Assembly: GCA_029775855.1 (NCBI GenBank)
Contig: JARVJZ010000005.1
Coordinates: 135,817-192,084, forward strand
Source of the DNA: Nitrososphaeria archaeon
GTDB taxonomy: Archaea; Thermoproteota; Nitrososphaeria; Nitrososphaerales; JAAOZN01
Length of the DNA stretch: 56,268 nucleotides
Reading direction: 5' to 3'
Translations under genes and position numbers: made by a program
Shown: piece by piece, positions 1 through 56,268 of the stretch
How positions within the stretch are numbered: position 1 is the first letter of the stretch
Layout of the letters: each line of letters opens with the position of its first letter
The notes under the pieces: generated by a model
Database searches by the model: none
What the model saw: the letters and a program-made list of their open reading frames with translations, nothing else
What the model was told of the DNA's origin: nothing

Positions 1-3000
1 AATTGAAAGTATCGTTTGAAATAAGGGCTTCTTGACCATACATCTTAGGAATCTCACATAGAGAATTGAAAGATTACGAATAGTCCGATGACCATGGCTA
101 CTCCAGCTATGGAATCTCACATAGAGAATTGAAAGTGAATACTTCCTAATCAAATATAAAAAATATGCAAGATGGCGAATCTCACATAGAGAATTGAAAG
201 TTTCTTGCTCCTTTTGGCTATTTGAGGGGTAAAATGAGCGAATCTCACATAGAGAATTGAAAGAAGGTCTCCACCCGAGGAGTCGGCGGATGAGTTAGTA
301 GAATCTCACATAGAGAATTGAAAGATAGCTTATCAGCCATTGTTCGACACCCCTGTGTGTGGAATCTCACATAGAGAATTGAAAGTCACGCTTCTTAACA
401 ACAGCAACCCCCCACTTTGCTTTCTGAATCTCACATAGAGAATTGAAAGTAAGCTGCAGTGTGCGGTCAGGCTTCACGATAATAGCTAACCGCATGGAAT
501 CTCACATAGAGAATTGAAAGTCAATTCTTCTTTGCGCCTTCATCAAAGAAATGCTGTTAGAATCTCACATAGAGAATTGAAAGCTAACAACTCTCTATGG
601 CGAACAGGGAGTTGGCTTAACAAGAATCTCACATAGAGAATTGAAAGTGTGATTGCATTTGTTTGTGGACTTTTTGAATTAGCCTTGAATCTCACATAGA
701 GAATTGAAAGCCTCCTACACCACCTTTTAGGTAGTGCGATATAAGTAGAATCTCACATAGAGAATTGAAAGAGGCATTACGGGTTCACCTCAACCCACCT
801 TCGCCTACTATAAGGAATCTCACATAGAGAATTGAAAGCCTCTAAGAAGATGGCTTTAGTCTTCGATGACGCAACATGAATCTCACATAGAGAATTGAAA
901 GAACCCATTTTTATTCACGCTACGGAGACCACACTAATGTGGAATCTCACATAGAGAATTGAAAGTTAAGTATAACACGCCTTGTGGCACCGCTTCTCTT
1001 CTCTTCGAATCTCACATAGAGAATTGAAAGACCACAGAAATTTAAAAGATTACCCAGAATACTTCCTAATGAATCTCACATAGAGAATTGAAAGCGGATG
1101 GGGAGGATACGCCCCCACAATGGAGAAGTTGAGGAATCTCACATAGAGAATTGAAAGTCTTTTGGGTTGGCTAGGGCAAATGGGATGGTTCCCTAGAATC
1201 TCACATAGAGAATTGAAAGTGTTGTGTAAGATGAGGGGTAGCACCACAAAAAGCAGAAAGGAATCTCACATAGAGAATTGAAAGTGGCAAAGAAAGGTCA
1301 CTGAACCGCCTCAAGTAATACCAAGAATCTCACATAGAGAATTGAAAGCCCCTATAAAGTGTTGAGGATCATTTGTGATAAGATAGGAATCTCACATAGA
1401 GAATTGAAAGTCTCCACAACCTTATTCCCATCAAACTTGCTCTCTAGAATCTCACATAGAGAATTGAAAGAATTCGCTTAGATCACCACTTAAAACCTTA
1501 GTTATGTCGAAGAATCTCACATAGAGAATTGAAAGTCAGACCGTAGTTGAAGTTTATATAGCTTCAGCGTCGTTCGAATCTCACATAGAGAATTGAAAGG
1601 AAGAAGTGAACCGCATAGGGGTGTGTGTATGGTGAAGCTAGAATCTCACATAGAGAATTGAAAGCATGCTGACACATTAGCTAAAGCCCTCTTCTTAGGC
1701 TTCTGAATCTCACATAGAGAATTGAAAGCTTAAAGTAGATGGGGCATTAGGAATAGGAACTTGGTATTCGGAATCTCACATAGAGAATTGAAAGTCTGTA
1801 TTGTTTAACCCCCTCTTTTTCAACCCGATAGTCTTGAATCTCACATAGAGAATTGAAAGCACCAACCATTAGCAACTAAGTGAACATTACCATCTTGAGT
1901 TAGAATCTCACATAGAGAATTGAAAGTGAATTGACGTATCGGTGAACGTTTCGACGGATCAATGTGGAATCTCACATAGAGAATTGAAAGAATTGGAAGA
2001 CTGAGTATCGTGCTACTAAGCGGTAGAACTTGAATCTCACATAGAGAATTGAAAGCTCAGTAACGATGTATGAGTTATTAAGTGAAGCGGTTTTGAAGGA
2101 ATCTCACATAGAGAATTGAAAGTTCATCCTTTCTTTTTCACCTCCTACACCACCTTTTTCTTAGAATCTCACATAGAGAATTGAAAGATAACTTACCTCC
2201 GACTCTTTAGAGTCGAGATCGACGAGAATCTCACATAGAGAATTGAAAGCGACTCAAAAATGGTGCGGTAGAAAGTAGTTGATACACCGTTGAATCTCAC
2301 ATAGAGAATTGAAAGAATTAGTTTCAAAGTCGTGAATGTAGTATGTTTTAAGTTGAATCTCACATAGAGAATTGAAAGACTCCACTTGAAGCGATAATTT
2401 CAAGCTTCCAAATCAGAATCTCACATAGAGAATTGAAAGTCAGCACTCCAGCTTCCATCATATCTCCTATACACTATTGTGGAATCTCACATAGAGAATT
2501 GAAAGAGCAAGTTAGCAACGCTGGTCAAGGAATATTTGCTGGCTTAAGAATCTCACATAGAGAATTGAAAGTAGAACACATGCCATTTTAAATACACGCA
2601 TAAATTAGCAGAATCTCACATAGAGAATTGAAAGATGTGAGTTAGGCTATCGAGTGCCTCCTGAACCTCAGGAGAATCTCACATAGAGAATTGAAAGGCC
2701 TCAGCAAAAGCATCATCGTGATTTGCCTCTTTGTTAGAATCTCACATAGAGAATTGAAAGCATCGAGCGCTACAGCGCATAACTAACCTAACGACTTAAG
2801 AATCTCACATAGAGAATTGAAAGTCTAATTAATGCAATACATACACCTCTGAGTAAAAATGGAATCTCACATAGAGAATTGAAAGATAACTTCCCTTGGG
2901 CAGTGGATCCTAAATTACGCGATGAATCTCACATAGAGAATTGAAAGCTAATCGTTCCTGAGCTTCCAGCCCAAGATCCTCTACCAGCTTGAATCTCACA

Positions 3001-5877
3001 TAGAGAATTGAAAGTCAGAGACTCGAATAACCAAAGCTTAGGCTCTATTCAACCGAATCTCACATAGAGAATTGAAAGACCACTTTTGGAGGAATTGAAA
3101 GCATAAGCTCTCCGGTGTGGAATCTCACATAGAGAATTGAAAGTAATATTGCTCCGCCTTCTGAGTGGAAGCTGTGATAAGGAATCTCACATAGAGAATT
3201 GAAAGAACACGCTATCAAAGCAGCACACAAAAAAGCATACCTAGAATCTCACATAGAGAATTGAAAGTTTGTAGTATCTTCCACCTTATTTGATATGGCA
3301 CTCTCCTGAATCTCACATAGAGAATTGAAAGACTTCAGGAATTGAACCCGTCGTCGCTGACTTTGTAAATGGAATCTCACATAGAGAATTGAAAGCAAAC
3401 ACTTTAACCTTGGAAAGTGAGCAGATCGCATACCCAGAATCTCACATAGAGAATTGAAAGTCAGTGGAGAATCTGTGCGGACATGCGAATCCATGTTCGA
3501 ATCTCACATAGAGAATTGAAAGTTGTAGGTTGACTCTACTTGAGTGATGTCATAGAAAGACGAATCTCACATAGAGAATTGAAAGTAGATGTGAACCAAA
3601 TCATCCCAGATAACGTTGAGAAGCCTCAGCAGAATCTCACATAGAGAATTGAAAGCCAGAAACATTAAAAGCCAAAAGGCTCACACCATAATTGAATCTC
3701 ACATAGAGAATTGAAAGACGAACAATAGAAAGTCTCTGTCGTTAGGTGATAACTCGGGAATCTCACATAGAGAATTGAAAGTCTACCTTATCTTTATCCT
3801 CAAAATTAATGTCATTAATGTCGAATCTCACATAGAGAATTGAAAGAACCCATTCATACCACCTCCTATACCCACACTTGACCTCCTGAATCTCACATAG
3901 AGAATTGAAAGAACAGTAGCCTTTATGGTGTATGAGTCTGAGCCCCCTCTGCCCTGAATCTCACATAGAGAATTGAAAGGAGCAGCTATGTTAAATCTCG
4001 TCTGTGAAGCAGGATTAATGAATCTCACATAGAGAATTGAAAGTTGTTAACTATGACCCAATCAAGCCCAACAAAATTCAGATGAATCTCACATAGAGAA
4101 TTGAAAGACAAAATCAGAAACAGTAGCTAAAACAAGGTAATACATAGGAATCTCACATAGAGAATTGAAAGAGAGTCTTTGAACTTCCCCCTACTCTACA
4201 ACGCGAGAAGTTGGAATCTCACATAGAGAATTGAAAGTCGGAGCAGATTCCGCTTTGAAAAGCGTCTTCCCAATCCGGAATCTCACATAGAGAATTGAAA
4301 GTCCTTTTAGCGGCGTTTAAGAGCGCCGTGCCGACTCCCCTGAATCTCACATAGAGAATTGAAAGCTTAGGTTAATTTTGGTGTTAAGCGTGAACTCTAA
4401 CCCGCGAATCTCACATAGAGAATTGAAAGTGTTCTTAACATCACTAGGTATATTGCTTATATGCAGTATTTGAATCTCACATAGAGAATTGAAAGCGTGC
4501 ATATTCCCCTATCGTCTTACCCTCTGACATTTTACCAGAATCTCACATAGAGAATTGAAAGATTTGATGAGTTGTACTTCTGGTACGTCATAATTGACGA
4601 ATCTCACATAGAGAATTGAAAGTTTAACTCGTCTTGTATCGTACTCATGTTCTCAGAATCTCACATAGAGAATTGAAAGGATATAACTTTGTAGATTGGA
4701 TTTTCTTTTGGGTTCAGAATCTCACATAGAGAATTGAAAGTTTGAAATCTGTGGTGGAGGGCTTACAATACCCTCTACACTCGAATCTCACATAGAGAAT
4801 TGAAAGTCTGCTGGTATGCTTCTAAGCTGCCTTCTTCAGAGAAAGAATCTCACATAGAGAATTGAAAGAGAAAGCGAATCAACTATAGAGACTGATACGC
4901 TAAGCGACCTGAATCTCACATAGAGAATTGAAAGTTTTGGCTGTGTGGATGATACCAAAGGATGGATGGCACTGTTGAATCTCACATAGAGAATTGAAAG
5001 AAGAAGTCTTCAAGTGTGACGAAAGCCTTTTCGCAGTCGAATCTCACATAGAGAATTGAAAGTGTGAAATGTTTTTGGGGTTTGGTTTCTTAGAAATCAC
5101 GAATCTCACATAGAGAATTGAAAGTGATGCGAAATGAAAAAGCAGAAACAGAATCAAATAAGAATCTCACATAGAGAATTGAAAGGATTCTATAGTAGCG
5201 AGGGTTCGCATGACGACTTGGCGTAGAATCTCACATAGAGAATTGAAAGTTTGTTTGTCAATTTGTAGCAATTCGCAACTGTCATGAATCTCACATAGAG
5301 AATTGAAAGAGGTCCTAACAGCCAACAACCACCACAACCACAGCCTATGAATCTCACATAGAGAATTGAAAGTGAAAATATTGATTGCTTGCAAATCAAA
5401 CTCGTCCGCTTCAGAATCTCACATAGAGAATTGAAAGCACATGGAGGACTACTTCCTCCTCCTTTTTCTCTTCAGTGAATCTCACATAGAGAATTGAAAG
5501 CCATCTGGTCTTTAAATATGGCAGCTTGTTCACTGGAGAATCTCACATAGAGAATTGAAAGAAGGTCTTGGCTGACGACCCCACAGCTACATTTGAAATA
5601 TAGAATCTCACATAGAGAATTGAAAGACCCTACTCTAACGACAAAAAATTAATAAGAAACCTAAGAATCTCACATAGAGAATTGAAAGATTGGTATTTGC
5701 GCTTCATCTATGTTTCCTTTCTCTTCTATGAATCTCACATAGAGAATTGAAAGGTGTAGCAGAACTGGCATACTCCCCTGAGTCCTTTGTGAATCTCACA
5801 TAGAGAATTGAAAGTCAGCTGGGTTTAGGGGGACTAACCCAGCCGCTTTTTTAGAATCTCATATAGAGAATTTGAAG
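1..5877 (+). CRISPR. CRISPR array, repeat GAATCTCACATAGAGAATTGAAAG (24 bp), about 93 repeats / 92 spacers of about 33-47 bp, truncated at window start
   Basis: Identical 24-mer recurs every ~62 bp from 49 to 5791, with a partial copy at 1-9. The last copy (5854-5877, GAATCTCATATAGAGAATTTGAAG) is degenerate, marking the trailer end. The 3' ATTGAAAG is the usual archaeal crRNA 8-nt handle, so transcription is probably + with the leader left of the window. Confidence 0.99.
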
Positions 5878-6001
5878 TAGTTGTTTTAGATGGTTTCGCG
5901 TGGAGGGTTGGAAGTGTTGTACTGCGCTTGTTGATGTGTTAGGTAAACACCGCTAAACTTTGGAGAGTCGGTAGCTCATGTTGTGTAGGTTGCTTCAGCC
6001 T

Positions 6002-6199
6002 CTATGGTTGTGTGTAGTGGGTTCTGTTTCTAGTTCGTCTCTGTGTATGGTTCTTAATACTGTTGTGTAGAAGCAACACGGCGAAGATCAATGAATAAGC
6101 GACAAGAACCGCCGACGCTACAAACAGTGCTTATATCCATAGTTGAGGATCTGCTAAAGTGTATGTGCTATTTACATTAGCCAGCTCTTTACCCGCCAT
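6002..6199 (-). pseudogene. possible remnant of a membrane-protein gene
   Basis: Minus frame reads MAGKELANVNSTYTLADPQLWI*ALFVASAVLVAYSLIFAVLLL..., a transmembrane-like stretch broken by an in-frame TAA at 6131-6133. Confidence 0.25.
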
Positions 6200-6241
6200 T
6201 TTACAGTAGCGTTCCAGCAACTTAACCAAACTTAAATCAAT

Positions 6242-7123
6242 TTAGAGTACTGGGCGTAGGCCGAAGATTCTACCTAAGAAGTCGCCGAAGAGGAAGGTTG
6301 CGAATGCTGTGCCTAAGGTTAGGGTAACGCTTTCAGCGAACTCTCTTGGGAAGCTTCTTTCACCAATCACAGAGCCGTATAGAGTGAAGAAGAATACCAA
6401 TGCCATGGCTAACACTAGCGAGCCGCCGAATGCGTATGTCATGACTTCGGTTAGAAAGTAAGGTGATGCTAATAGGGCTACTGCACATAGATACGCTACG
6501 CCTGTGCTCAATGCTGAAGAGAATGGGTTGCTTGATGTCTGCTGCTTTGCTTGAAGATAGGCTGCTGACCCCATCGAGATCGCTGCTGCAAACCCTACAA
6601 CCAATCCCGCTATGCCAGCTATGAGTGTGGAGCTAGTTACACCTAGGAAGCCTGCGTGTACACCAGTTATCTCCACTATCGCATCAGCAAGCCCTAATAC
6701 TATGAAGCTGAGGTATTTGACTATGCGCTCATCTATTTGATCCATAAACGCCTTTTCATGCTGCTCCTCATCCTCTATTATCCTTAAGAGTGTGACTCTG
6801 TCTTCACCAGAAAGATCTTCCACAGTCTTCTTGTATGCTTCGATAACCCTCTTTTCGTGCCTTTCAAGGAACTTTAGCGTAAACATAAGCCCAAAGATGA
6901 ATCTGAGCACCACCATCCTTGCAATCAATAATCTGCTGACCTTAGGCTTAAACCCTCCAGCCAACCTACTCCAAAATAGGTAATGCCCTTCCTCTGCCTT
7001 AGAGAGTTCTTCTAATATCCTCCTTCTACCCGCGTGTTTCTCGCGTTTGGCTAACTCGAGGTATAGTTGGTAATCTGCATACTCATCCTCACAGAACTGC
7101 TTGAACTTCTCCGTAGAGAACAC
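6242..7123 (-). CDS. rubrerythrin/ferritin-like di-iron domain fused to VIT1/CCC1 membrane domain (MbfA-like iron exporter)
   Basis: N-terminal E..ExxH motifs (AEEGH, DEEQH); C-terminal LGLADAIVEITG...AAISMGSAAYL typical of VIT1/CCC1. Confidence 0.85.
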   Translation of the reverse strand: MFSTEKFKQFCEDEYADYQLYLELAKREKHAGRRRILEELSKAEEGHYLFWSRLAGGFKPKVSRLLIARMVVLRFIFGLMFTLKFLERHEKRVIEAYKKTVEDLSGEDRVTLLRIIEDEEQHEKAFMDQIDERIVKYLSFIVLGLADAIVEITGVHAGFLGVTSSTLIAGIAGLVVGFAAAISMGSAAYLQAKQQTSSNPFSSALSTGVAYLCAVALLASPYFLTEVMTYAFGGSLVLAMALVFFFTLYGSVIGERSFPREFAESVTLTLGTAFATFLFGDFLGRIFGLRPVL

Positions 7124-7132
7124 CTCGCTAAT

Positions 7133-7546
7133 CTAATTTATCTCGTAGCTTGTTGTTATCTTTGATACTCCTCTTAAATTCGCCATAACAGAGCAGTACT
7201 TCTCCTCAGAGAGGCGTATAGCCCTTTTGACAGCGTCTTCGCTTAGGGCATCGCCCTTCAAAATATACTTCAACCTAATTTGCGTGTAGTATTTCGGAGG
7301 CTCTTCAGCTCTGTCGCCATCAGCATGAACTTCAAGTAAAGATAGATTCTGCCGCTGCTTTTTTAAGATATTTATTATGTCTAACGCTGTGCATCCTGCG
7401 AGGGCAACAAGGAGCAGCTTCATCGGCGTGAAGCCTGCGCCTTCTCCACCGAGATCTTTGGGGAGATCCATCGCGACGCTATGCCCCTCTTCATCCAGGC
7501 CTTCAAGTTTAAAGCCTTCTATCATCTTCACCTTGATAGTTGGCAT
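7133..7546 (-). CDS. OsmC family protein (YhfA-like)
   Basis: PMKLLLVALAGC and EKYCSV motifs. Confidence 0.9.
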   Translation of the reverse strand: MPTIKVKMIEGFKLEGLDEEGHSVAMDLPKDLGGEGAGFTPMKLLLVALAGCTALDIINILKKQRQNLSLLEVHADGDRAEEPPKYYTQIRLKYILKGDALSEDAVKRAIRLSEEKYCSVMANLRGVSKITTSYEIN

Positions 7547-7652
7547 AACTTTGAGGTTTTTGGAAATCTATAAAAGACTATCGAAGACAACCTTAAAAGC
7601 AGTTTAGGCGCTAAACTAATGTGGATAGCATCATTTGGTGTAGGCGAGAAGC

Positions 7653-8657
7653 TTGAAGATAGCGATAGTGGGTATGGGTGTGGCTGGCTCCTACCTTGCA
7701 GCGAGGCTCAGAGATGAACATGAGGTTGTTGGGTTCGAGCGTCTACCTAAGGATAAGTTCGATGCTGTATGCGCTTGGGGCACATCAATTAAAGGTATAG
7801 AGCGCTTCATAAAGAATGTAGGGTTAAGCTTTGACGACTATATTCTGCACAAAGGCAGGGAGATGCGCGTAGATATCTTCAGACGCTCACTCTACATTAA
7901 GCTAGGTGGGCTCTGCTCATTTGATAAACTTCGATTAATCCAAGATATAGCAGAAGGCAGCAACATTAACTACGGCAGATTTATCCCAAAAAATCACAAG
8001 TTAGAAGGGTATGACTTGATTATAGACGCTACTGGCTTAAGTAGACCGCTCCTACCAAAAGTGAAGCACGACATATTCATCCCCTGCCTACAGTATAAGG
8101 TTAAGTATAGGGAGAAGCCCTTCGACGACTTCTACATAAAACCATTCCCAGGCTTAACAGGGTATCTCTGGTATTTCCCACTCGACGATGGATACGCTCA
8201 CATCGGTGCTGGAGACTTCAGGAAGAGGCATGTTGCTGAGCTCACCTCATTCCTTAGGAGATATCCGTGTGAAGTTGTGAAGAAGACGGGTAGAGCGGTC
8301 AGAATAACACCACCAAGCCTATGTAGACCATTCAGCGTTGGAAGAGTGGTTGGTGTAGGTGAGTCAATAGGCACGGTCTACCCTATGCTCGGCGAAGGTA
8401 TCATCCCTAGCCTACAGTGTGCCGAACTTTTAATAGATAATTTGGGTAATTTAGATGCGTATGAGAAGGCTGTTTTGAGAAAGTTTTCTATCTACAGCAA
8501 GGTCTTTAGCTTCATCTACTCTAAGTTGAATAACACATTCAACCTAACCTCTCAACTGAGAAACATACTTTCTATCTTTCTGCACATGAAGCTTAACGAA
8601 GCACGCTACGGTCTACAGATCAGACTCAAAGATGTTTTGAAGGTGGTGGTCTCTTAA
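7653..8657 (+). CDS. FAD-dependent oxidoreductase, geranylgeranyl-reductase-like
   Basis: GMGVAG Rossmann motif, IIDATG, GYLWYFP, GESIG.V.P..GEGI. Confidence 0.8.
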   Translation: MKIAIVGMGVAGSYLAARLRDEHEVVGFERLPKDKFDAVCAWGTSIKGIERFIKNVGLSFDDYILHKGREMRVDIFRRSLYIKLGGLCSFDKLRLIQDIAEGSNINYGRFIPKNHKLEGYDLIIDATGLSRPLLPKVKHDIFIPCLQYKVKYREKPFDDFYIKPFPGLTGYLWYFPLDDGYAHIGAGDFRKRHVAELTSFLRRYPCEVVKKTGRAVRITPPSLCRPFSVGRVVGVGESIGTVYPMLGEGIIPSLQCAELLIDNLGNLDAYEKAVLRKFSIYSKVFSFIYSKLNNTFNLTSQLRNILSIFLHMKLNEARYGLQIRLKDVLKVVVS

Positions 8658-9709
8658 ACACCGCTCAAACCCTTAGCGTATTTGAGGAAGCGTTCCTCAC
8701 CCACAGGAGCGCCTACTGATAGATAGAAGAGCCCTCTTGATACAGCCTCTGCGGAGAAGGATAGAGCGAAGTAGAGTGTGGTATAAGCGAGCCAAACGGA
8801 TACGCTGAAAACACTAGTTAGTGGGATAGATGCTATACATAGCGCTGCGGTGGCTAGGCGAAGAACCACCTTCAGTGTATACATCGATTTTTTTGAGTCG
8901 ATCTTTGCCAGACAAGCCCTCGTCTCGTCGCCTTGGGCTTTAAGGTAAAGTCTATACTTTTGATATAGAAAGAGGTCTATTATGGAGAGAGACGCAGCCA
9001 ACCCTACCACCACTAAACCAAATGGTGTGCTCTGAATCACGGTGTTAGATGCAGCTCCTATAGAAAGTTGGACAAATATTGGTCCTGATATGACCGCGGG
9101 TAATATGAATGAGAATGGTGTGTAGAGGTGCCTCCAGCAAGGTCGTGCTGGTATTACATATATGCCGACCATAGCAGCTAACCCTAAGATGCCGGTTGCC
9201 ACGCTTATGTAGTCGTGGATGATGTTGACGGTCTGCTCTGGAAGGATCATGTTTCTGATTGGGTATAGGAGAAGTAGAAGCGTGAAGAGCCCAAGCAGCA
9301 CAACCTCCCTACCTAAGTAAGATGATCTAAGGCTTGTGGCTATGCGTAGTAAAGATTTTAGGTTCTTACCGTGCCCGACTGAGACGATTAGCCCTAAGAG
9401 CGCTGGAGCCCAAAGTGCGCTGAGCGGCACAGACGCAAACTCCTTTAGATTTGAGAAATAATTAACTAAGAGTGTGGTCAAATACGCCCCAACTGTGAAC
9501 TGCAGAAGCAGTGTGAAGAATGTTAAAGAAGGCTCCCAACCCATCTCCGTCTCCTTAGCTAAGGAAATAGCCTCTACGCGGGCAGATAAGCCAGCCTTGC
9601 TCTTATCAACTTCGTAGCCACATTTAGGGCAGACTAAGACCTCAGCACCATAGCCAGTTCTTTTGATGCTAAAAGGAACATTACACTTTGGGCAGACCTC
9701 TTCACTCAA
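8654..9709 (-). CDS. DmsC-like membrane anchor with N-terminal zinc ribbon
   Basis: CPKC-x17-CPKC N-terminus; WEPSLTFFTLLLQ, SSYLGRE, IYVIPARPCW and EAVSRGLFY resemble DmsC motifs; about 8 TM segments. Confidence 0.7.
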   Translation of the reverse strand: MSEEVCPKCNVPFSIKRTGYGAEVLVCPKCGYEVDKSKAGLSARVEAISLAKETEMGWEPSLTFFTLLLQFTVGAYLTTLLVNYFSNLKEFASVPLSALWAPALLGLIVSVGHGKNLKSLLRIATSLRSSYLGREVVLLGLFTLLLLLYPIRNMILPEQTVNIIHDYISVATGILGLAAMVGIYVIPARPCWRHLYTPFSFILPAVISGPIFVQLSIGAASNTVIQSTPFGLVVVGLAASLSIIDLFLYQKYRLYLKAQGDETRACLAKIDSKKSMYTLKVVLRLATAALCIASIPLTSVFSVSVWLAYTTLYFALSFSAEAVSRGLFYLSVGAPVGEERFLKYAKGLSGV

Positions 9710-9782
9710 CCTAATATACCATAGAAGCAGCGCGGAATTAAAAATTTTAGGCTACCTTATATCAAGGCGTATCGTATAGGCT

Positions 9783-10385
9783 ATGTTTAGTTTGATCCTG
9801 GTATTTGAAGGTATAGATAAGGCGGGTAAGACGACTCAAGCACGCCTTCTCACGAGGAGGCTTAAGAAGGAGAGGTGTAGATGTAAGATGATCTCCTTCC
9901 CAGTGTATACAACACCTATTGGTAGAGAGCTTAAGCTTTTACTGCGCGGGTATAGAAACTATCCGCTGCAGGTTAGATACCTTCTCATGGCTGCGAACAG
10001 ATGGGAGATGAAAGAGGAGCTAGAGAGCAGCGGCTTGGACTTCCTAATACTAAACAGATACAAACATTCCAACATAGCATACGGCGTAGCCTCAGGCTTA
10101 GACCGAAGATGGCTTGAAACCTTAGATCAAGGTTTACCTGAACCCAATAAGGTTATACTCCTAGACATCTCACCTTCAACATCGCTGAAGAGGAAACTCA
10201 AAGGTAGAGATTTGAATGAAAAAGACCTCCAATACCTTGAAAATGTGAGAAGGATCTATCTTGAAATAGCAGAAGAATATGGGTGGAGTGTGATCAACGC
10301 CGAGCGAAGTGTAAAAGAGGTGCATAATGAGGTTTGGAGCGTAGTTAAGCAACTAATAAGTAAGCAGAGCGCACCTAACCCTTAA
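9783..10385 (+). CDS. tmk: thymidylate kinase
   Basis: FEGIDKAGKTTQ P-loop, AANRWE, NRYKHSNIAYG. Confidence 0.93.
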   Translation: MFSLILVFEGIDKAGKTTQARLLTRRLKKERCRCKMISFPVYTTPIGRELKLLLRGYRNYPLQVRYLLMAANRWEMKEELESSGLDFLILNRYKHSNIAYGVASGLDRRWLETLDQGLPEPNKVILLDISPSTSLKRKLKGRDLNEKDLQYLENVRRIYLEIAEEYGWSVINAERSVKEVHNEVWSVVKQLISKQSAPNP

Positions 10386-10416
10386 TAACCACTTCACCAA
10401 AAACATCTCTGAACAG

Positions 10417-11712
10417 ATGCTAGAAAGTGTAGCTGAAATAAGGGACCCAGTTCACGGATACATAAGCGTTACAGAAGTAGAGAAGGCTATAATGGATCTA
10501 CCAGTGTTTCAGAGGCTCAGAAGGATAAGGCAGCTCGCAGGGGCACATTTAACATATCCCGGCGCGCAGCACAGCAGATTTGAACACTCTCTAGGCACAC
10601 TTCACCTCTGCGGTATAGCGGTGAACATGCTTGCTCAGAAGACTCCTTTGACAGAAGAGGGTGCCCAAGAGGTTAGGCTCGCAGCCATGCTTCACGACTT
10701 AGGACATGGACCTTTCTCTCATGTTATTGAGGAGGTTATGGTTGAGAGGAGAGGAATTACGCATGAGGATGTAACTAAGCGTGTCATAAAAGAGACGGAG
10801 GTTAAAGATGTGGTTAATCGGTATGGTTTTGATGTTGAAGTGTTATCAGAATTCTCCTTAGGCCTCTCTCCTGCTCGACCAAAATTCCTTAACGAAGTTG
10901 TAGGCGGGGGGCTTAGCGTTGATATAATGGATTATCTTCTAAGGGATTCATACTTTACTGGAGTGGAGTATGGTAAGATCGATGCCCACCGCATCATAAA
11001 CTCATTCGAGGTAGTTCAAGACCACTTAGCACTCGATCAGGCTGCACTCTACGCATTCGAAGCCCTTATGGTCGCAAGGTATGAAATGTTCAGAGCGGTC
11101 TACTTTCACAGAACGGTTAGGGCTGCTGAGCTCATGCTGATAAGGTCTTTCACACTAGCAGATGATTATCTAAATATAACGGACACAACGGATTTAACAA
11201 AATACCTCTCTCAAGCAGATGAAACACTCCTAGAGGAGCTTGTAAGACTAGATACGCACGGAAGGTCAGACCTCAAGAAGGCAAAAGAACTAGCCTTAGC
11301 CTACAAGAACCGCAGCCTCTTAAAATGCGTCTTCGAAAAACTCATACACAGAAAAGATCAGCTTATGGAGAGACTTTTCAGCCAAAAGAGAATAAGGGAG
11401 GAGATAGCATCTAAGATAGCAAGTGAAGCAAACATTTCTCCCGAGGATGTTTACATAGATGTTCCAACAACCCCATCTGTGCCCTACACCTCAGATAGAA
11501 AGGCTCTGACATCAATAATATTAGCCACTCGAACTCAAGCTGGGCTTACACACCACGATATTAGACTAGATCAGCTTCCGCTGGTTGGGGCAATATCAGG
11601 CTTCTTCGATATACTAAGAGTTTATACATCTCATTCTGAGCGTCGAAGAGTTCAGGAGGCTGCTGAAAGGTTCTTCGGCAAAGAAGGTTATGTTACCAAG
11701 ATCTCAATGTAG
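10417..11712 (+). CDS. HD-domain phosphohydrolase (dNTP triphosphohydrolase / SAMHD1-like)
   Basis: RDPVHG, FQRLRRIRQL, HSRFEHSLG, LHDLGHGPFSH, DYLLRD, YFHRTVR. Confidence 0.9.
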   Translation: MLESVAEIRDPVHGYISVTEVEKAIMDLPVFQRLRRIRQLAGAHLTYPGAQHSRFEHSLGTLHLCGIAVNMLAQKTPLTEEGAQEVRLAAMLHDLGHGPFSHVIEEVMVERRGITHEDVTKRVIKETEVKDVVNRYGFDVEVLSEFSLGLSPARPKFLNEVVGGGLSVDIMDYLLRDSYFTGVEYGKIDAHRIINSFEVVQDHLALDQAALYAFEALMVARYEMFRAVYFHRTVRAAELMLIRSFTLADDYLNITDTTDLTKYLSQADETLLEELVRLDTHGRSDLKKAKELALAYKNRSLLKCVFEKLIHRKDQLMERLFSQKRIREEIASKIASEANISPEDVYIDVPTTPSVPYTSDRKALTSIILATRTQAGLTHHDIRLDQLPLVGAISGFFDILRVYTSHSERRRVQEAAERFFGKEGYVTKISM

Positions 11713-11720
11713 GTGTTAGA

Positions 11721-12395
11721 TTGCCTAAAGAGCGCTTAGATGCTGCAACTTTAGTTACAGAGATCTCTAACATGTTAAAGCAGATAGATTCTGGAGATGT
11801 GACCGCCTTAGACACGGTATCACGGAGGGCAGACCCGTTTAAGGTTCTCATAGCTACTATACTGTCACATAGAACTAGAGATAAGGCAACGATTGTGGCA
11901 TCAGAAAACCTTTTTAGGGTTTATAGTAGCGCAAAGGAGCTCTCTGAAGCTGATATAAGTGAAATCGAAGCCCTAATAAAGCCAGTAGGATTCTACCGGG
12001 TAAAAGCCAAACGGATAAAAGAGGTTTCAAAGATAATATACGAAAAGTATGGTGGAGTTGTGCCAGATGATTTCAACACACTACTCTCCCTACCATCCGT
12101 AGGTAGAAAGACCGCTAACTGTGTTCTAGTCTACGGCTTTGGAAGACCCGCGATACCAGTAGATACACATGTGCACAGAATATCCAATAGACTAGGTTTA
12201 GTCAGCACCAAAACACCGTATGAAACCGAGGAAGCGTTGAAAAAGGTCATAGATGTGAAGTTTTGGCTCGATATTAACGATCTGCTCGTAAGATTCGGGC
12301 AGAAGATATGTAAACCCATCAAACCTAAATGTGATTTCTGCACACTCAAAAGATTCTGCAGATTTTACCAGTCAATGCAGAAACAAATAGCATAA
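11721..12395 (+). CDS. nth: endonuclease III
   Basis: HhH motif LPSVGRKTAN, VDTHVHR, C-terminal CKPIKPKCDFC-x5-C Fe-S motif. Confidence 0.93.
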   Translation: MPKERLDAATLVTEISNMLKQIDSGDVTALDTVSRRADPFKVLIATILSHRTRDKATIVASENLFRVYSSAKELSEADISEIEALIKPVGFYRVKAKRIKEVSKIIYEKYGGVVPDDFNTLLSLPSVGRKTANCVLVYGFGRPAIPVDTHVHRISNRLGLVSTKTPYETEEALKKVIDVKFWLDINDLLVRFGQKICKPIKPKCDFCTLKRFCRFYQSMQKQIA

Positions 12396-12421
12396 CATCT
12401 TAGAATAAAAGCGTTTTATAA

Positions 12422-13228
12422 GTGGAGAGATTAAGGTGTGGTGTGAGGAACCTTCTAAAAGAGAAGCTGAAGCAGGGGAAAGCAGCGTTCGGCACCTTTC
12501 TGACCATAGGGCACCCAGATGTAGCTGAAATAATAGGTTCAGTAGGCTTTGACTTCGTAGTCTTCGATATGGAGCACGCGCCTCTTGACTTTGGTATTGT
12601 TCAATCTATGATGCAAGCTATGAGCTACTCTGAGACAACACCGCTCATAAGAGTTGCTTGGAACGACTTGGTCCTATTTAAACAAGCTCTGGATATAGGT
12701 GCACACGGCTTGGTTATACCTTGGGTAAACTCCGGAGACGAAGCAGAGTATGCGGTGAAGGCTGCTAAATATCCGCCCAGAGGCATCAGAGGCTTTGGAC
12801 CTAGGCGTGCAGCTTTAAGGGACAGAGACTACACTGCAACAGCTGACAGTGAAACTATGCTCATAGTGCAGATAGAAACCAAAACTGCATTAAATAACTT
12901 GGACAGCATCTTTTCGGTAGATGGCGTAGATGCTTGCTTCATAGGCCCTATGGACTTCACGATGTCTCTAGGTATACTTGGTCAACTTGAGCATCCATCA
13001 TTCGAAGAAGCGCTTGTGAAGGTGGTTGAGTCTTCAAAGAAGCATAACGTTATCCCAGGTATAGCGACGGTTCCGATAGAGGGTAGAGGGTATATGCCGG
13101 ATCTAGCCAAGGTTTTGGGGATGGGCTTTAAGATGATAAGCTTGGGCTATGATTTGGGTTTCCTTAGAAAGAGTGCAGCAGAATTACTGTCTTCCGCTAT
13201 AAGCCTCGCTTCTGGTCAAGCACCTTAG
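12422..13228 (+). CDS. HpcH/HpaI family aldolase
   Basis: DMEH, LDIGAHG, YPPRGIRG, QIET, FIGPMD. True start may be about 12443. Confidence 0.88.
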   Translation: MERLRCGVRNLLKEKLKQGKAAFGTFLTIGHPDVAEIIGSVGFDFVVFDMEHAPLDFGIVQSMMQAMSYSETTPLIRVAWNDLVLFKQALDIGAHGLVIPWVNSGDEAEYAVKAAKYPPRGIRGFGPRRAALRDRDYTATADSETMLIVQIETKTALNNLDSIFSVDGVDACFIGPMDFTMSLGILGQLEHPSFEEALVKVVESSKKHNVIPGIATVPIEGRGYMPDLAKVLGMGFKMISLGYDLGFLRKSAAELLSSAISLASGQAP

Positions 13229-14285
13229 GATTGATAATCCAATATGGTTTCTCACCTTTGATGAACCTAGCTACATTTTCAGCAGCCATATTTGCTGCCT
13301 TTTGTAGAGACTCGAAGGTGCTTCCAGCTGAGTGAGGTGTAAGCATTATATTTTCTAGCTTCACTAGAGGGTTATTTGAGACCGGGGGTTCTTGTTCAAA
13401 TACGTCAAGGGCAGCGCCTGAGATCCACCCTTCTTTAAGCGCTTTGACTAAAGCTTCTTCTTTAACTATTCCACCCCTAGAGACGTTTATTAGTAGGGCG
13501 TTCTTCTTCATGCTTCTAAGTTCTTCCTCACCTATCATATACTTGGTTTCTGGCGTAAGGGGTAAGGTTAATGCCACGATGTCCGATTTTTGCAGCAGTT
13601 CTTTTAACTCAGCTCTCTCTACATTGCTCTTTAGAAATACTTCTTCTTTTTGGTATGGATCGTAAGCGACTACTTTCATCTTAAATGCGTGCGCTATTTC
13701 TGCTGTTCTCTGCCCTATGTTTCCTAACCCTATTAGCCCTAAACATTTGCCTTGTAATTCATAGCCTATTAGCGTGCGCCACCCTCCGGCTTTTATTAAC
13801 GCATTTCCTTCAATTATTCTCTTTGAATGAGCTGTTATGAAACCCCAGATGTGCTGAGCAACTGACTCAGTCATAGCCGTAGGTGTGTTGCAGACCAAGA
13901 TACCCCTTCTAGTTGCTGCCTCTACATCAATATTGTCTACACCAACACCAACTCTTTGAATTAGGTTTAGCGAGTCAGCTTTTTCTATTACCTCCTTAGA
14001 TACATTCGCTACAGTAACCACTAACACATTCTTACCTCTTATATCATCTATTAACCTCCCCTCCTCAAGCACATCCCTTAGTTCAGCGTGCACACCTTTC
14101 TCAGCCAAGGCTTCTGGAATCAGATTCCCATAAACTCTGCCAAAAACTTCTGCTAAAATATTGAATCTTTTAGATAAATCTAACCTCATAGCCGGTCTCT
14201 TTCTACTATGCAAATTTAAAGCTTTTAAGCATACTATGAACATAAATTTACCCGATAAATTAAAATAGCTGACAACATACACCAT
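13197..14285 (-). CDS. D-isomer-specific 2-hydroxyacid dehydrogenase (SerA/glyoxylate-reductase-like)
   Basis: GVGVDNID, GLIGLGNIG, INVSRG, LDVFEQEP, TPHSAG. True start likely ATG near 14189. Confidence 0.88.
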   Translation of the reverse strand: MVYVVSYFNLSGKFMFIVCLKALNLHSRKRPAMRLDLSKRFNILAEVFGRVYGNLIPEALAEKGVHAELRDVLEEGRLIDDIRGKNVLVVTVANVSKEVIEKADSLNLIQRVGVGVDNIDVEAATRRGILVCNTPTAMTESVAQHIWGFITAHSKRIIEGNALIKAGGWRTLIGYELQGKCLGLIGLGNIGQRTAEIAHAFKMKVVAYDPYQKEEVFLKSNVERAELKELLQKSDIVALTLPLTPETKYMIGEEELRSMKKNALLINVSRGGIVKEEALVKALKEGWISGAALDVFEQEPPVSNNPLVKLENIMLTPHSAGSTFESLQKAANMAAENVARFIKGEKPYWIINPKVLDQKRGL

Positions 14286-14307
14286 ACTTAAACAGAAGGG
14301 CTATCCA

Positions 14308-15480
14308 TTGCTAAACCCAGCGCAAGAGCGCACCGCTATGCTAGTTGATCTTATCCTACTTTATGGACCAAGCAACTATTCACAGATCGCGCGGAGTATA
14401 GGTCTACCAGAAGAAACTGTGAGATATAAGATTAATGTTCAGCTTCCTCGTCGCGGTTTAAAGATACACGCAATACCCAACTACTTTAGGCTGGGGCTGC
14501 GTCGCAAGATTGTTGAATTAACATTTAATAGGCTTACAGCTTCTAAGGCTTCAGAGGCGTTTGCTAAATCCGCTCCAGAGCTCTATCTGACCTATATCGG
14601 TAAAGACATTCACAGCAGGAGTTTTTCACTATTCTCCGCTGTCCCTAATACATATTGGTCTTCGTATTTGGACTTTTTAAATTATTTTGTTGAACGCCAA
14701 GTCATAGAAGCATATAGCGCTGAGGATGTGTGGTGGCAGAGATACATTCCGTTTAACGCTAAACTCTTTGACTTTGAGCGTGGTGAGTGGCTCTTTGATT
14801 TGGAGAAGATAAAGTCATCTAAGGTTGAAATCCCTGTTATAAAACCCTTAGATGAAGGTTTGTTTGAGCAAGATTACCTTGATTTAGTGATTTTATCAGA
14901 GCTTCAGTTTAATGCAAGCACACCTTTATCAAAAATTGCGGCTAATATCGGGGAAAATCCAGATAACATCTACTACCATTACACCAATCATATAAAAGCT
15001 AGAGAACTTATTTCACAATATGCCGTAGGCTGGGTCGGCGAAGGCACATATAGAGCTGATAACGTCAGCCAAGTCTTGTTCACAATAAAAGAGGTTACTC
15101 AAAGCGCTTTACAAGAGGTGCGGAGACTCTTCTACAACTTCCCCTTCTCTTGGCTAGAGTTAATAACCAGAGAAGGAAACTACAACGTTTTCCTCAACAT
15201 CCCCTCACAATACCTGAACCTCTCCCTCCACTATCTAAACAGACAGTTAAATAGCATTACAGAAAGCGTCAGTGTAAAACTATTTGACCCATTCGAGTCG
15301 TTGGGCTTCCCACTCCCCCTCAAAATGTTCGATGATAAGAAGAAGTGGGTATTTAATGAGGCGCAAACCATAAGGCAGTTTGAATCCTTCTTCCTAAGAA
15401 GTATAGAAATATCACCAGTAGCCTTTCCACGAATCTTACCTGCGAACTCTGAAAGGTTAGCGACAAATATTCCCATCTAA
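14308..15480 (+). CDS. tandem Lrp/AsnC-like transcriptional regulator
   Basis: Two HTH-like segments (YSQIARSIGLPEETVRY; DLVILSELQFNA..LSKIAANIG), each followed by an alpha/beta region; divergent from the dehydrogenase. Confidence 0.65.
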   Translation: MLNPAQERTAMLVDLILLYGPSNYSQIARSIGLPEETVRYKINVQLPRRGLKIHAIPNYFRLGLRRKIVELTFNRLTASKASEAFAKSAPELYLTYIGKDIHSRSFSLFSAVPNTYWSSYLDFLNYFVERQVIEAYSAEDVWWQRYIPFNAKLFDFERGEWLFDLEKIKSSKVEIPVIKPLDEGLFEQDYLDLVILSELQFNASTPLSKIAANIGENPDNIYYHYTNHIKARELISQYAVGWVGEGTYRADNVSQVLFTIKEVTQSALQEVRRLFYNFPFSWLELITREGNYNVFLNIPSQYLNLSLHYLNRQLNSITESVSVKLFDPFESLGFPLPLKMFDDKKKWVFNEAQTIRQFESFFLRSIEISPVAFPRILPANSERLATNIPI

Positions 15481-15552
15481 AGCGTTTTATTTAAACTTCA
15501 ACTGTTGCCCATCTTTAAAACCTTATATATTCTCCCTTGAAAAAACATTATA

Positions 15553-16317
15553 ATGCTTCGCTTCGAATTACATTATACGTTATGCTTAGCTGCAGCAGTA
15601 ATTCTCGGATTAGTTTATGCCTTTCAAAACTTCTACCCAGACTTCATGTATATCTTCTCAAACGCTTCCCCGCTTTTTGTAGCTGGTGCTGCAGCCGCCA
15701 CAGCCTACATGGCTCTAAATAAGTATGCACACAATCTTAGGCTGCGTTTCTCTATTATTTGGCTCTGCTTCGCTATCGGGATAACTCTTTGGTTTCTCGG
15801 CGAACTCAGCTGGTCAATCTACACCTTGATTTTAGGTGTTGAAACACCTTATCCTTCTCTTGCAGACGCATTTTGGCTAAGTGGTTACGCCCCACTCTTC
15901 GCAGCACTACTACTGTACGTGAAAAATTTTCGGCTGGTGCTGAGTAAGCTGGTAGTAAGTGTTAATCTAACCATCATTGTTATGCTATGCATTCTTTTAT
16001 CTGTCTATGTGATTCCACAGATTGCTACTGAACAGACAAATTTAACAGTATTAATCTTAGGTCTAGCCTATCCGATTTTAGATCTTATCCTACTCTCTCT
16101 AGCGATATTTGGCTCCATAGTATTCTTCAAGGGCAGTCTAGGTAGGTCGTGGCTGCTGATAAGCCTGGCATTAATCTTCATTTGCGTGGCTGATATACTC
16201 TTCACCTACACCACTCTTCAAGAAACCTACTTTAATGGTCATCCACTTGAATTATTCTTCCACTGGGGCTACATATTGTATGCTCTAGCATTCTATGTGC
16301 ATATAAAGGAACTCTGA
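15553..16317 (+). CDS. integral membrane protein resembling a stand-alone 7TM sensor domain
   Basis: Hydrophobic helices with W.LGELSW..Y, PYPSLADAFWLSGY, LAYPILD and ADILF motifs seen in membrane sensor N-termini; no output domain. Confidence 0.6.
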   Translation: MLRFELHYTLCLAAAVILGLVYAFQNFYPDFMYIFSNASPLFVAGAAAATAYMALNKYAHNLRLRFSIIWLCFAIGITLWFLGELSWSIYTLILGVETPYPSLADAFWLSGYAPLFAALLLYVKNFRLVLSKLVVSVNLTIIVMLCILLSVYVIPQIATEQTNLTVLILGLAYPILDLILLSLAIFGSIVFFKGSLGRSWLLISLALIFICVADILFTYTTLQETYFNGHPLELFFHWGYILYALAFYVHIKEL

Positions 16318-16354
16318 AGCAAATTGTTTATCAGCGTGGCGAAGAAGGTATGCC

Positions 16355-16729
16355 TCAAGTTGTTAGGTTTAAAATCGCCTTAGCAAGGTCGCCATCAGCA
16401 TCAGTAAGCGCAGCTATCGCCTTTTCTCGTGAAACATTTGCCTGCTGCATCACCAAGGCTATATCTTCCTCGCTAAACTTAGGTCGCTCCCTTAAGCGCT
16501 CCTCCAAATCCCCCCCTGAAACCTGAAAGATCCTTAACCCCTTAACACTCATCTCCGAAACACTAGGAGCCTTGATAATCAAATCTTTATCTGAAGTCCT
16601 TATGATAACTTCCTCAACATTAGGAACCTCCTGAAGGTCAACACCCATCTTCTCAAGCATTCTACGTGTCTGCCGACTATCAAAACCCATCTTCAAGGCT
16701 TTACCAAAAAGGTGAGGGAGCTTAAACAC
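16355..16729 (-). CDS. nac: nascent polypeptide-associated complex protein
   Basis: RRMLEKMGV, VEEVIIRT, C-terminal UBA-like EDIALVMQQANVS...GDLAKAI. Start likely ATG near 16690. Confidence 0.9.
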   Translation of the reverse strand: MFKLPHLFGKALKMGFDSRQTRRMLEKMGVDLQEVPNVEEVIIRTSDKDLIIKAPSVSEMSVKGLRIFQVSGGDLEERLRERPKFSEEDIALVMQQANVSREKAIAALTDADGDLAKAILNLTT

Positions 16730-17206
16730 TTAAGCGTTTCCCGTCTGCTCTGCGCCCACAGAGGCTCTAACCTTCACAGCCACACCGAGATCAAAACTCT
16801 TCATCATCTTAGCTGAAAGCACCGCTCTACCTACAGCCAACAACTTACCTTCCGCGCTGAGAATAGCAACCTCAGAACTAGGTCTCACCCTTTTACCAAC
16901 CTTGCGTACGTGCTTAGCAAAGACCGATTTACCCAACCTTATGTACTCCTCAGCTTCCCTAGAAACAGTTACGCAGTTCTCTTTGAAGGTTTTAGATCTT
17001 AGCAGCATCTGAGCACCATAGAGGGTAAGTGCTAGACCTCCGTCAGGTCTCAGCGTTGCGAGGAGCTTGCCGTCTACATATATGTGCTTCATTCTGCCCG
17101 TCTTCTTAGAGTATTCTACACTTACTTCTCTATCTTTTAGCGCTTTACCCACACCTAAACCGAATATGTAATCCAGCATAGCTTCTACAATTTTACGCTG
17201 CTCCAA
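16730..17206 (-). CDS. PUA domain protein (archaeosine TGT C-terminal-like)
   Basis: DYIFG.G, SKKTGRM, GKSVFAKHV, AVGRAVLS...GVAVKVR. Confidence 0.85.
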   Translation of the reverse strand: MEQRKIVEAMLDYIFGLGVGKALKDREVSVEYSKKTGRMKHIYVDGKLLATLRPDGGLALTLYGAQMLLRSKTFKENCVTVSREAEEYIRLGKSVFAKHVRKVGKRVRPSSEVAILSAEGKLLAVGRAVLSAKMMKSFDLGVAVKVRASVGAEQTGNA

Positions 17207-17314
17207 ACTATCCAGTTAGTAAAAAACTTTCAATACTAAACCTTTGCTTACAAGAGGCTTCTAACCGCTAAAGATATTATACCCATCTACTAAAGTTATA
17301 GAGAAGGACACAGA

Positions 17315-17731
17315 TTGATGCTAAGATGTGAAGTCTGCGGAAACCCCATATATGGAGCCGTGAACACAGTTCAGATAGATGGAAGCACGCTGCAAGTCTG
17401 CCAAAACTGCGTGCGCCTAGGTAAACCGACGCGCCAGACAAAAGAGGGTAGTAAATCACCGCCCTTTAAATCATCTACACCCAAACCAGTTAAACCAGAA
17501 AAGCTGCTCGACGAATTAGAGCTAAAAGAAGACTACCACAAGATAATCAAGCAGACACGTGAGAAACTAGGGTTATCCCAAGAAGCCCTCGGAAGAAAGA
17601 TCAACGAAAAACCCTCTGTCATAAGGCTGCTTGAGAGCGGTAAACTTAAACCCGATAATATGCTCGCTAGAAAACTAGAACACTTCCTAAAGGTGCAGCT
17701 ACTTGTGCCTCCGCTAGAAGAGGAACTCTAA
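17315..17731 (+). CDS. mbf1: archaeal multiprotein bridging factor 1
   Basis: CEVCG..C..C zinc ribbon plus HTH (REKLGLSQEALG..INEK.S.I..LESG). Confidence 0.92.
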   Translation: MMLRCEVCGNPIYGAVNTVQIDGSTLQVCQNCVRLGKPTRQTKEGSKSPPFKSSTPKPVKPEKLLDELELKEDYHKIIKQTREKLGLSQEALGRKINEKPSVIRLLESGKLKPDNMLARKLEHFLKVQLLVPPLEEEL

Positions 17732-17742
17732 GAGGCTTAAAC

Positions 17743-18864
17743 ATGAGCCTTCTTAAGCGAGCCGTCCTAGTTACCTACCCTAACCAATTCATTCTCCAAG
17801 AAGCAAAGGAGCTAGCCAAAGCAGCAGGATACGAAGTAGTCGAAGTCTTGACTCAAAGATATCTGATGCACAGCAAATATGGTTTAGGCTCAGGCAAAGC
17901 AGAAGAGCTTAAAGAGATCGTGGCAAAAAGGGGCTGCAATGTCATTCTCTTTGATGAAAGCTTAAAGTCTGTTCAAATCTACAACCTCACCAAGCTCACG
18001 GGCGTAGAGATAATAGATAGAGAGAAGCTCATCCTAGAGATCTTTGCTAAACGAGCATCAAGCCGTGAATCAAAGCTTCAAGTCAGACTAGCAGAACTAG
18101 AATACGAGATGGCAAGAGCAAAGGAGAAAGTGAGGCTGGCAAAGCTCGGTGAGCAACCAGGCTTCTATGGGTTAGGGGGCTACGAAGTCGACGTATATTA
18201 CCGCGCTATAAAACGCATGACAACCTCTATTAAAGAGAAGCTGATGAAGGTGAGAAAGCATAGAGAACTGTATAGACAGAGAAGACTTAAGCTAGGAATG
18301 CCAACAATCTCCCTAGCTGGGTATACTGGTGCAGGCAAGACAACTCTCTTCAACCTCTTAACACAAGAAGATAAGGAAGTGTCAAACAGCGCATTTACCA
18401 CATTAACAACGTCAACTAGATCAATCACCTTACCACACGGCAAAGCACTACTATCTGACACAGTCGGCTTCATAAGCAGACTACCAACATACATGATAGA
18501 AGCATTCAAAGCCACACTTGAAGAAATGACTTACGCAAACCTAGTCCTACTACTACTTGACAGCAGCGACCCACCAGCAGAGCTGCGTAGAAAGTATGAA
18601 AGCTGCACAAAGATACTCTCAGAAATAGGAGTACCAATAGAAAAAACGCTGACTATCTATAACAAAGCAGACCTCTGTAGTAGAGAAGAGATTGAAGAGA
18701 AAGTCAAAACCCTACCCAACGACATAAATGAGGCAGTCTTCATCTCAGCAAAGACTGGTAAAGGACTAAAGATCTTAACTGACTTAATCGACGCTAGACT
18801 CTTTAGCACACAAGAATTACCAAAGAAAGCACTCGTAGATATTAGAAGATTAGCGGAGACTTGA
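17743..18864 (+). CDS. hflX: GTPase HflX
   Basis: ILEIFAKRA, GYTGAGKTT, DTVGFI, NKAD, SAK. Confidence 0.95.
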   Translation: MSLLKRAVLVTYPNQFILQEAKELAKAAGYEVVEVLTQRYLMHSKYGLGSGKAEELKEIVAKRGCNVILFDESLKSVQIYNLTKLTGVEIIDREKLILEIFAKRASSRESKLQVRLAELEYEMARAKEKVRLAKLGEQPGFYGLGGYEVDVYYRAIKRMTTSIKEKLMKVRKHRELYRQRRLKLGMPTISLAGYTGAGKTTLFNLLTQEDKEVSNSAFTTLTTSTRSITLPHGKALLSDTVGFISRLPTYMIEAFKATLEEMTYANLVLLLLDSSDPPAELRRKYESCTKILSEIGVPIEKTLTIYNKADLCSREEIEEKVKTLPNDINEAVFISAKTGKGLKILTDLIDARLFSTQELPKKALVDIRRLAET

Positions 18865-18868
18865 TTAG

Positions 18869-19429
18869 ATGCTGAAGCCTCAAACCTGGGTGCTTCGATT
18901 AGGGCATAGATTTGTTAGAGACGACAGATTAACCACACACGTAGGTCTTGTTGCACGAGCATTTGGAGCTTCAGGCATATACATCGTTGGAGGCGAGGCG
19001 TTCGTGAAAGCATCTATAGACAAAGTTACAGAAACATGGGGTGGCCCTTTTACAGTAGAGTTGGTAGAAGACTGGCGCACCTTAATCAGAAGTTGGAAGA
19101 ATAAAGATGGTCTTGTGGTACACTTAACGATGTATGGGGTCCCTGTTGATGAGGTGATTGATGAGATACGCTCGGCAAACAAAGAGCTGCTAATAGTAGT
19201 TGGTGCAGAAAAAGTTCCCAAAGAAATATTTCATGAAGCCGATTATAATGTTGCGATAGGAAACCAGCCTCACTCCGAAGCCGCTGCTTTAGCAGTATTC
19301 TTAGACCGCCTTTATAGAGGGGAAGAGTTTAAAAAATCGTTCAACCACTCTAAATTAAGGATCATGCCAAGCAGCAGAGGTAAGAAGGTAGTCTCCTTAA
19401 AAGAAGAAGAGGATAGTGGTGAAAAATGA
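18869..19429 (+). CDS. trm56: tRNA (cytidine56-2'-O)-methyltransferase
   Basis: LRLGHR..RD.R.TTHV.L.ARAFGA, VHLTMYG, GAEKVP, NQPHSE. Confidence 0.95.
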   Translation: MLKPQTWVLRLGHRFVRDDRLTTHVGLVARAFGASGIYIVGGEAFVKASIDKVTETWGGPFTVELVEDWRTLIRSWKNKDGLVVHLTMYGVPVDEVIDEIRSANKELLIVVGAEKVPKEIFHEADYNVAIGNQPHSEAAALAVFLDRLYRGEEFKKSFNHSKLRIMPSSRGKKVVSLKEEEDSGEK

Positions 19430-19929
19430 GGATAGAATATGAAGACTCCTTGGTGAAGATAGCAGGACTGCTTGGAGGCGAAGAGTACATCAAAGTAGCA
19501 AGAGCTCTACTGAACAACGAGGACTCAACTGATGAAGAGATCGCAAGCGCAACAGGTCTAAAGATTAATACAGTCAGAAGAGTGTTATACGACCTATTTG
19601 GAAGGTCATTAATAAGCGGGATAAGGGTTAGAGACCTTAAGAGAGGATGGTACGTCTACAGATGGAGAGCCCAAAGAGAGCAGGTAGATGGATTCATCGA
19701 GATGCAGAAGCGGAAGCTGATTGAGAAGTTGAGGCAGAGACTTGCCTACGAAGAGCAGCACGAATTCTACCACTGCAACAACCCAAACTGCACAAAAAAA
19801 ACCTTTGAGCAAGCAATCGAAAGCTTCTTCAAATGCACAACTTGCGGCGCTCTACTTAATAGGGTCAATAACGAAGACCTAATAAAGCTGCTGAGGTGGA
19901 AGATTAATCATATACAGTCAGAATCATAG
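19426..19929 (+). CDS. tfe: transcription factor E (TFIIE alpha)
   Basis: Winged helix TDEEIA..TG...N.VRR.LY.L, GWY.Y.W, zinc ribbon C..C/C..CG. Confidence 0.92.
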   Translation: MRIEYEDSLVKIAGLLGGEEYIKVARALLNNEDSTDEEIASATGLKINTVRRVLYDLFGRSLISGIRVRDLKRGWYVYRWRAQREQVDGFIEMQKRKLIEKLRQRLAYEEQHEFYHCNNPNCTKKTFEQAIESFFKCTTCGALLNRVNNEDLIKLLRWKINHIQSES

Positions 19930-19938
19930 CGTCAAGGA

Positions 19939-19946
19939 TTTAAGTA
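19939..19946 (+). promoter_or_regulatory. TATA box of the tRNA-iMet gene
   Basis: TTTAAGTA about 25-30 nt upstream of the tRNA 5' end. Confidence 0.55.
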
Positions 19947-19968
19947 TGTGCAAAATCAACCTTTAGAC

Positions 19969-20062
19969 AGCGGGGTGGGGAAGCCAGACAAACGTTGGGC
20001 AAGGTTATCCCGGCGGGCTCATAACCCGCAGAGCGGTCGTTCAAATCGACCCCCCGCTACCA
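19969..20062 (+). tRNA. initiator tRNA-Met(CAT) with a 16-nt D-loop intron (about 19988-20003)
   Basis: Acceptor AGCGGGG/CCCCGCT (A1-U72) plus ACCA; D stem GGGA/TCCC; anticodon stem GCGGG/CCCGC with loop CTCATAA; T arm GGTCG-TTCAAAT-CGACC. Removing ACAAACGTTGGGCAAG restores a normal D loop AGCCAGGTTA. Confidence 0.93.
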
Positions 20063-20305
20063 TACTTATTGGCGAAGCTCCTAAGATGCATTGCGTTTAG
20101 AAAAGAAGAAATCTTCTAGCTGAGAGATTAGAACCTCAACTTATCAATAGTAGAAGAATGTTTAATGGAATTGCATTGATTTATGTAAACTTTAGCATCT
20201 TATTGAAATACTAAATCATATAGCTTAAGTTTTCTTTCAAAAAGTATATGATAAAATTCTTTGTGAAAAGGTTTATAACATCGGTAGATTCTTCTATTAA
20301 CTGAG

Positions 20306-21802
20306 GTGGTTTACATTAGTGTCATACTTGTAAACCCGCCTCAAAGAAACGACATAGGGCGAGCATTAGGCATAAAGGCTCCACCTATAGGACTTATGTA
20401 TCTAGCAGCGGTTTTGAGGGAAGCAGGCGAAGAAGTAGAAATCCTTGACGCTGACCTACTCGAGTTAAGTGTAGAAGATGCTGCGAAAGAAGTCTGCCTT
20501 CGGCAGCCAAGTATAGTTGGGGTTACCGCGACTACACCTACAATTAATAATGCGTTAAAAGTTGTAGGCTCTGTGAGAGCTAGGAATCCTGGGGTAATTA
20601 CTGTGATAGGCGGTGTGCATCCAACATTTATGCCTGAAGAGACGCTTCAGAGCTGCCCAGCCTTAGATCTTGTAGTCATAGGAGAAGGTGAGCAGACCCT
20701 CCTTGAACTTACTCGCGCCCTAAAAGGTTTCCAATGGGATGGAAGAAGATATTCGACTGCGAAAGAGTTTGCTGAACGCGTATCTACAGTGAAGGGGATA
20801 GCCTACCGCGACCCTTCCAACCCTAATCTAATCAGATACACCCCGCCAAGACCTTACATCGATAATCTTGACAAGATCCCCCTTCCAGCCAGAGATCTTG
20901 TTCCGTTTGAACACTATAAGCTTCTAGGTAAAGAGGCTTCTATAGGTGCGATAATCACTAGCAGAGGTTGCCCCTACGGCTGCACCTATTGCTCATCTTC
21001 AAGGATTGGTGGCTTAAAGTTTAGGGCAAGAAGTGTTGATAATGTCCTCCTTGAGATACAGGAACTATACCATAAGTATCACTTGAAGCACATCGAGATC
21101 ATAGATGATATATTCACACTCAATCAGAAGCGTGCTTTCGAATTCGCGCAAAAGCTCAAGAACCTAAATCTTGATGTTGAGTGGCACGCATCTTCGAGGG
21201 TAAATACCATCTCAAGAGACCTAGTAAGAGCTCTCTTCTCAGCCGGTCTAAGGACACTCTATTATGGTGTTGAATCAGGCTCGCAGCGTATTCTAGACCT
21301 TATGAGGAAGAAGATAAGGTTGGAGCAGGTTCGCGATGCCTTCCGAATAACTCGTGAAGAGGGCGTGATGCCTTTTGGCTCTTTTATACTAGGTTATCCT
21401 ACCGAGACTCTTGATGAGATGAAGCAGACCATCAAGTTTGCAGCTGAAATAAACGCAGAGTATGCGCAGTTCTGTGTTTTAACACCCTATCCAGGCACAC
21501 CAGTATACTATGAGTTGAAGAGCAAAGGGCTTCTTTTGACAGAGGATTGGGATAGATATACCACACTAGAGCCTGTGATTAGATACGAAGTTTTCGGATA
21601 TACCGCTAAGCAGGTTAAAAAGATGCTTAACTATGCTTACCAATATTTTTACCTTAGGCCGCGGTACATACTGAGACACCTTAGGCTACTACCTACAATA
21701 TTTGGAGTGGCTTTAAGAAACTATGTTCTCCCTATGCTCGGCTTAGATCGTATTAAAGTTTCTAAACATACCAAGATGATTATTCACTCATCATCTGAGT
21801 AG
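20306..21802 (+). CDS. cobalamin-dependent radical SAM protein
   Basis: PPIGLMYLAA, GGVHPT, GEGE, SRGCPYGCTYC, GVESGS, PYPGT. Confidence 0.9.
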   Translation: MVYISVILVNPPQRNDIGRALGIKAPPIGLMYLAAVLREAGEEVEILDADLLELSVEDAAKEVCLRQPSIVGVTATTPTINNALKVVGSVRARNPGVITVIGGVHPTFMPEETLQSCPALDLVVIGEGEQTLLELTRALKGFQWDGRRYSTAKEFAERVSTVKGIAYRDPSNPNLIRYTPPRPYIDNLDKIPLPARDLVPFEHYKLLGKEASIGAIITSRGCPYGCTYCSSSRIGGLKFRARSVDNVLLEIQELYHKYHLKHIEIIDDIFTLNQKRAFEFAQKLKNLNLDVEWHASSRVNTISRDLVRALFSAGLRTLYYGVESGSQRILDLMRKKIRLEQVRDAFRITREEGVMPFGSFILGYPTETLDEMKQTIKFAAEINAEYAQFCVLTPYPGTPVYYELKSKGLLLTEDWDRYTTLEPVIRYEVFGYTAKQVKKMLNYAYQYFYLRPRYILRHLRLLPTIFGVALRNYVLPMLGLDRIKVSKHTKMIIHSSSE

Positions 21803-21806
21803 GAAG

Positions 21807-23372
21807 GTGGTAGATGTGTCTAGGATAGTCCTCACCACCGACCGAACTCTAATTAGCGAATATCGACACATACCGTTAGGCGACTTCGCAGGCTGTGCGC
21901 CAGCAAACCGGCTACCACAAGCCCTCTTCGACTTCATAGCGCCAAAACTACCAGCAGTAAATGGTTTAACGCTCAGAGCACCCTATGGGCTTAGAAAGCT
22001 CGAAGCCGCGCTTCTAAAAGGTTTCCCAGAAGGTGACGTGGTCGTTGCACATCCAGATTATCTAGAGAACTTCATAGGACCAGAGACAAAGATCGTGGGC
22101 GTCAACACAATGGATCCATTAGGCTTAGGCCCTGTTAGCAAGCTATTCACATGGGGTGGGCCATACTTCTCCTACACAATGCTTGGTTTTTACACAATCA
22201 TCAAGAAGATTCAGAGCATCAGAGAGCGGCTTGGATCTAAATTCAAAGTGGTTGTAGGTGGTGGAGGTGCTTGGCAGTTTGAAAATAGGTTAGAGGATGT
22301 TAGACGATTCAAGATTGATCACGTGGTGCTAGGCGAAGTTGACCATATCGCGCCCACGCTATTTGAGCAGATTGAGAACGACAAACTACCTGAGTTGGTA
22401 AAGATAAGAACCTACCCTAAGCCTGAGGAAATAGTTCCTATTGTGAGACCTAGTCTGCACGGCTTGGTCGAGGTTATGCGTGGCTGTGGTCGAAACTGCC
22501 AATTCTGTGAAGCAAACCTTCGTATAGCAAGATATATCCCCTTAGAAACCATCAAAAAGGAACTTGATGTAAATACTGCTAGTGGTGTGAGCAACGCGTG
22601 GGTTCAGAGCGACGACATCTTTCTCTATGATGTTGAAGATAAACGCAATTTCACACCAAACAGAGAGAGCCTAGTTTACCTCTTTAAAACGATCATGACA
22701 CATAAAGGAATAAAGCATAGTAACCCAACACACGGAAGCTTGGCACCGGCGGCAGCAGACCCCCTGATGATGAAGCAGCTATCGGAAATACTAAGAAGTG
22801 GACCAAATAGATACATAGGCATACAACCAGGCTTAGAGACTGGTTCAATTAGGCTTCTCAAAAAATATATGGCTCAGAAAGCAAAACCGTTCTCAGTTGA
22901 AGAGTGGTGGGAAGTAGCGCTGCAGGCTACAAAGGTCTTTAACGAAAACTACTGGTTTCCAGCATACACGCTTGTACTAGGTTTACCTGGTGAAGAGGAA
23001 GAAGACATATGGGATACGGTTAGACTCATCGCATACCTAGAAGAAAAGCTACCTAAGATGATAGGTGAAAAAGCTCACTTTGTTGTCACACCGCTAAGCT
23101 TCGTCCCAGTCGGTGTGCTTAGGGGGAAAGGATTCTACAATCCAAAGAGCTTTACCGAAGCCGAGTTCAGCTTGCTCTACAGATGCTGGCGTCACAGCCT
23201 ATTAGAGGTTCAGAGGCTCTCCATAAACTTCTTCCGTGTGCATCCAGCGTTTAGAGTTATCTTCTACCCAATACTAAGACTTGGCCTCTATGTGGCGATA
23301 GACAAGCTAAAAGCTTGGGGCAAATCGATGGGCTACGACCCAGATAAACCCTTGCTCATCAAAGCAAATTAG
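21807..23372 (+). CDS. grs: GDGT ring synthase (Grs)-like radical SAM protein
   Basis: IVLTTDR N-terminus, APYGLRKLEAAL, MDPLGLGPVS, RGCGRNCQFC, GLETGS; pattern recalled from Sulfolobus GrsA/B. Confidence 0.75.
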   Translation: MVDVSRIVLTTDRTLISEYRHIPLGDFAGCAPANRLPQALFDFIAPKLPAVNGLTLRAPYGLRKLEAALLKGFPEGDVVVAHPDYLENFIGPETKIVGVNTMDPLGLGPVSKLFTWGGPYFSYTMLGFYTIIKKIQSIRERLGSKFKVVVGGGGAWQFENRLEDVRRFKIDHVVLGEVDHIAPTLFEQIENDKLPELVKIRTYPKPEEIVPIVRPSLHGLVEVMRGCGRNCQFCEANLRIARYIPLETIKKELDVNTASGVSNAWVQSDDIFLYDVEDKRNFTPNRESLVYLFKTIMTHKGIKHSNPTHGSLAPAAADPLMMKQLSEILRSGPNRYIGIQPGLETGSIRLLKKYMAQKAKPFSVEEWWEVALQATKVFNENYWFPAYTLVLGLPGEEEEDIWDTVRLIAYLEEKLPKMIGEKAHFVVTPLSFVPVGVLRGKGFYNPKSFTEAEFSLLYRCWRHSLLEVQRLSINFFRVHPAFRVIFYPILRLGLYVAIDKLKAWGKSMGYDPDKPLLIKAN

Positions 23373-23461
23373 AGTGTAGAGAGAAACGTTCTAAAACGGT
23401 TTCAAATAGTAATCTTATCATCTTCTTTATATCTTCAAATAATAGTTCTCTAATCCTTCTT

Positions 23462-23734
23462 TTGGGACATATGCCGTACATTAAACGTTTGAAGCGAGAT
23501 GAGATTGATCCACTCGTGAAACAAGTCTTGGGTGTGTTCCAGAAGTTTCCTGATGAAGAAAGAGATGGATGCCTAAATTACTTTTTTACAAAGGTGTTAA
23601 AAGATCTTTACGAGCCGAGCTACTTTAACTATGAGCGGGTAATGGGGCTGCTGAGCTGCATTCAACATGAATTCTATAGGCGGTGGGTTGCAGTATACGA
23701 GGATACAAAGAAAGAGATGCACGGCGACATATAA
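23462..23734 (+). CDS. small conserved protein (MPYI...LNY...EFYRR...YED.K...GD family, DUF6899-like)
   Basis: MPYIK, GCLNYFFT, SYFNY, EFYRRWVAVYEDTKKEMHGDI. Start likely ATG near 23471. Confidence 0.6.
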   Translation: MGHMPYIKRLKRDEIDPLVKQVLGVFQKFPDEERDGCLNYFFTKVLKDLYEPSYFNYERVMGLLSCIQHEFYRRWVAVYEDTKKEMHGDI

Positions 23735-24732
23735 AAGGGACTGTGAGGAATGCTGAGTGGCAAGGGTGGAATAGGATGACAGCGGCCAAAATTGGGAAAA
23801 TCGATGAAACTTCGTGCGGCAGCTTGAGATGGATAAATATTGAAAAGCCGGGTCAAAAAGAGTTGGAATTCTTGGCTAGTAACTACTCATTCCACCCTCT
23901 AGCCTTAGAAGACTGCATCTCAAAAATTCAGCTTCCAAAGATCGATAAATACCGCGACTACATCTTTATCATACTCCACTTCCCTTGCCTCAAAGATGGA
24001 GGGAAACTGGTAGCCCCAAGCCAACTCTCCATCTTCTTAGGAAAGAACTATATCATTACCATCCACCAAGGAGACATTCAACCCCTAACAGACCTATTTA
24101 GAAGATGTAAAGAGGATGAGCAGACGCGAGGAGCCATCATATGCAATTCAGTTGGATATACGTTTTACCGTCTACTCGACACGTTAGTAGATGCGTTCTT
24201 TCCAATTTTAGATTATGTTTTGCGTGAGTTAGACGAGATCGAGGACATAGTCTTTGACGAAAAGGTTGAAGCTGTGCGTGAAGTCACACTACTGAGGCGT
24301 AAAATAGCAGATCTAAGGCGAATCACCTTCCCCCTAAAGCGTATAGTGAGAGAACTAGCAAGGGATGTGAATAGCTTCTCAACTTTTGACCTCACACCCT
24401 ACTTTGAAGACATCCAAGATCACATAGATAAGGTTTGGGAGACGTTGGAAGAGTGTAAAGAGACGATAGAGATATACAAAGACACAGACTTTATGCTTAA
24501 TACAGAAAAAACGAATAAGATTCTCGCTATCCTAACGATAGTCTTCACCCTATCTATTCCGGCAACAGTTGTAGGCACAATTTACGGTATGAACATAAAT
24601 CTTCCAGGAGGCGTAGAAACTGGACCTTGGGATTTCTTGGGGACTTATACAACTCTAATCATCCTCCTAATCCTATCTATTATTCCGGCTCTTTTGATGT
24701 TATGGTACTTTCACCGCGTAGGATGGATTTAA
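23683..24732 (+). CDS. corA: CorA family Mg2+/Co2+ transporter
   Basis: FHPLALED, PKID.Y, two C-terminal TM helices with YGMN. True start probably ATG near 23776. Confidence 0.92.
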   Translation: MGCSIRGYKERDARRHIKGTVRNAEWQGWNRMTAAKIGKIDETSCGSLRWINIEKPGQKELEFLASNYSFHPLALEDCISKIQLPKIDKYRDYIFIILHFPCLKDGGKLVAPSQLSIFLGKNYIITIHQGDIQPLTDLFRRCKEDEQTRGAIICNSVGYTFYRLLDTLVDAFFPILDYVLRELDEIEDIVFDEKVEAVREVTLLRRKIADLRRITFPLKRIVRELARDVNSFSTFDLTPYFEDIQDHIDKVWETLEECKETIEIYKDTDFMLNTEKTNKILAILTIVFTLSIPATVVGTIYGMNINLPGGVETGPWDFLGTYTTLIILLILSIIPALLMLWYFHRVGWI

Positions 24733-24761
24733 ACTCGGAGAACAAGGATTTATCTAAGTTG

Positions 24762-25175
24762 TTAGGTAAGTGTTTTCAGAACTTTAGGAAAAACTTTCTC
24801 TTCTTCATCCTTAAAGTGCCTCTCTAAAATGACCTTCAGCTCAGCGAATTTTTGCTTTAGAGCAGTAAGTTCCTGGGGCTTATTACATTCTTGTAGTATG
24901 TTATATATGATTCTGTGTTGCTGTAGTATTCTTATCTCCTCCTCACACTTTTCACTACCATATACGTTAATAAGACGCTTAAGTATGCTGGCTTCCTCAT
25001 CTACGATGTGCTGGAGCAAATATCTGTCAAGGCGAATCAATCCCTCCGCTACCTTCTGTGCTTCATCCCTAAGCAGTAACTCTTCAAGTTCTAAAAGGAG
25101 GCTACGAGCACCTTTATGTTCACTGAGTAGAGTCTCAACCATCTCTCTAAGCCCCAATGGTCTAGCCAAGTCCAA
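24762..25175 (-). CDS. hemerythrin/HHE cation-binding domain protein
   Basis: H, HxxxEE (HIVDEE), H, HxxxEE (HFKDEE..VFP) pattern. Confidence 0.8.
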   Translation of the reverse strand: MDLARPLGLREMVETLLSEHKGARSLLLELEELLLRDEAQKVAEGLIRLDRYLLQHIVDEEASILKRLINVYGSEKCEEEIRILQQHRIIYNILQECNKPQELTALKQKFAELKVILERHFKDEEEKVFPKVLKTLT

Positions 25176-25357
25176 TTAAACTAATTACCATTTAGATGGA
25201 TAAATAGTTAAGCAACTTCAACCAAACTTTCTATACCCTTCTCTTTCTTTCTATGAAGGCTACTTAGGTTAGATGTTTAGGAGACGTTCCCGACTCTGCT
25301 GGTTTACGAAAACGTTAAAAGATATCAGAGAGCCTCGAGCGGGATTTACAATTGTGA

Positions 25358-26569
25358 TTGGTGCATAGAAAACCTATAACTATAGGAGAAGACGCTTTAA
25401 AAGTGGAGAGTAAGATGATCTACTTAGATAATGCTGAGACAACCGCTGTTGACCCCGAGGTCGCTGAGATTGTTTTACACTATATGGTTGAGAAGTTTGG
25501 CTTACCTGGTGGAGAGTTTGGGCATAGCTTACAAGAGGAGGCAACCGAGGCTGTTGAGAAGGCTAGAGAGGTTATAGCTTGGAAGGTAGGTGCTGAACCA
25601 AGTGAGATAATATTCACTTCAGGAGCTACAGAAAGCAATAACCTTGCCTTAAAAGGTGTGGTTCAACACCCATTATACAAGAGAAAGAAGGTTTTAACAT
25701 CAGCAATAGAGCATAAGTCTGTTCTCGATACTGCGCTCAACCTAAGAAGACTTGGCTACCAAGTTGAGGTCTTACCCGTTGACTCTGAGGGGTTTGTGAA
25801 GGTCTCTAATCTTTTGAGCAGCCTAAGCGGCGCTGGTCTAGTTTCTATACAACACGCTAACCAGGAAATAGGAACTCTGCAAGACATTAAGGTGATAGGT
25901 GAGTTGTGTAGAGAAAGAGGTGTGCTCTTCCACACAGATGCAGCGCAATCCTTCACTAAAGAGGAGATAAATGTAAAAGCCTTAAACATAGACCTAATGT
26001 CCATAACCTCACACCTCATACATGGTCCGAAGGGTGTAGGTGCGCTCTATGTCAGAGAAGGAATTGAATTGCAGCCGCTAATAGAAGGTGATGGCAGAGA
26101 AAGAGGGCTTAGGGCAGGTAGTCAAAATGTGCCAGCCATAGTAGGGTTCGCAGAAGCAGTTAAGCGAGCTAAACAAGAAGACGCTGAAAGAATGCGTAAA
26201 CTAAGAGACAGGCTTATCAATAACCTACTACAAATAGAAGATTCGAAACTCAACGGCGCTACAGGAGAAAGAAGGGTATGCCACAACGTAAATGTGACCT
26301 TCAAATACGTCGAAGGTGAAGCCCTACTACTGCAAGCAGAGATGCACGGCTTGGTATGCAACACGGGTTCAGCGTGCTACAGCCAGAGGCTTGAACCGAG
26401 CCACGTAATAACAGCTATAGGAGGCACGCACGAAGATGCGCACGGATCTATGAGGCTCAGCCTCTCTAAGATGACGACACAGCAAGAGGTTGATTTAGCA
26501 GCAGAGATATTGGCTAAGGTGGTCAATAGGCTCCGTTCGTTTAGCCCCTTGGCGAAGAGAAGGAGTTAA
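25358..26569 (+). CDS. iscS: IscS/NifS-like cysteine desulfurase homologue lacking the PLP lysine
   Basis: YLDNAETT, FTSGATESNN, HTDAAQ, TGSAC; SHLIHGPKG in place of SHK.YGPKG. Start likely ATG 25415. Confidence 0.88.
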   Translation: MVHRKPITIGEDALKVESKMIYLDNAETTAVDPEVAEIVLHYMVEKFGLPGGEFGHSLQEEATEAVEKAREVIAWKVGAEPSEIIFTSGATESNNLALKGVVQHPLYKRKKVLTSAIEHKSVLDTALNLRRLGYQVEVLPVDSEGFVKVSNLLSSLSGAGLVSIQHANQEIGTLQDIKVIGELCRERGVLFHTDAAQSFTKEEINVKALNIDLMSITSHLIHGPKGVGALYVREGIELQPLIEGDGRERGLRAGSQNVPAIVGFAEAVKRAKQEDAERMRKLRDRLINNLLQIEDSKLNGATGERRVCHNVNVTFKYVEGEALLLQAEMHGLVCNTGSACYSQRLEPSHVITAIGGTHEDAHGSMRLSLSKMTTQQEVDLAAEILAKVVNRLRSFSPLAKRRS

Positions 26570-26620
26570 AGGGTAAGTCTTATGAAGGTAAAGAGCATTA
26601 CTTTATGTGAGGGTTAGGGT

Positions 26621-27292
26621 TTGGCTCAACGGGATGCTTCTGTGCAGAGGAAGATAGGCTACAGTGAGAAGGTTATTGAGCACTTCACTAATCCGAGGAA
26701 TGTGGGTAGGCTTGATGACGCAGATGTGACAGCTAAGGTTGGGAGCGTAGCTTGCGGAGACCTTATCAAACTCTATTTGAAGATAGATGAGAGGACTGAG
26801 CGTATAGAGAAGATAACCTTCGAATCTTATGGCTGTGCAGCAAACATCGCAACATCTTCGATGCTCACAGAGTTAGCTAAAGGAAAGACCTTAGAGGAGG
26901 CAAGAAAGATAACCTTTAAGGATATAGCTGAGGAGTTAGGAGGTCTCCCAAAGATCAAGATGCACTGCGCAGTCCTCTCGAAGACTGGGCTTGATGCAGC
27001 GATTTCAAAATATTACGCTATGAAAGGTAAGACGAAGATAGATGACACACTTGTGAAACTTCTGCTAAAAGGGGTCTTAGATCCGATTACTGGTGTCGAT
27101 ATAATATCTGGTAAAACTGCTGAGAGCATATCAGTCCAAGATCACGAAGTGACGATAGGCTTAAGGGTAGAGGAAGGTAGTAAATTAGCTGCAGAATTAG
27201 AGGGAGATATCAGAGAAGCATTCGAAGGCTTGCCTGTTTCTATAAAGATACTGTATAAAGGAGAGAAGGGTGGGCAGCCTTCAGCCGCCTAA
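26621..27292 (+). CDS. iscU: IscU/NifU-like Fe-S scaffold with C-terminal DUF59-like domain
   Basis: HFTNPRNVG, ACGD, GCAANIA, KMHCA; about 85-aa extension LKGVLDPITGVDII... Confidence 0.88.
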   Translation: MAQRDASVQRKIGYSEKVIEHFTNPRNVGRLDDADVTAKVGSVACGDLIKLYLKIDERTERIEKITFESYGCAANIATSSMLTELAKGKTLEEARKITFKDIAEELGGLPKIKMHCAVLSKTGLDAAISKYYAMKGKTKIDDTLVKLLLKGVLDPITGVDIISGKTAESISVQDHEVTIGLRVEEGSKLAAELEGDIREAFEGLPVSIKILYKGEKGGQPSAA

Positions 27293-28075
27293 ATCCCTCG
27301 ATATTTCATAAGCCCTCTTGGAAGCGGCTTCAACAGCCTTAATAAAAGCAGCCCTAACGCCCGCCTCCTCGAGCTTTAGCAGCCCTTCGATAGTTGTGCC
27401 CGCTGGTGTTGTGACTCTTCTCCTTAACTCTGAGGGGTCTTGGTTGCTTTCGATAACAATCTTAGAAGCCCCAAATGCTACCCACGAAGCGAGCTGAATA
27501 GCTTTGTCGTAAGGTATACCCATCTTCAAACCGCCTTCAGCCAAAGCCTCTATAACCAAGAAGATGTATGCTGGTCCACTACCGCTTAACCCAGTCACGG
27601 CATCAATAAGCGATTCATCGATTAAGATTGTTCGACCTATGCTGCTAAAGAGACTTTGGGCTACCTCAAGATCTTCTTTGCCGACATTTCTACTTGGTGT
27701 TAGGGCTGTGATAGCCGCTTTAACTACTGCTGCGATGTTTGGCATGGCTCGAATAAACCTTCCTTCAGGTATTACACTCTCAAGGTGCCTTATCTTTACA
27801 CCAGCAGCTATGGAGATTATGAGTTTACCGCCTACTAGCTCCTTTACTTCCTCTAAAACGCCTTTCACATCCTTGGGCTTAACCGCGATTACCACAACCT
27901 CTGCTTCTCTAACCGCTTCTCTACTGCTAGCATAGGTTTTGAAGCCTTGCTCTTGGAGCTGAGCTCTTCTTTCACCTTTGACCTCAGCAACACAGACCTC
28001 GATATTATCTATTGTGGAGAAGCTTCTCGCTAATGCTTCCCCCATCGTGCCTCCGCCGATTATGGCAACCTTCAT
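27281..28075 (-). CDS. proC: pyrroline-5-carboxylate reductase
   Basis: GGGTMG, AVKP, RAMPN, GLSGSGPAY, VTTPAGTT. Confidence 0.95.
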   Translation of the reverse strand: MKVAIIGGGTMGEALARSFSTIDNIEVCVAEVKGERRAQLQEQGFKTYASSREAVREAEVVVIAVKPKDVKGVLEEVKELVGGKLIISIAAGVKIRHLESVIPEGRFIRAMPNIAAVVKAAITALTPSRNVGKEDLEVAQSLFSSIGRTILIDESLIDAVTGLSGSGPAYIFLVIEALAEGGLKMGIPYDKAIQLASWVAFGASKIVIESNQDPSELRRRVTTPAGTTIEGLLKLEEAGVRAAFIKAVEAASKRAYEISRDLGG

Positions 28076-28432
28076 CTAAACACCTTCGATGCTCCTCTTT
28101 AGAGATATGACACCATCCTTCAGCTGCAACTCATAGATCTCATTCACTTCAAACCTTATACCAAGCATTTCATACTCCGTTTCAGAGAGGAAGAGTGTAA
28201 GCTTAGGGAGAACAAGCTGAGGCATAGCTGGGAAGAAACCCATAGACTGAAACTGACTGATAATATTCTTAATAAGCCTAGATTCGTCCTCCCTTGCACC
28301 ATAAACTCCAAATTGAGCCCTGGGTCTGACCTCAACAAGCTCGATCTGTTTCCCAGGCTGCCCAGTGTCTGGATCTGTTATCGACATAATCTTGTTCACT
28401 CTAACTTTAGGATATACGGACATACCAATCAC
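28076..28432 (-). CDS. arcadin-1-like protein
   Basis: DP.T..PGKQIELVE...QFQSMG...PKLTLFLSE.EYEMLG..FEVN..YEL pattern recalled from arcadin-1 homologues. Confidence 0.6.
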   Translation of the reverse strand: MIGMSVYPKVRVNKIMSITDPDTGQPGKQIELVEVRPRAQFGVYGAREDESRLIKNIISQFQSMGFFPAMPQLVLPKLTLFLSETEYEMLGIRFEVNEIYELQLKDGVISLKRSIEGV

Positions 28433-28449
28433 ACCAGCATACTATTCTG

Positions 28450-29640
28450 CTATAAGATTAACTTATTGGAGTTCATACGAAGGTTCTCCCTATTGACAGC
28501 GTATGCGAAGAGCATAACAACCAAAGCGAACCAGGGTTCAAAGAATCTAGGCACCAGCAGAAGACCTATATTCATAGCTAAGAAGGTTAAGAGGTCTCCC
28601 TTCTTCTTACACATTAAAGCGAAGTAGGGTAGCGCCGAGTTAAAGAAGTATTTGTATGTGCCTCTTGGGAAGAGTAGTATAAAGAGGAGCTGAGAGTATA
28701 GAAGGTAGCGTATGAGGGCGTCGGCATCCCAGCCTCTGATTCTTAGGAAAAGAAGCGTCAAAACGATGAAAACAGCCGAGATTATGTAGATTAGATGCTG
28801 CTTCAAGAAGATAGCCAGCCAAGGTGCACCGAAAACACCAAATATTGTGCCTAAGTTAGTGGGTTTAATGATATTATACTCCCAAACAGTCAGATCCTCA
28901 GGTACATAAGGTTGAGGCGTAGGTAAGCCCGGGAAACCTAGAGCCCAAAGATAAAGCGATGGAAATAGTGCAAGGTAAGGCATAGAACCTACCACAACTA
29001 TCGCCGCAAAGATCGCTATAAACCACAAAAGGGCTCTTTTCGATTTGAACCAATATGCAGCAATAATAAAGATAGGTAGAGATGCTAATGCGGTCTGTTT
29101 ATAGAGAGAGGCTAAAGCGAGAGAGGCTGCTGAAATCTTTACCCTCTTTGACACAAGCAGATAAGTTGAGAGGAGTAGGAAGAAGGTTGAAGGCGGAGGA
29201 TTTAACCAGAGCATAGAATTATACCAAAGAGATGCTGGCGATAGTGCTGTAGCTAAGCCTATTGCAATAGCCCACTTCCCACCAACCATCTTACGCGCAA
29301 TAAGGTAAACCATAAGCGGAATAAGAGCATCAAACAACAGTAGAGGCACAGCAGCACTCCAATAAGATGGATTAATCTTAACAAAGGCTGACAAGGTGTA
29401 TATCCACAGCGGCGGATAGGCGTTGTGAAAATCTTTGTAGAGCATCTCACCATCTAGAAACCGTTTAACATCGTTAAGGTAGAGGTGCTTATAATCTTGA
29501 TAAGGCTCAAGATACTCTGGCATAGGTGGAAAATTCCCCTCAATAACTGTAGCAAACCAAGCGACTAGGCACCTAACTATGAGAGAAACCAGAAGGACAA
29601 CAAGAAAACCCTTTGAATGCTTAACGGCATCTATGCTCAA
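28450..29640 (-). CDS. GT-C membrane glycosyltransferase (GT87/DUF2029-like)
   Basis: LYKDFHNAYPPL luminal motif, LYKQ, many TM helices. Confidence 0.75.
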   Translation of the reverse strand: MSIDAVKHSKGFLVVLLVSLIVRCLVAWFATVIEGNFPPMPEYLEPYQDYKHLYLNDVKRFLDGEMLYKDFHNAYPPLWIYTLSAFVKINPSYWSAAVPLLLFDALIPLMVYLIARKMVGGKWAIAIGLATALSPASLWYNSMLWLNPPPSTFFLLLSTYLLVSKRVKISAASLALASLYKQTALASLPIFIIAAYWFKSKRALLWFIAIFAAIVVVGSMPYLALFPSLYLWALGFPGLPTPQPYVPEDLTVWEYNIIKPTNLGTIFGVFGAPWLAIFLKQHLIYIISAVFIVLTLLFLRIRGWDADALIRYLLYSQLLFILLFPRGTYKYFFNSALPYFALMCKKKGDLLTFLAMNIGLLLVPRFFEPWFALVVMLFAYAVNRENLRMNSNKLIL

Positions 29641-29740
29641 CTATCCCAACGCACCTAACAAGCGAGAAAAACAGTTAGAAGATGTTGATAAACTTAAATA
29701 ACAAGTTTGAGCATACACTTTTTGCAGGGTGTAAGTATAG

Positions 29741-30607
29741 ATGATTCCTAGAAGTTTTGAATATCTACGCCCATCAACGCTACAAGAAGCGGTTCAACTT
29801 CTTGACAAATACGAAGAATCAAAGATACTGGCAGGCGGACAAAGCCTCATCGCATTAATGAAACTAAGATTAGCATCACCAAAATACATCATAGACATAA
29901 CAAGGATACCTGGACTATCATATGTAAAGGAGGAGGGCAACAAGATTCTGATAGGTCCATTAACAACCCACGACACAGTAGAAAACTCACCCATAATACG
30001 CAATAAGTGTCCCATCCTCTCTGAGGCAGCTAGTAGAATAGGTGACCAGCAGATAAGAAACAGGGGAACAATCGCAGGCACACTATGCCACGCCGACCCC
30101 TCAGCAGATGTGCCGACAACCTTCTTAGCACTCGACGGCGAAGTTGTAGCAATGGGTAAAGATGGTGAGAGGGTGATAAAGGCGAAGGACTTCTTCCAAG
30201 ACTTCTTTACAACAGCCCTCAACCCAAATGAAGTAGTTAAAGAGGTGAGAGTTCCAGTGCTTCCACCTAAGACAGGAACAGCATACATAAAGCACGCTAG
30301 GAGGGAAGGAGACTTCGCTATAGTAGCAGTAGCTGCAATAATAACTCTGGATGAAAATAATGTTTGTAAGTCTGCTTCGATATCATTAGGTTCAGTAGGA
30401 CCAACGCCGCTTAGAGCAGTAGAAGTTGAGAATGCGTTGGTAGGTAAGAAGCTCACCGATGAAGTAATAGTTGCTGCATCTGAACTGGCTGATAGAGGCA
30501 TAAGCCCGCCTTCAGACATACATGGAAGCGCTGAATACCGCGCTGAAATGGCTAAAGTCTTCACTAAGAGGGCTATAAGGCTGGCTCTGAGTAGAATAGG
30601 AGGTTGA
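29741..30607 (+). CDS. xanthine dehydrogenase family FAD subunit (CoxM/CutM-like)
   Basis: [16 protein letters not shown]...[13 protein letters not shown]. Confidence 0.92.
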
Positions 30608-30611
30608 GAAG

Positions 30612-31088
30612 ATGGCTGAAAAGAGAAGGATTAAGCTAACAGTAAATGGTGTAGAGATGGAGGGCGAAGCCGAACCAAGAACCCTACTTGTTCACTTCAT
30701 CAGGGACACACTTGGTCTAACAGGCACCCACATAGGATGCGACACAGGACACTGCGGATGCTGCACCATAATAATGAATGGGGTATCTGTCAAATCATGT
30801 ATGGTGTTAGCGTATCAAGCCGAAGGCGCAGACATACTGACTATAGAGGGGCTCGCTAAGGATGGGAAGCTGCATCCAATCCAAGAAGCTTTTTGGGAGA
30901 ATCATGGTCTACAATGCGGCTACTGCACACCAGGTCAAATAATGTCAGCATACTTCCTGTTGAGTAGAAACCCGAAGCCAACAGAGGAAGAGATTAGGAG
31001 AGGTTTAGAAGGAAACTACTGTAGATGCACAGGCTATGTTAACATAATCAAGTCAGTTAAAGCCGCGGCAGAAAAGATGTCCAAGTGA
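30612..31088 (+). CDS. xanthine dehydrogenase family 2Fe-2S subunit (CoxS/CutS-like)
   Basis: [24 protein letters not shown]. Confidence 0.93.
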
Positions 31089-31097
31089 AGGCGGTAT

Positions 31098-33530
31098 GTG
31101 ATGACTGAGGCGCTATTATCAAAAGAGATACCAGTGCCGCGTAAATGGGTAGGCACACCTATCAAGGCAAAAGAGTTCCCAAGACTTATAACAGGTCAAG
31201 GCAGATATGTAGATGACATCAAGATACCCAATATGCTCTACGCTGCGCTACTACGCAGCCCATATGCACACGCCAAAATTAAGCGCATAGACACATCCAA
31301 AGCTGAAAAACTCCCTGGAGTCGTAGCAATAGTCACTCAAGAAGATGTCTTAAAATACTGCAAACCCTACCCACAAATAGTACCTCCGCCAGCAGATAAG
31401 CTGCTTGACTACTGTATAGCTGTGGATAAAGTTAGGTTTGCTGGTGAGCCTGTTGCTGCAGTAGCGGCGACAGAGCGGGCAATCGCTGAGGATGCTTGCG
31501 AGCTTATAGAAGTTGAATACGAGCCTCTTCCACCGGTTATGGATGCTGAAGAAGCGCTTAAGCCAGATGCTCCTCTAGTACACGAAGAAGTGGGGACAAA
31601 TCTTGTGTGGCACGAAGTCTTTGATTATGGTGATGTAGACAAGGCTTTCGCTGAAGCTGATAAAGTCATTAGCTTGAAGCTTCACCACCACCGCTACGGT
31701 GGTGCACCTACTGAGACACACGCTGTTGTTGCTGATTACGATAAAGGCACAGGTGTGCTCACAATCTACTGCAACAATCAGATGCCGATGTTCTGCATGG
31801 CTCTAATAGGATTATCATTCAACATGCCAACAGACAAGATTCGCATCATAACCCCAGATATAGGTGGAGGCTTCGGCTCAAAGATACTCTCATACACCTA
31901 CATGATGCTGATCAGCATACTAGCCATGAAAGCTGGTAGGCCAGTAAAGTGGATGGAAGACCGAAGGGAGAACCTAGCATCAGGCACACACTGCAACGAG
32001 GCAACCTTCTATGTAGAAGCAGCTGTAAAGAAGGATGGCACGATACTAGGCATAAAGGCTAAGACCCTACACGATGTTGGAGCCTACCTAAGGTATGAGC
32101 CAGTAGGCGCACTCCTATGGATTCAAGTTTCAAGCGGACCATATAGGTTTAAGAACCTGAGAATGGATGTCAACGCCATAGTTACCAACAAAGGGCCTGT
32201 GGCTCCGATTAGAGGATACGGTAGAATTCAGCACCTCTGGATGCTGGAGAGGACGGTTGAGCAAGTAGCTAGGCAACTCGGCTTAGATCCGATTGAAGTG
32301 AAGCTTAAGAACTATGTCAGACCAGAAGAGATGCCTTATGTCTCCCCAAGCGGCGCAACATACGATTCAGGAGACTATCCAACTGCGCTAAAGAAGGCGC
32401 TGCAGATGATCAACTACGACGAATGGAGGAGGAAGCAGCCTGAGCTTTGGAGGCAAGGTAGGTTTGTAGGCATAGGCGCAGCGCTGTTCCAAGACTCTGG
32501 AACCAACAACTTCGCTCAGGTTAGGTTGATCTACAAGAACAACCCCTTCTCAGGGAACAGCAGGATGGCTGAGATGTGGATGGATGAGTTCGGAAGGATA
32601 ATAGTTGCTGTTGGCTCGAACCCGCATGGGCAATGCCACGAAACCGTGGTAAGCCAAGTAGTTGCTGATGTCTTCGGTGTGACACCTGATGATGTGTTTG
32701 TGGTTCCTGGGTTTGACTCTTGGGTGCACGGTTGGACTGGGCATTCAGGCAGCTACGCCAGCCAATTCGCGGTCTCTGGGATAGGTGCTGTCTTGGGTGC
32801 CGCCAAGAGGCTTAGAGAGAAGATAGCAACTATAGCTGCGCATATGCTGAAGGCTAAGCCTGAAGACCTTGAGTTTAAGGAGGGTAAGGTATGTGTTAAG
32901 GGCACAGATAGATGTGTAGCGTTCTGGCAAGTTGCAAACCTAGCGTACAGAAACAACCTTGAGCTACCTGAAGGAGTAGAACCTGGTCTAAGGGTAATCT
33001 ACACGTGGAAGGCGCCGTTTAAGCTCCCAGACTTAGAGAAGAAGACGGTTAACGCCACATTAACCTATTCTTATCAAGCACACGCGTGTGTAGTTGAAGT
33101 AGATCCTGAGACTGGGAAGGTGAAGATACTGGATTACGCTGTTGTAGATGATTGCGGAGTCCCGATAAATCCACATATAGTTGAGGGGCAGGTGCACGGC
33201 TCAACTATGAACGGCATCGCAGCTGCACTCTTCGAAGAATATGTTTACAGCAAGGATACTGGTCAACTTCTAGCTTCAACATTTATGGACTACCTCTTCC
33301 CCACAGCCCTTGAGATACCCGATATCAAAGTTGACCATATGATTTCTCCATCGCCCTTTACAGAGCTTGGGACTAAGGGTGTAGGGGAAGGCTCGCTTGT
33401 GCCGTTGGGTTCGATAGCTGGCGCCATAGAGGATGCGTTGTCTCCTCTAGGGGTCGTCATAACCGACTCACATAATCCTCCTGAGAGGATCTATAGGATG
33501 ATAAAGGAGGCTCAAAAGAAGCGCAAATAA
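31098..33530 (+). CDS. xanthine dehydrogenase family molybdopterin subunit (CoxL-like, not form I CODH)
   Basis: RSPYAHA, GGGFGSK, PIRGYGR active-site loop, EGQVHG, KGVGEG. Confidence 0.9.
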   Translation: MMTEALLSKEIPVPRKWVGTPIKAKEFPRLITGQGRYVDDIKIPNMLYAALLRSPYAHAKIKRIDTSKAEKLPGVVAIVTQEDVLKYCKPYPQIVPPPADKLLDYCIAVDKVRFAGEPVAAVAATERAIAEDACELIEVEYEPLPPVMDAEEALKPDAPLVHEEVGTNLVWHEVFDYGDVDKAFAEADKVISLKLHHHRYGGAPTETHAVVADYDKGTGVLTIYCNNQMPMFCMALIGLSFNMPTDKIRIITPDIGGGFGSKILSYTYMMLISILAMKAGRPVKWMEDRRENLASGTHCNEATFYVEAAVKKDGTILGIKAKTLHDVGAYLRYEPVGALLWIQVSSGPYRFKNLRMDVNAIVTNKGPVAPIRGYGRIQHLWMLERTVEQVARQLGLDPIEVKLKNYVRPEEMPYVSPSGATYDSGDYPTALKKALQMINYDEWRRKQPELWRQGRFVGIGAALFQDSGTNNFAQVRLIYKNNPFSGNSRMAEMWMDEFGRIIVAVGSNPHGQCHETVVSQVVADVFGVTPDDVFVVPGFDSWVHGWTGHSGSYASQFAVSGIGAVLGAAKRLREKIATIAAHMLKAKPEDLEFKEGKVCVKGTDRCVAFWQVANLAYRNNLELPEGVEPGLRVIYTWKAPFKLPDLEKKTVNATLTYSYQAHACVVEVDPETGKVKILDYAVVDDCGVPINPHIVEGQVHGSTMNGIAAALFEEYVYSKDTGQLLASTFMDYLFPTALEIPDIKVDHMISPSPFTELGTKGVGEGSLVPLGSIAGAIEDALSPLGVVITDSHNPPERIYRMIKEAQKKRK

Positions 33531-33586
33531 GAGACCAAAAAGGTTAAAGGAGACTCGAGAAATAGAAGAGTAGGTGAACATGAGAT

Positions 33587-34027
33587 ATGCATTTTGAAGG
33601 AACATTCGATATAAAAGCTCCACGACAAAAAGTCTGGGATTTCATCAGCATACCTAACAATGTTGCAAAATGCCTACCAGACCTACAGAAGTTAGAAGTC
33701 CCAGCACCAGACCGCTTCAAGGCAACGGTTAAGGCTGGTGTAGGTTTCGTAAAAGGCACATTCAACTTCGAATTTACCATGCTCGACATGCAGCCACCTA
33801 CACACGCAAAACTATCAGGTCACGGCTCAGGGACAGGCAGCACAGTAGACTTAGAGACCGCAATTGATCTAAGCGACCTCCCAGATGGAGGAACAAGAAT
33901 GGCTTGGAAGGCGGATGCAAAAGTAGGTGGGCTGATAGCTAGTGTTGGTCAAAGGCTGCTCGAGGGAGCGGCTCAGAAGCTAGTTAGCAATCTATTCGCG
34001 TGTCTGAAGAAGCAGCTTGAAGGCTGA
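33587..34027 (+). CDS. coxG: CoxG/SRPBCC domain protein
   Basis: VWDF...P..VAKCLP, GG.IASVGQRLL. Confidence 0.85.
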   Translation: MHFEGTFDIKAPRQKVWDFISIPNNVAKCLPDLQKLEVPAPDRFKATVKAGVGFVKGTFNFEFTMLDMQPPTHAKLSGHGSGTGSTVDLETAIDLSDLPDGGTRMAWKADAKVGGLIASVGQRLLEGAAQKLVSNLFACLKKQLEG

Positions 34028-34059
34028 AGTGTTATGCTGGGTGTGGTTTAACCACACCT

Positions 34060-35346
34060 CTACCTTGTTTTTGTAAGCTGTTTTAACAGATCTATGGTTT
34101 CTGCGACTGATCTGACTTCTTCTCGCCCATCCTTCATATTTTTTAAGATTAGTCTGTTAGAAGCGAGCTCTTTAGGTCCTATTATTATCACATAGTCTGA
34201 GTTGCGTTTAGAAGCTGCTTCGAGCTGCTTCCTCAGAGAGCGCTCCATGAGCTCTACTTCTGCTGGTAAGCCTTCTCCTCTTAGAGTTGACGCTATGTGT
34301 TGAGCAAAACTTCGAACCTCTTTACCAACATATGTGATATAGATGAGTGGTTCTCTTTGTGTGGTCGAGGCTACTTCTTTCTTGAGCGCGAGTATTGTTC
34401 TATCCACACCTCCTGCTACGCCTGTTGCACCTAGGTCTGGTCTACCGAATATCGCTGGTAGGATGTCGTATCTCCCCCCTCCGGCTAATGCGCCGAGTGC
34501 TTGGTCGTTTGTGAAAGCTTCGAAGACGACGCCTGTATAATAGTCGAGCCCTCTGACTATTGATAGATCTATGACCGTATTTTTGACACCTCTGTGCTTT
34601 AGTAGGTCTACAAGGTCGATAAGAGTGGTTGTAGATGTTAGATGGTATTCTTTTAAGCGATTTAGAACCTCTTCGATATCGCCACTTATTTTGCCGAATT
34701 CGAGTAGTTGGTTAAGTATTGAAGGTTCAACCTTTGAAGAGTATTCTTCTAATATTTCCTGTGCTGTTTTCTTTCCGAGCTTGTCTAATGCGCGCATCAT
34801 CTCGGCGACTAAAGGCTCGTCTTTCACACCAATATTCTTCTCTAAATATTCTTCAACCAGCCTCCTATCCCCTATATGAATAGATATATCCTCTAAACCC
34901 AGCCTTCTGAATAGGCTGTAAGCAAAATCGATTACTTCAGCATCAGCATCTACGTTGGTAGGCCCGAAGATCTCAGCATCCCACTGATAAAACCAGCGGT
35001 ACCTACCATACTGAGGCTCATCATACCTCCAGAGCCCGGCGAAAGAGCCTATCTTAACAGGAAACTGTAGAGCGCGGTTAGAGACGACCCACCTTGTTAG
35101 CCCAACTGTCAAATCGAATCTTAACCCAACTTCTCTACCACTCTTATCTTTGAAAGCGTATATCTCATCTCTTATAGATGAGCCACTCTTGGCTTCAAGC
35201 GTTTCCAGCATCTCAAGTGGAGAAGGCTCCATAAGACTGAACCCAAAGAGCTTACACGTCTGGATGAAAGCATCTCTAATACGCTCCATCAGCTCGAAGT
35301 CTGCTGGCTCGATGTCTCTAAGTCCTCTGGGTAGGTTGAACTTCAA
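34060..35346 (-). CDS. hisS: histidyl-tRNA synthetase
   Basis: PRGLRD, LRFDLT, RYDEPQYGRYR.F.Q, RGLDYYTG, GGGRYD. Confidence 0.97.
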   Translation of the reverse strand: MKFNLPRGLRDIEPADFELMERIRDAFIQTCKLFGFSLMEPSPLEMLETLEAKSGSSIRDEIYAFKDKSGREVGLRFDLTVGLTRWVVSNRALQFPVKIGSFAGLWRYDEPQYGRYRWFYQWDAEIFGPTNVDADAEVIDFAYSLFRRLGLEDISIHIGDRRLVEEYLEKNIGVKDEPLVAEMMRALDKLGKKTAQEILEEYSSKVEPSILNQLLEFGKISGDIEEVLNRLKEYHLTSTTTLIDLVDLLKHRGVKNTVIDLSIVRGLDYYTGVVFEAFTNDQALGALAGGGRYDILPAIFGRPDLGATGVAGGVDRTILALKKEVASTTQREPLIYITYVGKEVRSFAQHIASTLRGEGLPAEVELMERSLRKQLEAASKRNSDYVIIIGPKELASNRLILKNMKDGREEVRSVAETIDLLKQLTKTR

Positions 35347-35379
35347 CTCTATGAGCCTTTACATCTTTCCTTTATTATA

Positions 35380-36366
35380 CTATTTCCCCTTCTTACCTTG
35401 CTGCGCCAAATCCTTACCTAGTTGAACCAACTCCGCCAGTAGGGCAGTAAGTTGTATTTCCGGGTTAGCACCCACGATAAGTCTGTAGTCATATTTGGCT
35501 ATCGACTCAGCTATCTTATCGAGGTTAGGGGGATTCAACCTACTTATCTCCTCAAATGCGTATTTTAAGAAGTCTTGTTCAGACATACCATAGACCCTTG
35601 TTAACTCGAGCATTTTCCCTCTGGCGGCGTTAAAGTCTCCATTTAACGCCTGCCTTACAATTTCAGAGACAAGGGCTTTGCTCGATATGCCAGCAACACG
35701 TTCAACGTTTTCTACGCTGATTTCACCTGTTGCCGCTGTAGTCTGTAGTATGTTTATGGCGTGCCTAAGGTCTCCTTCGCTTATCTTGTATATTAGCGCA
35801 AGCGCATCCTCTTGATACTTTTTTATACCTTCTGACTTGCAAATATATGCCAAGTGGTTAACCACATCCTTCTCCTCCAGCTTCTGGAATCTGAATATGG
35901 CGGTTCTGCTCTGTATAGGTTCTATTATGCCGGAGCTGTAGTTGCATATCAGTATGAATCGGCATATCCTTGAACTCTCCTCCATTATACGCCTTAACGC
36001 TGTCTGAGCATCATTAGTCATTTCATCAGCTTCATCAAGTATGATTATTCTAAATGGAATGTCAGCGGCGCCCACACTATAGCTGGCAAAGATCTTAATA
36101 CGCTCCCTAACTGTCTGAATCCCTCTTTCATCTGAAGCATTAAGCTCAAGCGTATAATCCCTCCAATAATCCTTCAACACAGCTCTTGCAACGCAAAGAG
36201 CAGCGGTAGTCTTACCAGTTCCAGGGGGGCCTGCGAAGAGTAGATGAGGCATTTCAGAAGGTGCTTTAATTAACTCCTTTAACCCTGATACGACGTGCCT
36301 CTGATTAACGATTTCATCAAGGTTAGCGGGTCTATACTTCTCAACCCACATTAGAGACTGCAACAC
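35380..36366 (-). CDS. rfcS: replication factor C small subunit
   Basis: WVEKYRP, GPPGTGKTT, LNASDERG, LDEAD, IQSR. Confidence 0.96.
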   Translation of the reverse strand: MLQSLMWVEKYRPANLDEIVNQRHVVSGLKELIKAPSEMPHLLFAGPPGTGKTTAALCVARAVLKDYWRDYTLELNASDERGIQTVRERIKIFASYSVGAADIPFRIIILDEADEMTNDAQTALRRIMEESSRICRFILICNYSSGIIEPIQSRTAIFRFQKLEEKDVVNHLAYICKSEGIKKYQEDALALIYKISEGDLRHAINILQTTAATGEISVENVERVAGISSKALVSEIVRQALNGDFNAARGKMLELTRVYGMSEQDFLKYAFEEISRLNPPNLDKIAESIAKYDYRLIVGANPEIQLTALLAELVQLGKDLAQQGKKGK

Positions 36367-36436
36367 ACGCTCAGAAAGCCTAGAAGGCTTTAGGATATAA
36401 AGTGTTACTAAAAAGAAAAGAAAGAGAGGGAAATGG

Positions 36437-36973
36437 TTATGGTTTACCTAATGTCTTTTTCCCTGGACGCCACTCAGCTGGGCAGAGTTCACCTGTCTTT
36501 AGAGCCTGTAGTGTTCTTAGGGTTTCGTCCACACTTCTCCCGATGTTCATATCGTTTACAACAACATGTCTTACTATGCCCTCTGGATCGATGATGAAGG
36601 TCGCTCTGAAGGCGCTGCCATCCTCTTCGTTCAGCACACCATACGCTCTGCTTATGGCTAGGGTGGTGTCAGCTATTATTGGGAAGTTGGCTTTCTTGAT
36701 TCTTTCGTCAGTTTCATACCAAGCCTTGTGCGAGAAGAAGCTGTCTGTGCTGGCTCCGAGCACTACTGCATTCTCCTTCTTGAATTCTGGTTCAAGGTCT
36801 GCGAAGCGCTCTATCTCCGTTGGGCAGACGAAGGTGAAGTCCCTAGGGTAGAAGAAGAGTATAACCCATTTCCCGCGGTAGTCAGAGAGTCGAATCTTCT
36901 TCGGTTTGTCCGAGTCTCTTTCATATACTTCGGCTATGAAGTCAGGTGCTACACTTCTCACTTTTAGACACAT
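36437..36973 (-). CDS. ahpC: typical 2-Cys peroxiredoxin (AhpC)
   Basis: FYPRDFTFVCPTE and LCPAEW. Confidence 0.93.
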   Translation of the reverse strand: MCLKVRSVAPDFIAEVYERDSDKPKKIRLSDYRGKWVILFFYPRDFTFVCPTEIERFADLEPEFKKENAVVLGASTDSFFSHKAWYETDERIKKANFPIIADTTLAISRAYGVLNEEDGSAFRATFIIDPEGIVRHVVVNDMNIGRSVDETLRTLQALKTGELCPAEWRPGKKTLGKP

Positions 36974-37090
36974 AGAAGGTCATGTTAAATTGCGGCATAC
37001 AAATATTTTAACGTTGGTGTAACGGAACCTTAATTCTTCCAACCACTCTACAATATTAAAGGTTACCGCAAATTTTCTAATATTAATTTA

Positions 37091-37155
37091 TGTTAATCGA
37101 TTTTAACAAAGTTTTATTAGCGTAAATGACGCTTATATTCGATAAATTTATAAGC
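37091..37155. promoter_or_regulatory. two inverted repeats and a TATA box upstream of the membrane protein/trpB2 operon
   Basis: TGTTAA-N6-TTAACA (37091-37108) and GCTTATA-N11-TATAAGC (37131-37155), the latter overlapping TTTATAAG (37147-37154). Confidence 0.45.
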
Positions 37156-38541
37156 AACCCAAATTTTACTATGGGACGACCTAATATGATGCCTCCGTTA
37201 AAAATATGGCAACCTTGGAGAGGCATCCTAACCCTTATCGTCGTCGTCGCTATGGGAATCATAACATTCTGGCTCACCTTCATAACACCAGGCCCAATGG
37301 GTCCCAGTGGCCCTATGAACTGGATAGGATATGTTTCGGAGTATAATATGGCCTTGGTTCTACACTTAGTCTTCCTTCTATTCTTCCTAGGAGGATGGAT
37401 AGGTCAGAGGTTCGGCTGGGGCTTAAGGAGCCTCGTCAACCTAGTTGTGCTACTAATCCTCATGCTCGTGACCTTCATAATCTTCAGGTTCACTGTTGGC
37501 CCAACCTTTCCTTGGATGCTCTTCTACGAGATCAATACGTTGAATGTCTTCCTAATTATGGCGCTGATGTTCAATAACTGGCCTCTGCATAAAGTTAGGC
37601 AGCCGTATCAAGGTATAGGGCTCTTAGTGATAGGGTTTGTGGTGAGCAGCATACTCTATGTGGTATTACACAACTATACACCATTCTACCAGCAAGCAGC
37701 AGGTCTGCCACCTGAAGTCGCTGCGGCGCTTGTGCCCGCTGGAACCGACATTGCGGCGCTGAACCCTAACGGGGTTATGGATGCGTTTGTTATGGCTACC
37801 CTTAACACCATGTTCATCCTCTTCGTCTGCATCTTCTACTTCCTCTTCGACCTATGGCCCTTTAGGCTTCTTAAGAAGCAGCCTTGGATAGGCATCTCAG
37901 CCACAGCAGCTGCTGTGATAATCAGCTTAGTCGTCTGGAATGTTGCGTTAATCGTTGTGCCTCAGATCCACCAGGTCGACATGTCTCTTATGAAGGCTGC
38001 TGGGTTCGCGCCTCCCGATGTTCCTGATGTCTTGCCGCTAGCTGCTCTTCCTCCAGCTGTTCAAGAGAATATCACGATGCTGCTTATGTTAGGTGGATTC
38101 GAAGGTAATCTGATCTGGGGTACTCTAGTCTGGGCTGCGATCTTCATGTGGTGGCCTACACTTCTATTCACTAGGGGTGGTAGGGCTCCGTTCAATAGGC
38201 AGCCTGTGAAGGGCTTCATTCTACTCGCCTTAACGATAATAACAGCATTCATAGCGTTTCAATTGCTGCATTGGTATGGATTGTATTTAGCTCCTCCTCA
38301 AGCTTGGATGGTCCCTAACCTCATACCACCACCTTACCTAATCTACCTATGGCTCGTAATTTCTTGGCTTCCAGGTCTTTCAGTCTACACCGTGTTATAT
38401 GCTGTTGCCTTAGAGTCTTGGCCTCAACCTCTGCTGCCTCCACCACCACCAGATGTGCACACCTACCTAATCGGTAAGCAACCCATTATCATGAGTTCGA
38501 AGGAGGAGTTGAAGAACAGATATGTTAGGATGGAGGGATAG
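37126..38541 (+). CDS. polytopic membrane protein with internal WP...QP..G repeats, probable transporter
   Basis: About 12 hydrophobic segments; repeated NWPLHKVRQPYQG, LWPFRLLKKQPWIG, WWP...RQPVKG, SWPQP. True start probably 37171 or 37186. Confidence 0.7.
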   Translation: MTLIFDKFISNPNFTMGRPNMMPPLKIWQPWRGILTLIVVVAMGIITFWLTFITPGPMGPSGPMNWIGYVSEYNMALVLHLVFLLFFLGGWIGQRFGWGLRSLVNLVVLLILMLVTFIIFRFTVGPTFPWMLFYEINTLNVFLIMALMFNNWPLHKVRQPYQGIGLLVIGFVVSSILYVVLHNYTPFYQQAAGLPPEVAAALVPAGTDIAALNPNGVMDAFVMATLNTMFILFVCIFYFLFDLWPFRLLKKQPWIGISATAAAVIISLVVWNVALIVVPQIHQVDMSLMKAAGFAPPDVPDVLPLAALPPAVQENITMLLMLGGFEGNLIWGTLVWAAIFMWWPTLLFTRGGRAPFNRQPVKGFILLALTIITAFIAFQLLHWYGLYLAPPQAWMVPNLIPPPYLIYLWLVISWLPGLSVYTVLYAVALESWPQPLLPPPPPDVHTYLIGKQPIIMSSKEELKNRYVRMEG

Positions 38542-38543
38542 AT

Positions 38544-39851
38544 ATGGTTGAAAAGAGGACTCATAAGATAATATTACCAACACAAGAGATGCCGAAGGCT
38601 TGGCTCAACCCAACACCCATCTTAGCGAAGATGAAGAAGGAGCCTCCTAAACCAAAGAACCCTGAGAAGGCTGATAGAGTTGCGGAGATGGAGAAGTATT
38701 GGGCTCCATCGCTTCTCGCAATCGAGAAGTCTGATGCCGCTGAAATACCTATCCCAACAGCAGTAATGAACTTACTTATATGGGCTGGGAGACCTACACC
38801 GCTACAAAGAGCCTACAGACTGGAGCAAGCACTCAACACGCCAGCAAAGATCTTCTACAAGAGGGAGGACATACAATATGCAACAACAGGCAAAACCAAC
38901 ATAGCTATACCCCAAGCATATTATGCTGCTAAAGATGGATTTAAGAGGCTTGTAGCAGGAGGAGGGGCGCAGTGGGGTACGGCTGCCTCGATAGCTGCAA
39001 GGTACCAAGACCTTCCGCTAGATGTCTATATGCCTAGGGAGAGCCTAGAGTCCAAGGAGCCTCACCGCGTAGTCATGAATGTTAACGCTGCTACTGTTCA
39101 CGGCTCGCCTTCACAAGACACAGAGGTTGGTAAGCAGATGGCTAAAGAAGATCCGAATGGCTCTATTGCGACAGCCTTCTCAGAAGCTGTTGAAGCCGCG
39201 TCTAAGAATGATGGTGCTGCGGCCATATTCGGAAACTTCTACAATACACCGATAGTCTTTCAATCTATAGCTGGGTTGGAGGCGGCTGCTCAGCTTAAGA
39301 TGGCTGGTGTGTATCCTGATGTTGTAATAGGTTCAATCGAAGGCTTCCTAGGCTTGGCACTACCGTTTATAGCAGATGTTGCAGATGGTAGGAAGACAGG
39401 GACAAAGTTTATCGTCGCTGGCTCTAAGTATGTGCCTTCGCTGACCGAGGGTAAGATTGAATTCGACTACCCAGATTACGCGGGGTTGATGCCGCTCTAC
39501 AGATTCCACACATTAGGCTGTAAGCGCACCATACCCTTGATACATGCTGGTGAGCTGAGATACCACGGCGTTTCACCAATATTGAGCACTCTTGTGGAAT
39601 CTGGTTTAGTTACTCCAAAGATGTATGGGCAGACCGAGCTCTATGAGAGCGGCACCATCTTCTGCAGGAACCAAGGCGTAATACCTTCACACGAAGCGCA
39701 GTATGCGATTAAAGCAGCTATAGATGAGGCTCTACAGGCAAAATCTGAGGGGAAAGAGAAGGTCATACTCTTCAACCTCTCAGGACACACCATGCTTGAG
39801 CATAAAGGGTACTTAGAGTACATAATTCAGAAGAAGTTAGAGTTGCCTTGA
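38544..39851 (+). CDS. degenerate TrpB2-like PLP-fold protein
   Basis: RPTPLQRAYRLE, QWG, IHAGELRYHG, FNLSGH are TrpB2-like, but the GSHK, ETGAG and GGGSN motifs are altered. Confidence 0.85.
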   Translation: MVEKRTHKIILPTQEMPKAWLNPTPILAKMKKEPPKPKNPEKADRVAEMEKYWAPSLLAIEKSDAAEIPIPTAVMNLLIWAGRPTPLQRAYRLEQALNTPAKIFYKREDIQYATTGKTNIAIPQAYYAAKDGFKRLVAGGGAQWGTAASIAARYQDLPLDVYMPRESLESKEPHRVVMNVNAATVHGSPSQDTEVGKQMAKEDPNGSIATAFSEAVEAASKNDGAAAIFGNFYNTPIVFQSIAGLEAAAQLKMAGVYPDVVIGSIEGFLGLALPFIADVADGRKTGTKFIVAGSKYVPSLTEGKIEFDYPDYAGLMPLYRFHTLGCKRTIPLIHAGELRYHGVSPILSTLVESGLVTPKMYGQTELYESGTIFCRNQGVIPSHEAQYAIKAAIDEALQAKSEGKEKVILFNLSGHTMLEHKGYLEYIIQKKLELP

Positions 39852-39858
39852 AAAGGAG

Positions 39859-41277
39859 GTGAGAAAAAGGTTGGAATCTAAAGAAGAAAAGAGGATTGAG
39901 AAGGCGAAGCAAGTATTCGAATCAGCGAAGGAAAAGTTCGAACCCAAAAGCGTAATAAGAGTAGACCTACCAGAAGACGAACTACCAACATCCTGGTATA
40001 ACATAAACGCAGACCTACATAAATGCGGCATGAAGACACCCTTCCCAACCGGGCCTGGGTTAGCGATATTACCTAAGATCTTCCCACCCTCTCTCCTAGC
40101 GCAAGAGCTATCACACGACCGCTGGATCAAGATACCAGACGAGCTGCTTGAATACTACAAGATCTGGCGCCCCACACCACTACATCGGGCGAAGAGGCTT
40201 GAAGAGTTCCTAAAGACGCCTTGCAGAATCTACTATAAGCAGGAGTATGTGAGCCCACCTGGAAGCCACAAGCCGAACACAGCTATAGCGCAAGCGTACT
40301 TCAACAAGAAGGATGGCTATGAAGGGCTTGCAACAGAGACCGGAGCAGGTCAATGGGGTTCTGCATTAAGCTTCTCAGGCGCCTTGACCGGCTTAAAGGT
40401 CGATGTATTCATGGTTAGGGTCTCCTACTACCAGAAGCCAGGTAGGCGTGTGCTTATGGAGTCTTGGGGTGCGAGGTGTGTTCCATCTCCTTCTGTGCCC
40501 CCAGAGAGGGTCTATCCTGATATGGCAACTGAGTTCGCAAAGAAGGTCTTGGAGAAGGATCCAGATAGCCCAGGTTCACTGGGTATCGCGATATCTGAGG
40601 CTATAGAGCATGCGTTGAAGAAGCCCTATCCAATAAACTACTCTCTTGGTAGTGTTTTGAACCACGTGCTTATGCACCAGACCATAATTGGATTGGAGGC
40701 GAAGAAGCAGTTCGAACTCATCGACGAGTATCCGGATGTGCTCTTTGGATGCACAGGAGGGGGCTCAAACTACTCTGGCTTCACCTTCCCCTTCACCCAA
40801 GACAAGCTTGACGGCAAAAAACCTGACTTGAGGTTCGTGGCAGCCGAAGCTGAGTCTTGCCCAAGATACACCAAACCCAAGTATATTGGCTACGACTATG
40901 GCGACACAGCTGGCATGACACCTATGATATGGATGTATACACTTGGACACGACTTTGTGCCCCCTCGAATTCACGCCGGTGGGTTAAGGTATCACGGTAA
41001 TGCGCCTCAGCTCTGCACATTGGTCTACAAGAAGGTGCATGAAGTCGTCGCCATACCTCAGACCGAAATCTTCCAAGCCGGTCAGATCTTGTCTCAGACA
41101 GAAGGGTTCCTTAGTGCTCCAGAGACGCTCCACGCTTGGGCTGCTTTGATAAGAGAAGCTAGGAGATGCAAAGAGACTGGGGAGAAGAAGGTACTCGCCC
41201 TTAATGATAGCGGCCACGGTTGGTTGGATGTAAGAGGATACGACGAGTTTCTCAAGAAGAAGCTTGAGGTGGCTTAG
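39859..41277 (+). CDS. trpB2: TrpB2-type tryptophan synthase beta chain
   Basis: GSHKPNTA, TETGAGQWG, GGGSN, IHAGGLRYHG, SGHG. Confidence 0.93.
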   Translation: MRKRLESKEEKRIEKAKQVFESAKEKFEPKSVIRVDLPEDELPTSWYNINADLHKCGMKTPFPTGPGLAILPKIFPPSLLAQELSHDRWIKIPDELLEYYKIWRPTPLHRAKRLEEFLKTPCRIYYKQEYVSPPGSHKPNTAIAQAYFNKKDGYEGLATETGAGQWGSALSFSGALTGLKVDVFMVRVSYYQKPGRRVLMESWGARCVPSPSVPPERVYPDMATEFAKKVLEKDPDSPGSLGIAISEAIEHALKKPYPINYSLGSVLNHVLMHQTIIGLEAKKQFELIDEYPDVLFGCTGGGSNYSGFTFPFTQDKLDGKKPDLRFVAAEAESCPRYTKPKYIGYDYGDTAGMTPMIWMYTLGHDFVPPRIHAGGLRYHGNAPQLCTLVYKKVHEVVAIPQTEIFQAGQILSQTEGFLSAPETLHAWAALIREARRCKETGEKKVLALNDSGHGWLDVRGYDEFLKKKLEVA

Positions 41278-42044
41278 CCACCCTCACCTTTATTTTTTAA
41301 GCTTAGGTATCTTAGGGTGTTTTCGAATATTATGCTGCGCATATCCTCGAAGTCTAGTCTATGTAGTGTTGATAGGGTGTAGACGACGCTCGGTATGAAT
41401 GCTGGCAAAGCCGGCTTGTTTTGGAAGGCTGCGCCGAAGGAGACCGGACCATCTGTTTCGGTTAAAATTGATGTAGGTGGGGTGCTTAAGGCTAGGCGTT
41501 GGATCTTCTTCGAGTAGACGGTTGATGGGCCGTATGAGATGAAGTAGCCTCGCTCACAAGCTTCTTTCAGCTGCTGTGGTGTCCCAGCGAACCAGTGTAG
41601 CAGCACATTTCGTAGATTATATGTGCTGAGAGTAGCGAGGACATCGTCTACACTGCTTCTTGAGTGTATCGAAAGGGGTTTCTGAAGACGCTCAGCCAAT
41701 TTAAGCATAGATTCAAAGACCTCTTTTTGCCTCTTATATTCAACTTCATCCTTCGCGTATTTTCTATCTAAACCAACTTCACCTATACCAGCGAGGTTGG
41801 AGGGGTCTAAAACTGCTCTAAGAGAATCAGCATCTTCGCTCTGCGCTGACCAGGGATGCACACCTCCAAACGCTCTAACTGTTCCCCCAGCTTTGGCTTC
41901 GAGCTCTAGGTTTAGCTTAGAAGTTATGGCGTCAACAGCGACCGCAATCAGAATCTTGCTAGTAGCTTTAGCCTCTAAGAGGATTTGGTGTAAGAGACTC
42001 TTTAGTTCTGGGTCAGAGAGGTGGATATGCGCATCAGCGAACAT
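41274..42044 (-). CDS. tatD: TatD family hydrolase
   Basis: DAHIH, GVHPW, IGEVGLD, IHSR, LHWF, ETDGP. Confidence 0.92.
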   Translation of the reverse strand: MFADAHIHLSDPELKSLLHQILLEAKATSKILIAVAVDAITSKLNLELEAKAGGTVRAFGGVHPWSAQSEDADSLRAVLDPSNLAGIGEVGLDRKYAKDEVEYKRQKEVFESMLKLAERLQKPLSIHSRSSVDDVLATLSTYNLRNVLLHWFAGTPQQLKEACERGYFISYGPSTVYSKKIQRLALSTPPTSILTETDGPVSFGAAFQNKPALPAFIPSVVYTLSTLHRLDFEDMRSIIFENTLRYLSLKNKGEGG

Positions 42045-42111
42045 AGTTTAATCTACTTTGCTAAGCTATTTAGCCTTAGAGTTAAATACTCGAGATTAAG
42101 ATTTAGCTAAT

Positions 42112-42339
42112 GTGATGGGTATGTCTGAGCAAGAGCTCGGTTTGGCTGCGGTCTACAGGCTCATAAAGAAAGGTGGCGCTGAGAGGGTTAGTGATGAAGC
42201 AGCTGAGGAGCTAAGAGTTATTCTAGAGGAGTTGGCGGTTAAGATAGCTCAATACGCTGTTGAGTTGGCAGAGCACGCTGGTAGAAAGACGGTTAGAGCG
42301 ATTGACATAAGGCTCGCGTCAAAGAACATTCTCAGATAA
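42112..42339 (+). CDS. archaeal histone
   Basis: RLIKKGGAERVS.EA, HAGRKTVRAIDI. Start likely ATG 42121. Confidence 0.95.
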   Translation: MMGMSEQELGLAAVYRLIKKGGAERVSDEAAEELRVILEELAVKIAQYAVELAEHAGRKTVRAIDIRLASKNILR

Positions 42340-42344
42340 CCGTT

Positions 42345-43208
42345 TCAAATAGACACTAAGGCGATTCCTAAAGCTATAGCCATACACCCCAATATGAGCG
42401 CTGGTGTCAGACGCTCCTTAAGTAGTAGAGTTGCTAAAAACACGGTCATAAAAGGGTAAGAATTCGAAACTGGCAGAACTATTACTATAGGTGCATTTTC
42501 AAGAGCGTGTATAAGCGCTATCGAACCAACAGCATTAAAAAAGCCTGATAAAGCGTAGAAGAAAGCTGCCCTCTTAGGGACGCTACGCACATCAGGAGGC
42601 TTCTTAAATGCAGTCATAAGCAGAAGATAAAGAGCTAGGCTGAAGATAAAAGATAACATAGCGCCTTCAGCTGCGTGTCCACCTGCATCTAGACCTACTC
42701 TCATCAACACTGGAAAGAGTGTGAAGCCAAACATCGCTAAAAGTGCATATAGAAAACCTCTACTCGAACTGGAAGTTGTAGCCTCTCCCTTTATAACAGT
42801 CAAAATTCCTAATGTTACTAGAACCATCCCAGATAAGATACCGAGTGAGATTTCCTCTTGAAAGAGTGGGACAGAGATCGCTGCTGCGAGAAAGGGTCTG
42901 AGAACATTCACCATAGTAGTTCTACCAGCGCCGATAGTGTTTATAGCAGCATAGTAGCTCAGATACCCTACAACACCACCAAATATTGATGCAGCGAAAA
43001 AAGATAGCAGCACAATCGGCTTTAAGGTCAAAACCTGTTGAGTGGCAAGAAAGTATAGTACGGTAAAGAAGATCGATGAAAACCTGTCTACCACATAGCC
43101 GCTTAGCGTCTTACCTCCGTGAACACGCGCTTTAGCCATAGAGAGAGCGCCTAAGGCCCAAGCGAGAGAACATGTTAACGCTAGTATGACGCCGATGGTT
43201 GTGTTCAA
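42345..43208 (-). CDS. DMT/EamA family transporter
   Basis: 10 TM in two repeats; P..A......F.E and P.......LLKE motifs. Confidence 0.85.
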   Translation of the reverse strand: MNTTIGVILALTCSLAWALGALSMAKARVHGGKTLSGYVVDRFSSIFFTVLYFLATQQVLTLKPIVLLSFFAASIFGGVVGYLSYYAAINTIGAGRTTMVNVLRPFLAAAISVPLFQEEISLGILSGMVLVTLGILTVIKGEATTSSSSRGFLYALLAMFGFTLFPVLMRVGLDAGGHAAEGAMLSFIFSLALYLLLMTAFKKPPDVRSVPKRAAFFYALSGFFNAVGSIALIHALENAPIVIVLPVSNSYPFMTVFLATLLLKERLTPALILGCMAIALGIALVSI

Positions 43209-43259
43209 TCTTAGAACTGATTGCTTAACCTACTATTAAACTATGAGTTTAAAGCGAGG

Positions 43260-44072
43260 CTAGGTTATGTAGCTAGGTCCGCTGCGCATATCATACTCTA
43301 GCTCGAGGCTTCTAACCAGGCTTGTTAAAGCAGAGTCTTGAGCGACTTCCTTATCTAGGGTCTCTTTTAACCTCTTTGCTTCATTCTCTAGCTCCGTTAG
43401 GTTAAACTTTGTGTTCAGAAGGTCTGAGAGCCTTCTAAGTAGGTGGAGGCTTGTGTTCGCATCTGTGTGCGCTATGTATTGCGGGACATGCCCCCATAGG
43501 CTTGCTCCAAGTATGCCTTTTTTACGCAGTTCTGTAAGGAGATAGGTGTAGAGGCTGGCTGGTCCTTCATAGTCTATCATCTTAAGATTCTTGCTTGTTA
43601 AAAGAGGTGCTAATGATGGATCATTCACTACCGCGGAGATTAAGGGTGGGCGTGTATGAGGAACTCTATCGAGGAGCCCTCCAAGCGCATAGCAGAATTT
43701 CACACCAAGTTTAGATGATATATCCACAATCTCCCGCACATATTTAGCCCACCTTAGGTGAGGCTCAACTCCAGTAAGTAAGATTAAATCTATATTTATG
43801 CCGCTCTCTTTCCCTATTAGGTAGTAAAGTTCGTTGGTGGCGAACTTTAAATCCTCTATGACGCCCAGATTTATTGCTGTAGTTGGGCGTTCTATGTTGA
43901 AGGTGTAGTATTCATCTGGGTCTATCGAGGCAAACTTGGTCATTTTAAGCGCTCTAATAAGGTAGCGTGTTGAATGTGAGGCAACTAATCCTGCGTCTGT
44001 CCATCCGGCTAATCCTACAATCAAGTAGGGTGATGATAGGGTTGGTAGCTCGGTGTAGATTATGCTCGTCAT
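43260..44072 (-). CDS. PAC2 family (proteasome assembly chaperone-like) protein
   Basis: GWTDAG, EPHLRW, VPHTRP, YEGP, LWGHVPQY. Confidence 0.85.
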   Translation of the reverse strand: MTSIIYTELPTLSSPYLIVGLAGWTDAGLVASHSTRYLIRALKMTKFASIDPDEYYTFNIERPTTAINLGVIEDLKFATNELYYLIGKESGINIDLILLTGVEPHLRWAKYVREIVDISSKLGVKFCYALGGLLDRVPHTRPPLISAVVNDPSLAPLLTSKNLKMIDYEGPASLYTYLLTELRKKGILGASLWGHVPQYIAHTDANTSLHLLRRLSDLLNTKFNLTELENEAKRLKETLDKEVAQDSALTSLVRSLELEYDMRSGPSYIT

Positions 44073-44121
44073 CTTCAGCCTATCTTATTGACATAAGGGC
44101 TCCTTAAACTTACCTTTCAAC

Positions 44122-45282
44122 TTAAAGTGCTTGGAACTTTTCAGACCAGCTTATGTAGGCGTTCACCATCTCTTTTGAGACGCTGGATTTTCTGCTTCGA
44201 AGTATCTCCTTAAAGTCTGCAAGAGTTATCTCCCTAGGTTGGGCTGATTTATCGCTTGCTTTACCGCTTTCAAAGAGCTCAACAACCACTCGGATCTGGG
44301 CGGCTTGGCATATATCTCTGATGTCGCTTCCAGTGTAGCCTTCCGTATATTTCGCCAGCTCTTCGAGCTTAAGTGAGGGATCAATCTTAAGAGGCGCGGT
44401 ATAGTAGCGGAACATGCTTATTCTAGCGGCAGTATCAGGGAGGGGTATGAAGATCCGCTTCTGAAACCTTCTTATGAACGGCCAATCTAGAGACCAAGGT
44501 TTGTTAGTTGCGCCTATGATGTAGAGGTGTAGATACTTACCTTTATCCGCTATACCATCCATTTCTTTAAGGAACTGGTTTCTAACTCTTACTTCACCAC
44601 CAACTTCTTGGTTTCTCGTTCCAAGCAGCGAATCTAACTCATCTATGAAAATGATAACAGGAGTGTTATCTTTTTCAATTATGCTCCTCGCTGTAGAGAA
44701 GAGGCGTTCAACATTCTTCTCAGCCTCACCAAGCCACTTCGACATAATGGATGCAGCATCAACCGTCATAAAAGTAGCGTTAATTTCAGCAGCAGCCGCA
44801 GCAGCCAACATGGTTTTGCCGCAGCCTGGCGGCCCATAGAGTAGTATCCCTCTAGGCCAACCTAGTGGGAAGAGGTCTGGTCTCTGAACTGGGAAGATTA
44901 TGCTTTCTTTTATGGCTTGTTTTGCTTGGTCTAAGCCTATGACTTCATCCCAACTTACTTTTGGTTTTTCATGTAGTACTAGGTCGTTGTAGGTTGCTTT
45001 GAGTGATTCCACTACTTTTGGCGTTGATTTACGGTGTTCTGATTCATCTTGGCTATCATCTAACCCTTGTAGAGCCTTTATTCTTTCTTGGTAGGCTTTT
45101 GCGCGTTCGATATATAGTTTGTTGAGATTGTAGTCTGGGTAGATCTTGGCTAGTGTGATGAGTGTCTGTATGGCCTTCTGATACATTTGTATAGCCATTC
45201 CTCTAGAGCCTTGTGAATCCAGTCTAATTGCTTCTGCTGCATATCTTCTTGCCGCTTCTTCAAGCTCTTGTGCTGCAGACAA
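44122..45282 (-). CDS. cdvC: CdvC / Vps4 AAA ATPase
   Basis: N-terminal MIT domain, FPLGWPRGILLYGPPGCGKT, EVGGEVRVRNQFLKEMDG, RRFQKR. Confidence 0.95.
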   Translation of the reverse strand: MSAAQELEEAARRYAAEAIRLDSQGSRGMAIQMYQKAIQTLITLAKIYPDYNLNKLYIERAKAYQERIKALQGLDDSQDESEHRKSTPKVVESLKATYNDLVLHEKPKVSWDEVIGLDQAKQAIKESIIFPVQRPDLFPLGWPRGILLYGPPGCGKTMLAAAAAAEINATFMTVDAASIMSKWLGEAEKNVERLFSTARSIIEKDNTPVIIFIDELDSLLGTRNQEVGGEVRVRNQFLKEMDGIADKGKYLHLYIIGATNKPWSLDWPFIRRFQKRIFIPLPDTAARISMFRYYTAPLKIDPSLKLEELAKYTEGYTGSDIRDICQAAQIRVVVELFESGKASDKSAQPREITLADFKEILRSRKSSVSKEMVNAYISWSEKFQAL

Positions 45283-45283
45283 C

Positions 45284-46126
45284 CTATGCCACCTCTGGGG
45301 CTAACTTTATACTGCTCTCTTCACTTATCATCTTCAGAGCGACTTCCTCGACTAGGTCTATGGGTAGATTCAGCACCACCGAAGCCTCGATTATATTATA
45401 TTCACCTCTCTCTTTGAAGAATCTTCTAACTTTTTCCTCAACCTTACCACTTAGGGTACTGCTATTTGCAGCATAGATTGCATTCTGTGAATCTGTTAGG
45501 TTTGTAAGGCTTCGCATCTTCTTGAATAAGGAGCGTCCTTTCGCTTGCTGGATAGAGGAAGGTATGGGTTCGTTTATTTCGCTTGCTAAATACAGAGCGT
45601 ATCTTTCAGCGTCTTCAGTAAGCCCATCTACACTGCTGTTAAGGTCGAAGTCGAATCCGCAGGAAAGGTTGCTCAGGTCTGCTAGAGTTTCGGATAGGGT
45701 TCTGGTCGCTTCAGAGGCTATGTTTTCAAGCGCGGGTGTGGGCTCCTCTTTACCGTATATGTGCTTTATTATATCAGCTGCTGAAGACATATGTTTCATC
45801 GCTTCGCTTATATCACGAATACTTTCAAACCGCGTTATTATCTGTGTTAGAGCAACCTCACATAACGAAACAGCATTTATCACCTTCTTTAACTCGCTAC
45901 ATTCATCTGTGAATAGCGTGATCCTAACGGAGTCATCTAGTTCCCTAGCCTTTTCTAGAGCCTCTATTAGATTCTGCATTCTTGCTTCAAGTCTGCTCTT
46001 CAAGATGTGGAGTTGATGCCTACGCTCTTCAATCTTTAAGATAGCAGATCCAAGCCTATCCTTAAGTTCACCACGCCCAAACTTAACGACCTTTCTAAAT
46101 GAACTAAACATACTCACCATCTCCAT
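45284..46126 (-). CDS. cdvB: CdvB-like ESCRT-III protein with C-terminal winged-helix-like domain
   Basis: Snf7-like helical core (ALTQIITRFESIRD) plus C-terminal EEKVRRF..RGEYNI.EAS..LNLP...VEE; directly upstream of cdvC. Confidence 0.72.
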   Translation of the reverse strand: MEMVSMFSSFRKVVKFGRGELKDRLGSAILKIEERRHQLHILKSRLEARMQNLIEALEKARELDDSVRITLFTDECSELKKVINAVSLCEVALTQIITRFESIRDISEAMKHMSSAADIIKHIYGKEEPTPALENIASEATRTLSETLADLSNLSCGFDFDLNSSVDGLTEDAERYALYLASEINEPIPSSIQQAKGRSLFKKMRSLTNLTDSQNAIYAANSSTLSGKVEEKVRRFFKERGEYNIIEASVVLNLPIDLVEEVALKMISEESSIKLAPEVA

Positions 46127-46159
46127 ATAGAGGAATTAAACAAAAAGGTGGGGAATTGA

Positions 46160-46194
46160 GCTGCCACAACCGCTTCTTTTGCGGCTGTGGTAGC
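46160..46194 (-). terminator. intergenic stem-loop followed by a U-rich tract on the minus strand
   Basis: 14-bp stem GCTGCCACAACCGC/GCGGCTGTGGTAGC (one mismatch, one wobble) with a 7-nt loop; the minus strand continues TCAATTCCCCACCTTTTTGTTT. Confidence 0.55.
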
Positions 46195-46219
46195 ATCGCA
46201 TCTCTATTATTCTATATTC

Positions 46220-46873
46220 TTAGCTGATGCCTTCGACTGTATCTGAAGCCTTTACAGAGCTGGGTAGGTCAGGGAACCTTTCACGCATCTTCTGCTCAGC
46301 TACCGCAGACGCTTCGGCAAGTATCTTCTCAGCATCCTCATTAGCCGCTTCGAAGTTGATTGTGCTTGAACCTAATTGACCAGCATCGACCAATATGCTT
46401 CCGAGCAGGTTGCTTATGTCGCTTATCTCATTCTCAGCCTCAGGCAAGACTGACACAAGACCGCTCTTTATGTTTCTAATCACACCCATCGCTGGCGCTA
46501 ATGTTACCACGATATCTCCGAGTTCTTGAACAGTGTTGAGCCTCAAGACGATCTGCTCCAGCGCGAGCTTCGCAGATGTGACCATCTTATTCATCTTTCT
46601 GATTTCAGCAAGCTCATTAGCGAAGACTGAAGCGTGCTGCATGTCGTGCTTCTGTATAGAAGCAACAACTTTGTTGAAGATTGCTGCATCTCTCTCCTTC
46701 AGCTTTAGTGATGTTGCGTCTAGCTTAGATATCTGGATCTGAATCTGTCTTATGGCTGCTTCTAACCTAGGCTTCAGAGGACCTACTGGTCGGACTGCTT
46801 CACGCACTCTTTCTCCGAAACCACCGCCGCTGGGCTTATTCCATTTAGATACGAATTCGGACATTTTAAGCAC
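46220..46873 (-). CDS. ESCRT-III Snf7-family protein (CdvB1/B2-like)
   Basis: ANELAEIRKM, LALEQIVLRLNTV.ELGD.V.TL.PA, KILAEAS.VAE...FPDLP. Start likely ATG 46864. Confidence 0.92.
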   Translation of the reverse strand: MLKMSEFVSKWNKPSGGGFGERVREAVRPVGPLKPRLEAAIRQIQIQISKLDATSLKLKERDAAIFNKVVASIQKHDMQHASVFANELAEIRKMNKMVTSAKLALEQIVLRLNTVQELGDIVVTLAPAMGVIRNIKSGLVSVLPEAENEISDISNLLGSILVDAGQLGSSTINFEAANEDAEKILAEASAVAEQKMRERFPDLPSSVKASDTVEGIS

Positions 46874-46911
46874 CGTGTTGAATATTATCGACCTTCTTTT
46901 TTATCGGGGTT

Positions 46912-48168
46912 GTGTCGTCAGATAGAGTAACCACGGTTACAACAGAAGGAGTGACATCTAGGATGGTCAAATCTGCATTAGAGAACTTTGGTTTAAGCGA
47001 GTATGAGTCTAGGGCATATGTTACACTGCTAAAACATGACTCACTTACAGTAAGCGAGCTGGCATATAGAGCTCAAATCCCACGCACTAAAGCTTATTCT
47101 GTGGTTAGGTCGCTCGTCAGAAAAGGGTTGGCTGAGCTTCTGAACAAGAAGCCTACTAAATGCCGCGCTCTACCCCCAGAAGAAAACCTCGAGAACCTAG
47201 TCTTAATTGAAGAGAAGCGTCTCAAAGCTATGAAAAAGGAGATAGGAAAACTTAGACAAATATACGAAGAGGTTAGGAAGCCAGCAGACTACATAAACTA
47301 CAAGTATATGGGAATAGGTGCTAGAGCGCTAGCAACAAAAGTCTCAGAGATGATAACACTCTCCAGAACATCCATAAGATGCATCGTTGGCAGCTGGGGG
47401 TTAAGAATGCTCAGCGAATGTAAAGATGCGATGCTCAACGCACGCCTCAACGATGTAAAGCTTCAGATAGTTAGACTTTGGAGATACGGCGAAGATTGGC
47501 GTGAAGACGAACTGCTTTCAGGATTTGATCTACGCGTCGTTAGATACCCTCTTGAACTGAACCTCTTCTTATTTGATGAGCACACAGTCATCATCGCCGA
47601 GGAGTTGACTGGCAGAGGTGTCCTTATACCCTCAAAAGAGGTTAACACTGTAATTTCAACGGGGTTGTTTAAGAGGCTCTGGTCTATCTCCATGCCTCTT
47701 CAAAACGTTACAACAATCTTATCTCTGAAGGATGGTGAGGATGTGCTTGAGCTTCTTGACCCAGATTGTGTAAACCAAGCATTCATCAGAGCGGTAGCTG
47801 CAACTCTGCAAGACGAAGAGCTGATAGCTCAAATAGGTTTGAGGTTCATCGAGGAGCTTGAGAGCGGTATGAATGTCGCCTTGTTTAGTAAGCCTCTGGA
47901 TATCAACCTACCTATAATACTCAGCCTACTCACCCAGAGCCTAGGTGAAGAGAGCTTCGTTAGATTCGACCCCTTGACGAAGTTGATAAACATCGAAGCG
48001 CCAGACACAAAGATGCTTGTACCAGCATCTATCTGGTTCTTCGCGTTAAGCGGGGTATTGAAGAGAAATGAGACACCTTTGATCATACTGCAGAGCACAT
48101 TACACCCAGATGAGCATAAGCATATACTCCAAGCTAAAATATCTGCTAAGAGCACAGCTAACCCTTAA
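46912..48168 (+). CDS. TrmB family transcriptional regulator with extended C-terminus
   Basis: FGLSEYESRAYVTLL, IPRTKAYSVVRSL..KGL HTH. Confidence 0.85.
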   Translation: MSSDRVTTVTTEGVTSRMVKSALENFGLSEYESRAYVTLLKHDSLTVSELAYRAQIPRTKAYSVVRSLVRKGLAELLNKKPTKCRALPPEENLENLVLIEEKRLKAMKKEIGKLRQIYEEVRKPADYINYKYMGIGARALATKVSEMITLSRTSIRCIVGSWGLRMLSECKDAMLNARLNDVKLQIVRLWRYGEDWREDELLSGFDLRVVRYPLELNLFLFDEHTVIIAEELTGRGVLIPSKEVNTVISTGLFKRLWSISMPLQNVTTILSLKDGEDVLELLDPDCVNQAFIRAVAATLQDEELIAQIGLRFIEELESGMNVALFSKPLDINLPIILSLLTQSLGEESFVRFDPLTKLINIEAPDTKMLVPASIWFFALSGVLKRNETPLIILQSTLHPDEHKHILQAKISAKSTANP

Positions 48169-48195
48169 AACACTGTTTACACATGTATACCTCAG

Positions 48196-48882
48196 ATGCG
48201 GGCTGTCTTCATCTCAGACATCCATAGCAACTTGGAGGCGTTAAACGCTGTCGCCGCAACTATACCTGATGCACCTATCTACTGCTTGGGTGATGTTGTT
48301 GGCTACGGTGCAAACCCTAACGAGGTTATTGAGTGGGTGAGGGAAAACGTTGAACTCTGCATCCTAGGCAATCATGATGTGGCTGTTTTGAGTGGCGATG
48401 TATCTTGGTTCAACCCAGCCGCAGCGAAGGCTATAAAATGGAGTAGGGGTGTAATCAAACCAGAGAATCTAAATTTTCTGAAGAGCTTAGCTGATAGAGC
48501 GAGGCTGAACATAGTTGGCTTGAAGACACTACTTGTTCACGGAAGCCCAGACGACCCGATAAGCGAATATGTTTACCTCGAAACTCACTCCCAATTATTC
48601 AACATCTACCTACATAGAGAAGGTGTTGACTTAATAGGTATGGGGCATACACATATACCCTATGCTTGGCGCTCAAGTAGTGGAGTGGTCTTTAACCCTG
48701 GTTCTGTAGGTCAACCACGCTCAGGAAATCCACAAGCGTGCTACGCAATATTAGAGTATGATGGCGCCACTCTAAATATAGAGCATAAGCTGATACGATA
48801 CGATATCGAATCCGCAGCGAGCAAGATACTTGCGTCTGGTCTTCCTACCTTTTTAGCGAGTAGACTATTTTCAGGTATCTAA
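48196..48882 (+). CDS. calcineurin-like metallophosphoesterase
   Basis: SDIHSN, GDVVGYG, GNHD, HGSP, GHTH, NPGSVGQPR. Confidence 0.92.
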   Translation: MRAVFISDIHSNLEALNAVAATIPDAPIYCLGDVVGYGANPNEVIEWVRENVELCILGNHDVAVLSGDVSWFNPAAAKAIKWSRGVIKPENLNFLKSLADRARLNIVGLKTLLVHGSPDDPISEYVYLETHSQLFNIYLHREGVDLIGMGHTHIPYAWRSSSGVVFNPGSVGQPRSGNPQACYAILEYDGATLNIEHKLIRYDIESAASKILASGLPTFLASRLFSGI

Positions 48883-48925
48883 AGGGAAGCCTAAAGGCTT
48901 TAAACCAAGTATCTTATGCCTCAAG

Positions 48926-51900
48926 ATGAGCAAGGTGTTGGCTAGCGAACCGCAGAACATCATCCTACCAGAGTTGAGCAGCAGATTCGCACCTAAGAGT
49001 ATTGAGGAGAGCGTAAGGAAGAGATGGGAAGACATAGGCTTGTTAAAGCTGGTTAAGGAGCGTAGGAGAGGCTGTAAAAAGCTTGGATTTGTAGAGGGGC
49101 CGCCTACTTTGAACGGTGAGCCGCATATAGGGCACGTTAGAGGGAGGATAATAAAAGACCTTTGGTTTAGATTTATGACGCTTAAAGGGTTTGATGTAGT
49201 GTTTAGAGCGGGTTGGGATACACAAGGGCTGCCTGTTGAACTGCAGGCTGAGAAGGAACTTGGGTTGACGGGGAGCAAATCTGATAACCTTAAAGCTGTG
49301 GGTGAAGAGAAGCTGGTTGAAGCGTGTAAGAAGCTGATACAGCACTACTACGCGAAGTGGCGTGAAGCAGATAGACTCCTTGGTCTCTCTATGGATTATG
49401 ATGCAGCCTACTGGACATATAAGGATGAGTATATTGAGAGAGAGTGGCGATATCTCGAGGAAGCGTGTAAACGCGGACTGCTCGGCGAAGGATTTAGAGT
49501 GGTAGCCTTCTGCCCAGGCTGCCAGACTTCACTGAGCCACGCTGAGGTGAGCCAAAGCTACGAGTTGGTTGAAGACCCATCGCTCTACTATAAGGTGAAG
49601 GTGCGTGAGTTGGACGCTTACTTGGTGCTATGGACTACGATGCCTTTTACAGTGGTTACTGATGTTATGGTTGGTGTTAAGCCTGATGCTGAATACTGCT
49701 TCGTTTTAGTTGGTGGAGAGCATTGGATAGTTGGAAAGGATAGGTTAGATGAGTTGATGAAGGAGCTTGGTGTAAAAGAGTATCAAGTGCGAGGCGTGAA
49801 GAAGGGCTATGAACTTGAGGGATTACGCTACATACACCCTCTACAAGACTTCATACCAGCTCAGCTCGAGCTGGATCAAAACCCAAAGGCGCATGTGGTT
49901 GTTGCTGAGGAGTTTGTTGACACGACTACTGGCTCTGGCATAGTTCACATGTCTCCGGCTAATGGTCAAGAAGACTTTGAGACAGCTGTGAAACGCGGTC
50001 AACCCATATTTAACCCCATAGATGACCAAGCCAAGTTTACTGATGAGGCTGGTGTCTTTGCTGGGATGTTTGTGAGAGATGCTGACGCTAAAGTCTGTGA
50101 ACTTCTTCGTGAGAAAGGGGCTCTGCTTAAGCTCGGAACCATTAAGCATCAATACCCTCTGTGTTGGCGTTCACACCACAAGATAGTTTGGCTTGCGAGG
50201 AGAGAATACTTCTATTGGATAGATAAATTAGGAGACTTGGCTTATGAGGCTGCATCCAAGGTAGAATACTTTTATGAGCCGCCTAGAAATAGGTTTCTCG
50301 AAATAATAAAGGAGAAGGTTCCGTGGTGCATATCAAGGGAGAGGGTCTGGGGCACACCACTACCTATCTGGGTCTGCAAAGACTGCGGCCATAAACAAGG
50401 ATACTTTAGTCGGAAGGCGATCTTAGAGAACGCGATTCACCTACCAGATGGACCAAATTTTGAGCTACATAGACCTTGGATAGATCGTGTTATCATTCGC
50501 TGCCCTAAGTGTGGGGGAAAAAGTGAACGCGAGCCCTTTGTGTTAGATACTTGGCATAATAGTGGTGCAGCACCTTACGCCGCCCTTGGCGACGAATACG
50601 CTGAACTTGTTCCAGTAGCATTTCTCACTGAGGGCATAGATCAGACGAGAGGCTGGGCCTATACTCTTTTGATAGAAAATGTTATTTTGAAGGGTGCTCC
50701 AGAGGCACCCTATAAGGCTTTTCTCTTTCAAGGGCATGTTTTAGATGAGAAAGGCAATAAGATGAGCAAAAGCCTTGGAAATATTGTTGAGGCCTTTGAA
50801 GCGTTATCTAATTACCCAGTCGATGCATTACGCTTTTACCTTATGTGGAAAGCCTCGCCTATCGACAGTATAAACTTCTCAGCAGAGGAGCTAAAAAGGA
50901 GACCTTACCAAATTATCAGCACCCTTTATCACTTGCACATCTACTATTACCAGAATAGCAGCTACGACTCCTATAACCCAGCGTCGCACAGCCTATCTTG
51001 GTTTAGATCTAGGGGGCTGCTGAAGCCGACAGATCTTTGGCTCCTATCTAAGATTCAGAAGCTCAAGAAGCTGGTCAGCGAAGCATATGAACGCGGACGC
51101 TACCACGAGGGGTTAAGAGCGATAGAGGAGTTTCTGATAGACGATCTGAGCCAGACATACATACCTATGACGAGGACAATAATATGGGATGACAGACCAG
51201 AAACTGTTTATTCAAGGTTTGCCGTCTACGCGGTGTTAAAGGAAGCCTTAACCACTTTAGACATACTCCTACACCCAGTCTGCCCATACACTACAGAATA
51301 CCTATACCTTAAAGCAAGGATAGGTGAGCAAGAGTCGATTTTACTTGAATCTTGGCCTGAAGTAAATGAGGAATTAGTGAACACCGAGTTAGAAGATGAA
51401 TACGACGCCCTAAGAACACTTGTATCTTTAGCGAACAGCGCGAGAATGGCGGCTAAGATAAAGAGGCGCTGGCCTCTTAAGAAGGCCCTTATCTTCGCTA
51501 GCGGTGTTTCAGCTAGGGCTGTGAAGAGGCATCTGAACACGCTTCTCGAGATGGTAAATGTCAAAGAGATTGAGTTAAGAGAAGATAGTTCAGCGGCGCC
51601 ACTTATATACGAGGTTAAGCCTAGAATGGACCTTTTGGGTAGAAACTTTAGGGAGAAAGCGTTTACATTAGCGAGTGCGTTAGCGAGTAAGCCGGCTTCT
51701 GAGGTTGCTGAGGAGATTAAATCTAAGGGGTTTGTAGAAGTCGAAGTAGGTGGGGTTAGATACCGCATCGAAAAGGAGATGGTGGTGATAGATGCGAAGC
51801 CTAAGATGGGCTACACCTATTCTTCAAAAGATGAGGTTATGCTCTTCTTAACAGTTGAGAGAGATAAGGATCTGATGGCTGAAGGTATGCTCAGAGATGT

Positions 51901-52138
51901 AGCGCGAAGGATACAAGCGCTGCGTAAAGAATTAGGCTACAACCCCACAGCAATATTGAATTCAGCAAAGATCTGTGGGTTGAATGTTGAATGGGAAGAG
52001 GCGCTTAAACCTCTACTTGATAGGTTGGCATACTTGGTAAGAGTTAAGAAAGTAGAAATAGTGAAGGAAGCCGATGCAAGGTTAAGATGGTTTGAATCTG
52101 AAGTAGATGGTGTGCCGATAAAGATAGCTCTAGGGTGA
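48926..52138 (+). CDS. ileS: isoleucyl-tRNA synthetase
   Basis: EGPPTLNG.PHIGH, GWDTQGLPVE, WTTMP, WCISRER.WGTPLP, EGIDQTRGW, KMSKS. Confidence 0.96.
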   Translation: MSKVLASEPQNIILPELSSRFAPKSIEESVRKRWEDIGLLKLVKERRRGCKKLGFVEGPPTLNGEPHIGHVRGRIIKDLWFRFMTLKGFDVVFRAGWDTQGLPVELQAEKELGLTGSKSDNLKAVGEEKLVEACKKLIQHYYAKWREADRLLGLSMDYDAAYWTYKDEYIEREWRYLEEACKRGLLGEGFRVVAFCPGCQTSLSHAEVSQSYELVEDPSLYYKVKVRELDAYLVLWTTMPFTVVTDVMVGVKPDAEYCFVLVGGEHWIVGKDRLDELMKELGVKEYQVRGVKKGYELEGLRYIHPLQDFIPAQLELDQNPKAHVVVAEEFVDTTTGSGIVHMSPANGQEDFETAVKRGQPIFNPIDDQAKFTDEAGVFAGMFVRDADAKVCELLREKGALLKLGTIKHQYPLCWRSHHKIVWLARREYFYWIDKLGDLAYEAASKVEYFYEPPRNRFLEIIKEKVPWCISRERVWGTPLPIWVCKDCGHKQGYFSRKAILENAIHLPDGPNFELHRPWIDRVIIRCPKCGGKSEREPFVLDTWHNSGAAPYAALGDEYAELVPVAFLTEGIDQTRGWAYTLLIENVILKGAPEAPYKAFLFQGHVLDEKGNKMSKSLGNIVEAFEALSNYPVDALRFYLMWKASPIDSINFSAEELKRRPYQIISTLYHLHIYYYQNSSYDSYNPASHSLSWFRSRGLLKPTDLWLLSKIQKLKKLVSEAYERGRYHEGLRAIEEFLIDDLSQTYIPMTRTIIWDDRPETVYSRFAVYAVLKEALTTLDILLHPVCPYTTEYLYLKARIGEQESILLESWPEVNEELVNTELEDEYDALRTLVSLANSARMAAKIKRRWPLKKALIFASGVSARAVKRHLNTLLEMVNVKEIELREDSSAAPLIYEVKPRMDLLGRNFREKAFTLASALASKPASEVAEEIKSKGFVEVEVGGVRYRIEKEMVVIDAKPKMGYTYSSKDEVMLFLTVERDKDLMAEGMLRDVARRIQALRKELGYNPTAILNSAKICGLNVEWEEALKPLLDRLAYLVRVKKVEIVKEADARLRWFESEVDGVPIKIALG

Positions 52139-52708
52139 ATACTGGAAATACTTCTGAAGAAGACCCTTTTCAGCTACCTTTGTAAGCCAATCGATCTTAG
52201 GAGCATTCAAAGGAGCCTTACCTAAGATTACCTCCAACACTTCCGCGAAGGTATCTGAAGGGCTTTTATTGGATGTGTCGTGTTCACTAACCTTCTTTAC
52301 ACCAAACCTCTTAAGCGCTTCAGCAGCAACCACACCCAGAATCTCAGCTGCAACATTCTCTCTAATCTTATCTTGGCTGTATCCTCTTTCAGCCAATCTT
52401 TTTTCAAGCACCTCTGGCGCACACCTTAAGAGTATAACCAACTCCACTTCACTCTTATTCAAGACAGAGGGTATAAGATGACCGCTCAAGATCATAGGTT
52501 TTCCTACGCTCATAGGTAGCAGAATTCTCCTCAGTTTACTTGTTGAAACCACATACTCTTCACCATCTTTACCTATCACTGCACCCTTTTGAATCGCAAC
52601 CTCGTTAACATCCAGATACTCTACTTGTAGGTGTGAGGATAAAAGGCGTGAAAGGGTCTTCTTACCCGTTCCTGGCGTGCCTACAACCGCTATGATGCCT
52701 TTAATCAT
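52130..52708 (-). CDS. atypical adenylate kinase (AK6/Fap7 family)
   Basis: GTPGTGK, LSGH, RLAERGYS..KIRENV.AE. Confidence 0.88.
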   Translation of the reverse strand: MIKGIIAVVGTPGTGKKTLSRLLSSHLQVEYLDVNEVAIQKGAVIGKDGEEYVVSTSKLRRILLPMSVGKPMILSGHLIPSVLNKSEVELVILLRCAPEVLEKRLAERGYSQDKIRENVAAEILGVVAAEALKRFGVKKVSEHDTSNKSPSDTFAEVLEVILGKAPLNAPKIDWLTKVAEKGLLQKYFQYSP

Positions 52709-52711
52709 ACC

Positions 52712-53212
52712 CTACTTTACCATCCGCAACCTAATCGCCTTCACCAGCAGATAACCTATTATGTTTATTGATATTGTGGAGCCTATTAACACACCTACAA
52801 TAGGGATCTCCCACAGCGGTGAATCCAAAGGTATCTGGGCGAGCCAAGTTATATACCCACCTACTATAAGGCTGACTACAATATTGGCAGATGTGCACCC
52901 AAGTAGCCAAGAGCCTTTGAATCTTAGAGAAGCAACACGCATAGCAAGATACGATGCAACAAGATTAGCAACAGTTCCACCAACCACATCCACAACACCA
53001 AAAGGGCTACCCAATGCATTCGCCACCAAGTTCCCTAAAGTCACACCTACAACAACAGGAAAACCCCTAACGATAGATAGCGGAATAAGCGCATCAGCAA
53101 CCCTAACTTGAAAAACACCAAAGCTTATGGGAAGCAGCGCAAGAACACCAATAGCATAGAGCGCAGCAAAGAGCGATGCTTCCGCAAGACTTCTACTTTT
53201 CACATACACCAC
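52712..53212 (-). CDS. queT: QueT family (7-deazaguanine precursor) transporter
   Basis: AALY, PISFGVFQVRVADAL, GVTLGNLVAN, G.VDV..GT. True start likely GTG at 53203, 6 nt after the SD GGAGGTG. Confidence 0.85.
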   Translation of the reverse strand: MVYVKSRSLAEASLFAALYAIGVLALLPISFGVFQVRVADALIPLSIVRGFPVVVGVTLGNLVANALGSPFGVVDVVGGTVANLVASYLAMRVASLRFKGSWLLGCTSANIVVSLIVGGYITWLAQIPLDSPLWEIPIVGVLIGSTISINIIGYLLVKAIRLRMVK

Positions 53213-53271
53213 CTCCTTACCCGGGGTTTATTAGGCGGAACGGGTGGAGGTGCCCCCACTCACCCGCCTAA
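53210..53271 (-). ncRNA. putative cis-regulatory RNA (riboswitch-like) in the queT 5' leader
   Basis: 8-bp P1 TTAGGCGG/CCGCCTAA; loop contains CACCTCC-ACCCG, complementary to downstream CGGGT-AA-GGAGGTG (SD); TATA-like TTATTTAG at 53300-53293. Confidence 0.6.
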
Positions 53272-53308
53272 GCAGAGTGGTTAAAGAAGCATCTAAATAA
53301 GTGTATTG

Positions 53309-54193
53309 CTACGCTCTGCGTTGGATAGCTTTTTTGAGGAGTATGGGGATCTGTGAAGGCAGTTCTGCTACATTTACGCCGGCGTCGATTAAGGCTGCTC
53401 TCTTCTCCTCTGCTGAGCCTGAGCCTAGTGATATTATGGCGCCTGCGTGCCCCATCCTCTTACCTTTGGGCGCTGATCTACCTGCGATATAAGCTACTAT
53501 TGGCTTCGCTAACCCTTGTCTGCGTATGTATGCTGCAAGCCTTTCTTCTGCATCTCCTCCAATCTCACCTATAACAACTATGGCATCAGTTTCAGGGTCT
53601 GCTTCAAACATCTGAACGACATCAACGAAGCCTAAACCTACCACCGGGTCTCCACCTATGCCTACAGCTGTGCTCTGCCCGAAGCCGCTTCTAGTTAGAG
53701 CCCAAGCTACTTCGTAAGTTAGTGTGCCGCTCCTTGAGACTATACCAACCCTACCTTTCTTAAATAGGTGCGCAGGCATTATCCCAACTTTAGCCACTTC
53801 TGGTGTTATGACCCCTGGGCAGTTCGGGCCTATGATTTTAGCCCCCTTCCTCTCTGCGTGCGCTACTAGGTTTATGGTGTCGTGTATGGGTATTCTTTCG
53901 GTTACTATGATTATCAGCTTTATACCTGCGTCTATCGCCTCATATACCGCTTCCGGCGCCGCTGATGCTGGGACAAAGACTATTGATGTGTTGATTTCTG
54001 GGTGTGATTCTACTGCTTCTGAAACCAAGTCGTAGATAGGCACACCACTAACTGTAGAGCCGCCTCTGTTAGGTGTGACTCCTGCCAGAATCTTTGTGCC
54101 GTAGTTGAGCATAGATGCTGTGTGTGTTGAGCCTTCTCTGCCTGTCGCTCCTTGCACCAACACCCTTGTTTTAGCGTCGATTAGAATCGCCAT
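53309..54193 (-). CDS. sucD: succinyl-CoA synthetase alpha subunit
   Basis: VQGATG, IGPNCPG, SRSGTLTYE, GIGGD, RMGHAGA. Confidence 0.96.
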   Translation of the reverse strand: MAILIDAKTRVLVQGATGREGSTHTASMLNYGTKILAGVTPNRGGSTVSGVPIYDLVSEAVESHPEINTSIVFVPASAAPEAVYEAIDAGIKLIIIVTERIPIHDTINLVAHAERKGAKIIGPNCPGVITPEVAKVGIMPAHLFKKGRVGIVSRSGTLTYEVAWALTRSGFGQSTAVGIGGDPVVGLGFVDVVQMFEADPETDAIVVIGEIGGDAEERLAAYIRRQGLAKPIVAYIAGRSAPKGKRMGHAGAIISLGSGSAEEKRAALIDAGVNVAELPSQIPILLKKAIQRRA

Positions 54194-54196
54194 TCA

Positions 54197-55324
54197 TTAA
54201 TCGCCTCTTAACGCTTTTACAGCGGCTTCAGCAGCTTCCTCCATGCTCTCGTAGTATCCTATACCGGCTTCTCTGAGGAGTCTACGCCCCGCTTCCTCAT
54301 TTACACCCACAAGCCTAACCACAATCGGTATGGTTCGGTTAGCTTGTAGAGCGTTTACCAACCCTAATGCGACTTCGTCGCACCTAGTTATGCCGCCTAA
54401 CACATTTACGAGCAGCACCTTGACCCTTTGATTCCTTAAGGCGAGTCTAACAGCCTTCTCAACCGTTTCTGACGATGCTCCTCCGCCTACATCTAGGAAG
54501 CACGCCGGCCTACCTCCATAGTAGGTGACTGTGTCTAGTGTTGCCATAACAAGCCCAGCGCCGTTCCCTATAACACCTATGTCTCCTTCTAGATCAACAT
54601 AGCTGAAGCCCTCTTTTCTCGCTTCTCTTTCAAGCGGATTTAGGTCAAGGCTGCTCTGGGCTAACTCGCTGTGTCTGGGTAGGGCATTATCATCCACTAT
54701 GATTCTAGCATCTAAGGCTATGAGTAAATCATCTTTGCAGAGCGCTAAGGGGTTGCTTTCTAGGAGTTCACAGTCAAGGGATTTGAATAGTTGGTAGAGC
54801 TTAATAGATAAATCAACAAAGCGTATAATCGCTCCGCCCTTAAGCCCTATACCCTTCGCTAAGTGGTAAGCTTGGTACCGCATCAGACCTTTAAGCGGGT
54901 CTATATGCTCCCTAACTAATGTGAAGTCTTTTGATTTAACGAGGTCTTCAAGGTCTATGCCGCCTACCCCACATGCTAAAGCCACCGCTTTCTTTGCTGA
55001 GCGGTCGATGGTGAAACCTAAGTAGAGTTCTTTTTCAGCGTTAATCCACTCTTCTACCAACAGTGATTCTACTTTGAGACCTTTAATTTCGCTTTTGAGC
55101 AGCTTTTCAGCTTGTGCCCTAACTTCTGCTTCGCTGCTGACCTTGACTATGCCTCCGGCCTTTCCTCTGCCCGCAACCGCTACTTGAGCCTTTAGAGCAA
55201 CTGTGCCTCCAATCGCTTTGTAGGCTTCGGCAGCCCCCTCTACATCCTTGACTAAGATATGCTTTGGAACCTTAGCACCAGCAGATGCAAATAATCTTAA
55301 CGCTTCGTATTCCTGAAGATTCAC
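54197..55324 (-). CDS. sucC: succinyl-CoA synthetase beta subunit
   Basis: KAQV..GRGKAGG, E.NPL, GNGAGLVMATLD, FLDVGGG, GGITRCD. Confidence 0.96.
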   Translation of the reverse strand: MNLQEYEALRLFASAGAKVPKHILVKDVEGAAEAYKAIGGTVALKAQVAVAGRGKAGGIVKVSSEAEVRAQAEKLLKSEIKGLKVESLLVEEWINAEKELYLGFTIDRSAKKAVALACGVGGIDLEDLVKSKDFTLVREHIDPLKGLMRYQAYHLAKGIGLKGGAIIRFVDLSIKLYQLFKSLDCELLESNPLALCKDDLLIALDARIIVDDNALPRHSELAQSSLDLNPLEREARKEGFSYVDLEGDIGVIGNGAGLVMATLDTVTYYGGRPACFLDVGGGASSETVEKAVRLALRNQRVKVLLVNVLGGITRCDEVALGLVNALQANRTIPIVVRLVGVNEEAGRRLLREAGIGYYESMEEAAEAAVKALRGD

Positions 55325-55408
55325 GATAATATATCTGGTATAAGGTCACTAATATTTTGTATCTTATTTGGGGTAATGTTTACTTAGAAAAGGATTTAGA
55401 GGAGAGAG

Positions 55409-55810
55409 GTGTTAAAGCGGGTTATGAGAAGCGCAGTCAAGACCGATAGAGCACCTAAACCAGCTGGTCCTTACTCTCAAGCGATTAGGGCTGGAGACTT
55501 CATCTATGTAGCTGGACAAGGAGGTGTCGACCCATCTACAGGAAAGTTCGTTGAAGGCGGCGTCGAGGAGCAGACCAGACAGACACTTAAAAACATCGAA
55601 GCCATACTTAAAGCTGCCGGCTCAAGCCTTGATGAAGTGGTTAAAGTTTCAGTCTTCTTGAAGGATGTGAAGGACTTCCAGACCATGAACAAGGTTTACG
55701 CAGAATTCTTCAAAGCACCACCTCCAGCCAGAACTACTGTAGGAGTAAGCTTTGTTGTACCTGAGATGCTGGTTGAGATAGATGTAGTAGCTTATTCGCC
55801 GAAGAAGTAG
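55409..55810 (+). CDS. ridA: RidA/YjgF family deaminase
   Basis: GPYSQA, GQ, N.VY..FF, PPARTTV, VEI. Start likely ATG 55424. Confidence 0.92.
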   Translation: MLKRVMRSAVKTDRAPKPAGPYSQAIRAGDFIYVAGQGGVDPSTGKFVEGGVEEQTRQTLKNIEAILKAAGSSLDEVVKVSVFLKDVKDFQTMNKVYAEFFKAPPPARTTVGVSFVVPEMLVEIDVVAYSPKK

Positions 55811-55836
55811 GCTGCTGCCAAGCAGCCCCAAATCTT

Positions 55837-56268
55837 TTATTTCTTGCCTAGGATGAGTTTGCTCCATATTTCTTCGTTTATCCCGCTGCTGCTTCCTTGG
55901 TAAACCACTTTACCTGAGAGTAGCACCATTGTATCTTCAGATACTTGGAGAGCCTTTCTTACGTTTTGGTCAATCAACGCTATAGACACACCATTTTTGT
56001 TCAACTCAATTATTCTTTGATATAGTGTCTCTGAGAGTTTTGGTGAAAGGGCTACTGAGGGCTCATCAAGTATTAGGAGCTTAGGTTTTGTCATTAGGGC
56101 TCTACCTATGGCTAACATCTGTCTTTCACCACCGCTTAGCTTGGCTGCCTTCATACTGCTTCTCTCCTTTAATATGGGAAAGAGGTTGTAGACGTGCTGA
56201 AGATTTTCTTTTACGCTTCTTGGATCTTGAGCGCCCATCTCAAGGTTCTCTTTTACAGTTAGGTTTGG
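55837..56268 (-). CDS. livF: branched-chain amino acid ABC transporter ATPase (LivF-like), 5'-truncated by window end
   Basis: LSGGERQMLAIGRAL, LDEPS; the frame stays open upstream (PNLTVKENLEMGA). Confidence 0.88.
   Translation of the reverse strand, partial: PNLTVKENLEMGAQDPRSVKENLQHVYNLFPILKERSSMKAAKLSGGERQMLAIGRALMTKPKLLILDEPSVALSPKLSETLYQRIIELNKNGVSIALIDQNVRKALQVSEDTMVLLSGKVVYQGSSSGINEEIWSKLILGKK

Follow-up and report, generated by a model that had tools for sequence, protein, structure and literature searches.

A conserved archaeal gene triplet of a membrane protein, a degenerate TrpB2 paralogue and an intact TrpB2, with a possible role in tryptophan supply

In the genome of a Nitrososphaeria archaeon, the gene for a degenerate TrpB2 paralogue lies between the genes for a membrane protein and an intact TrpB2. 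These three genes, termed MEM, DEG and INT in the order membrane protein, degenerate copy and intact copy, probably form a single co-inherited and co-transcribed module, and DEG is not a relic. Within the window, which is the whole stretch of DNA that was analysed (56,268 nucleotides), the triplet appears as three open reading frames on the + strand at 37126–38541 (471 aa), 38544–39851 (435 aa) and 39859–41277 (472 aa). The gaps of 2 bp (MEM/DEG) and 7 bp (DEG/INT) given in the original prediction agree with this list of open reading frames. The start of MEM is likely 37186 rather than 37126, because its homologues begin at MMPP. The locus comprises the following features:

36974..37185, no strand: A+T-rich intergenic stretch and presumed promoter region, between a divergent peroxiredoxin gene and the triplet
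37186..38541, + strand: MEM, a 451-aa integral membrane protein, with the start set by homologues (open reading frame listed from 37126)
38544..39851, + strand: DEG, a 435-aa TrpB2 paralogue, identified by profile scores, motif alignment, dN/dS and tree
39859..41277, + strand: INT, an intact TrpB2 (472 aa) belonging to a specialised clade, identified by profile scores, motifs, tree and dN/dS

A search of positions 36000–42500 against Rfam at E ≤ 1 gave zero matches, and a scan for promoters and terminators at the triplet gave no signal exceeding shuffles. In two RNA-Seq libraries from one study, contigs covering 38404–41201 and 37695–40707 span both gene junctions; such contigs are no proof of a single transcript, and they may reflect carry-over of DNA.

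The original prediction called for a survey of genomes for the conserved triplet. Order and strand were found to be identical in all ten public loci that reach far enough, a count that leaves out two further loci ending within the triplet. The flanking genes are syntenic inside the window's clade and unrelated in two other lineages (L042/L043 and L044). DEG homologues fall into 11 clusters at 89–48% identity, with the next relatives at 45% or less, while those of INT fall into nine clusters at 97–73% identity, with the next relatives at 62% or less, and MEM has ten clusters besides the window's own. These are three small, distinct families with the same narrow distribution, and further members of each are linked through contigs of equal size (8405, 4165 and 9423 bp). 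The DEG frame is full length and open at every locus. In unsaturated pairs omega is 0.06–0.12 for DEG, 0.05–0.10 for MEM and 0.02–0.11 for INT, with wider dN/dS ranges of 0.04–0.12 for DEG and 0.01–0.11 for INT. The dN/dS analysis that had been suggested for the degenerate copy thus indicates strong purifying selection, and for this reason DEG, with its 11 clusters, is not the neutrally evolving copy unique to one genome that the original prediction named as the outcome against it. Across eight loci, MEM and DEG diverge together (slope 0.99, r 0.99) and about 1.55 times faster than INT. What had been put forward as an undescribed system is seen to be a conserved unit, and no description of such a module was found in the literature searched.

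Both enzyme-like members of the triplet are of the TrpB2 type. DEG scores 408.4 bits against NF009057, exceeding the cut-off of 366, and 386.9 bits against TIGR01415, under the cut-off of 518.85. It is 38% identical to INT, and the solved structures closest to it are chains of TrpB2 (E 2e-82 to 1e-77), with 4QYS, 6HTE and 6HUL as the named solved TrpB2 structures. Its family is monophyletic (support 100/100) and sits on a long stem. INT passes both profiles, with 601.6 bits against NF009057 (cut-off 366) and 571.8 bits against TIGR01415 (cut-off 518.85), and its clade, with a support of 100/100, branches off on a stem that measures 0.51 changes per column. It features an N-terminal K/E-rich extension at approximately residues 5–30 and a VPPERVYPD insert at residues 213–221, and of 168 conserved columns it departs from the generic TrpB2 residue in 14, three of which exchange Phe for a smaller residue. 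The motifs GSHK, TETGAGQWG, GGGSN, HAGGLRYHG and SGHG are invariant in 15/15 sequences of the INT clade, which bears out the claim that the second copy has all motifs. The reaction of the TrpB2 family is the condensation of indole with L-serine or O-phosphoserine.

The motif losses claimed for the first copy were likewise confirmed, and they recur in all 11 family members. In alignments to solved TrpB2 chains and across the family, GSHK has become TTGK in DEG. The Lys is retained: K117 aligns with the GSHK Lys of 6HUL and 4QYS and is invariant in 17/17 aligned family sequences, while the residue that precedes it, His in TrpB2, is G, D or S across the family. TETGAGQWG is replaced by AGGGA-QWG, with the Glu gone and one residue deleted from the loop. 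This catalytic Glu is present in 43/43 other TrpB2 sequences, and in DEG it is replaced by G (8/11) or A (3/11). GGGSN is replaced by SIEG---F with a three-residue deletion; GSN is deleted in 11/11 members, and the first Gly of the motif is E, D or N (Asp or Glu in 10/11). The Ser of SGHG varies (S/E/C/A/Q/N), and the partner position of the pyridine N is free to vary. When 43 other TrpB2 sequences were compared with 11 DEG members, DEG was found to keep 64 of the 131 columns conserved at ≥95% in the others and to replace 32, with 35 mixed. Since the same motif changes recur in all 11 members, they lie far beyond chance. The residues altered here bind PLP in TrpB, with the Gly-rich GGGSN loop binding its phosphate. 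The catalytic Glu of TrpB activates indole (PMC12727527). DEG is a putative pseudoenzyme, as judged by these lost motifs, and it may possess a remodelled ligand site, because at roughly one third of its replaced sites a new polar or aromatic residue has become fixed; G114T, R174H, G337E, E377Q, A382S, H387Y, L229F and V232F are fixed in 11/11. The invariant Lys and these newly fixed residues fit a remodelled binding or catalytic site and a dead one equally well.

MEM is predicted to contain ten hydrophobic helices. These pair into five hairpins that are homologous to one another, and a WP motif on the cytoplasmic side closes each hairpin. The repeats align to each other with hhalign probabilities of 75–96% in 10/10 pairs, compared with 0.1–5.4% in 20/20 reversed controls, and they are followed by a poly-Pro stretch and a module-specific C-terminal tail. 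No Pfam or NCBIfam family matched MEM at E ≤ 0.01. A structure model (pLDDT 83.1, pTM 0.84) had no fold match in the PDB by Foldseek (best E 0.018, TM 0.17), VIA-align returned generic helical bundles in both a wide search (best Z 5.4) and a second look (5.2), and the ESM Atlas yielded unnamed clusters only. These sequence and structure searches revealed no known transporter family, fold or feature. A broader MEM family, whose members have about 360 aa and no C-terminal tail, includes 14 weak profile matches that lie outside the family of the triplet, and membrane proteins of this five-hairpin type include bacterial relatives.

The genomic context points to tryptophan. The absence of trpA from the window, noted in the original prediction, extends to the whole genome: at 98.4% completeness, it contains no TrpA (PF00290), IGPS, chorismate-binding enzyme or TrpD. 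A second triplet genome (G041, 1.1 Mb, completeness unstated) has no TrpA above the cut-off (its best PF00290 match is a sub-cut-off 17.5 bits), no TrpD and no TrpE, and it has no TrpB-type genes other than INT and DEG. The absence of trp genes rests on these two searchable triplet-bearing genomes. Besides INT and DEG, a third TrpB2, of the ordinary kind, is encoded in the window's own genome, and in two genomes of the same genus (G002 and G003) the orthologue of this gene stands beside trpA and trpB2i with trpY, joined in G003 by trpD and a trpC-like gene; this trp cluster is absent from the window's own genome. In the L044 lineage (G041), a TrpY-family gene stands 162 bp upstream of MEM in divergent orientation. 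It is the sole copy in its genome and scores 190.7 bits against NF053754 (cut-off 180). No TrpY was found in the window's own genome or beside the triplet in L042/L043. In two other lineages, aminotransferase genes and an IorA gene are situated upstream of the triplet. The proposed link to tryptophan supply is stronger because trpA, trpC, trpD and trpE are missing and a TrpY-family regulator adjoins the triplet elsewhere. TrpA above the cut-off is missing from 9 of 40 relatives, and MEM occurs in none of these nine, so that pathway loss alone does not demand the triplet.

Several known systems resemble the module in part. Stand-alone TrpB2 enzymes (TrpB2_o and TrpB2_a; 4QYS, 6HTE, 6HUL) share the TrpB2 type of INT and DEG by NCBIfam and the complete motifs of INT, whereas INT forms its own clade with an extension and an insert, and DEG falls below the TIGR01415 cut-off. 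TrpB2 classes are told apart by where the gene lies with respect to trp operons, TrpB2 genes occur outside these operons, and Pyrococcus horikoshii retains a lone trpB2 without other trp genes (PMC1854888). The accessible portions of the TrpB2 literature searched make no mention of a paralogue without a cofactor site or of a membrane-protein partner. In plants, selection maintains a TrpB-derived pseudoenzyme, TSB-like, in the role of a non-catalytic partner. It descends from canonical TSB with changes at two key residues, its purification used PLP-containing buffers, and it activates TrpA (TSA), with release of free indole (PMC12727527). Like DEG, where Glu has become Gly or Ala, it is a beta paralogue without the indole-activating Glu, which is Ala in the plant protein. 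By contrast, DEG is of the TrpB2 type, lacks the whole phosphate loop and 32 invariant positions, and neighbours an intact TrpB2 and a membrane protein, with no TrpA in the window's genome and only the sub-cut-off match in G041. PDX1.2 with PDX1 and the AdoMetDC prozyme similarly pair a catalytically deficient paralogue with an active counterpart (10.1101/717082, PMC6221367), as DEG stands beside INT. Those systems are eukaryotic and soluble with experimentally established hetero-complexes, while DEG and INT are known as a pair from their genes alone, in a unit that includes a membrane protein. Lastly, the divergent TrpY-family gene of the L044 lineage recalls Methanothermobacter thermautotrophicus, where TrpY shuts down the divergently transcribed trp operon in the presence of Trp (PMC6737238), although the operon there is trpEGCFBAD instead of MEM-DEG-INT and the window's genome is without TrpY.

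Taken together, these observations lead us to a tentative reading, to which we assign a little less than an even chance, that the triplet encodes a membrane-associated module supplying tryptophan from scavenged indole in uncultured archaea without the de novo pathway. In this scheme, for which we infer the loss of catalysis in DEG, the protein contacts, the substrate and the role of MEM alike, INT would be the catalyst, converting indole and L-serine or O-phosphoserine to tryptophan, as is expected from the family reaction. DEG would most likely be PLP-free and non-catalytic, serving INT as a structural or regulatory partner in a heterodimer or as an adaptor, and MEM would act at the membrane end by delivering or concentrating membrane-soluble indole, or by anchoring the enzyme pair there. 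Some observations speak against such a module. The ordinary third TrpB2 of the same genome could salvage indole alone, which leaves the need for a module unexplained, and an importer is not obviously required because indole passes membranes unaided. TrpY adjacency is limited to one of three triplet sub-clades, and TrpY homologues are not always trp regulators: that of Thermococcus kodakarensis does not regulate trp genes (PMC6737238). A more elaborate and improbable version envisages a new kind of tryptophan synthase complex in which MEM, with its five repeats and unseen fold, and a cofactor-less DEG replace the alpha subunit. Indole from the bilayer or the outside would be gathered by MEM, and the MEM-docked DEG would pass it via a remodelled aromatic pocket to INT in a DEG-INT heterodimer, under a tryptophan switch via TrpY where present.

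Alternatively, the three products may be co-regulated and not physically coupled, with MEM an independent transporter (of tryptophan, indole, serine or some similar molecule), INT an ordinary salvage enzyme and DEG a soluble regulator that binds a ligand and might, for instance, sense tryptophan or indole through the old active-site pocket; the shared operon would then reflect nothing beyond common tryptophan acquisition. This draws on the same operon and tryptophan-context evidence as the module itself, and the weak matches of the tail-less MEM family outside the triplet favour it. In addition, six TrpB2-invariant positions have become Phe or Tyr in DEG (P112Y, L229F, V232F, L233F, M321F, H387Y) and could shape a pocket for an aromatic ligand. 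We nevertheless consider such independence unlikely in view of the lock-step divergence of MEM and DEG, the equally narrow distribution of the three families, and the long stem and clade-specific inserts of INT, which suggest adaptation to partners; the co-divergence and the stem are suggestive of coupling at most, because linked genes co-diverge anyway.

A similarly low likelihood attaches to a neo-functionalised DEG, an enzyme or carrier whose active site was rebuilt and which handles with INT and MEM a product other than tryptophan, such as a beta-substituted amino acid from a membrane-derived nucleophile. The Lys invariant in 17/17 sequences, the many replaced sites fixed as polar residues (T114, H174, E337, Q377, S382, H383, Y387, T416), an omega down to 0.04, the departures of INT from generic TrpB2 and the upstream aminotransferase and IorA genes are in keeping with this idea. 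To our knowledge, however, all fold-type II PLP enzymes hold the cofactor phosphate by a Gly-rich loop, and in DEG this loop is deleted, with Asp or Glu in its place in 10/11 members, and the residue pairing with the pyridine N is unconstrained; moreover, both the TrpY gene and the lack of a trp pathway indicate tryptophan itself. That DEG is a functionless, decaying duplicate in an accidental neighbourhood is hardly credible: motif loss alone speaks for it, and it is contradicted by the open full-length frame at every locus, an omega of 0.04–0.12, the spread of 11 clusters to 48% identity sharing the same derived residues, and a gene order kept across unrelated flanks.

Enzyme engineering makes wide use of TrpB scaffolds, and natural regulatory or substrate-delivery partners may thus have practical interest. 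The triplet also draws attention to five-hairpin membrane proteins as a family that has relatives in bacteria and neither annotation nor a matching solved structure. As far as the literature searched shows, the module would add a prokaryotic, TrpA-independent counterpart to the plant TSB-like pseudoenzyme. A different, unidentified function was once proposed for TrpB2 in organisms lacking other trp genes (PMC1854888). For this long-standing TrpB2 puzzle, the module would provide a concrete setting in which a specialised TrpB2, a dead paralogue and a membrane protein may scavenge an amino-acid precursor at the membrane in reduced-genome archaea of hot springs and sediments.

The genes for the membrane protein (MEM), for a TrpB2 paralogue with a degenerate active site (DEG) and for an intact TrpB2 (INT) occupy the following positions in the window, and the ORF listing agrees with the original prediction of three plus-strand genes separated by gaps of 2 bp and then 7 bp:

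37126-38541, + strand, MEM ORF; the likely start is the MMPP at 37186, where homologues begin
38544-39851, + strand, DEG ORF, TrpB2-type
39859-41277, + strand, INT ORF, TrpB2-type

On one side of the triplet lies a divergent peroxiredoxin gene, on the other a convergent TatD-type gene. No RNA motif was found by Rfam in 36000-42500 (E <= 1) or in the whole window (gathering score), and a promoter and terminator scan returned nothing exceeding shuffles. The stretch is matched by several sequencing runs labelled hot-spring metagenomes, with the DNA run X2 covering all of it at a minimum of 99% identity, and by two RNA-Seq libraries, both from a single sediment study. RNA-library contigs extend over 38404-41201 (run X3) and 37695-40707 (run X8) and bridge the MEM/DEG and DEG/INT junctions in both runs; such contigs cannot prove a single transcript, and RNA libraries can contain DNA. 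Contigs from these two runs are absent before 37218 and after 41252, a lack of coverage that proves nothing. A single low-depth DNA contig of run X2 (depth 5.2) contains one A more after 39850, where the DEG stop codon and the DEG-INT spacer lie; this A does not appear in the RNA-library contigs and probably reflects strain variation or an error of assembly.

Elsewhere in the window, a large CRISPR array occupies at least positions 1-5700, with a 24-nt repeat present at least 93 times at a spacing of 60-67 nt; ORFs of at least 82 aa are absent before position 6242, and G+C content is about 39% at the array vs. 44-49% elsewhere. The stretches 28076-33530 and 43260-46126 hold an arcadin-1 gene, a PAC2 gene, an AAA ATPase gene beside two ORFs without a family, which we take to be of Cdv type, and a CoxL/M/S-type molybdenum hydroxylase with CoxG directly upstream of the region.

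MEM, DEG and INT form a co-inherited three-gene unit. Scans with the MEM profile yielded 12 loci, one from species-representative genomes and eleven from metagenomes, with some redundancy among them (L045 lies on the same contig as L036, with identical proteins encoded by L044, and L041 and L046 are near-identical). The survey for a conserved triplet that had been proposed as a check found order and strand preserved in 10 of 12 loci, while the other two end inside the unit, L037 after DEG and L047 after MEM; MEM precedes another gene in none. Synteny of the flanking genes with the window holds within one clade (L038-L041 and L046); in L042/L043 and in L044 the flanks are unrelated. Contigs of equal size suggest three more linked pairs of family members, P0005/P0124, P0010/P0134 and P0130/P0135. 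Over eight versions of the locus, pairwise MEM distances track those of DEG (slope 0.99, r 0.99), and both are about 1.55 times the INT distances. The unit is rare. The MEM family comprises 10 clusters besides its own in a set of 5.8 billion proteins, and the profile matched a single one of 1.84 billion representatives at E <= 1e-30; a further 14 weak relatives measure 92-387 aa (mostly about 360 aa), and the 11 of them that were scanned have no Pfam family. MEM was found in none of 40 related genomes, three of the same genus among them, in one genome of a sample of 401 from the window genome's class, and in the window genome alone within a phylum-wide sample of 401, where one other genome gave a weak match. 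A second carrier, G041, was alone among 401 genomes of its own class, in which two others gave weak partial matches; the genomes with weak partial matches to the profile are G436, G592 and G1077 (E 3e-5 to 7e-4). The record holding locus L036 is titled Candidatus Hecatellales archaeon.

DEG is a paralogue under selection in which both the cofactor loop and the catalytic Glu are missing. It is 38% identical to INT and scores 408 bits against NF009057 (cut-off 366 bits; INT 602) and 387 bits against TIGR01415, below the cut-off of 519 bits (INT 572), and among solved structures it is closest to the TrpB2 chains 6HUL_B, 4QYS_B and 6HTE_B. The motif changes first read from this one sequence all reappeared in alignments, with GSHK replaced by TTGK, TETGAGQWG by AGGGA-QWG with one residue deleted, and the GGGSN loop shortened by three residues (SIEG---F). 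A search of the 5.8 billion proteins gave 11 further clusters of the DEG family at 89-48% identity, below which identity drops to 45% or less and the matches are ordinary TrpB2. When 11 DEG-family members were compared with 43 other TrpB2 proteins, 64 of the 131 columns in which the latter are at least 95% conserved were kept, 32 were replaced (the usual TrpB2 residue in at most 1 of the 11) and 35 were mixed. The indole-activating Glu has become G or A, a deletion removes the GSN of the phosphate loop in all 11 members and the first Gly of that loop is E, D or N; the His preceding the Lys is G, D or S, and the Ser position of the SGHG motif holds S, E, C, A, Q or N. Judged from the alignment, these positions look lost or relaxed. 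The altered positions correspond to TrpB residues that hold PLP or act in catalysis, and the Glu is described as the residue that activates indole (PMC12727527). The PLP-type Lys is invariant in 17 of 17 DEG-family sequences, and ten positions carry a new residue fixed in all 11 members: G114T, T140G, R174H, L229F, V232F, G337E, E377Q, A382S, H387Y and D419E. Nei-Gojobori estimates over the eight locus versions gave dN/dS ratios for DEG of 0.06-0.12 among pairs without saturation (dS 0.15-0.75) and of 0.04-0.09 among more distant ones, with 0.05-0.10 for MEM and 0.01-0.11 for INT. The degenerate copy is thus not, as would have counted against the original prediction, peculiar to one genome and evolving neutrally. 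To judge from these sequences, DEG is a conserved family, and a relic is ruled against.

INT retains all the motifs that had been reported for the second copy, as the alignment confirms, and is at the same time a specialised TrpB2. Its clade consists of nine clusters at 97-73% identity, followed by a gap to 62% or less, and of 168 conserved columns, 14 distinguish it from generic TrpB2; it also has a K/E-rich extension at the N terminus and an insert of nine residues. DEG and INT each form a monophyletic group (ultrafast bootstrap/SH-aLRT 100/100) on long stems of 0.78 and 0.51 changes per column, respectively, with INT nested among ordinary TrpB2 and DEG deep-branching. Specialisation is therefore a property of both TrpB2 partners and not of DEG alone. 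A recent tandem duplication of INT was considered as the origin of DEG, and the joint clade was rejected by the AU test (p 0.008). A tree under a mixture model, from which two long rows had been omitted, agrees with separate DEG and INT clades; long-branch artefacts are possible. Both proteins end in KKLE and have in common, vs. generic TrpB2, a small N-terminal indel in a region where the alignment is uncertain.

MEM is a five-hairpin membrane protein that matched nothing in Pfam or NCBIfam. Going by hydropathy and the positive-inside pattern, MEM would have ten helices and cytoplasmic termini on both sides. A structure model built from 28 sequences (pLDDT 83.1, pTM 0.84) shows ten long helices plus a disordered tail; a model from 12 sequences reached a pLDDT of 45.8, which rose to 83.1 after 16 rows, including 12 distant relatives, were added. 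In profile-profile comparison, the five two-helix hairpins matched each other with probabilities of 75-96% in 10 of 10 pairs, and controls with reversed columns gave 0.1-5.4% in 20 of 20 pairs. The hairpins are therefore mutually homologous, and MEM is a five-fold internal repeat. A cytoplasmic WP motif ends helices 4, 6, 8 and 10, with one also present after helix 2 in distant relatives, and the protein is 4.4% Trp and 9.5% Pro. The distant relatives of about 360 aa have the hairpin repeat and a terminal WP and poly-Pro, like MEM, but lack its two long outer loops and its C-terminal tail of about 30 residues (the tail segment is ORF residues 429-471). Proteins P0252-P0265 constitute an unannotated membrane-protein family of about 360 aa with the five-hairpin repeat, WP motifs and poly-Pro end of MEM. 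Matches to MEM in the ESM Atlas were confined to unnamed clusters of 370-403 aa, mostly from Thermodesulfobacteriota, and the nearest of these clusters possibly belong to the same family. No solved structure was a convincing match for the MEM model: Foldseek gave nothing at E <= 0.001 (best E 0.018, TM 0.17), and the best VIA-align scores were Z 5.4, for a de novo barrel of five inner helices, and Z 5.2, with GPCR-like bundles among the other matches at Z 4-5. Searches with this predicted model thus demonstrate neither a new fold nor a pore, and an importer role for MEM, as in the original prediction, is conjecture.

The rest of the tryptophan pathway is absent in both carriers examined. The window genome (1.51 Mb, 6 contigs, 98.4% complete) has no TrpA, IGPS, chorismate-binding enzyme or TrpD and no TrpB1 above cut-off, and it holds a third, ordinary TrpB2. 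In two genomes of the same genus, G002 and G003, the orthologue of this third gene adjoins further trp genes and a TrpY-family gene:

L048 (G003, contig C18) 8179-12544 and L049 (G002, contig C105) 9120-11673, trp cluster, compared with contig C1 of the window genome at about 350.8-352.4 kb
trpD, seen in G003 only (TIGR01245, 338 bits)
trpC-like gene, seen in G003 only (below curated cut-offs, E 4e-49)
trpA, in G002 and G003 (TIGR00262, 126 bits)
trpB2i, in G002 and G003 (TIGR01415, 648 bits)

The syntenic site of the window genome holds none of trpY, trpB2i, trpA, the trpC-like gene and trpD, which implies either loss of the cluster or failure to gain it. G041 (1.1 Mb), the only other searchable carrier, lacks TrpD, a chorismate-binding enzyme and any TrpA above cut-off, and INT and DEG are its only TrpB-type genes. 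A TrpA above cut-off is lacking in 9 of the 40 relatives and MEM occurs in none of those, which is against a simple rule. Genes around the unit in other lineages are as follows:

L044 (G041, contig C43) 4970-5473, - strand, TrpY-family gene (190 bits, cut-off 180), divergent, 162 bp upstream of MEM
L043 4636-7880, - strand, gene for IorA (indolepyruvate:ferredoxin oxidoreductase alpha subunit; TIGR03336, 764 bits) and class-V aminotransferase gene, divergent upstream
L042 1-2299, - strand, class-V aminotransferase gene and start of the IorA gene (from the ORF listing), divergent upstream
L047 1908-3140, - strand, class-I/II aminotransferase gene with acyl-CoA dehydrogenase gene, divergent upstream
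L043 12321-13448, L044 9850-10959 and L042 6871-8022, + strand, NAD-kinase-like gene (PF01513 and PF20143, no NCBIfam name)

TrpY is thus a neighbour of the unit in one lineage. The L044 gene is the only one of its type in G041, where no other trp gene was found, and its product is 61% identical to the one beside the G003 trp cluster. A hexamer that we take to be the TRP box occurs once in the trpY-MEM spacer of L044 and in none of nine other upstream regions; being short, it is not evidence. TrpY of M. thermautotrophicus represses a divergent trp operon when tryptophan is present, and the trp genes of T. kodakarensis are not under regulation by its TrpY homologue (PMC6737238). The divergent genes upstream in L043, L042 and L047 are of the type of aromatic amino-acid catabolism. 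In the two lineages with flanks otherwise unlike those of the window, INT is followed by the NAD-kinase-like gene, a possible fourth member of the unit that is specific to these lineages.

The original prediction had put forward a heterodimer, a ligand sensor or coupling to an importer. In the reading that we tentatively favour, INT would make tryptophan from indole and serine or phosphoserine, DEG would be a non-catalytic partner of INT, and MEM would place the DEG-INT pair at the membrane or feed it a membrane-soluble substrate; as a whole, this account is a real possibility that falls a little short of being probable. The MEM tail, the N-terminal helix of INT and DEG itself are natural candidates for docking elements because they are unique to the module. 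It is unlikely that the three genes are co-regulated but uncoupled, with DEG acting as a ligand sensor, and it is likewise doubtful that DEG has been neo-functionalised for another chemistry. A functionless DEG relic, set against the conservation and low dN/dS of the family, has a negligible probability.

A literature search, with subscription journals largely outside its reach, returned no account of the trio, of a prokaryotic TrpB pseudoenzyme or of a membrane partner of TrpB2. A plant TSB-like pseudoenzyme has lost the Glu, like DEG, and is described, unlike DEG, as keeping most of its site and acting through TrpA (PMC12727527), while P. horikoshii is reported to retain a lone trpB2 (PMC1854888). 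Salvage based on TrpB2 and the pairing of an enzyme with a dead paralogue are known elements, and it is the membrane component of the module that may be of a new kind.

What the first reader, a model, noticed from the sequence alone, without database searches (positions are those of the whole stretch)
53200..53300. Candidate archaeal riboswitch upstream of queT: anti-SD pseudoknot switch
Seen (minus strand): TTAGGCGG-GTGA-GTGGGG-G-CACCTCC-ACCCG-TT-CCGCCTAA-TAAACCC-CGGGT-AA-GGAGGTG-GTGTAT-GTG(start). P1 is a perfect 8-bp stem (53271-53264 with 53238-53231). Its loop holds CACCTCC and ACCCG (53252-53241), exactly complementary to the SD GGAGGTG (53216-53210) and the adjacent CGGGT (53223-53219), which would give an H-type pseudoknot with an A-rich linker that hides the RBS. 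Mutually exclusive pairings (GTGGGG/CTCCAC or CGGGTG/CACCCG) would free the RBS. A TATA-like TTATTTAG at 53300-53293 places the TSS just before P1. Established: bacterial queT genes are controlled by preQ1 riboswitches that bury the SD in a pseudoknot; archaea make archaeosine from preQ0; very few archaeal riboswitches are known. By eye the sequence does not match the preQ1-I consensus. Inference: a new translational OFF switch sensing preQ0/preQ1 or another QueT substrate.
Basis: partly seen in the sequence, partly recalled or inferred. Interest (0 to 1): 0.88.

Follow-up and report, generated by a model that had tools for sequence, protein, structure and literature searches.

The report
New archaeal riboswitch candidate for preQ0
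The short RNA leader in front of this archaeon's queT transporter gene is one copy of a conserved, pseudoknot-forming element found before 7-deazaguanine (preQ0/archaeosine) transport and synthesis genes in many archaea, so it is probably a new riboswitch class, though ligand binding is untested.

Summary
The single sequence is not statistically special (fold z = -1.25). The comparative evidence is strong.

- **Distribution:** A covariance model built from 11 queT leaders found exactly one hit per positive genome. That was 58 of 151 genomes of the window's order, 28 of 151 of its phylum, and 22 of 151 of an Asgard-labelled phylum.
- **Gene context:** Every hit with readable downstream sequence, bar one that may be a broken queT (L135), lies just upstream of one of four genes. 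These are QueT, a QueE-like radical-SAM gene, a DUF5591/ArcS-like gene, or an unnamed ECF-S-like membrane protein. QueC is often the next gene.
- **Structure:** P1 covaries, and so does the pseudoknot between the loop and the ribosome-binding site.
- **Promoter:** An A+T peak at about -27 puts the transcription start at the first base of the motif.
- **Known families:** No Rfam 15 family matches, including preQ1-I, -II and -III.
- **Host genome:** It has arcTGT, but I found no QueC, QueD or QueE.

Best reading: a new translational OFF riboswitch class for preQ0 or a related 7-deazaguanine. Ligand binding was not tested.

The parts
53293..53300 (-). TATA-like box TTATTTAG, at -30 to -23 from the first base of the motif
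   Evidence: Sequence. Across 149 distinct upstream regions, A+T rises to 0.68-0.87 at -36 to -22, with a peak at -27/-26, against about 0.5-0.6 elsewhere.
53221..53270 (-). Conserved core of the RNA motif (covariance-model match)
   Evidence: G000:C5:189037-189086(-) equals window 53221-53270. Score 62.9 bits, E 2.6e-14, and it is the only hit in the 1.5-Mb genome.
53264..53271 (-). P1 5' strand, TTAGGCGG (conserved core GGCGG, followed by an invariant G that can wobble-pair with U)
   Evidence: Pair types at column pair 3:41 are GC 103, AU 33, CG 3, UA 1 and GU 4. At 8:36 they are GC 142 and CG 7. At 5:38 they are CG 148, UA 1 and UG 1. RNAalifold predicts this helix on its own.
53231..53238 (-). 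P1 3' strand, CCGCCTAA
53260..53263 (-). Junction GUGA after P1 (U invariant, flanking G nearly invariant)
   Evidence: Invariant and near-invariant columns of the 150-sequence alignment A6.
53254..53259 (-). P2 5' strand GUGGGG, an SD-like 'anti-anti-SD' that can pair with CUCCAC at 53244-53249
   Evidence: MFE; hairpin energy -7.1 kcal/mol. In A6 the helix is 86% paired, with 26 cells changed on both sides against 6.5 in shuffles. A control slid by -2 columns scores equally, and the helix is missing in short forms.
53246..53252 (-). Anti-SD CACCUCC in the P1 loop; 5' strand of the pseudoknot
   Evidence: It overlaps the P2 3' strand (53244-53249), so P2 and the pseudoknot exclude each other in this copy.
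53239..53243 (-). Junction CCGUU before the P1 3' strand (G and final U invariant, CC nearly invariant)
   Evidence: conservation. CCG can pair with the tail CGG at 53221-53223; this pairing is 95% paired but almost invariant (helix 3).
53221..53233 (-). Conserved single-stranded tail UAAUAAACCCCGG (A-rich tract, then CCC, then RR)
   Evidence: two A's and the last C are invariant; further A's, C's and the GG are nearly invariant.
53210..53216 (-). Shine-Dalgarno GGAGGUG; 3' strand of the pseudoknot
   Evidence: Core duplex energy -11.3 kcal/mol; -19.2 with the ACCCG/CGGGU extension. Over 157 copies, the 3' end of the helix lies a median of 7 nt (IQR 4-11) before the first in-frame start codon.
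53201..53203 (-). Most likely queT start codon, GTG (in-frame GTGs also at 53210-53212 and 53207-53209)
   Evidence: The choice of start codon is inference from SD spacing.
52712..53212 (-). queT ORF (ECF-type S component; predicted 7-deazaguanine transporter)
   Evidence: Pfam PF06177 QueT, E 7.6e-25, 88.3 bits against a cut-off of 33.7.

Best explanation
The 5' leader of queT (about 53270 to 53204, minus strand) is one copy of a conserved archaeal cis-regulatory RNA. It most likely acts as a translational OFF riboswitch for preQ0 (7-cyano-7-deazaguanine) or a close 7-deazaguanine relative.

**Proposed mechanism**
- Transcription starts at or next to the first base of P1.
- P1 closes a loop that carries a sequence complementary to the gene's own ribosome-binding site.
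- The conserved unpaired bases would form the ligand pocket at the junction of P1 and the pseudoknot. These are GUG after P1, CCGWU before the P1 3' strand, and the tail A-rich tract followed by CCC.
- Ligand binding would stabilise the H-type pseudoknot between the loop and the RBS and hide the SD.
- Without ligand, many lineages (this one included) can fold the anti-SD into a local hairpin, P2, with an SD-like strand. That leaves the SD free.

**Shown by computation:** conservation, single copy per genome, gene context, P1 and pseudoknot covariation, and promoter position.

**Inferred:** small-molecule binding, the identity of the ligand, the OFF direction, and the role of P2.
For: 1. **Independent recovery.** Model R1 was built only from 11 queT leaders.
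   - In whole genomes it found exactly one hit each in 58 of 151 genomes of the order (the tally includes the unpublished G107).
   - Model R2 found one hit each in 28 of 151 genomes of the phylum and 22 of 151 genomes of an Asgard-labelled phylum.
2. **Gene context.**
   - Of 57 hits in the order: 30 QueT, 16 QueE-like, 6 DUF5591/ArcS-alpha-like, 5 an unnamed membrane protein.
   - All 27 further hits in the phylum precede QueT.
   - Of 78 model-confirmed hits from a scan of 185,579 species genomes: 67 QueT, 4 QueE, 2 DUF5591, 4 with no sequence left, 1 unclear.
   - Of 15 Asgard loci: 14 QueT, 1 truncated.
   - The next gene is often QueC or a glutamine-amidotransferase gene.
3. **Covariation on a MAFFT alignment not fitted to any structure** (150 distinct copies).
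   - 88.3% of cells are paired, against 81.1 +/- 0.4 in shuffles and 42-62% with slid partners.
   - 13 of 17 pairs show changes on both sides.
   - The covariation score is 0.202 against 0.102 (0 of 500 shuffles reach it).
   - All 8 pseudoknot pairs change on both sides.
4. **Helix variants seen by eye**: CCUCC/GGAGG, CACCUCC/GGAGGUG, ACAUCUC/GAGAUGU, ACCUCG/CGAGGU, UUCCCU/AGGGAA, CCAAC/GUUGG, UUCCGA/UCGGAA, CCACC/GGUGG and CCUCGC/GCGAGG.
5. **Cognate versus non-cognate.** Cognate loop/RBS helices score 14.89 against 12.53 for non-cognate ones; 0 of 20000 permutations reach the cognate value.
6. **Position of the helix.** It ends a median of 7 nt before the start codon.
7. **Promoter.** A TATA-like A+T peak lies at -27.
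8. **Host genome** (98.4% complete). TGT is present at E 2.3e-80. I found no convincing QueC, QueD, QueE or DUF5591. So queT is probably its only source of the base, which fits feedback control of uptake.
9. **Conservation pattern.** It is highest in the unpaired junctions, while the helices vary, as in known aptamers.
Against: - No ligand or expression experiment exists.
- Single-sequence folding is not significant.
- Per copy, the loop/RBS match is mostly no better than composition allows (8 of 53).
- The copies are related, so the shuffle and permutation counts overstate significance.
- In the MAFFT alignment the pseudoknot is only 75.9% paired, and pair 29:69 is unpaired in 100 of 150 copies. 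I attribute part of this to register shifts.
- A few copies have only weak or displaced complementarity: L060, L068, L014 and L057.
- P2 is not universal, and a slid control matches its covariation score.
- The CCG/CGG extension and the GGGUG/CACCC alternative show essentially no covariation.
- Some QueT genes of relatives lack the motif (L009, L010, L015, L016; L013 unclear).
- Whole families gave no hit: f13 0/24, f15 0/23, f9 0/11.
- The only RNA-library evidence is one 154-nt contig covering 53185-53329. It reaches upstream of the predicted start and could be read-through or DNA.
- The gene set cannot separate preQ0 from preQ1, CDG or the archaeosine base.
Confidence: 0.75

Rival explanations
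1. The element is a real cis-regulatory leader, but a macromolecule reads it rather than a free metabolite. Candidates are a dedicated RNA-binding protein, arcTGT itself, or a tRNA whose modification state is sensed. The macromolecule would stabilise or open the SD pseudoknot.
For: Everything that shows a conserved structured leader tied to the pathway fits this reading equally well. The host has arcTGT. The strictly conserved unpaired bases could be a protein site. Recalled, not tested here: bacterial TGT has been reported to recognise an mRNA.
Against: No candidate regulator gene travels with the motif. The downstream genes are enzymes and transporters of four families, and the other neighbours vary. 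The element is small and has H-type pseudoknot topology with the SD in the second helix, which is the pattern of known metabolite-sensing classes. Its range spans two archaeal phyla with very different gene content.
Confidence: 0.12
2. It is a riboswitch, but for a different ligand or with the opposite logic. Examples are guanine or another purine, CDG or the archaeosine base, or an ON switch in which the ligand favours P2 and frees the SD.
For: Ligand identity rests only on gene context. P2 and the pseudoknot exclude each other in this copy, so either state could be the bound one.
Against: All regulated genes belong to 7-deazaguanine synthesis, use or import, for which end-product repression is the known logic in bacteria (PMC5372724, passages read). 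P2 is absent from short forms, whereas P1 and the pseudoknot are universal. That points to P1 plus pseudoknot as the conserved, ligand-bound fold.
Confidence: 0.08
3. The hairpin is only the terminator of the upstream sucD gene, an RNA thermometer, or a chance inverted repeat. In that case queT is not specifically regulated.
For: The hairpin follows sucD by about 40 nt, and T-rich runs lie between them. The single-sequence fold is not significant. One RNA-library contig bridges sucD and queT.
Against: The motif travels with queT, queE and the other pathway genes, not with sucD. Even within the genus the upstream sequence differs. In a crude open-frame count, the upstream open frame was on the opposite strand in 48 of 125 evaluable loci. 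Pathway-specific context in both low-G+C leaders (0.42-0.56) and high-G+C leaders (up to 0.73) argues against a general thermometer. One hit per genome at E down to 1e-15 is not chance.
Confidence: 0.02

Closest known systems
preQ1-II riboswitch (Rfam RF01054; COG4708/queT motif of Lactobacillales)
   Same: It sits in front of queT. It has an H-type pseudoknot whose second helix contains the SD, so it controls translation. It carries an extra hairpin embedded in the fold. (The architecture of preQ1-II is recalled. The queT link is from PMC5372724, passages read.)
   Different: The Rfam model gives no match at E <= 10 on the window or on 15 diverse copies. Here the embedded hairpin lies in the first loop, between P1 and the anti-SD, not in the 3' linker. 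The conserved bases are different. The range is archaeal (Thermoproteota and Asgard-labelled genomes), not Firmicutes. The likely ligand is preQ0, because archaea insert preQ0 into tRNA.
preQ1-I riboswitch (Rfam RF00522)
   Same: It is small, with one stem and a 3' tail that begins with an A-rich tract. The tail then pairs back into the stem's loop to form an H-type pseudoknot that can include SD bases. It controls que genes and transporters.
   Different: There is no model match. The loop is 16-27 nt and the linker 17-25 nt, so the element is about twice the size. The second helix is 5-8 bp and lies entirely on the RBS. The conserved junction bases (GUG, CCGWU, CCC) are not those I recall for preQ1-I.
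preQ1-III riboswitch (Rfam RF02680)
   Same: It also precedes queT-type transporters, and it regulates by pairing an aptamer loop with a downstream RBS.
   Different: There is no model match. This element is much smaller, and its RBS is about 20 nt from P1 rather than distal. preQ1-III is very rare, with 86 examples according to PMC5473149 (passage).
TPP and fluoride riboswitches in archaea
   Same: They are the only riboswitch classes described as recurring in archaea (PMC5473149, passages).
   Different: Those are bacterial classes that also occur in archaea. That paper counts 6 riboswitches in Crenarchaeota and 1 in Thaumarchaeota. Of the 80 loci listed from my species-genome scan, only 3 carried bacterial labels: 2 gave no model hit and 1 looks like a misbinned archaeal contig. 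By contrast, the motif occurs in 28 of 151 sampled genomes of its phylum.

Membership tests
preQ1-I (RF00522) | Scores against the family's covariance model | tested here: not met
   No Rfam 15 match at E <= 10 on window 52900-53600. No match at the motif in 15 diverse loci.
preQ1-I (RF00522) | One stem plus an A-rich 3' tail that pairs into the loop (H-type pseudoknot) | tested here: met
   P1 and the loop/3'-tail helix both covary, and an A-rich tract follows P1. This shows the same topology only; sizes and conserved bases differ.
preQ1-II (RF01054) | Scores against the family's covariance model | tested here: not met
   no match.
preQ1-II (RF01054) | Lies upstream of queT (COG4708) with the SD inside the pseudoknot | tested here: met
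   QueT is downstream in 30 of 57, 27 of 27, 67 of 78 and 14 of 15 hits. The helix ends a median of 7 nt before the start codon.
preQ1-III (RF02680) | Scores against the family's covariance model | tested here: not met
   no match.
Riboswitch (general) | A conserved structured element with covarying helices in the 5' UTR | tested here: met
   (structure). (promoter-like A+T peak about 27 nt upstream of the motif start).
Riboswitch (general) | Association with genes of one metabolic pathway across distant lineages and unrelated gene families | tested here: met
   QueT, QueE-like, DUF5591/ArcS-like, an ECF-S-like membrane protein, and QueC as operon partner, in two phyla.
Riboswitch (general) | Direct, selective binding of a small molecule, with an effect on expression | not testable with these tools
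   Needs in-line probing, ITC or reporter assays.
Terminator of the upstream gene | Always follows a co-directional gene | tested here: not met
   In a crude open-frame count, the longest upstream open frame was on the opposite strand in 48 of 125 evaluable distinct loci. The upstream sequence is not conserved within the genus.

The most novel reading that the evidence does not exclude
This is a fourth 7-deazaguanine riboswitch class, structurally unrelated to the three known ones, and the first class native to archaea. Thermoproteota (records labelled Bathyarchaeia, Nitrososphaerota and Methanomethylicota) and Asgard-labelled genomes share it. It would be tuned to preQ0, the archaeosine precursor, rather than preQ1, and would act by metabolite-controlled SD sequestration in archaea. 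It would also mark an uncharacterised ECF-S-like membrane protein as a new 7-deazaguanine transporter. A lower-odds reading (about 3%): arcTGT recognises the leader, or even modifies it.
Probability: 0.5. Interest if true: 0.92.

Novelty: new variant of a known kind. Interest (0 to 1): 0.88.

Why it matters
Riboswitches are regarded as essentially bacterial. The 2017 survey I read in passages (PMC5473149) counts only TPP and fluoride classes in archaea, with 6 examples in Crenarchaeota and 1 in Thaumarchaeota.

A compact, archaea-specific class, present in roughly a fifth of sampled Thermoproteota and about a seventh of sampled genomes of an Asgard-labelled phylum, would matter in several ways:
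- It would show that archaea evolved or kept their own metabolite-sensing RNAs.
- It would give a simple handle on SD-dependent translational control in archaea.
- It would supply a sensor for preQ0.
- It would annotate salvage and synthesis genes in uncultured lineages, including a new candidate transporter.
- It would offer a small aptamer (about 50-70 nt) for structural work and comparison with preQ1-I, -II and -III.

The claim is directly testable with a synthetic RNA and commercially available ligands.

Tried and rejected
- **Single-sequence folding.** Not significant, so I did not use it as support.
- **Rfam scans at E <= 10.** No family matches at the motif. The 5 weak hits elsewhere (snoRNA, CRISPR and lncRNA models, E 5-10) are noise.
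- **RNAalifold on A6.** It recovers only P1; it cannot predict pseudoknots.
- **Alternative stem GGGUG/CACCC.** 91.6% pairable but identical to shuffles, so there is no evidence either way.
- **Tail-to-junction pairings.** By eye I looked for pairing of the tail CCC or CAC with loop GGG, or with the junction GUGA. The tail variants (UCCC, CCAC, UCAC) occur with unchanged loops, so I dropped the idea.
- **CCG/CGG extension.** The 11 copies with CAA in place of CGG keep CCG or UCG, so there is no compensation.
- **MembX against QueT by hhalign.** Only 21 N-terminal columns align (probability 72.6%), so homology is not established. The ESM Atlas label 'ECF transporter S component' (0.93) is a lead only.
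- **RNA evidence.** One metatranscriptome contig covers 53185-53329. It cannot show a start, a strand or true transcription.
- **Bacterial-labelled pattern hits.** L119 and L145 gave no model hit and are chance matches. L174 is probably a misbinned Bathyarchaeia contig: its QueT is 74% identical, and one neighbouring 126-aa ORF 78-83% identical, to Bathyarchaeia-labelled loci.
- **Literature.** Searches found no report of this motif or of an archaeal preQ0/preQ1 riboswitch in the held library. Subscription journals and supplements were not visible. McCown 2014 (PMC4145258) is not held.

**Rows dropped**
- G107 (unpublished) was counted but not fetched.
- Duplicates were removed before (53 of 57 kept).
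- Four loci had no downstream sequence.
Full report
**Observation.** The sucD-like ORF has CoA_binding and Ligase_CoA domains, and the QueT ORF (52712-53212) matches PF06177 at E 7.6e-25.
- An 8-bp stem: 53271-53264 with 53238-53231.
- A 25-nt loop carrying CACCTCC (53252-53246) and ACCCG (53245-53241).
- An A-rich and C-rich tail.
- CGGGT (53223-53219).
- The SD GGAGGTG (53216-53210).
- In-frame GTG codons.
- TTATTTAG at 53300-53293.

Taken alone the sequence is unremarkable. The 106-nt fold has z = -1.25, and 26 of 200 shuffles fold at least as well. No Rfam 15 family matches, even at E <= 10.

**Conservation.** I searched 41 related genomes for QueT and read the upstream regions. Eleven loci from several families share a motif:
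- GCGGGUG, then a variable stretch that usually contains CCUCC, then CCGWUCCGC.
- Then YWWANAAAYCCCGG, a few more bases, and the RBS.

Four QueT-like loci lack it (L009, L010, L015, L016), and L013 is unclear.

A covariance model built from the 11 copies, with P1 only, was run on whole genomes.
- 58 of 151 genomes of the window's order have a hit, always exactly one. This tally includes G107, an unpublished genome that I did not fetch.
- Hits concentrate in some families (f10 19/24, f14 13/15, f7 8/13, f12 6/10). Others had none (f13 0/24, f15 0/23, f9 0/11, f4 0/9).
- A model rebuilt from 57 copies found one hit each in 28 of 151 genomes sampled across the phylum.

Of the 80 loci listed from that scan, the model confirmed 78. 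By record label:

| Label | Loci |
|---|---|
| Bathyarchaeota/-ia | 54 |
| Nitrososphaerota, Thaumarchaeota or Nitrosopumilales | 14 |
| Methanomethylicota/-us | 2 |
| Methylarchaceae | 1 |
| Hecatella (Bathyarchaeia by NCBI taxonomy) | 1 |
| 'archaeon' | 2 |
| Asgard (Promethearchaeota, Hodarchaeota, Promethearchaeati) | 3 |
| Bacteria | 3 |

Two of the bacterial-labelled loci gave no model hit and are chance matches. The third, L174, has a QueT 74% identical, and one neighbouring ORF 78-83% identical, to Bathyarchaeia-labelled loci, so the contig is probably misbinned.

I centred a further search on one Asgard-labelled genome. It found one hit each in 22 of 151 genomes of that phylum. Ten of these have E <= 2e-8, and several lie on contigs longer than 1 Mb, so the Asgard occurrences are not binning artefacts.

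**Gene context.** The model was built only from queT leaders, yet it recovered leaders of unrelated genes. Among the 57 hits in the order:
- 30 precede QueT (PF06177).
- 16 precede a radical-SAM protein. Its best NCBIfam matches are all QueE models, though below their cut-offs.
- 6 precede a roughly 225-aa DUF5591 protein. It matches archaeosine synthase subunit alpha models, again below the cut-offs.
- 5 precede a roughly 240-aa membrane protein with no Pfam or NCBIfam hit. The ESM Atlas places it next to clusters named 'ECF transporter S component' (0.93; a lead only).

Elsewhere:
- All 27 further hits in the phylum precede QueT.
- Of the 78 scan hits, 67 precede QueT, 4 QueE and 2 DUF5591. 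Four had no sequence left, and one (L135) looks like a QueT broken across frames.
- 14 of 15 Asgard loci precede QueT, and one is truncated.

Second genes of these operons:
- QueC after queE (L057, 1.4e-49).
- QueC after queT (L071, L078, L080, about 1e-64).
- A glutamine-amidotransferase gene after queE (L024, L044).
- A weak radical-SAM match after DUF5591 (L055, L062).

So every readable copy sits in front of 7-deazaguanine (preQ0/archaeosine) import, synthesis or use genes.

**Structure.** I aligned 150 distinct copies, each with 20 nt of downstream sequence, using MAFFT (A6). The alignment was therefore not fitted to any structure. I then counted the pairs.
- *P1* (columns 3-9 with 35-41) is 99% paired, and three pairs change on both sides. 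Pair 3:41 is GC 103, AU 33, CG 3 and UA 1. Pair 8:36 is GC 142 and CG 7. Pair 5:38 is CG 148 and UA 1.
- *The pseudoknot* between the loop and the RBS (columns 22-29 with 69-76) is 75.9% paired, and all 8 pairs change on both sides.
- *Overall*, 88.3% of cells pair, against 81.1 +/- 0.4 in shuffles and 42-62% when partners are slid. The covariation score is 0.202 against 0.102 (0 of 500 shuffles reach it).
- RNAalifold independently predicts P1.

The helix variants are easy to see by eye: CCUCC/GGAGG, CACCUCC/GGAGGUG, CCUCCC/GGGAGG, ACAUCUC/GAGAUGU, ACCUCG/CGAGGU, UUCCCU/AGGGAA, CCAAC/GUUGG, UACCGC/GUGGUA, UUCCGA/UCGGAA, CCACC/GGUGG and CCUCGC/GCGAGG.

Further tests:
- Over 162 distinct copies, every one has a contiguous helix of at least 4 bp, and 152 have 5-8 bp.
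- The 157 copies with a called ORF and start codon show 59 distinct 3' strands. In these the helix ends a median of 7 nt (IQR 4-11) before the first in-frame start codon, which is the SD position.
- Cognate loop/RBS pairs score higher than non-cognate ones, 14.89 against 12.53, and 0 of 20000 permutations reach the cognate value.

Caveats:
- The copies are related, so these counts overstate significance.
- Per copy, the match rarely exceeds what composition gives (8 of 53).
- Pair 29:69 is unpaired in 100 of 150 rows, which I attribute partly to register shifts in the alignment.
- A few copies (L060, L068, L014, L057) show only weak or displaced complementarity.

**Secondary features.**
- The local hairpin P2 is GUGGGG/CUCCAC in the window (-7.1 kcal/mol). 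It overlaps the anti-SD, so it competes with the pseudoknot, whose core is -11.3 and whose extended form is -19.2 kcal/mol.
- Across A6, P2 is 86% paired, with 26 cells changed on both sides against 6.5 in shuffles. A control slid by -2 columns scores as well, and short forms lack P2. I read it as an optional tuning element.
- The CCG/CGG extension is nearly invariant and is unpaired in 11 of 150 copies.
- GGGUG/CACCC shows no covariation.
- The strictly conserved bases are mostly unpaired: U and G after P1, CCG.U before the P1 3' strand, and A's and CCC in the tail.

**Promoter and transcript.**
- In 149 distinct upstream regions, A+T rises to 0.68-0.87 at -36 to -22 from the model-match start, peaking at -27/-26.
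- By established knowledge, this is where an archaeal TATA box sits relative to the transcription start. The RNA should therefore begin at about the first base of the motif. The window's TTATTTAG lies at -30 to -23.
- In a crude count of open frames, the longest upstream one was on the same strand in 77 of 125 evaluable loci and on the opposite strand in 48. The element therefore cannot be simply the terminator of an upstream gene.
- Public runs from hot-spring metagenomes hold the stretch.
- In three DNA runs, many contigs from other organisms match only about 53209/53220 to 53268. This outlines the conserved element.
- One 154-nt contig from a metatranscriptome covers 53185-53329. It cannot show a start or a strand, and it may be DNA or read-through.

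**Host biology.** The window's genome is 98.4% complete.
- It has a tRNA-guanine transglycosylase (PF01702, 2.3e-80).
- QueC gave only two partial PP-loop matches (22.5 and 20.2 bits).
- There was no PTPS/QueD match and no DUF5591 match.
- A QueE query found only weak radical-SAM matches (26% identity).

This organism therefore probably depends on importing the base through QueT, which makes feedback control of queT sensible.

**Mechanism and comparison.** The universal parts are P1, the loop/RBS pseudoknot, the conserved junctions and the A-rich/CCC tail. Together they give the topology of SD-sequestering H-type pseudoknot riboswitches.
- Bacterial queT and que genes are known to lie behind preQ1 riboswitches (PMC5372724, passages).
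- Archaea use preQ0 as the free base that is inserted into tRNA (same paper).
- I therefore propose a translational OFF switch for preQ0 or a close relative. The ligand, the direction of the switch and the binding pocket are all inference.

It works like preQ1-I and preQ1-II but is not a member of either family, because the Rfam models for all three preQ1 classes fail on the window and on 15 diverse copies. Its sizes and conserved bases also differ from what I recall of those classes.

Rival readings:
- A protein, arcTGT or a tRNA reads the leader (0.12).
- It is a riboswitch for another ligand, or with ON logic (0.08).
- It is a terminator, a thermometer or chance (0.02).

**Novelty.**
- Nine literature searches found no report of this motif.
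- The passages I read in PMC5473149 say that only TPP and fluoride classes occur in archaea, with 6 and 1 examples in Crenarchaeota and Thaumarchaeota. The passages I read in PMC5737381 do not mention this motif either.
- I could not see subscription papers or supplements.
- I rate it a new variant of a known kind: a new class of 7-deazaguanine-linked, SD-sequestering riboswitch candidate. It would be the first class that appears native to archaea.

Noticed in passing
L017:1557-2279(+), L030:760-1488(-), L035:1567-2283(+), L037:1558-2289(+), L041:819-1484(-): A roughly 240-aa multi-pass membrane protein family sits directly behind the motif in 5 genomes of family f10. It has no Pfam or NCBIfam hit. 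The ESM Atlas neighbours are named 'ECF transporter S component' (0.93). hhalign to QueT aligns only 21 N-terminal columns. It is a candidate new 7-deazaguanine transporter.
   Followed up: partly
window genome G000 (whole genome): The genome has arcTGT, but I found no convincing QueC, QueD, QueE or DUF5591 (completeness 98.4%). This hot-spring archaeon probably salvages preQ0 instead of making it.
   Followed up: partly
window 52130-52708 (-): An AAA_18 P-loop kinase-like ORF (PF13238, 3.9e-19) starts 3 nt after the queT stop codon, so it is probably co-transcribed with queT. An ORF of similar size follows queT in the three same-genus loci. I do not know whether it has any link to 7-deazaguanine handling.
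   Followed up: no
L055:77-874(-), L062:899-1663(+): In family f12 the motif precedes a short DUF5591/ArcS-alpha-like gene followed by a gene with a weak radical-SAM match. This resembles a two-subunit archaeosine synthase pair (recalled, not tested).
   Followed up: partly
L174 (record labelled Candidatus Acidiferrales bacterium): This contig in a bacterial MAG carries the motif (66.2 bits). Its QueT is 74% identical, and one neighbouring 126-aa ORF 78-83% identical, to Bathyarchaeia-labelled contigs. It is probably a misbinned archaeal contig.
   Followed up: yes
L135:6597-6662 and downstream: Behind the motif, the QueT-like reading frame is split over three frames. It may be a frameshifted gene or an assembly error.
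   Followed up: no
window 53209-53268, in runs X3, X5 and X7: In hot-spring metagenomes, many contigs of other organisms match only the motif, with unlike sequence on both sides. Summed depth reaches about 1273. Several community members seem to carry their own copies.
   Followed up: partly
L227-L231 (genomes of the phylum of G282): An Asgard-type variant has two extra bases in the junction before the P1 3' strand (CCGUGCU in place of CCGUU) and a CCUCGC/GCGAGG helix. It scores only 28-30 bits with model R2, so more divergent forms may be missed.
   Followed up: no
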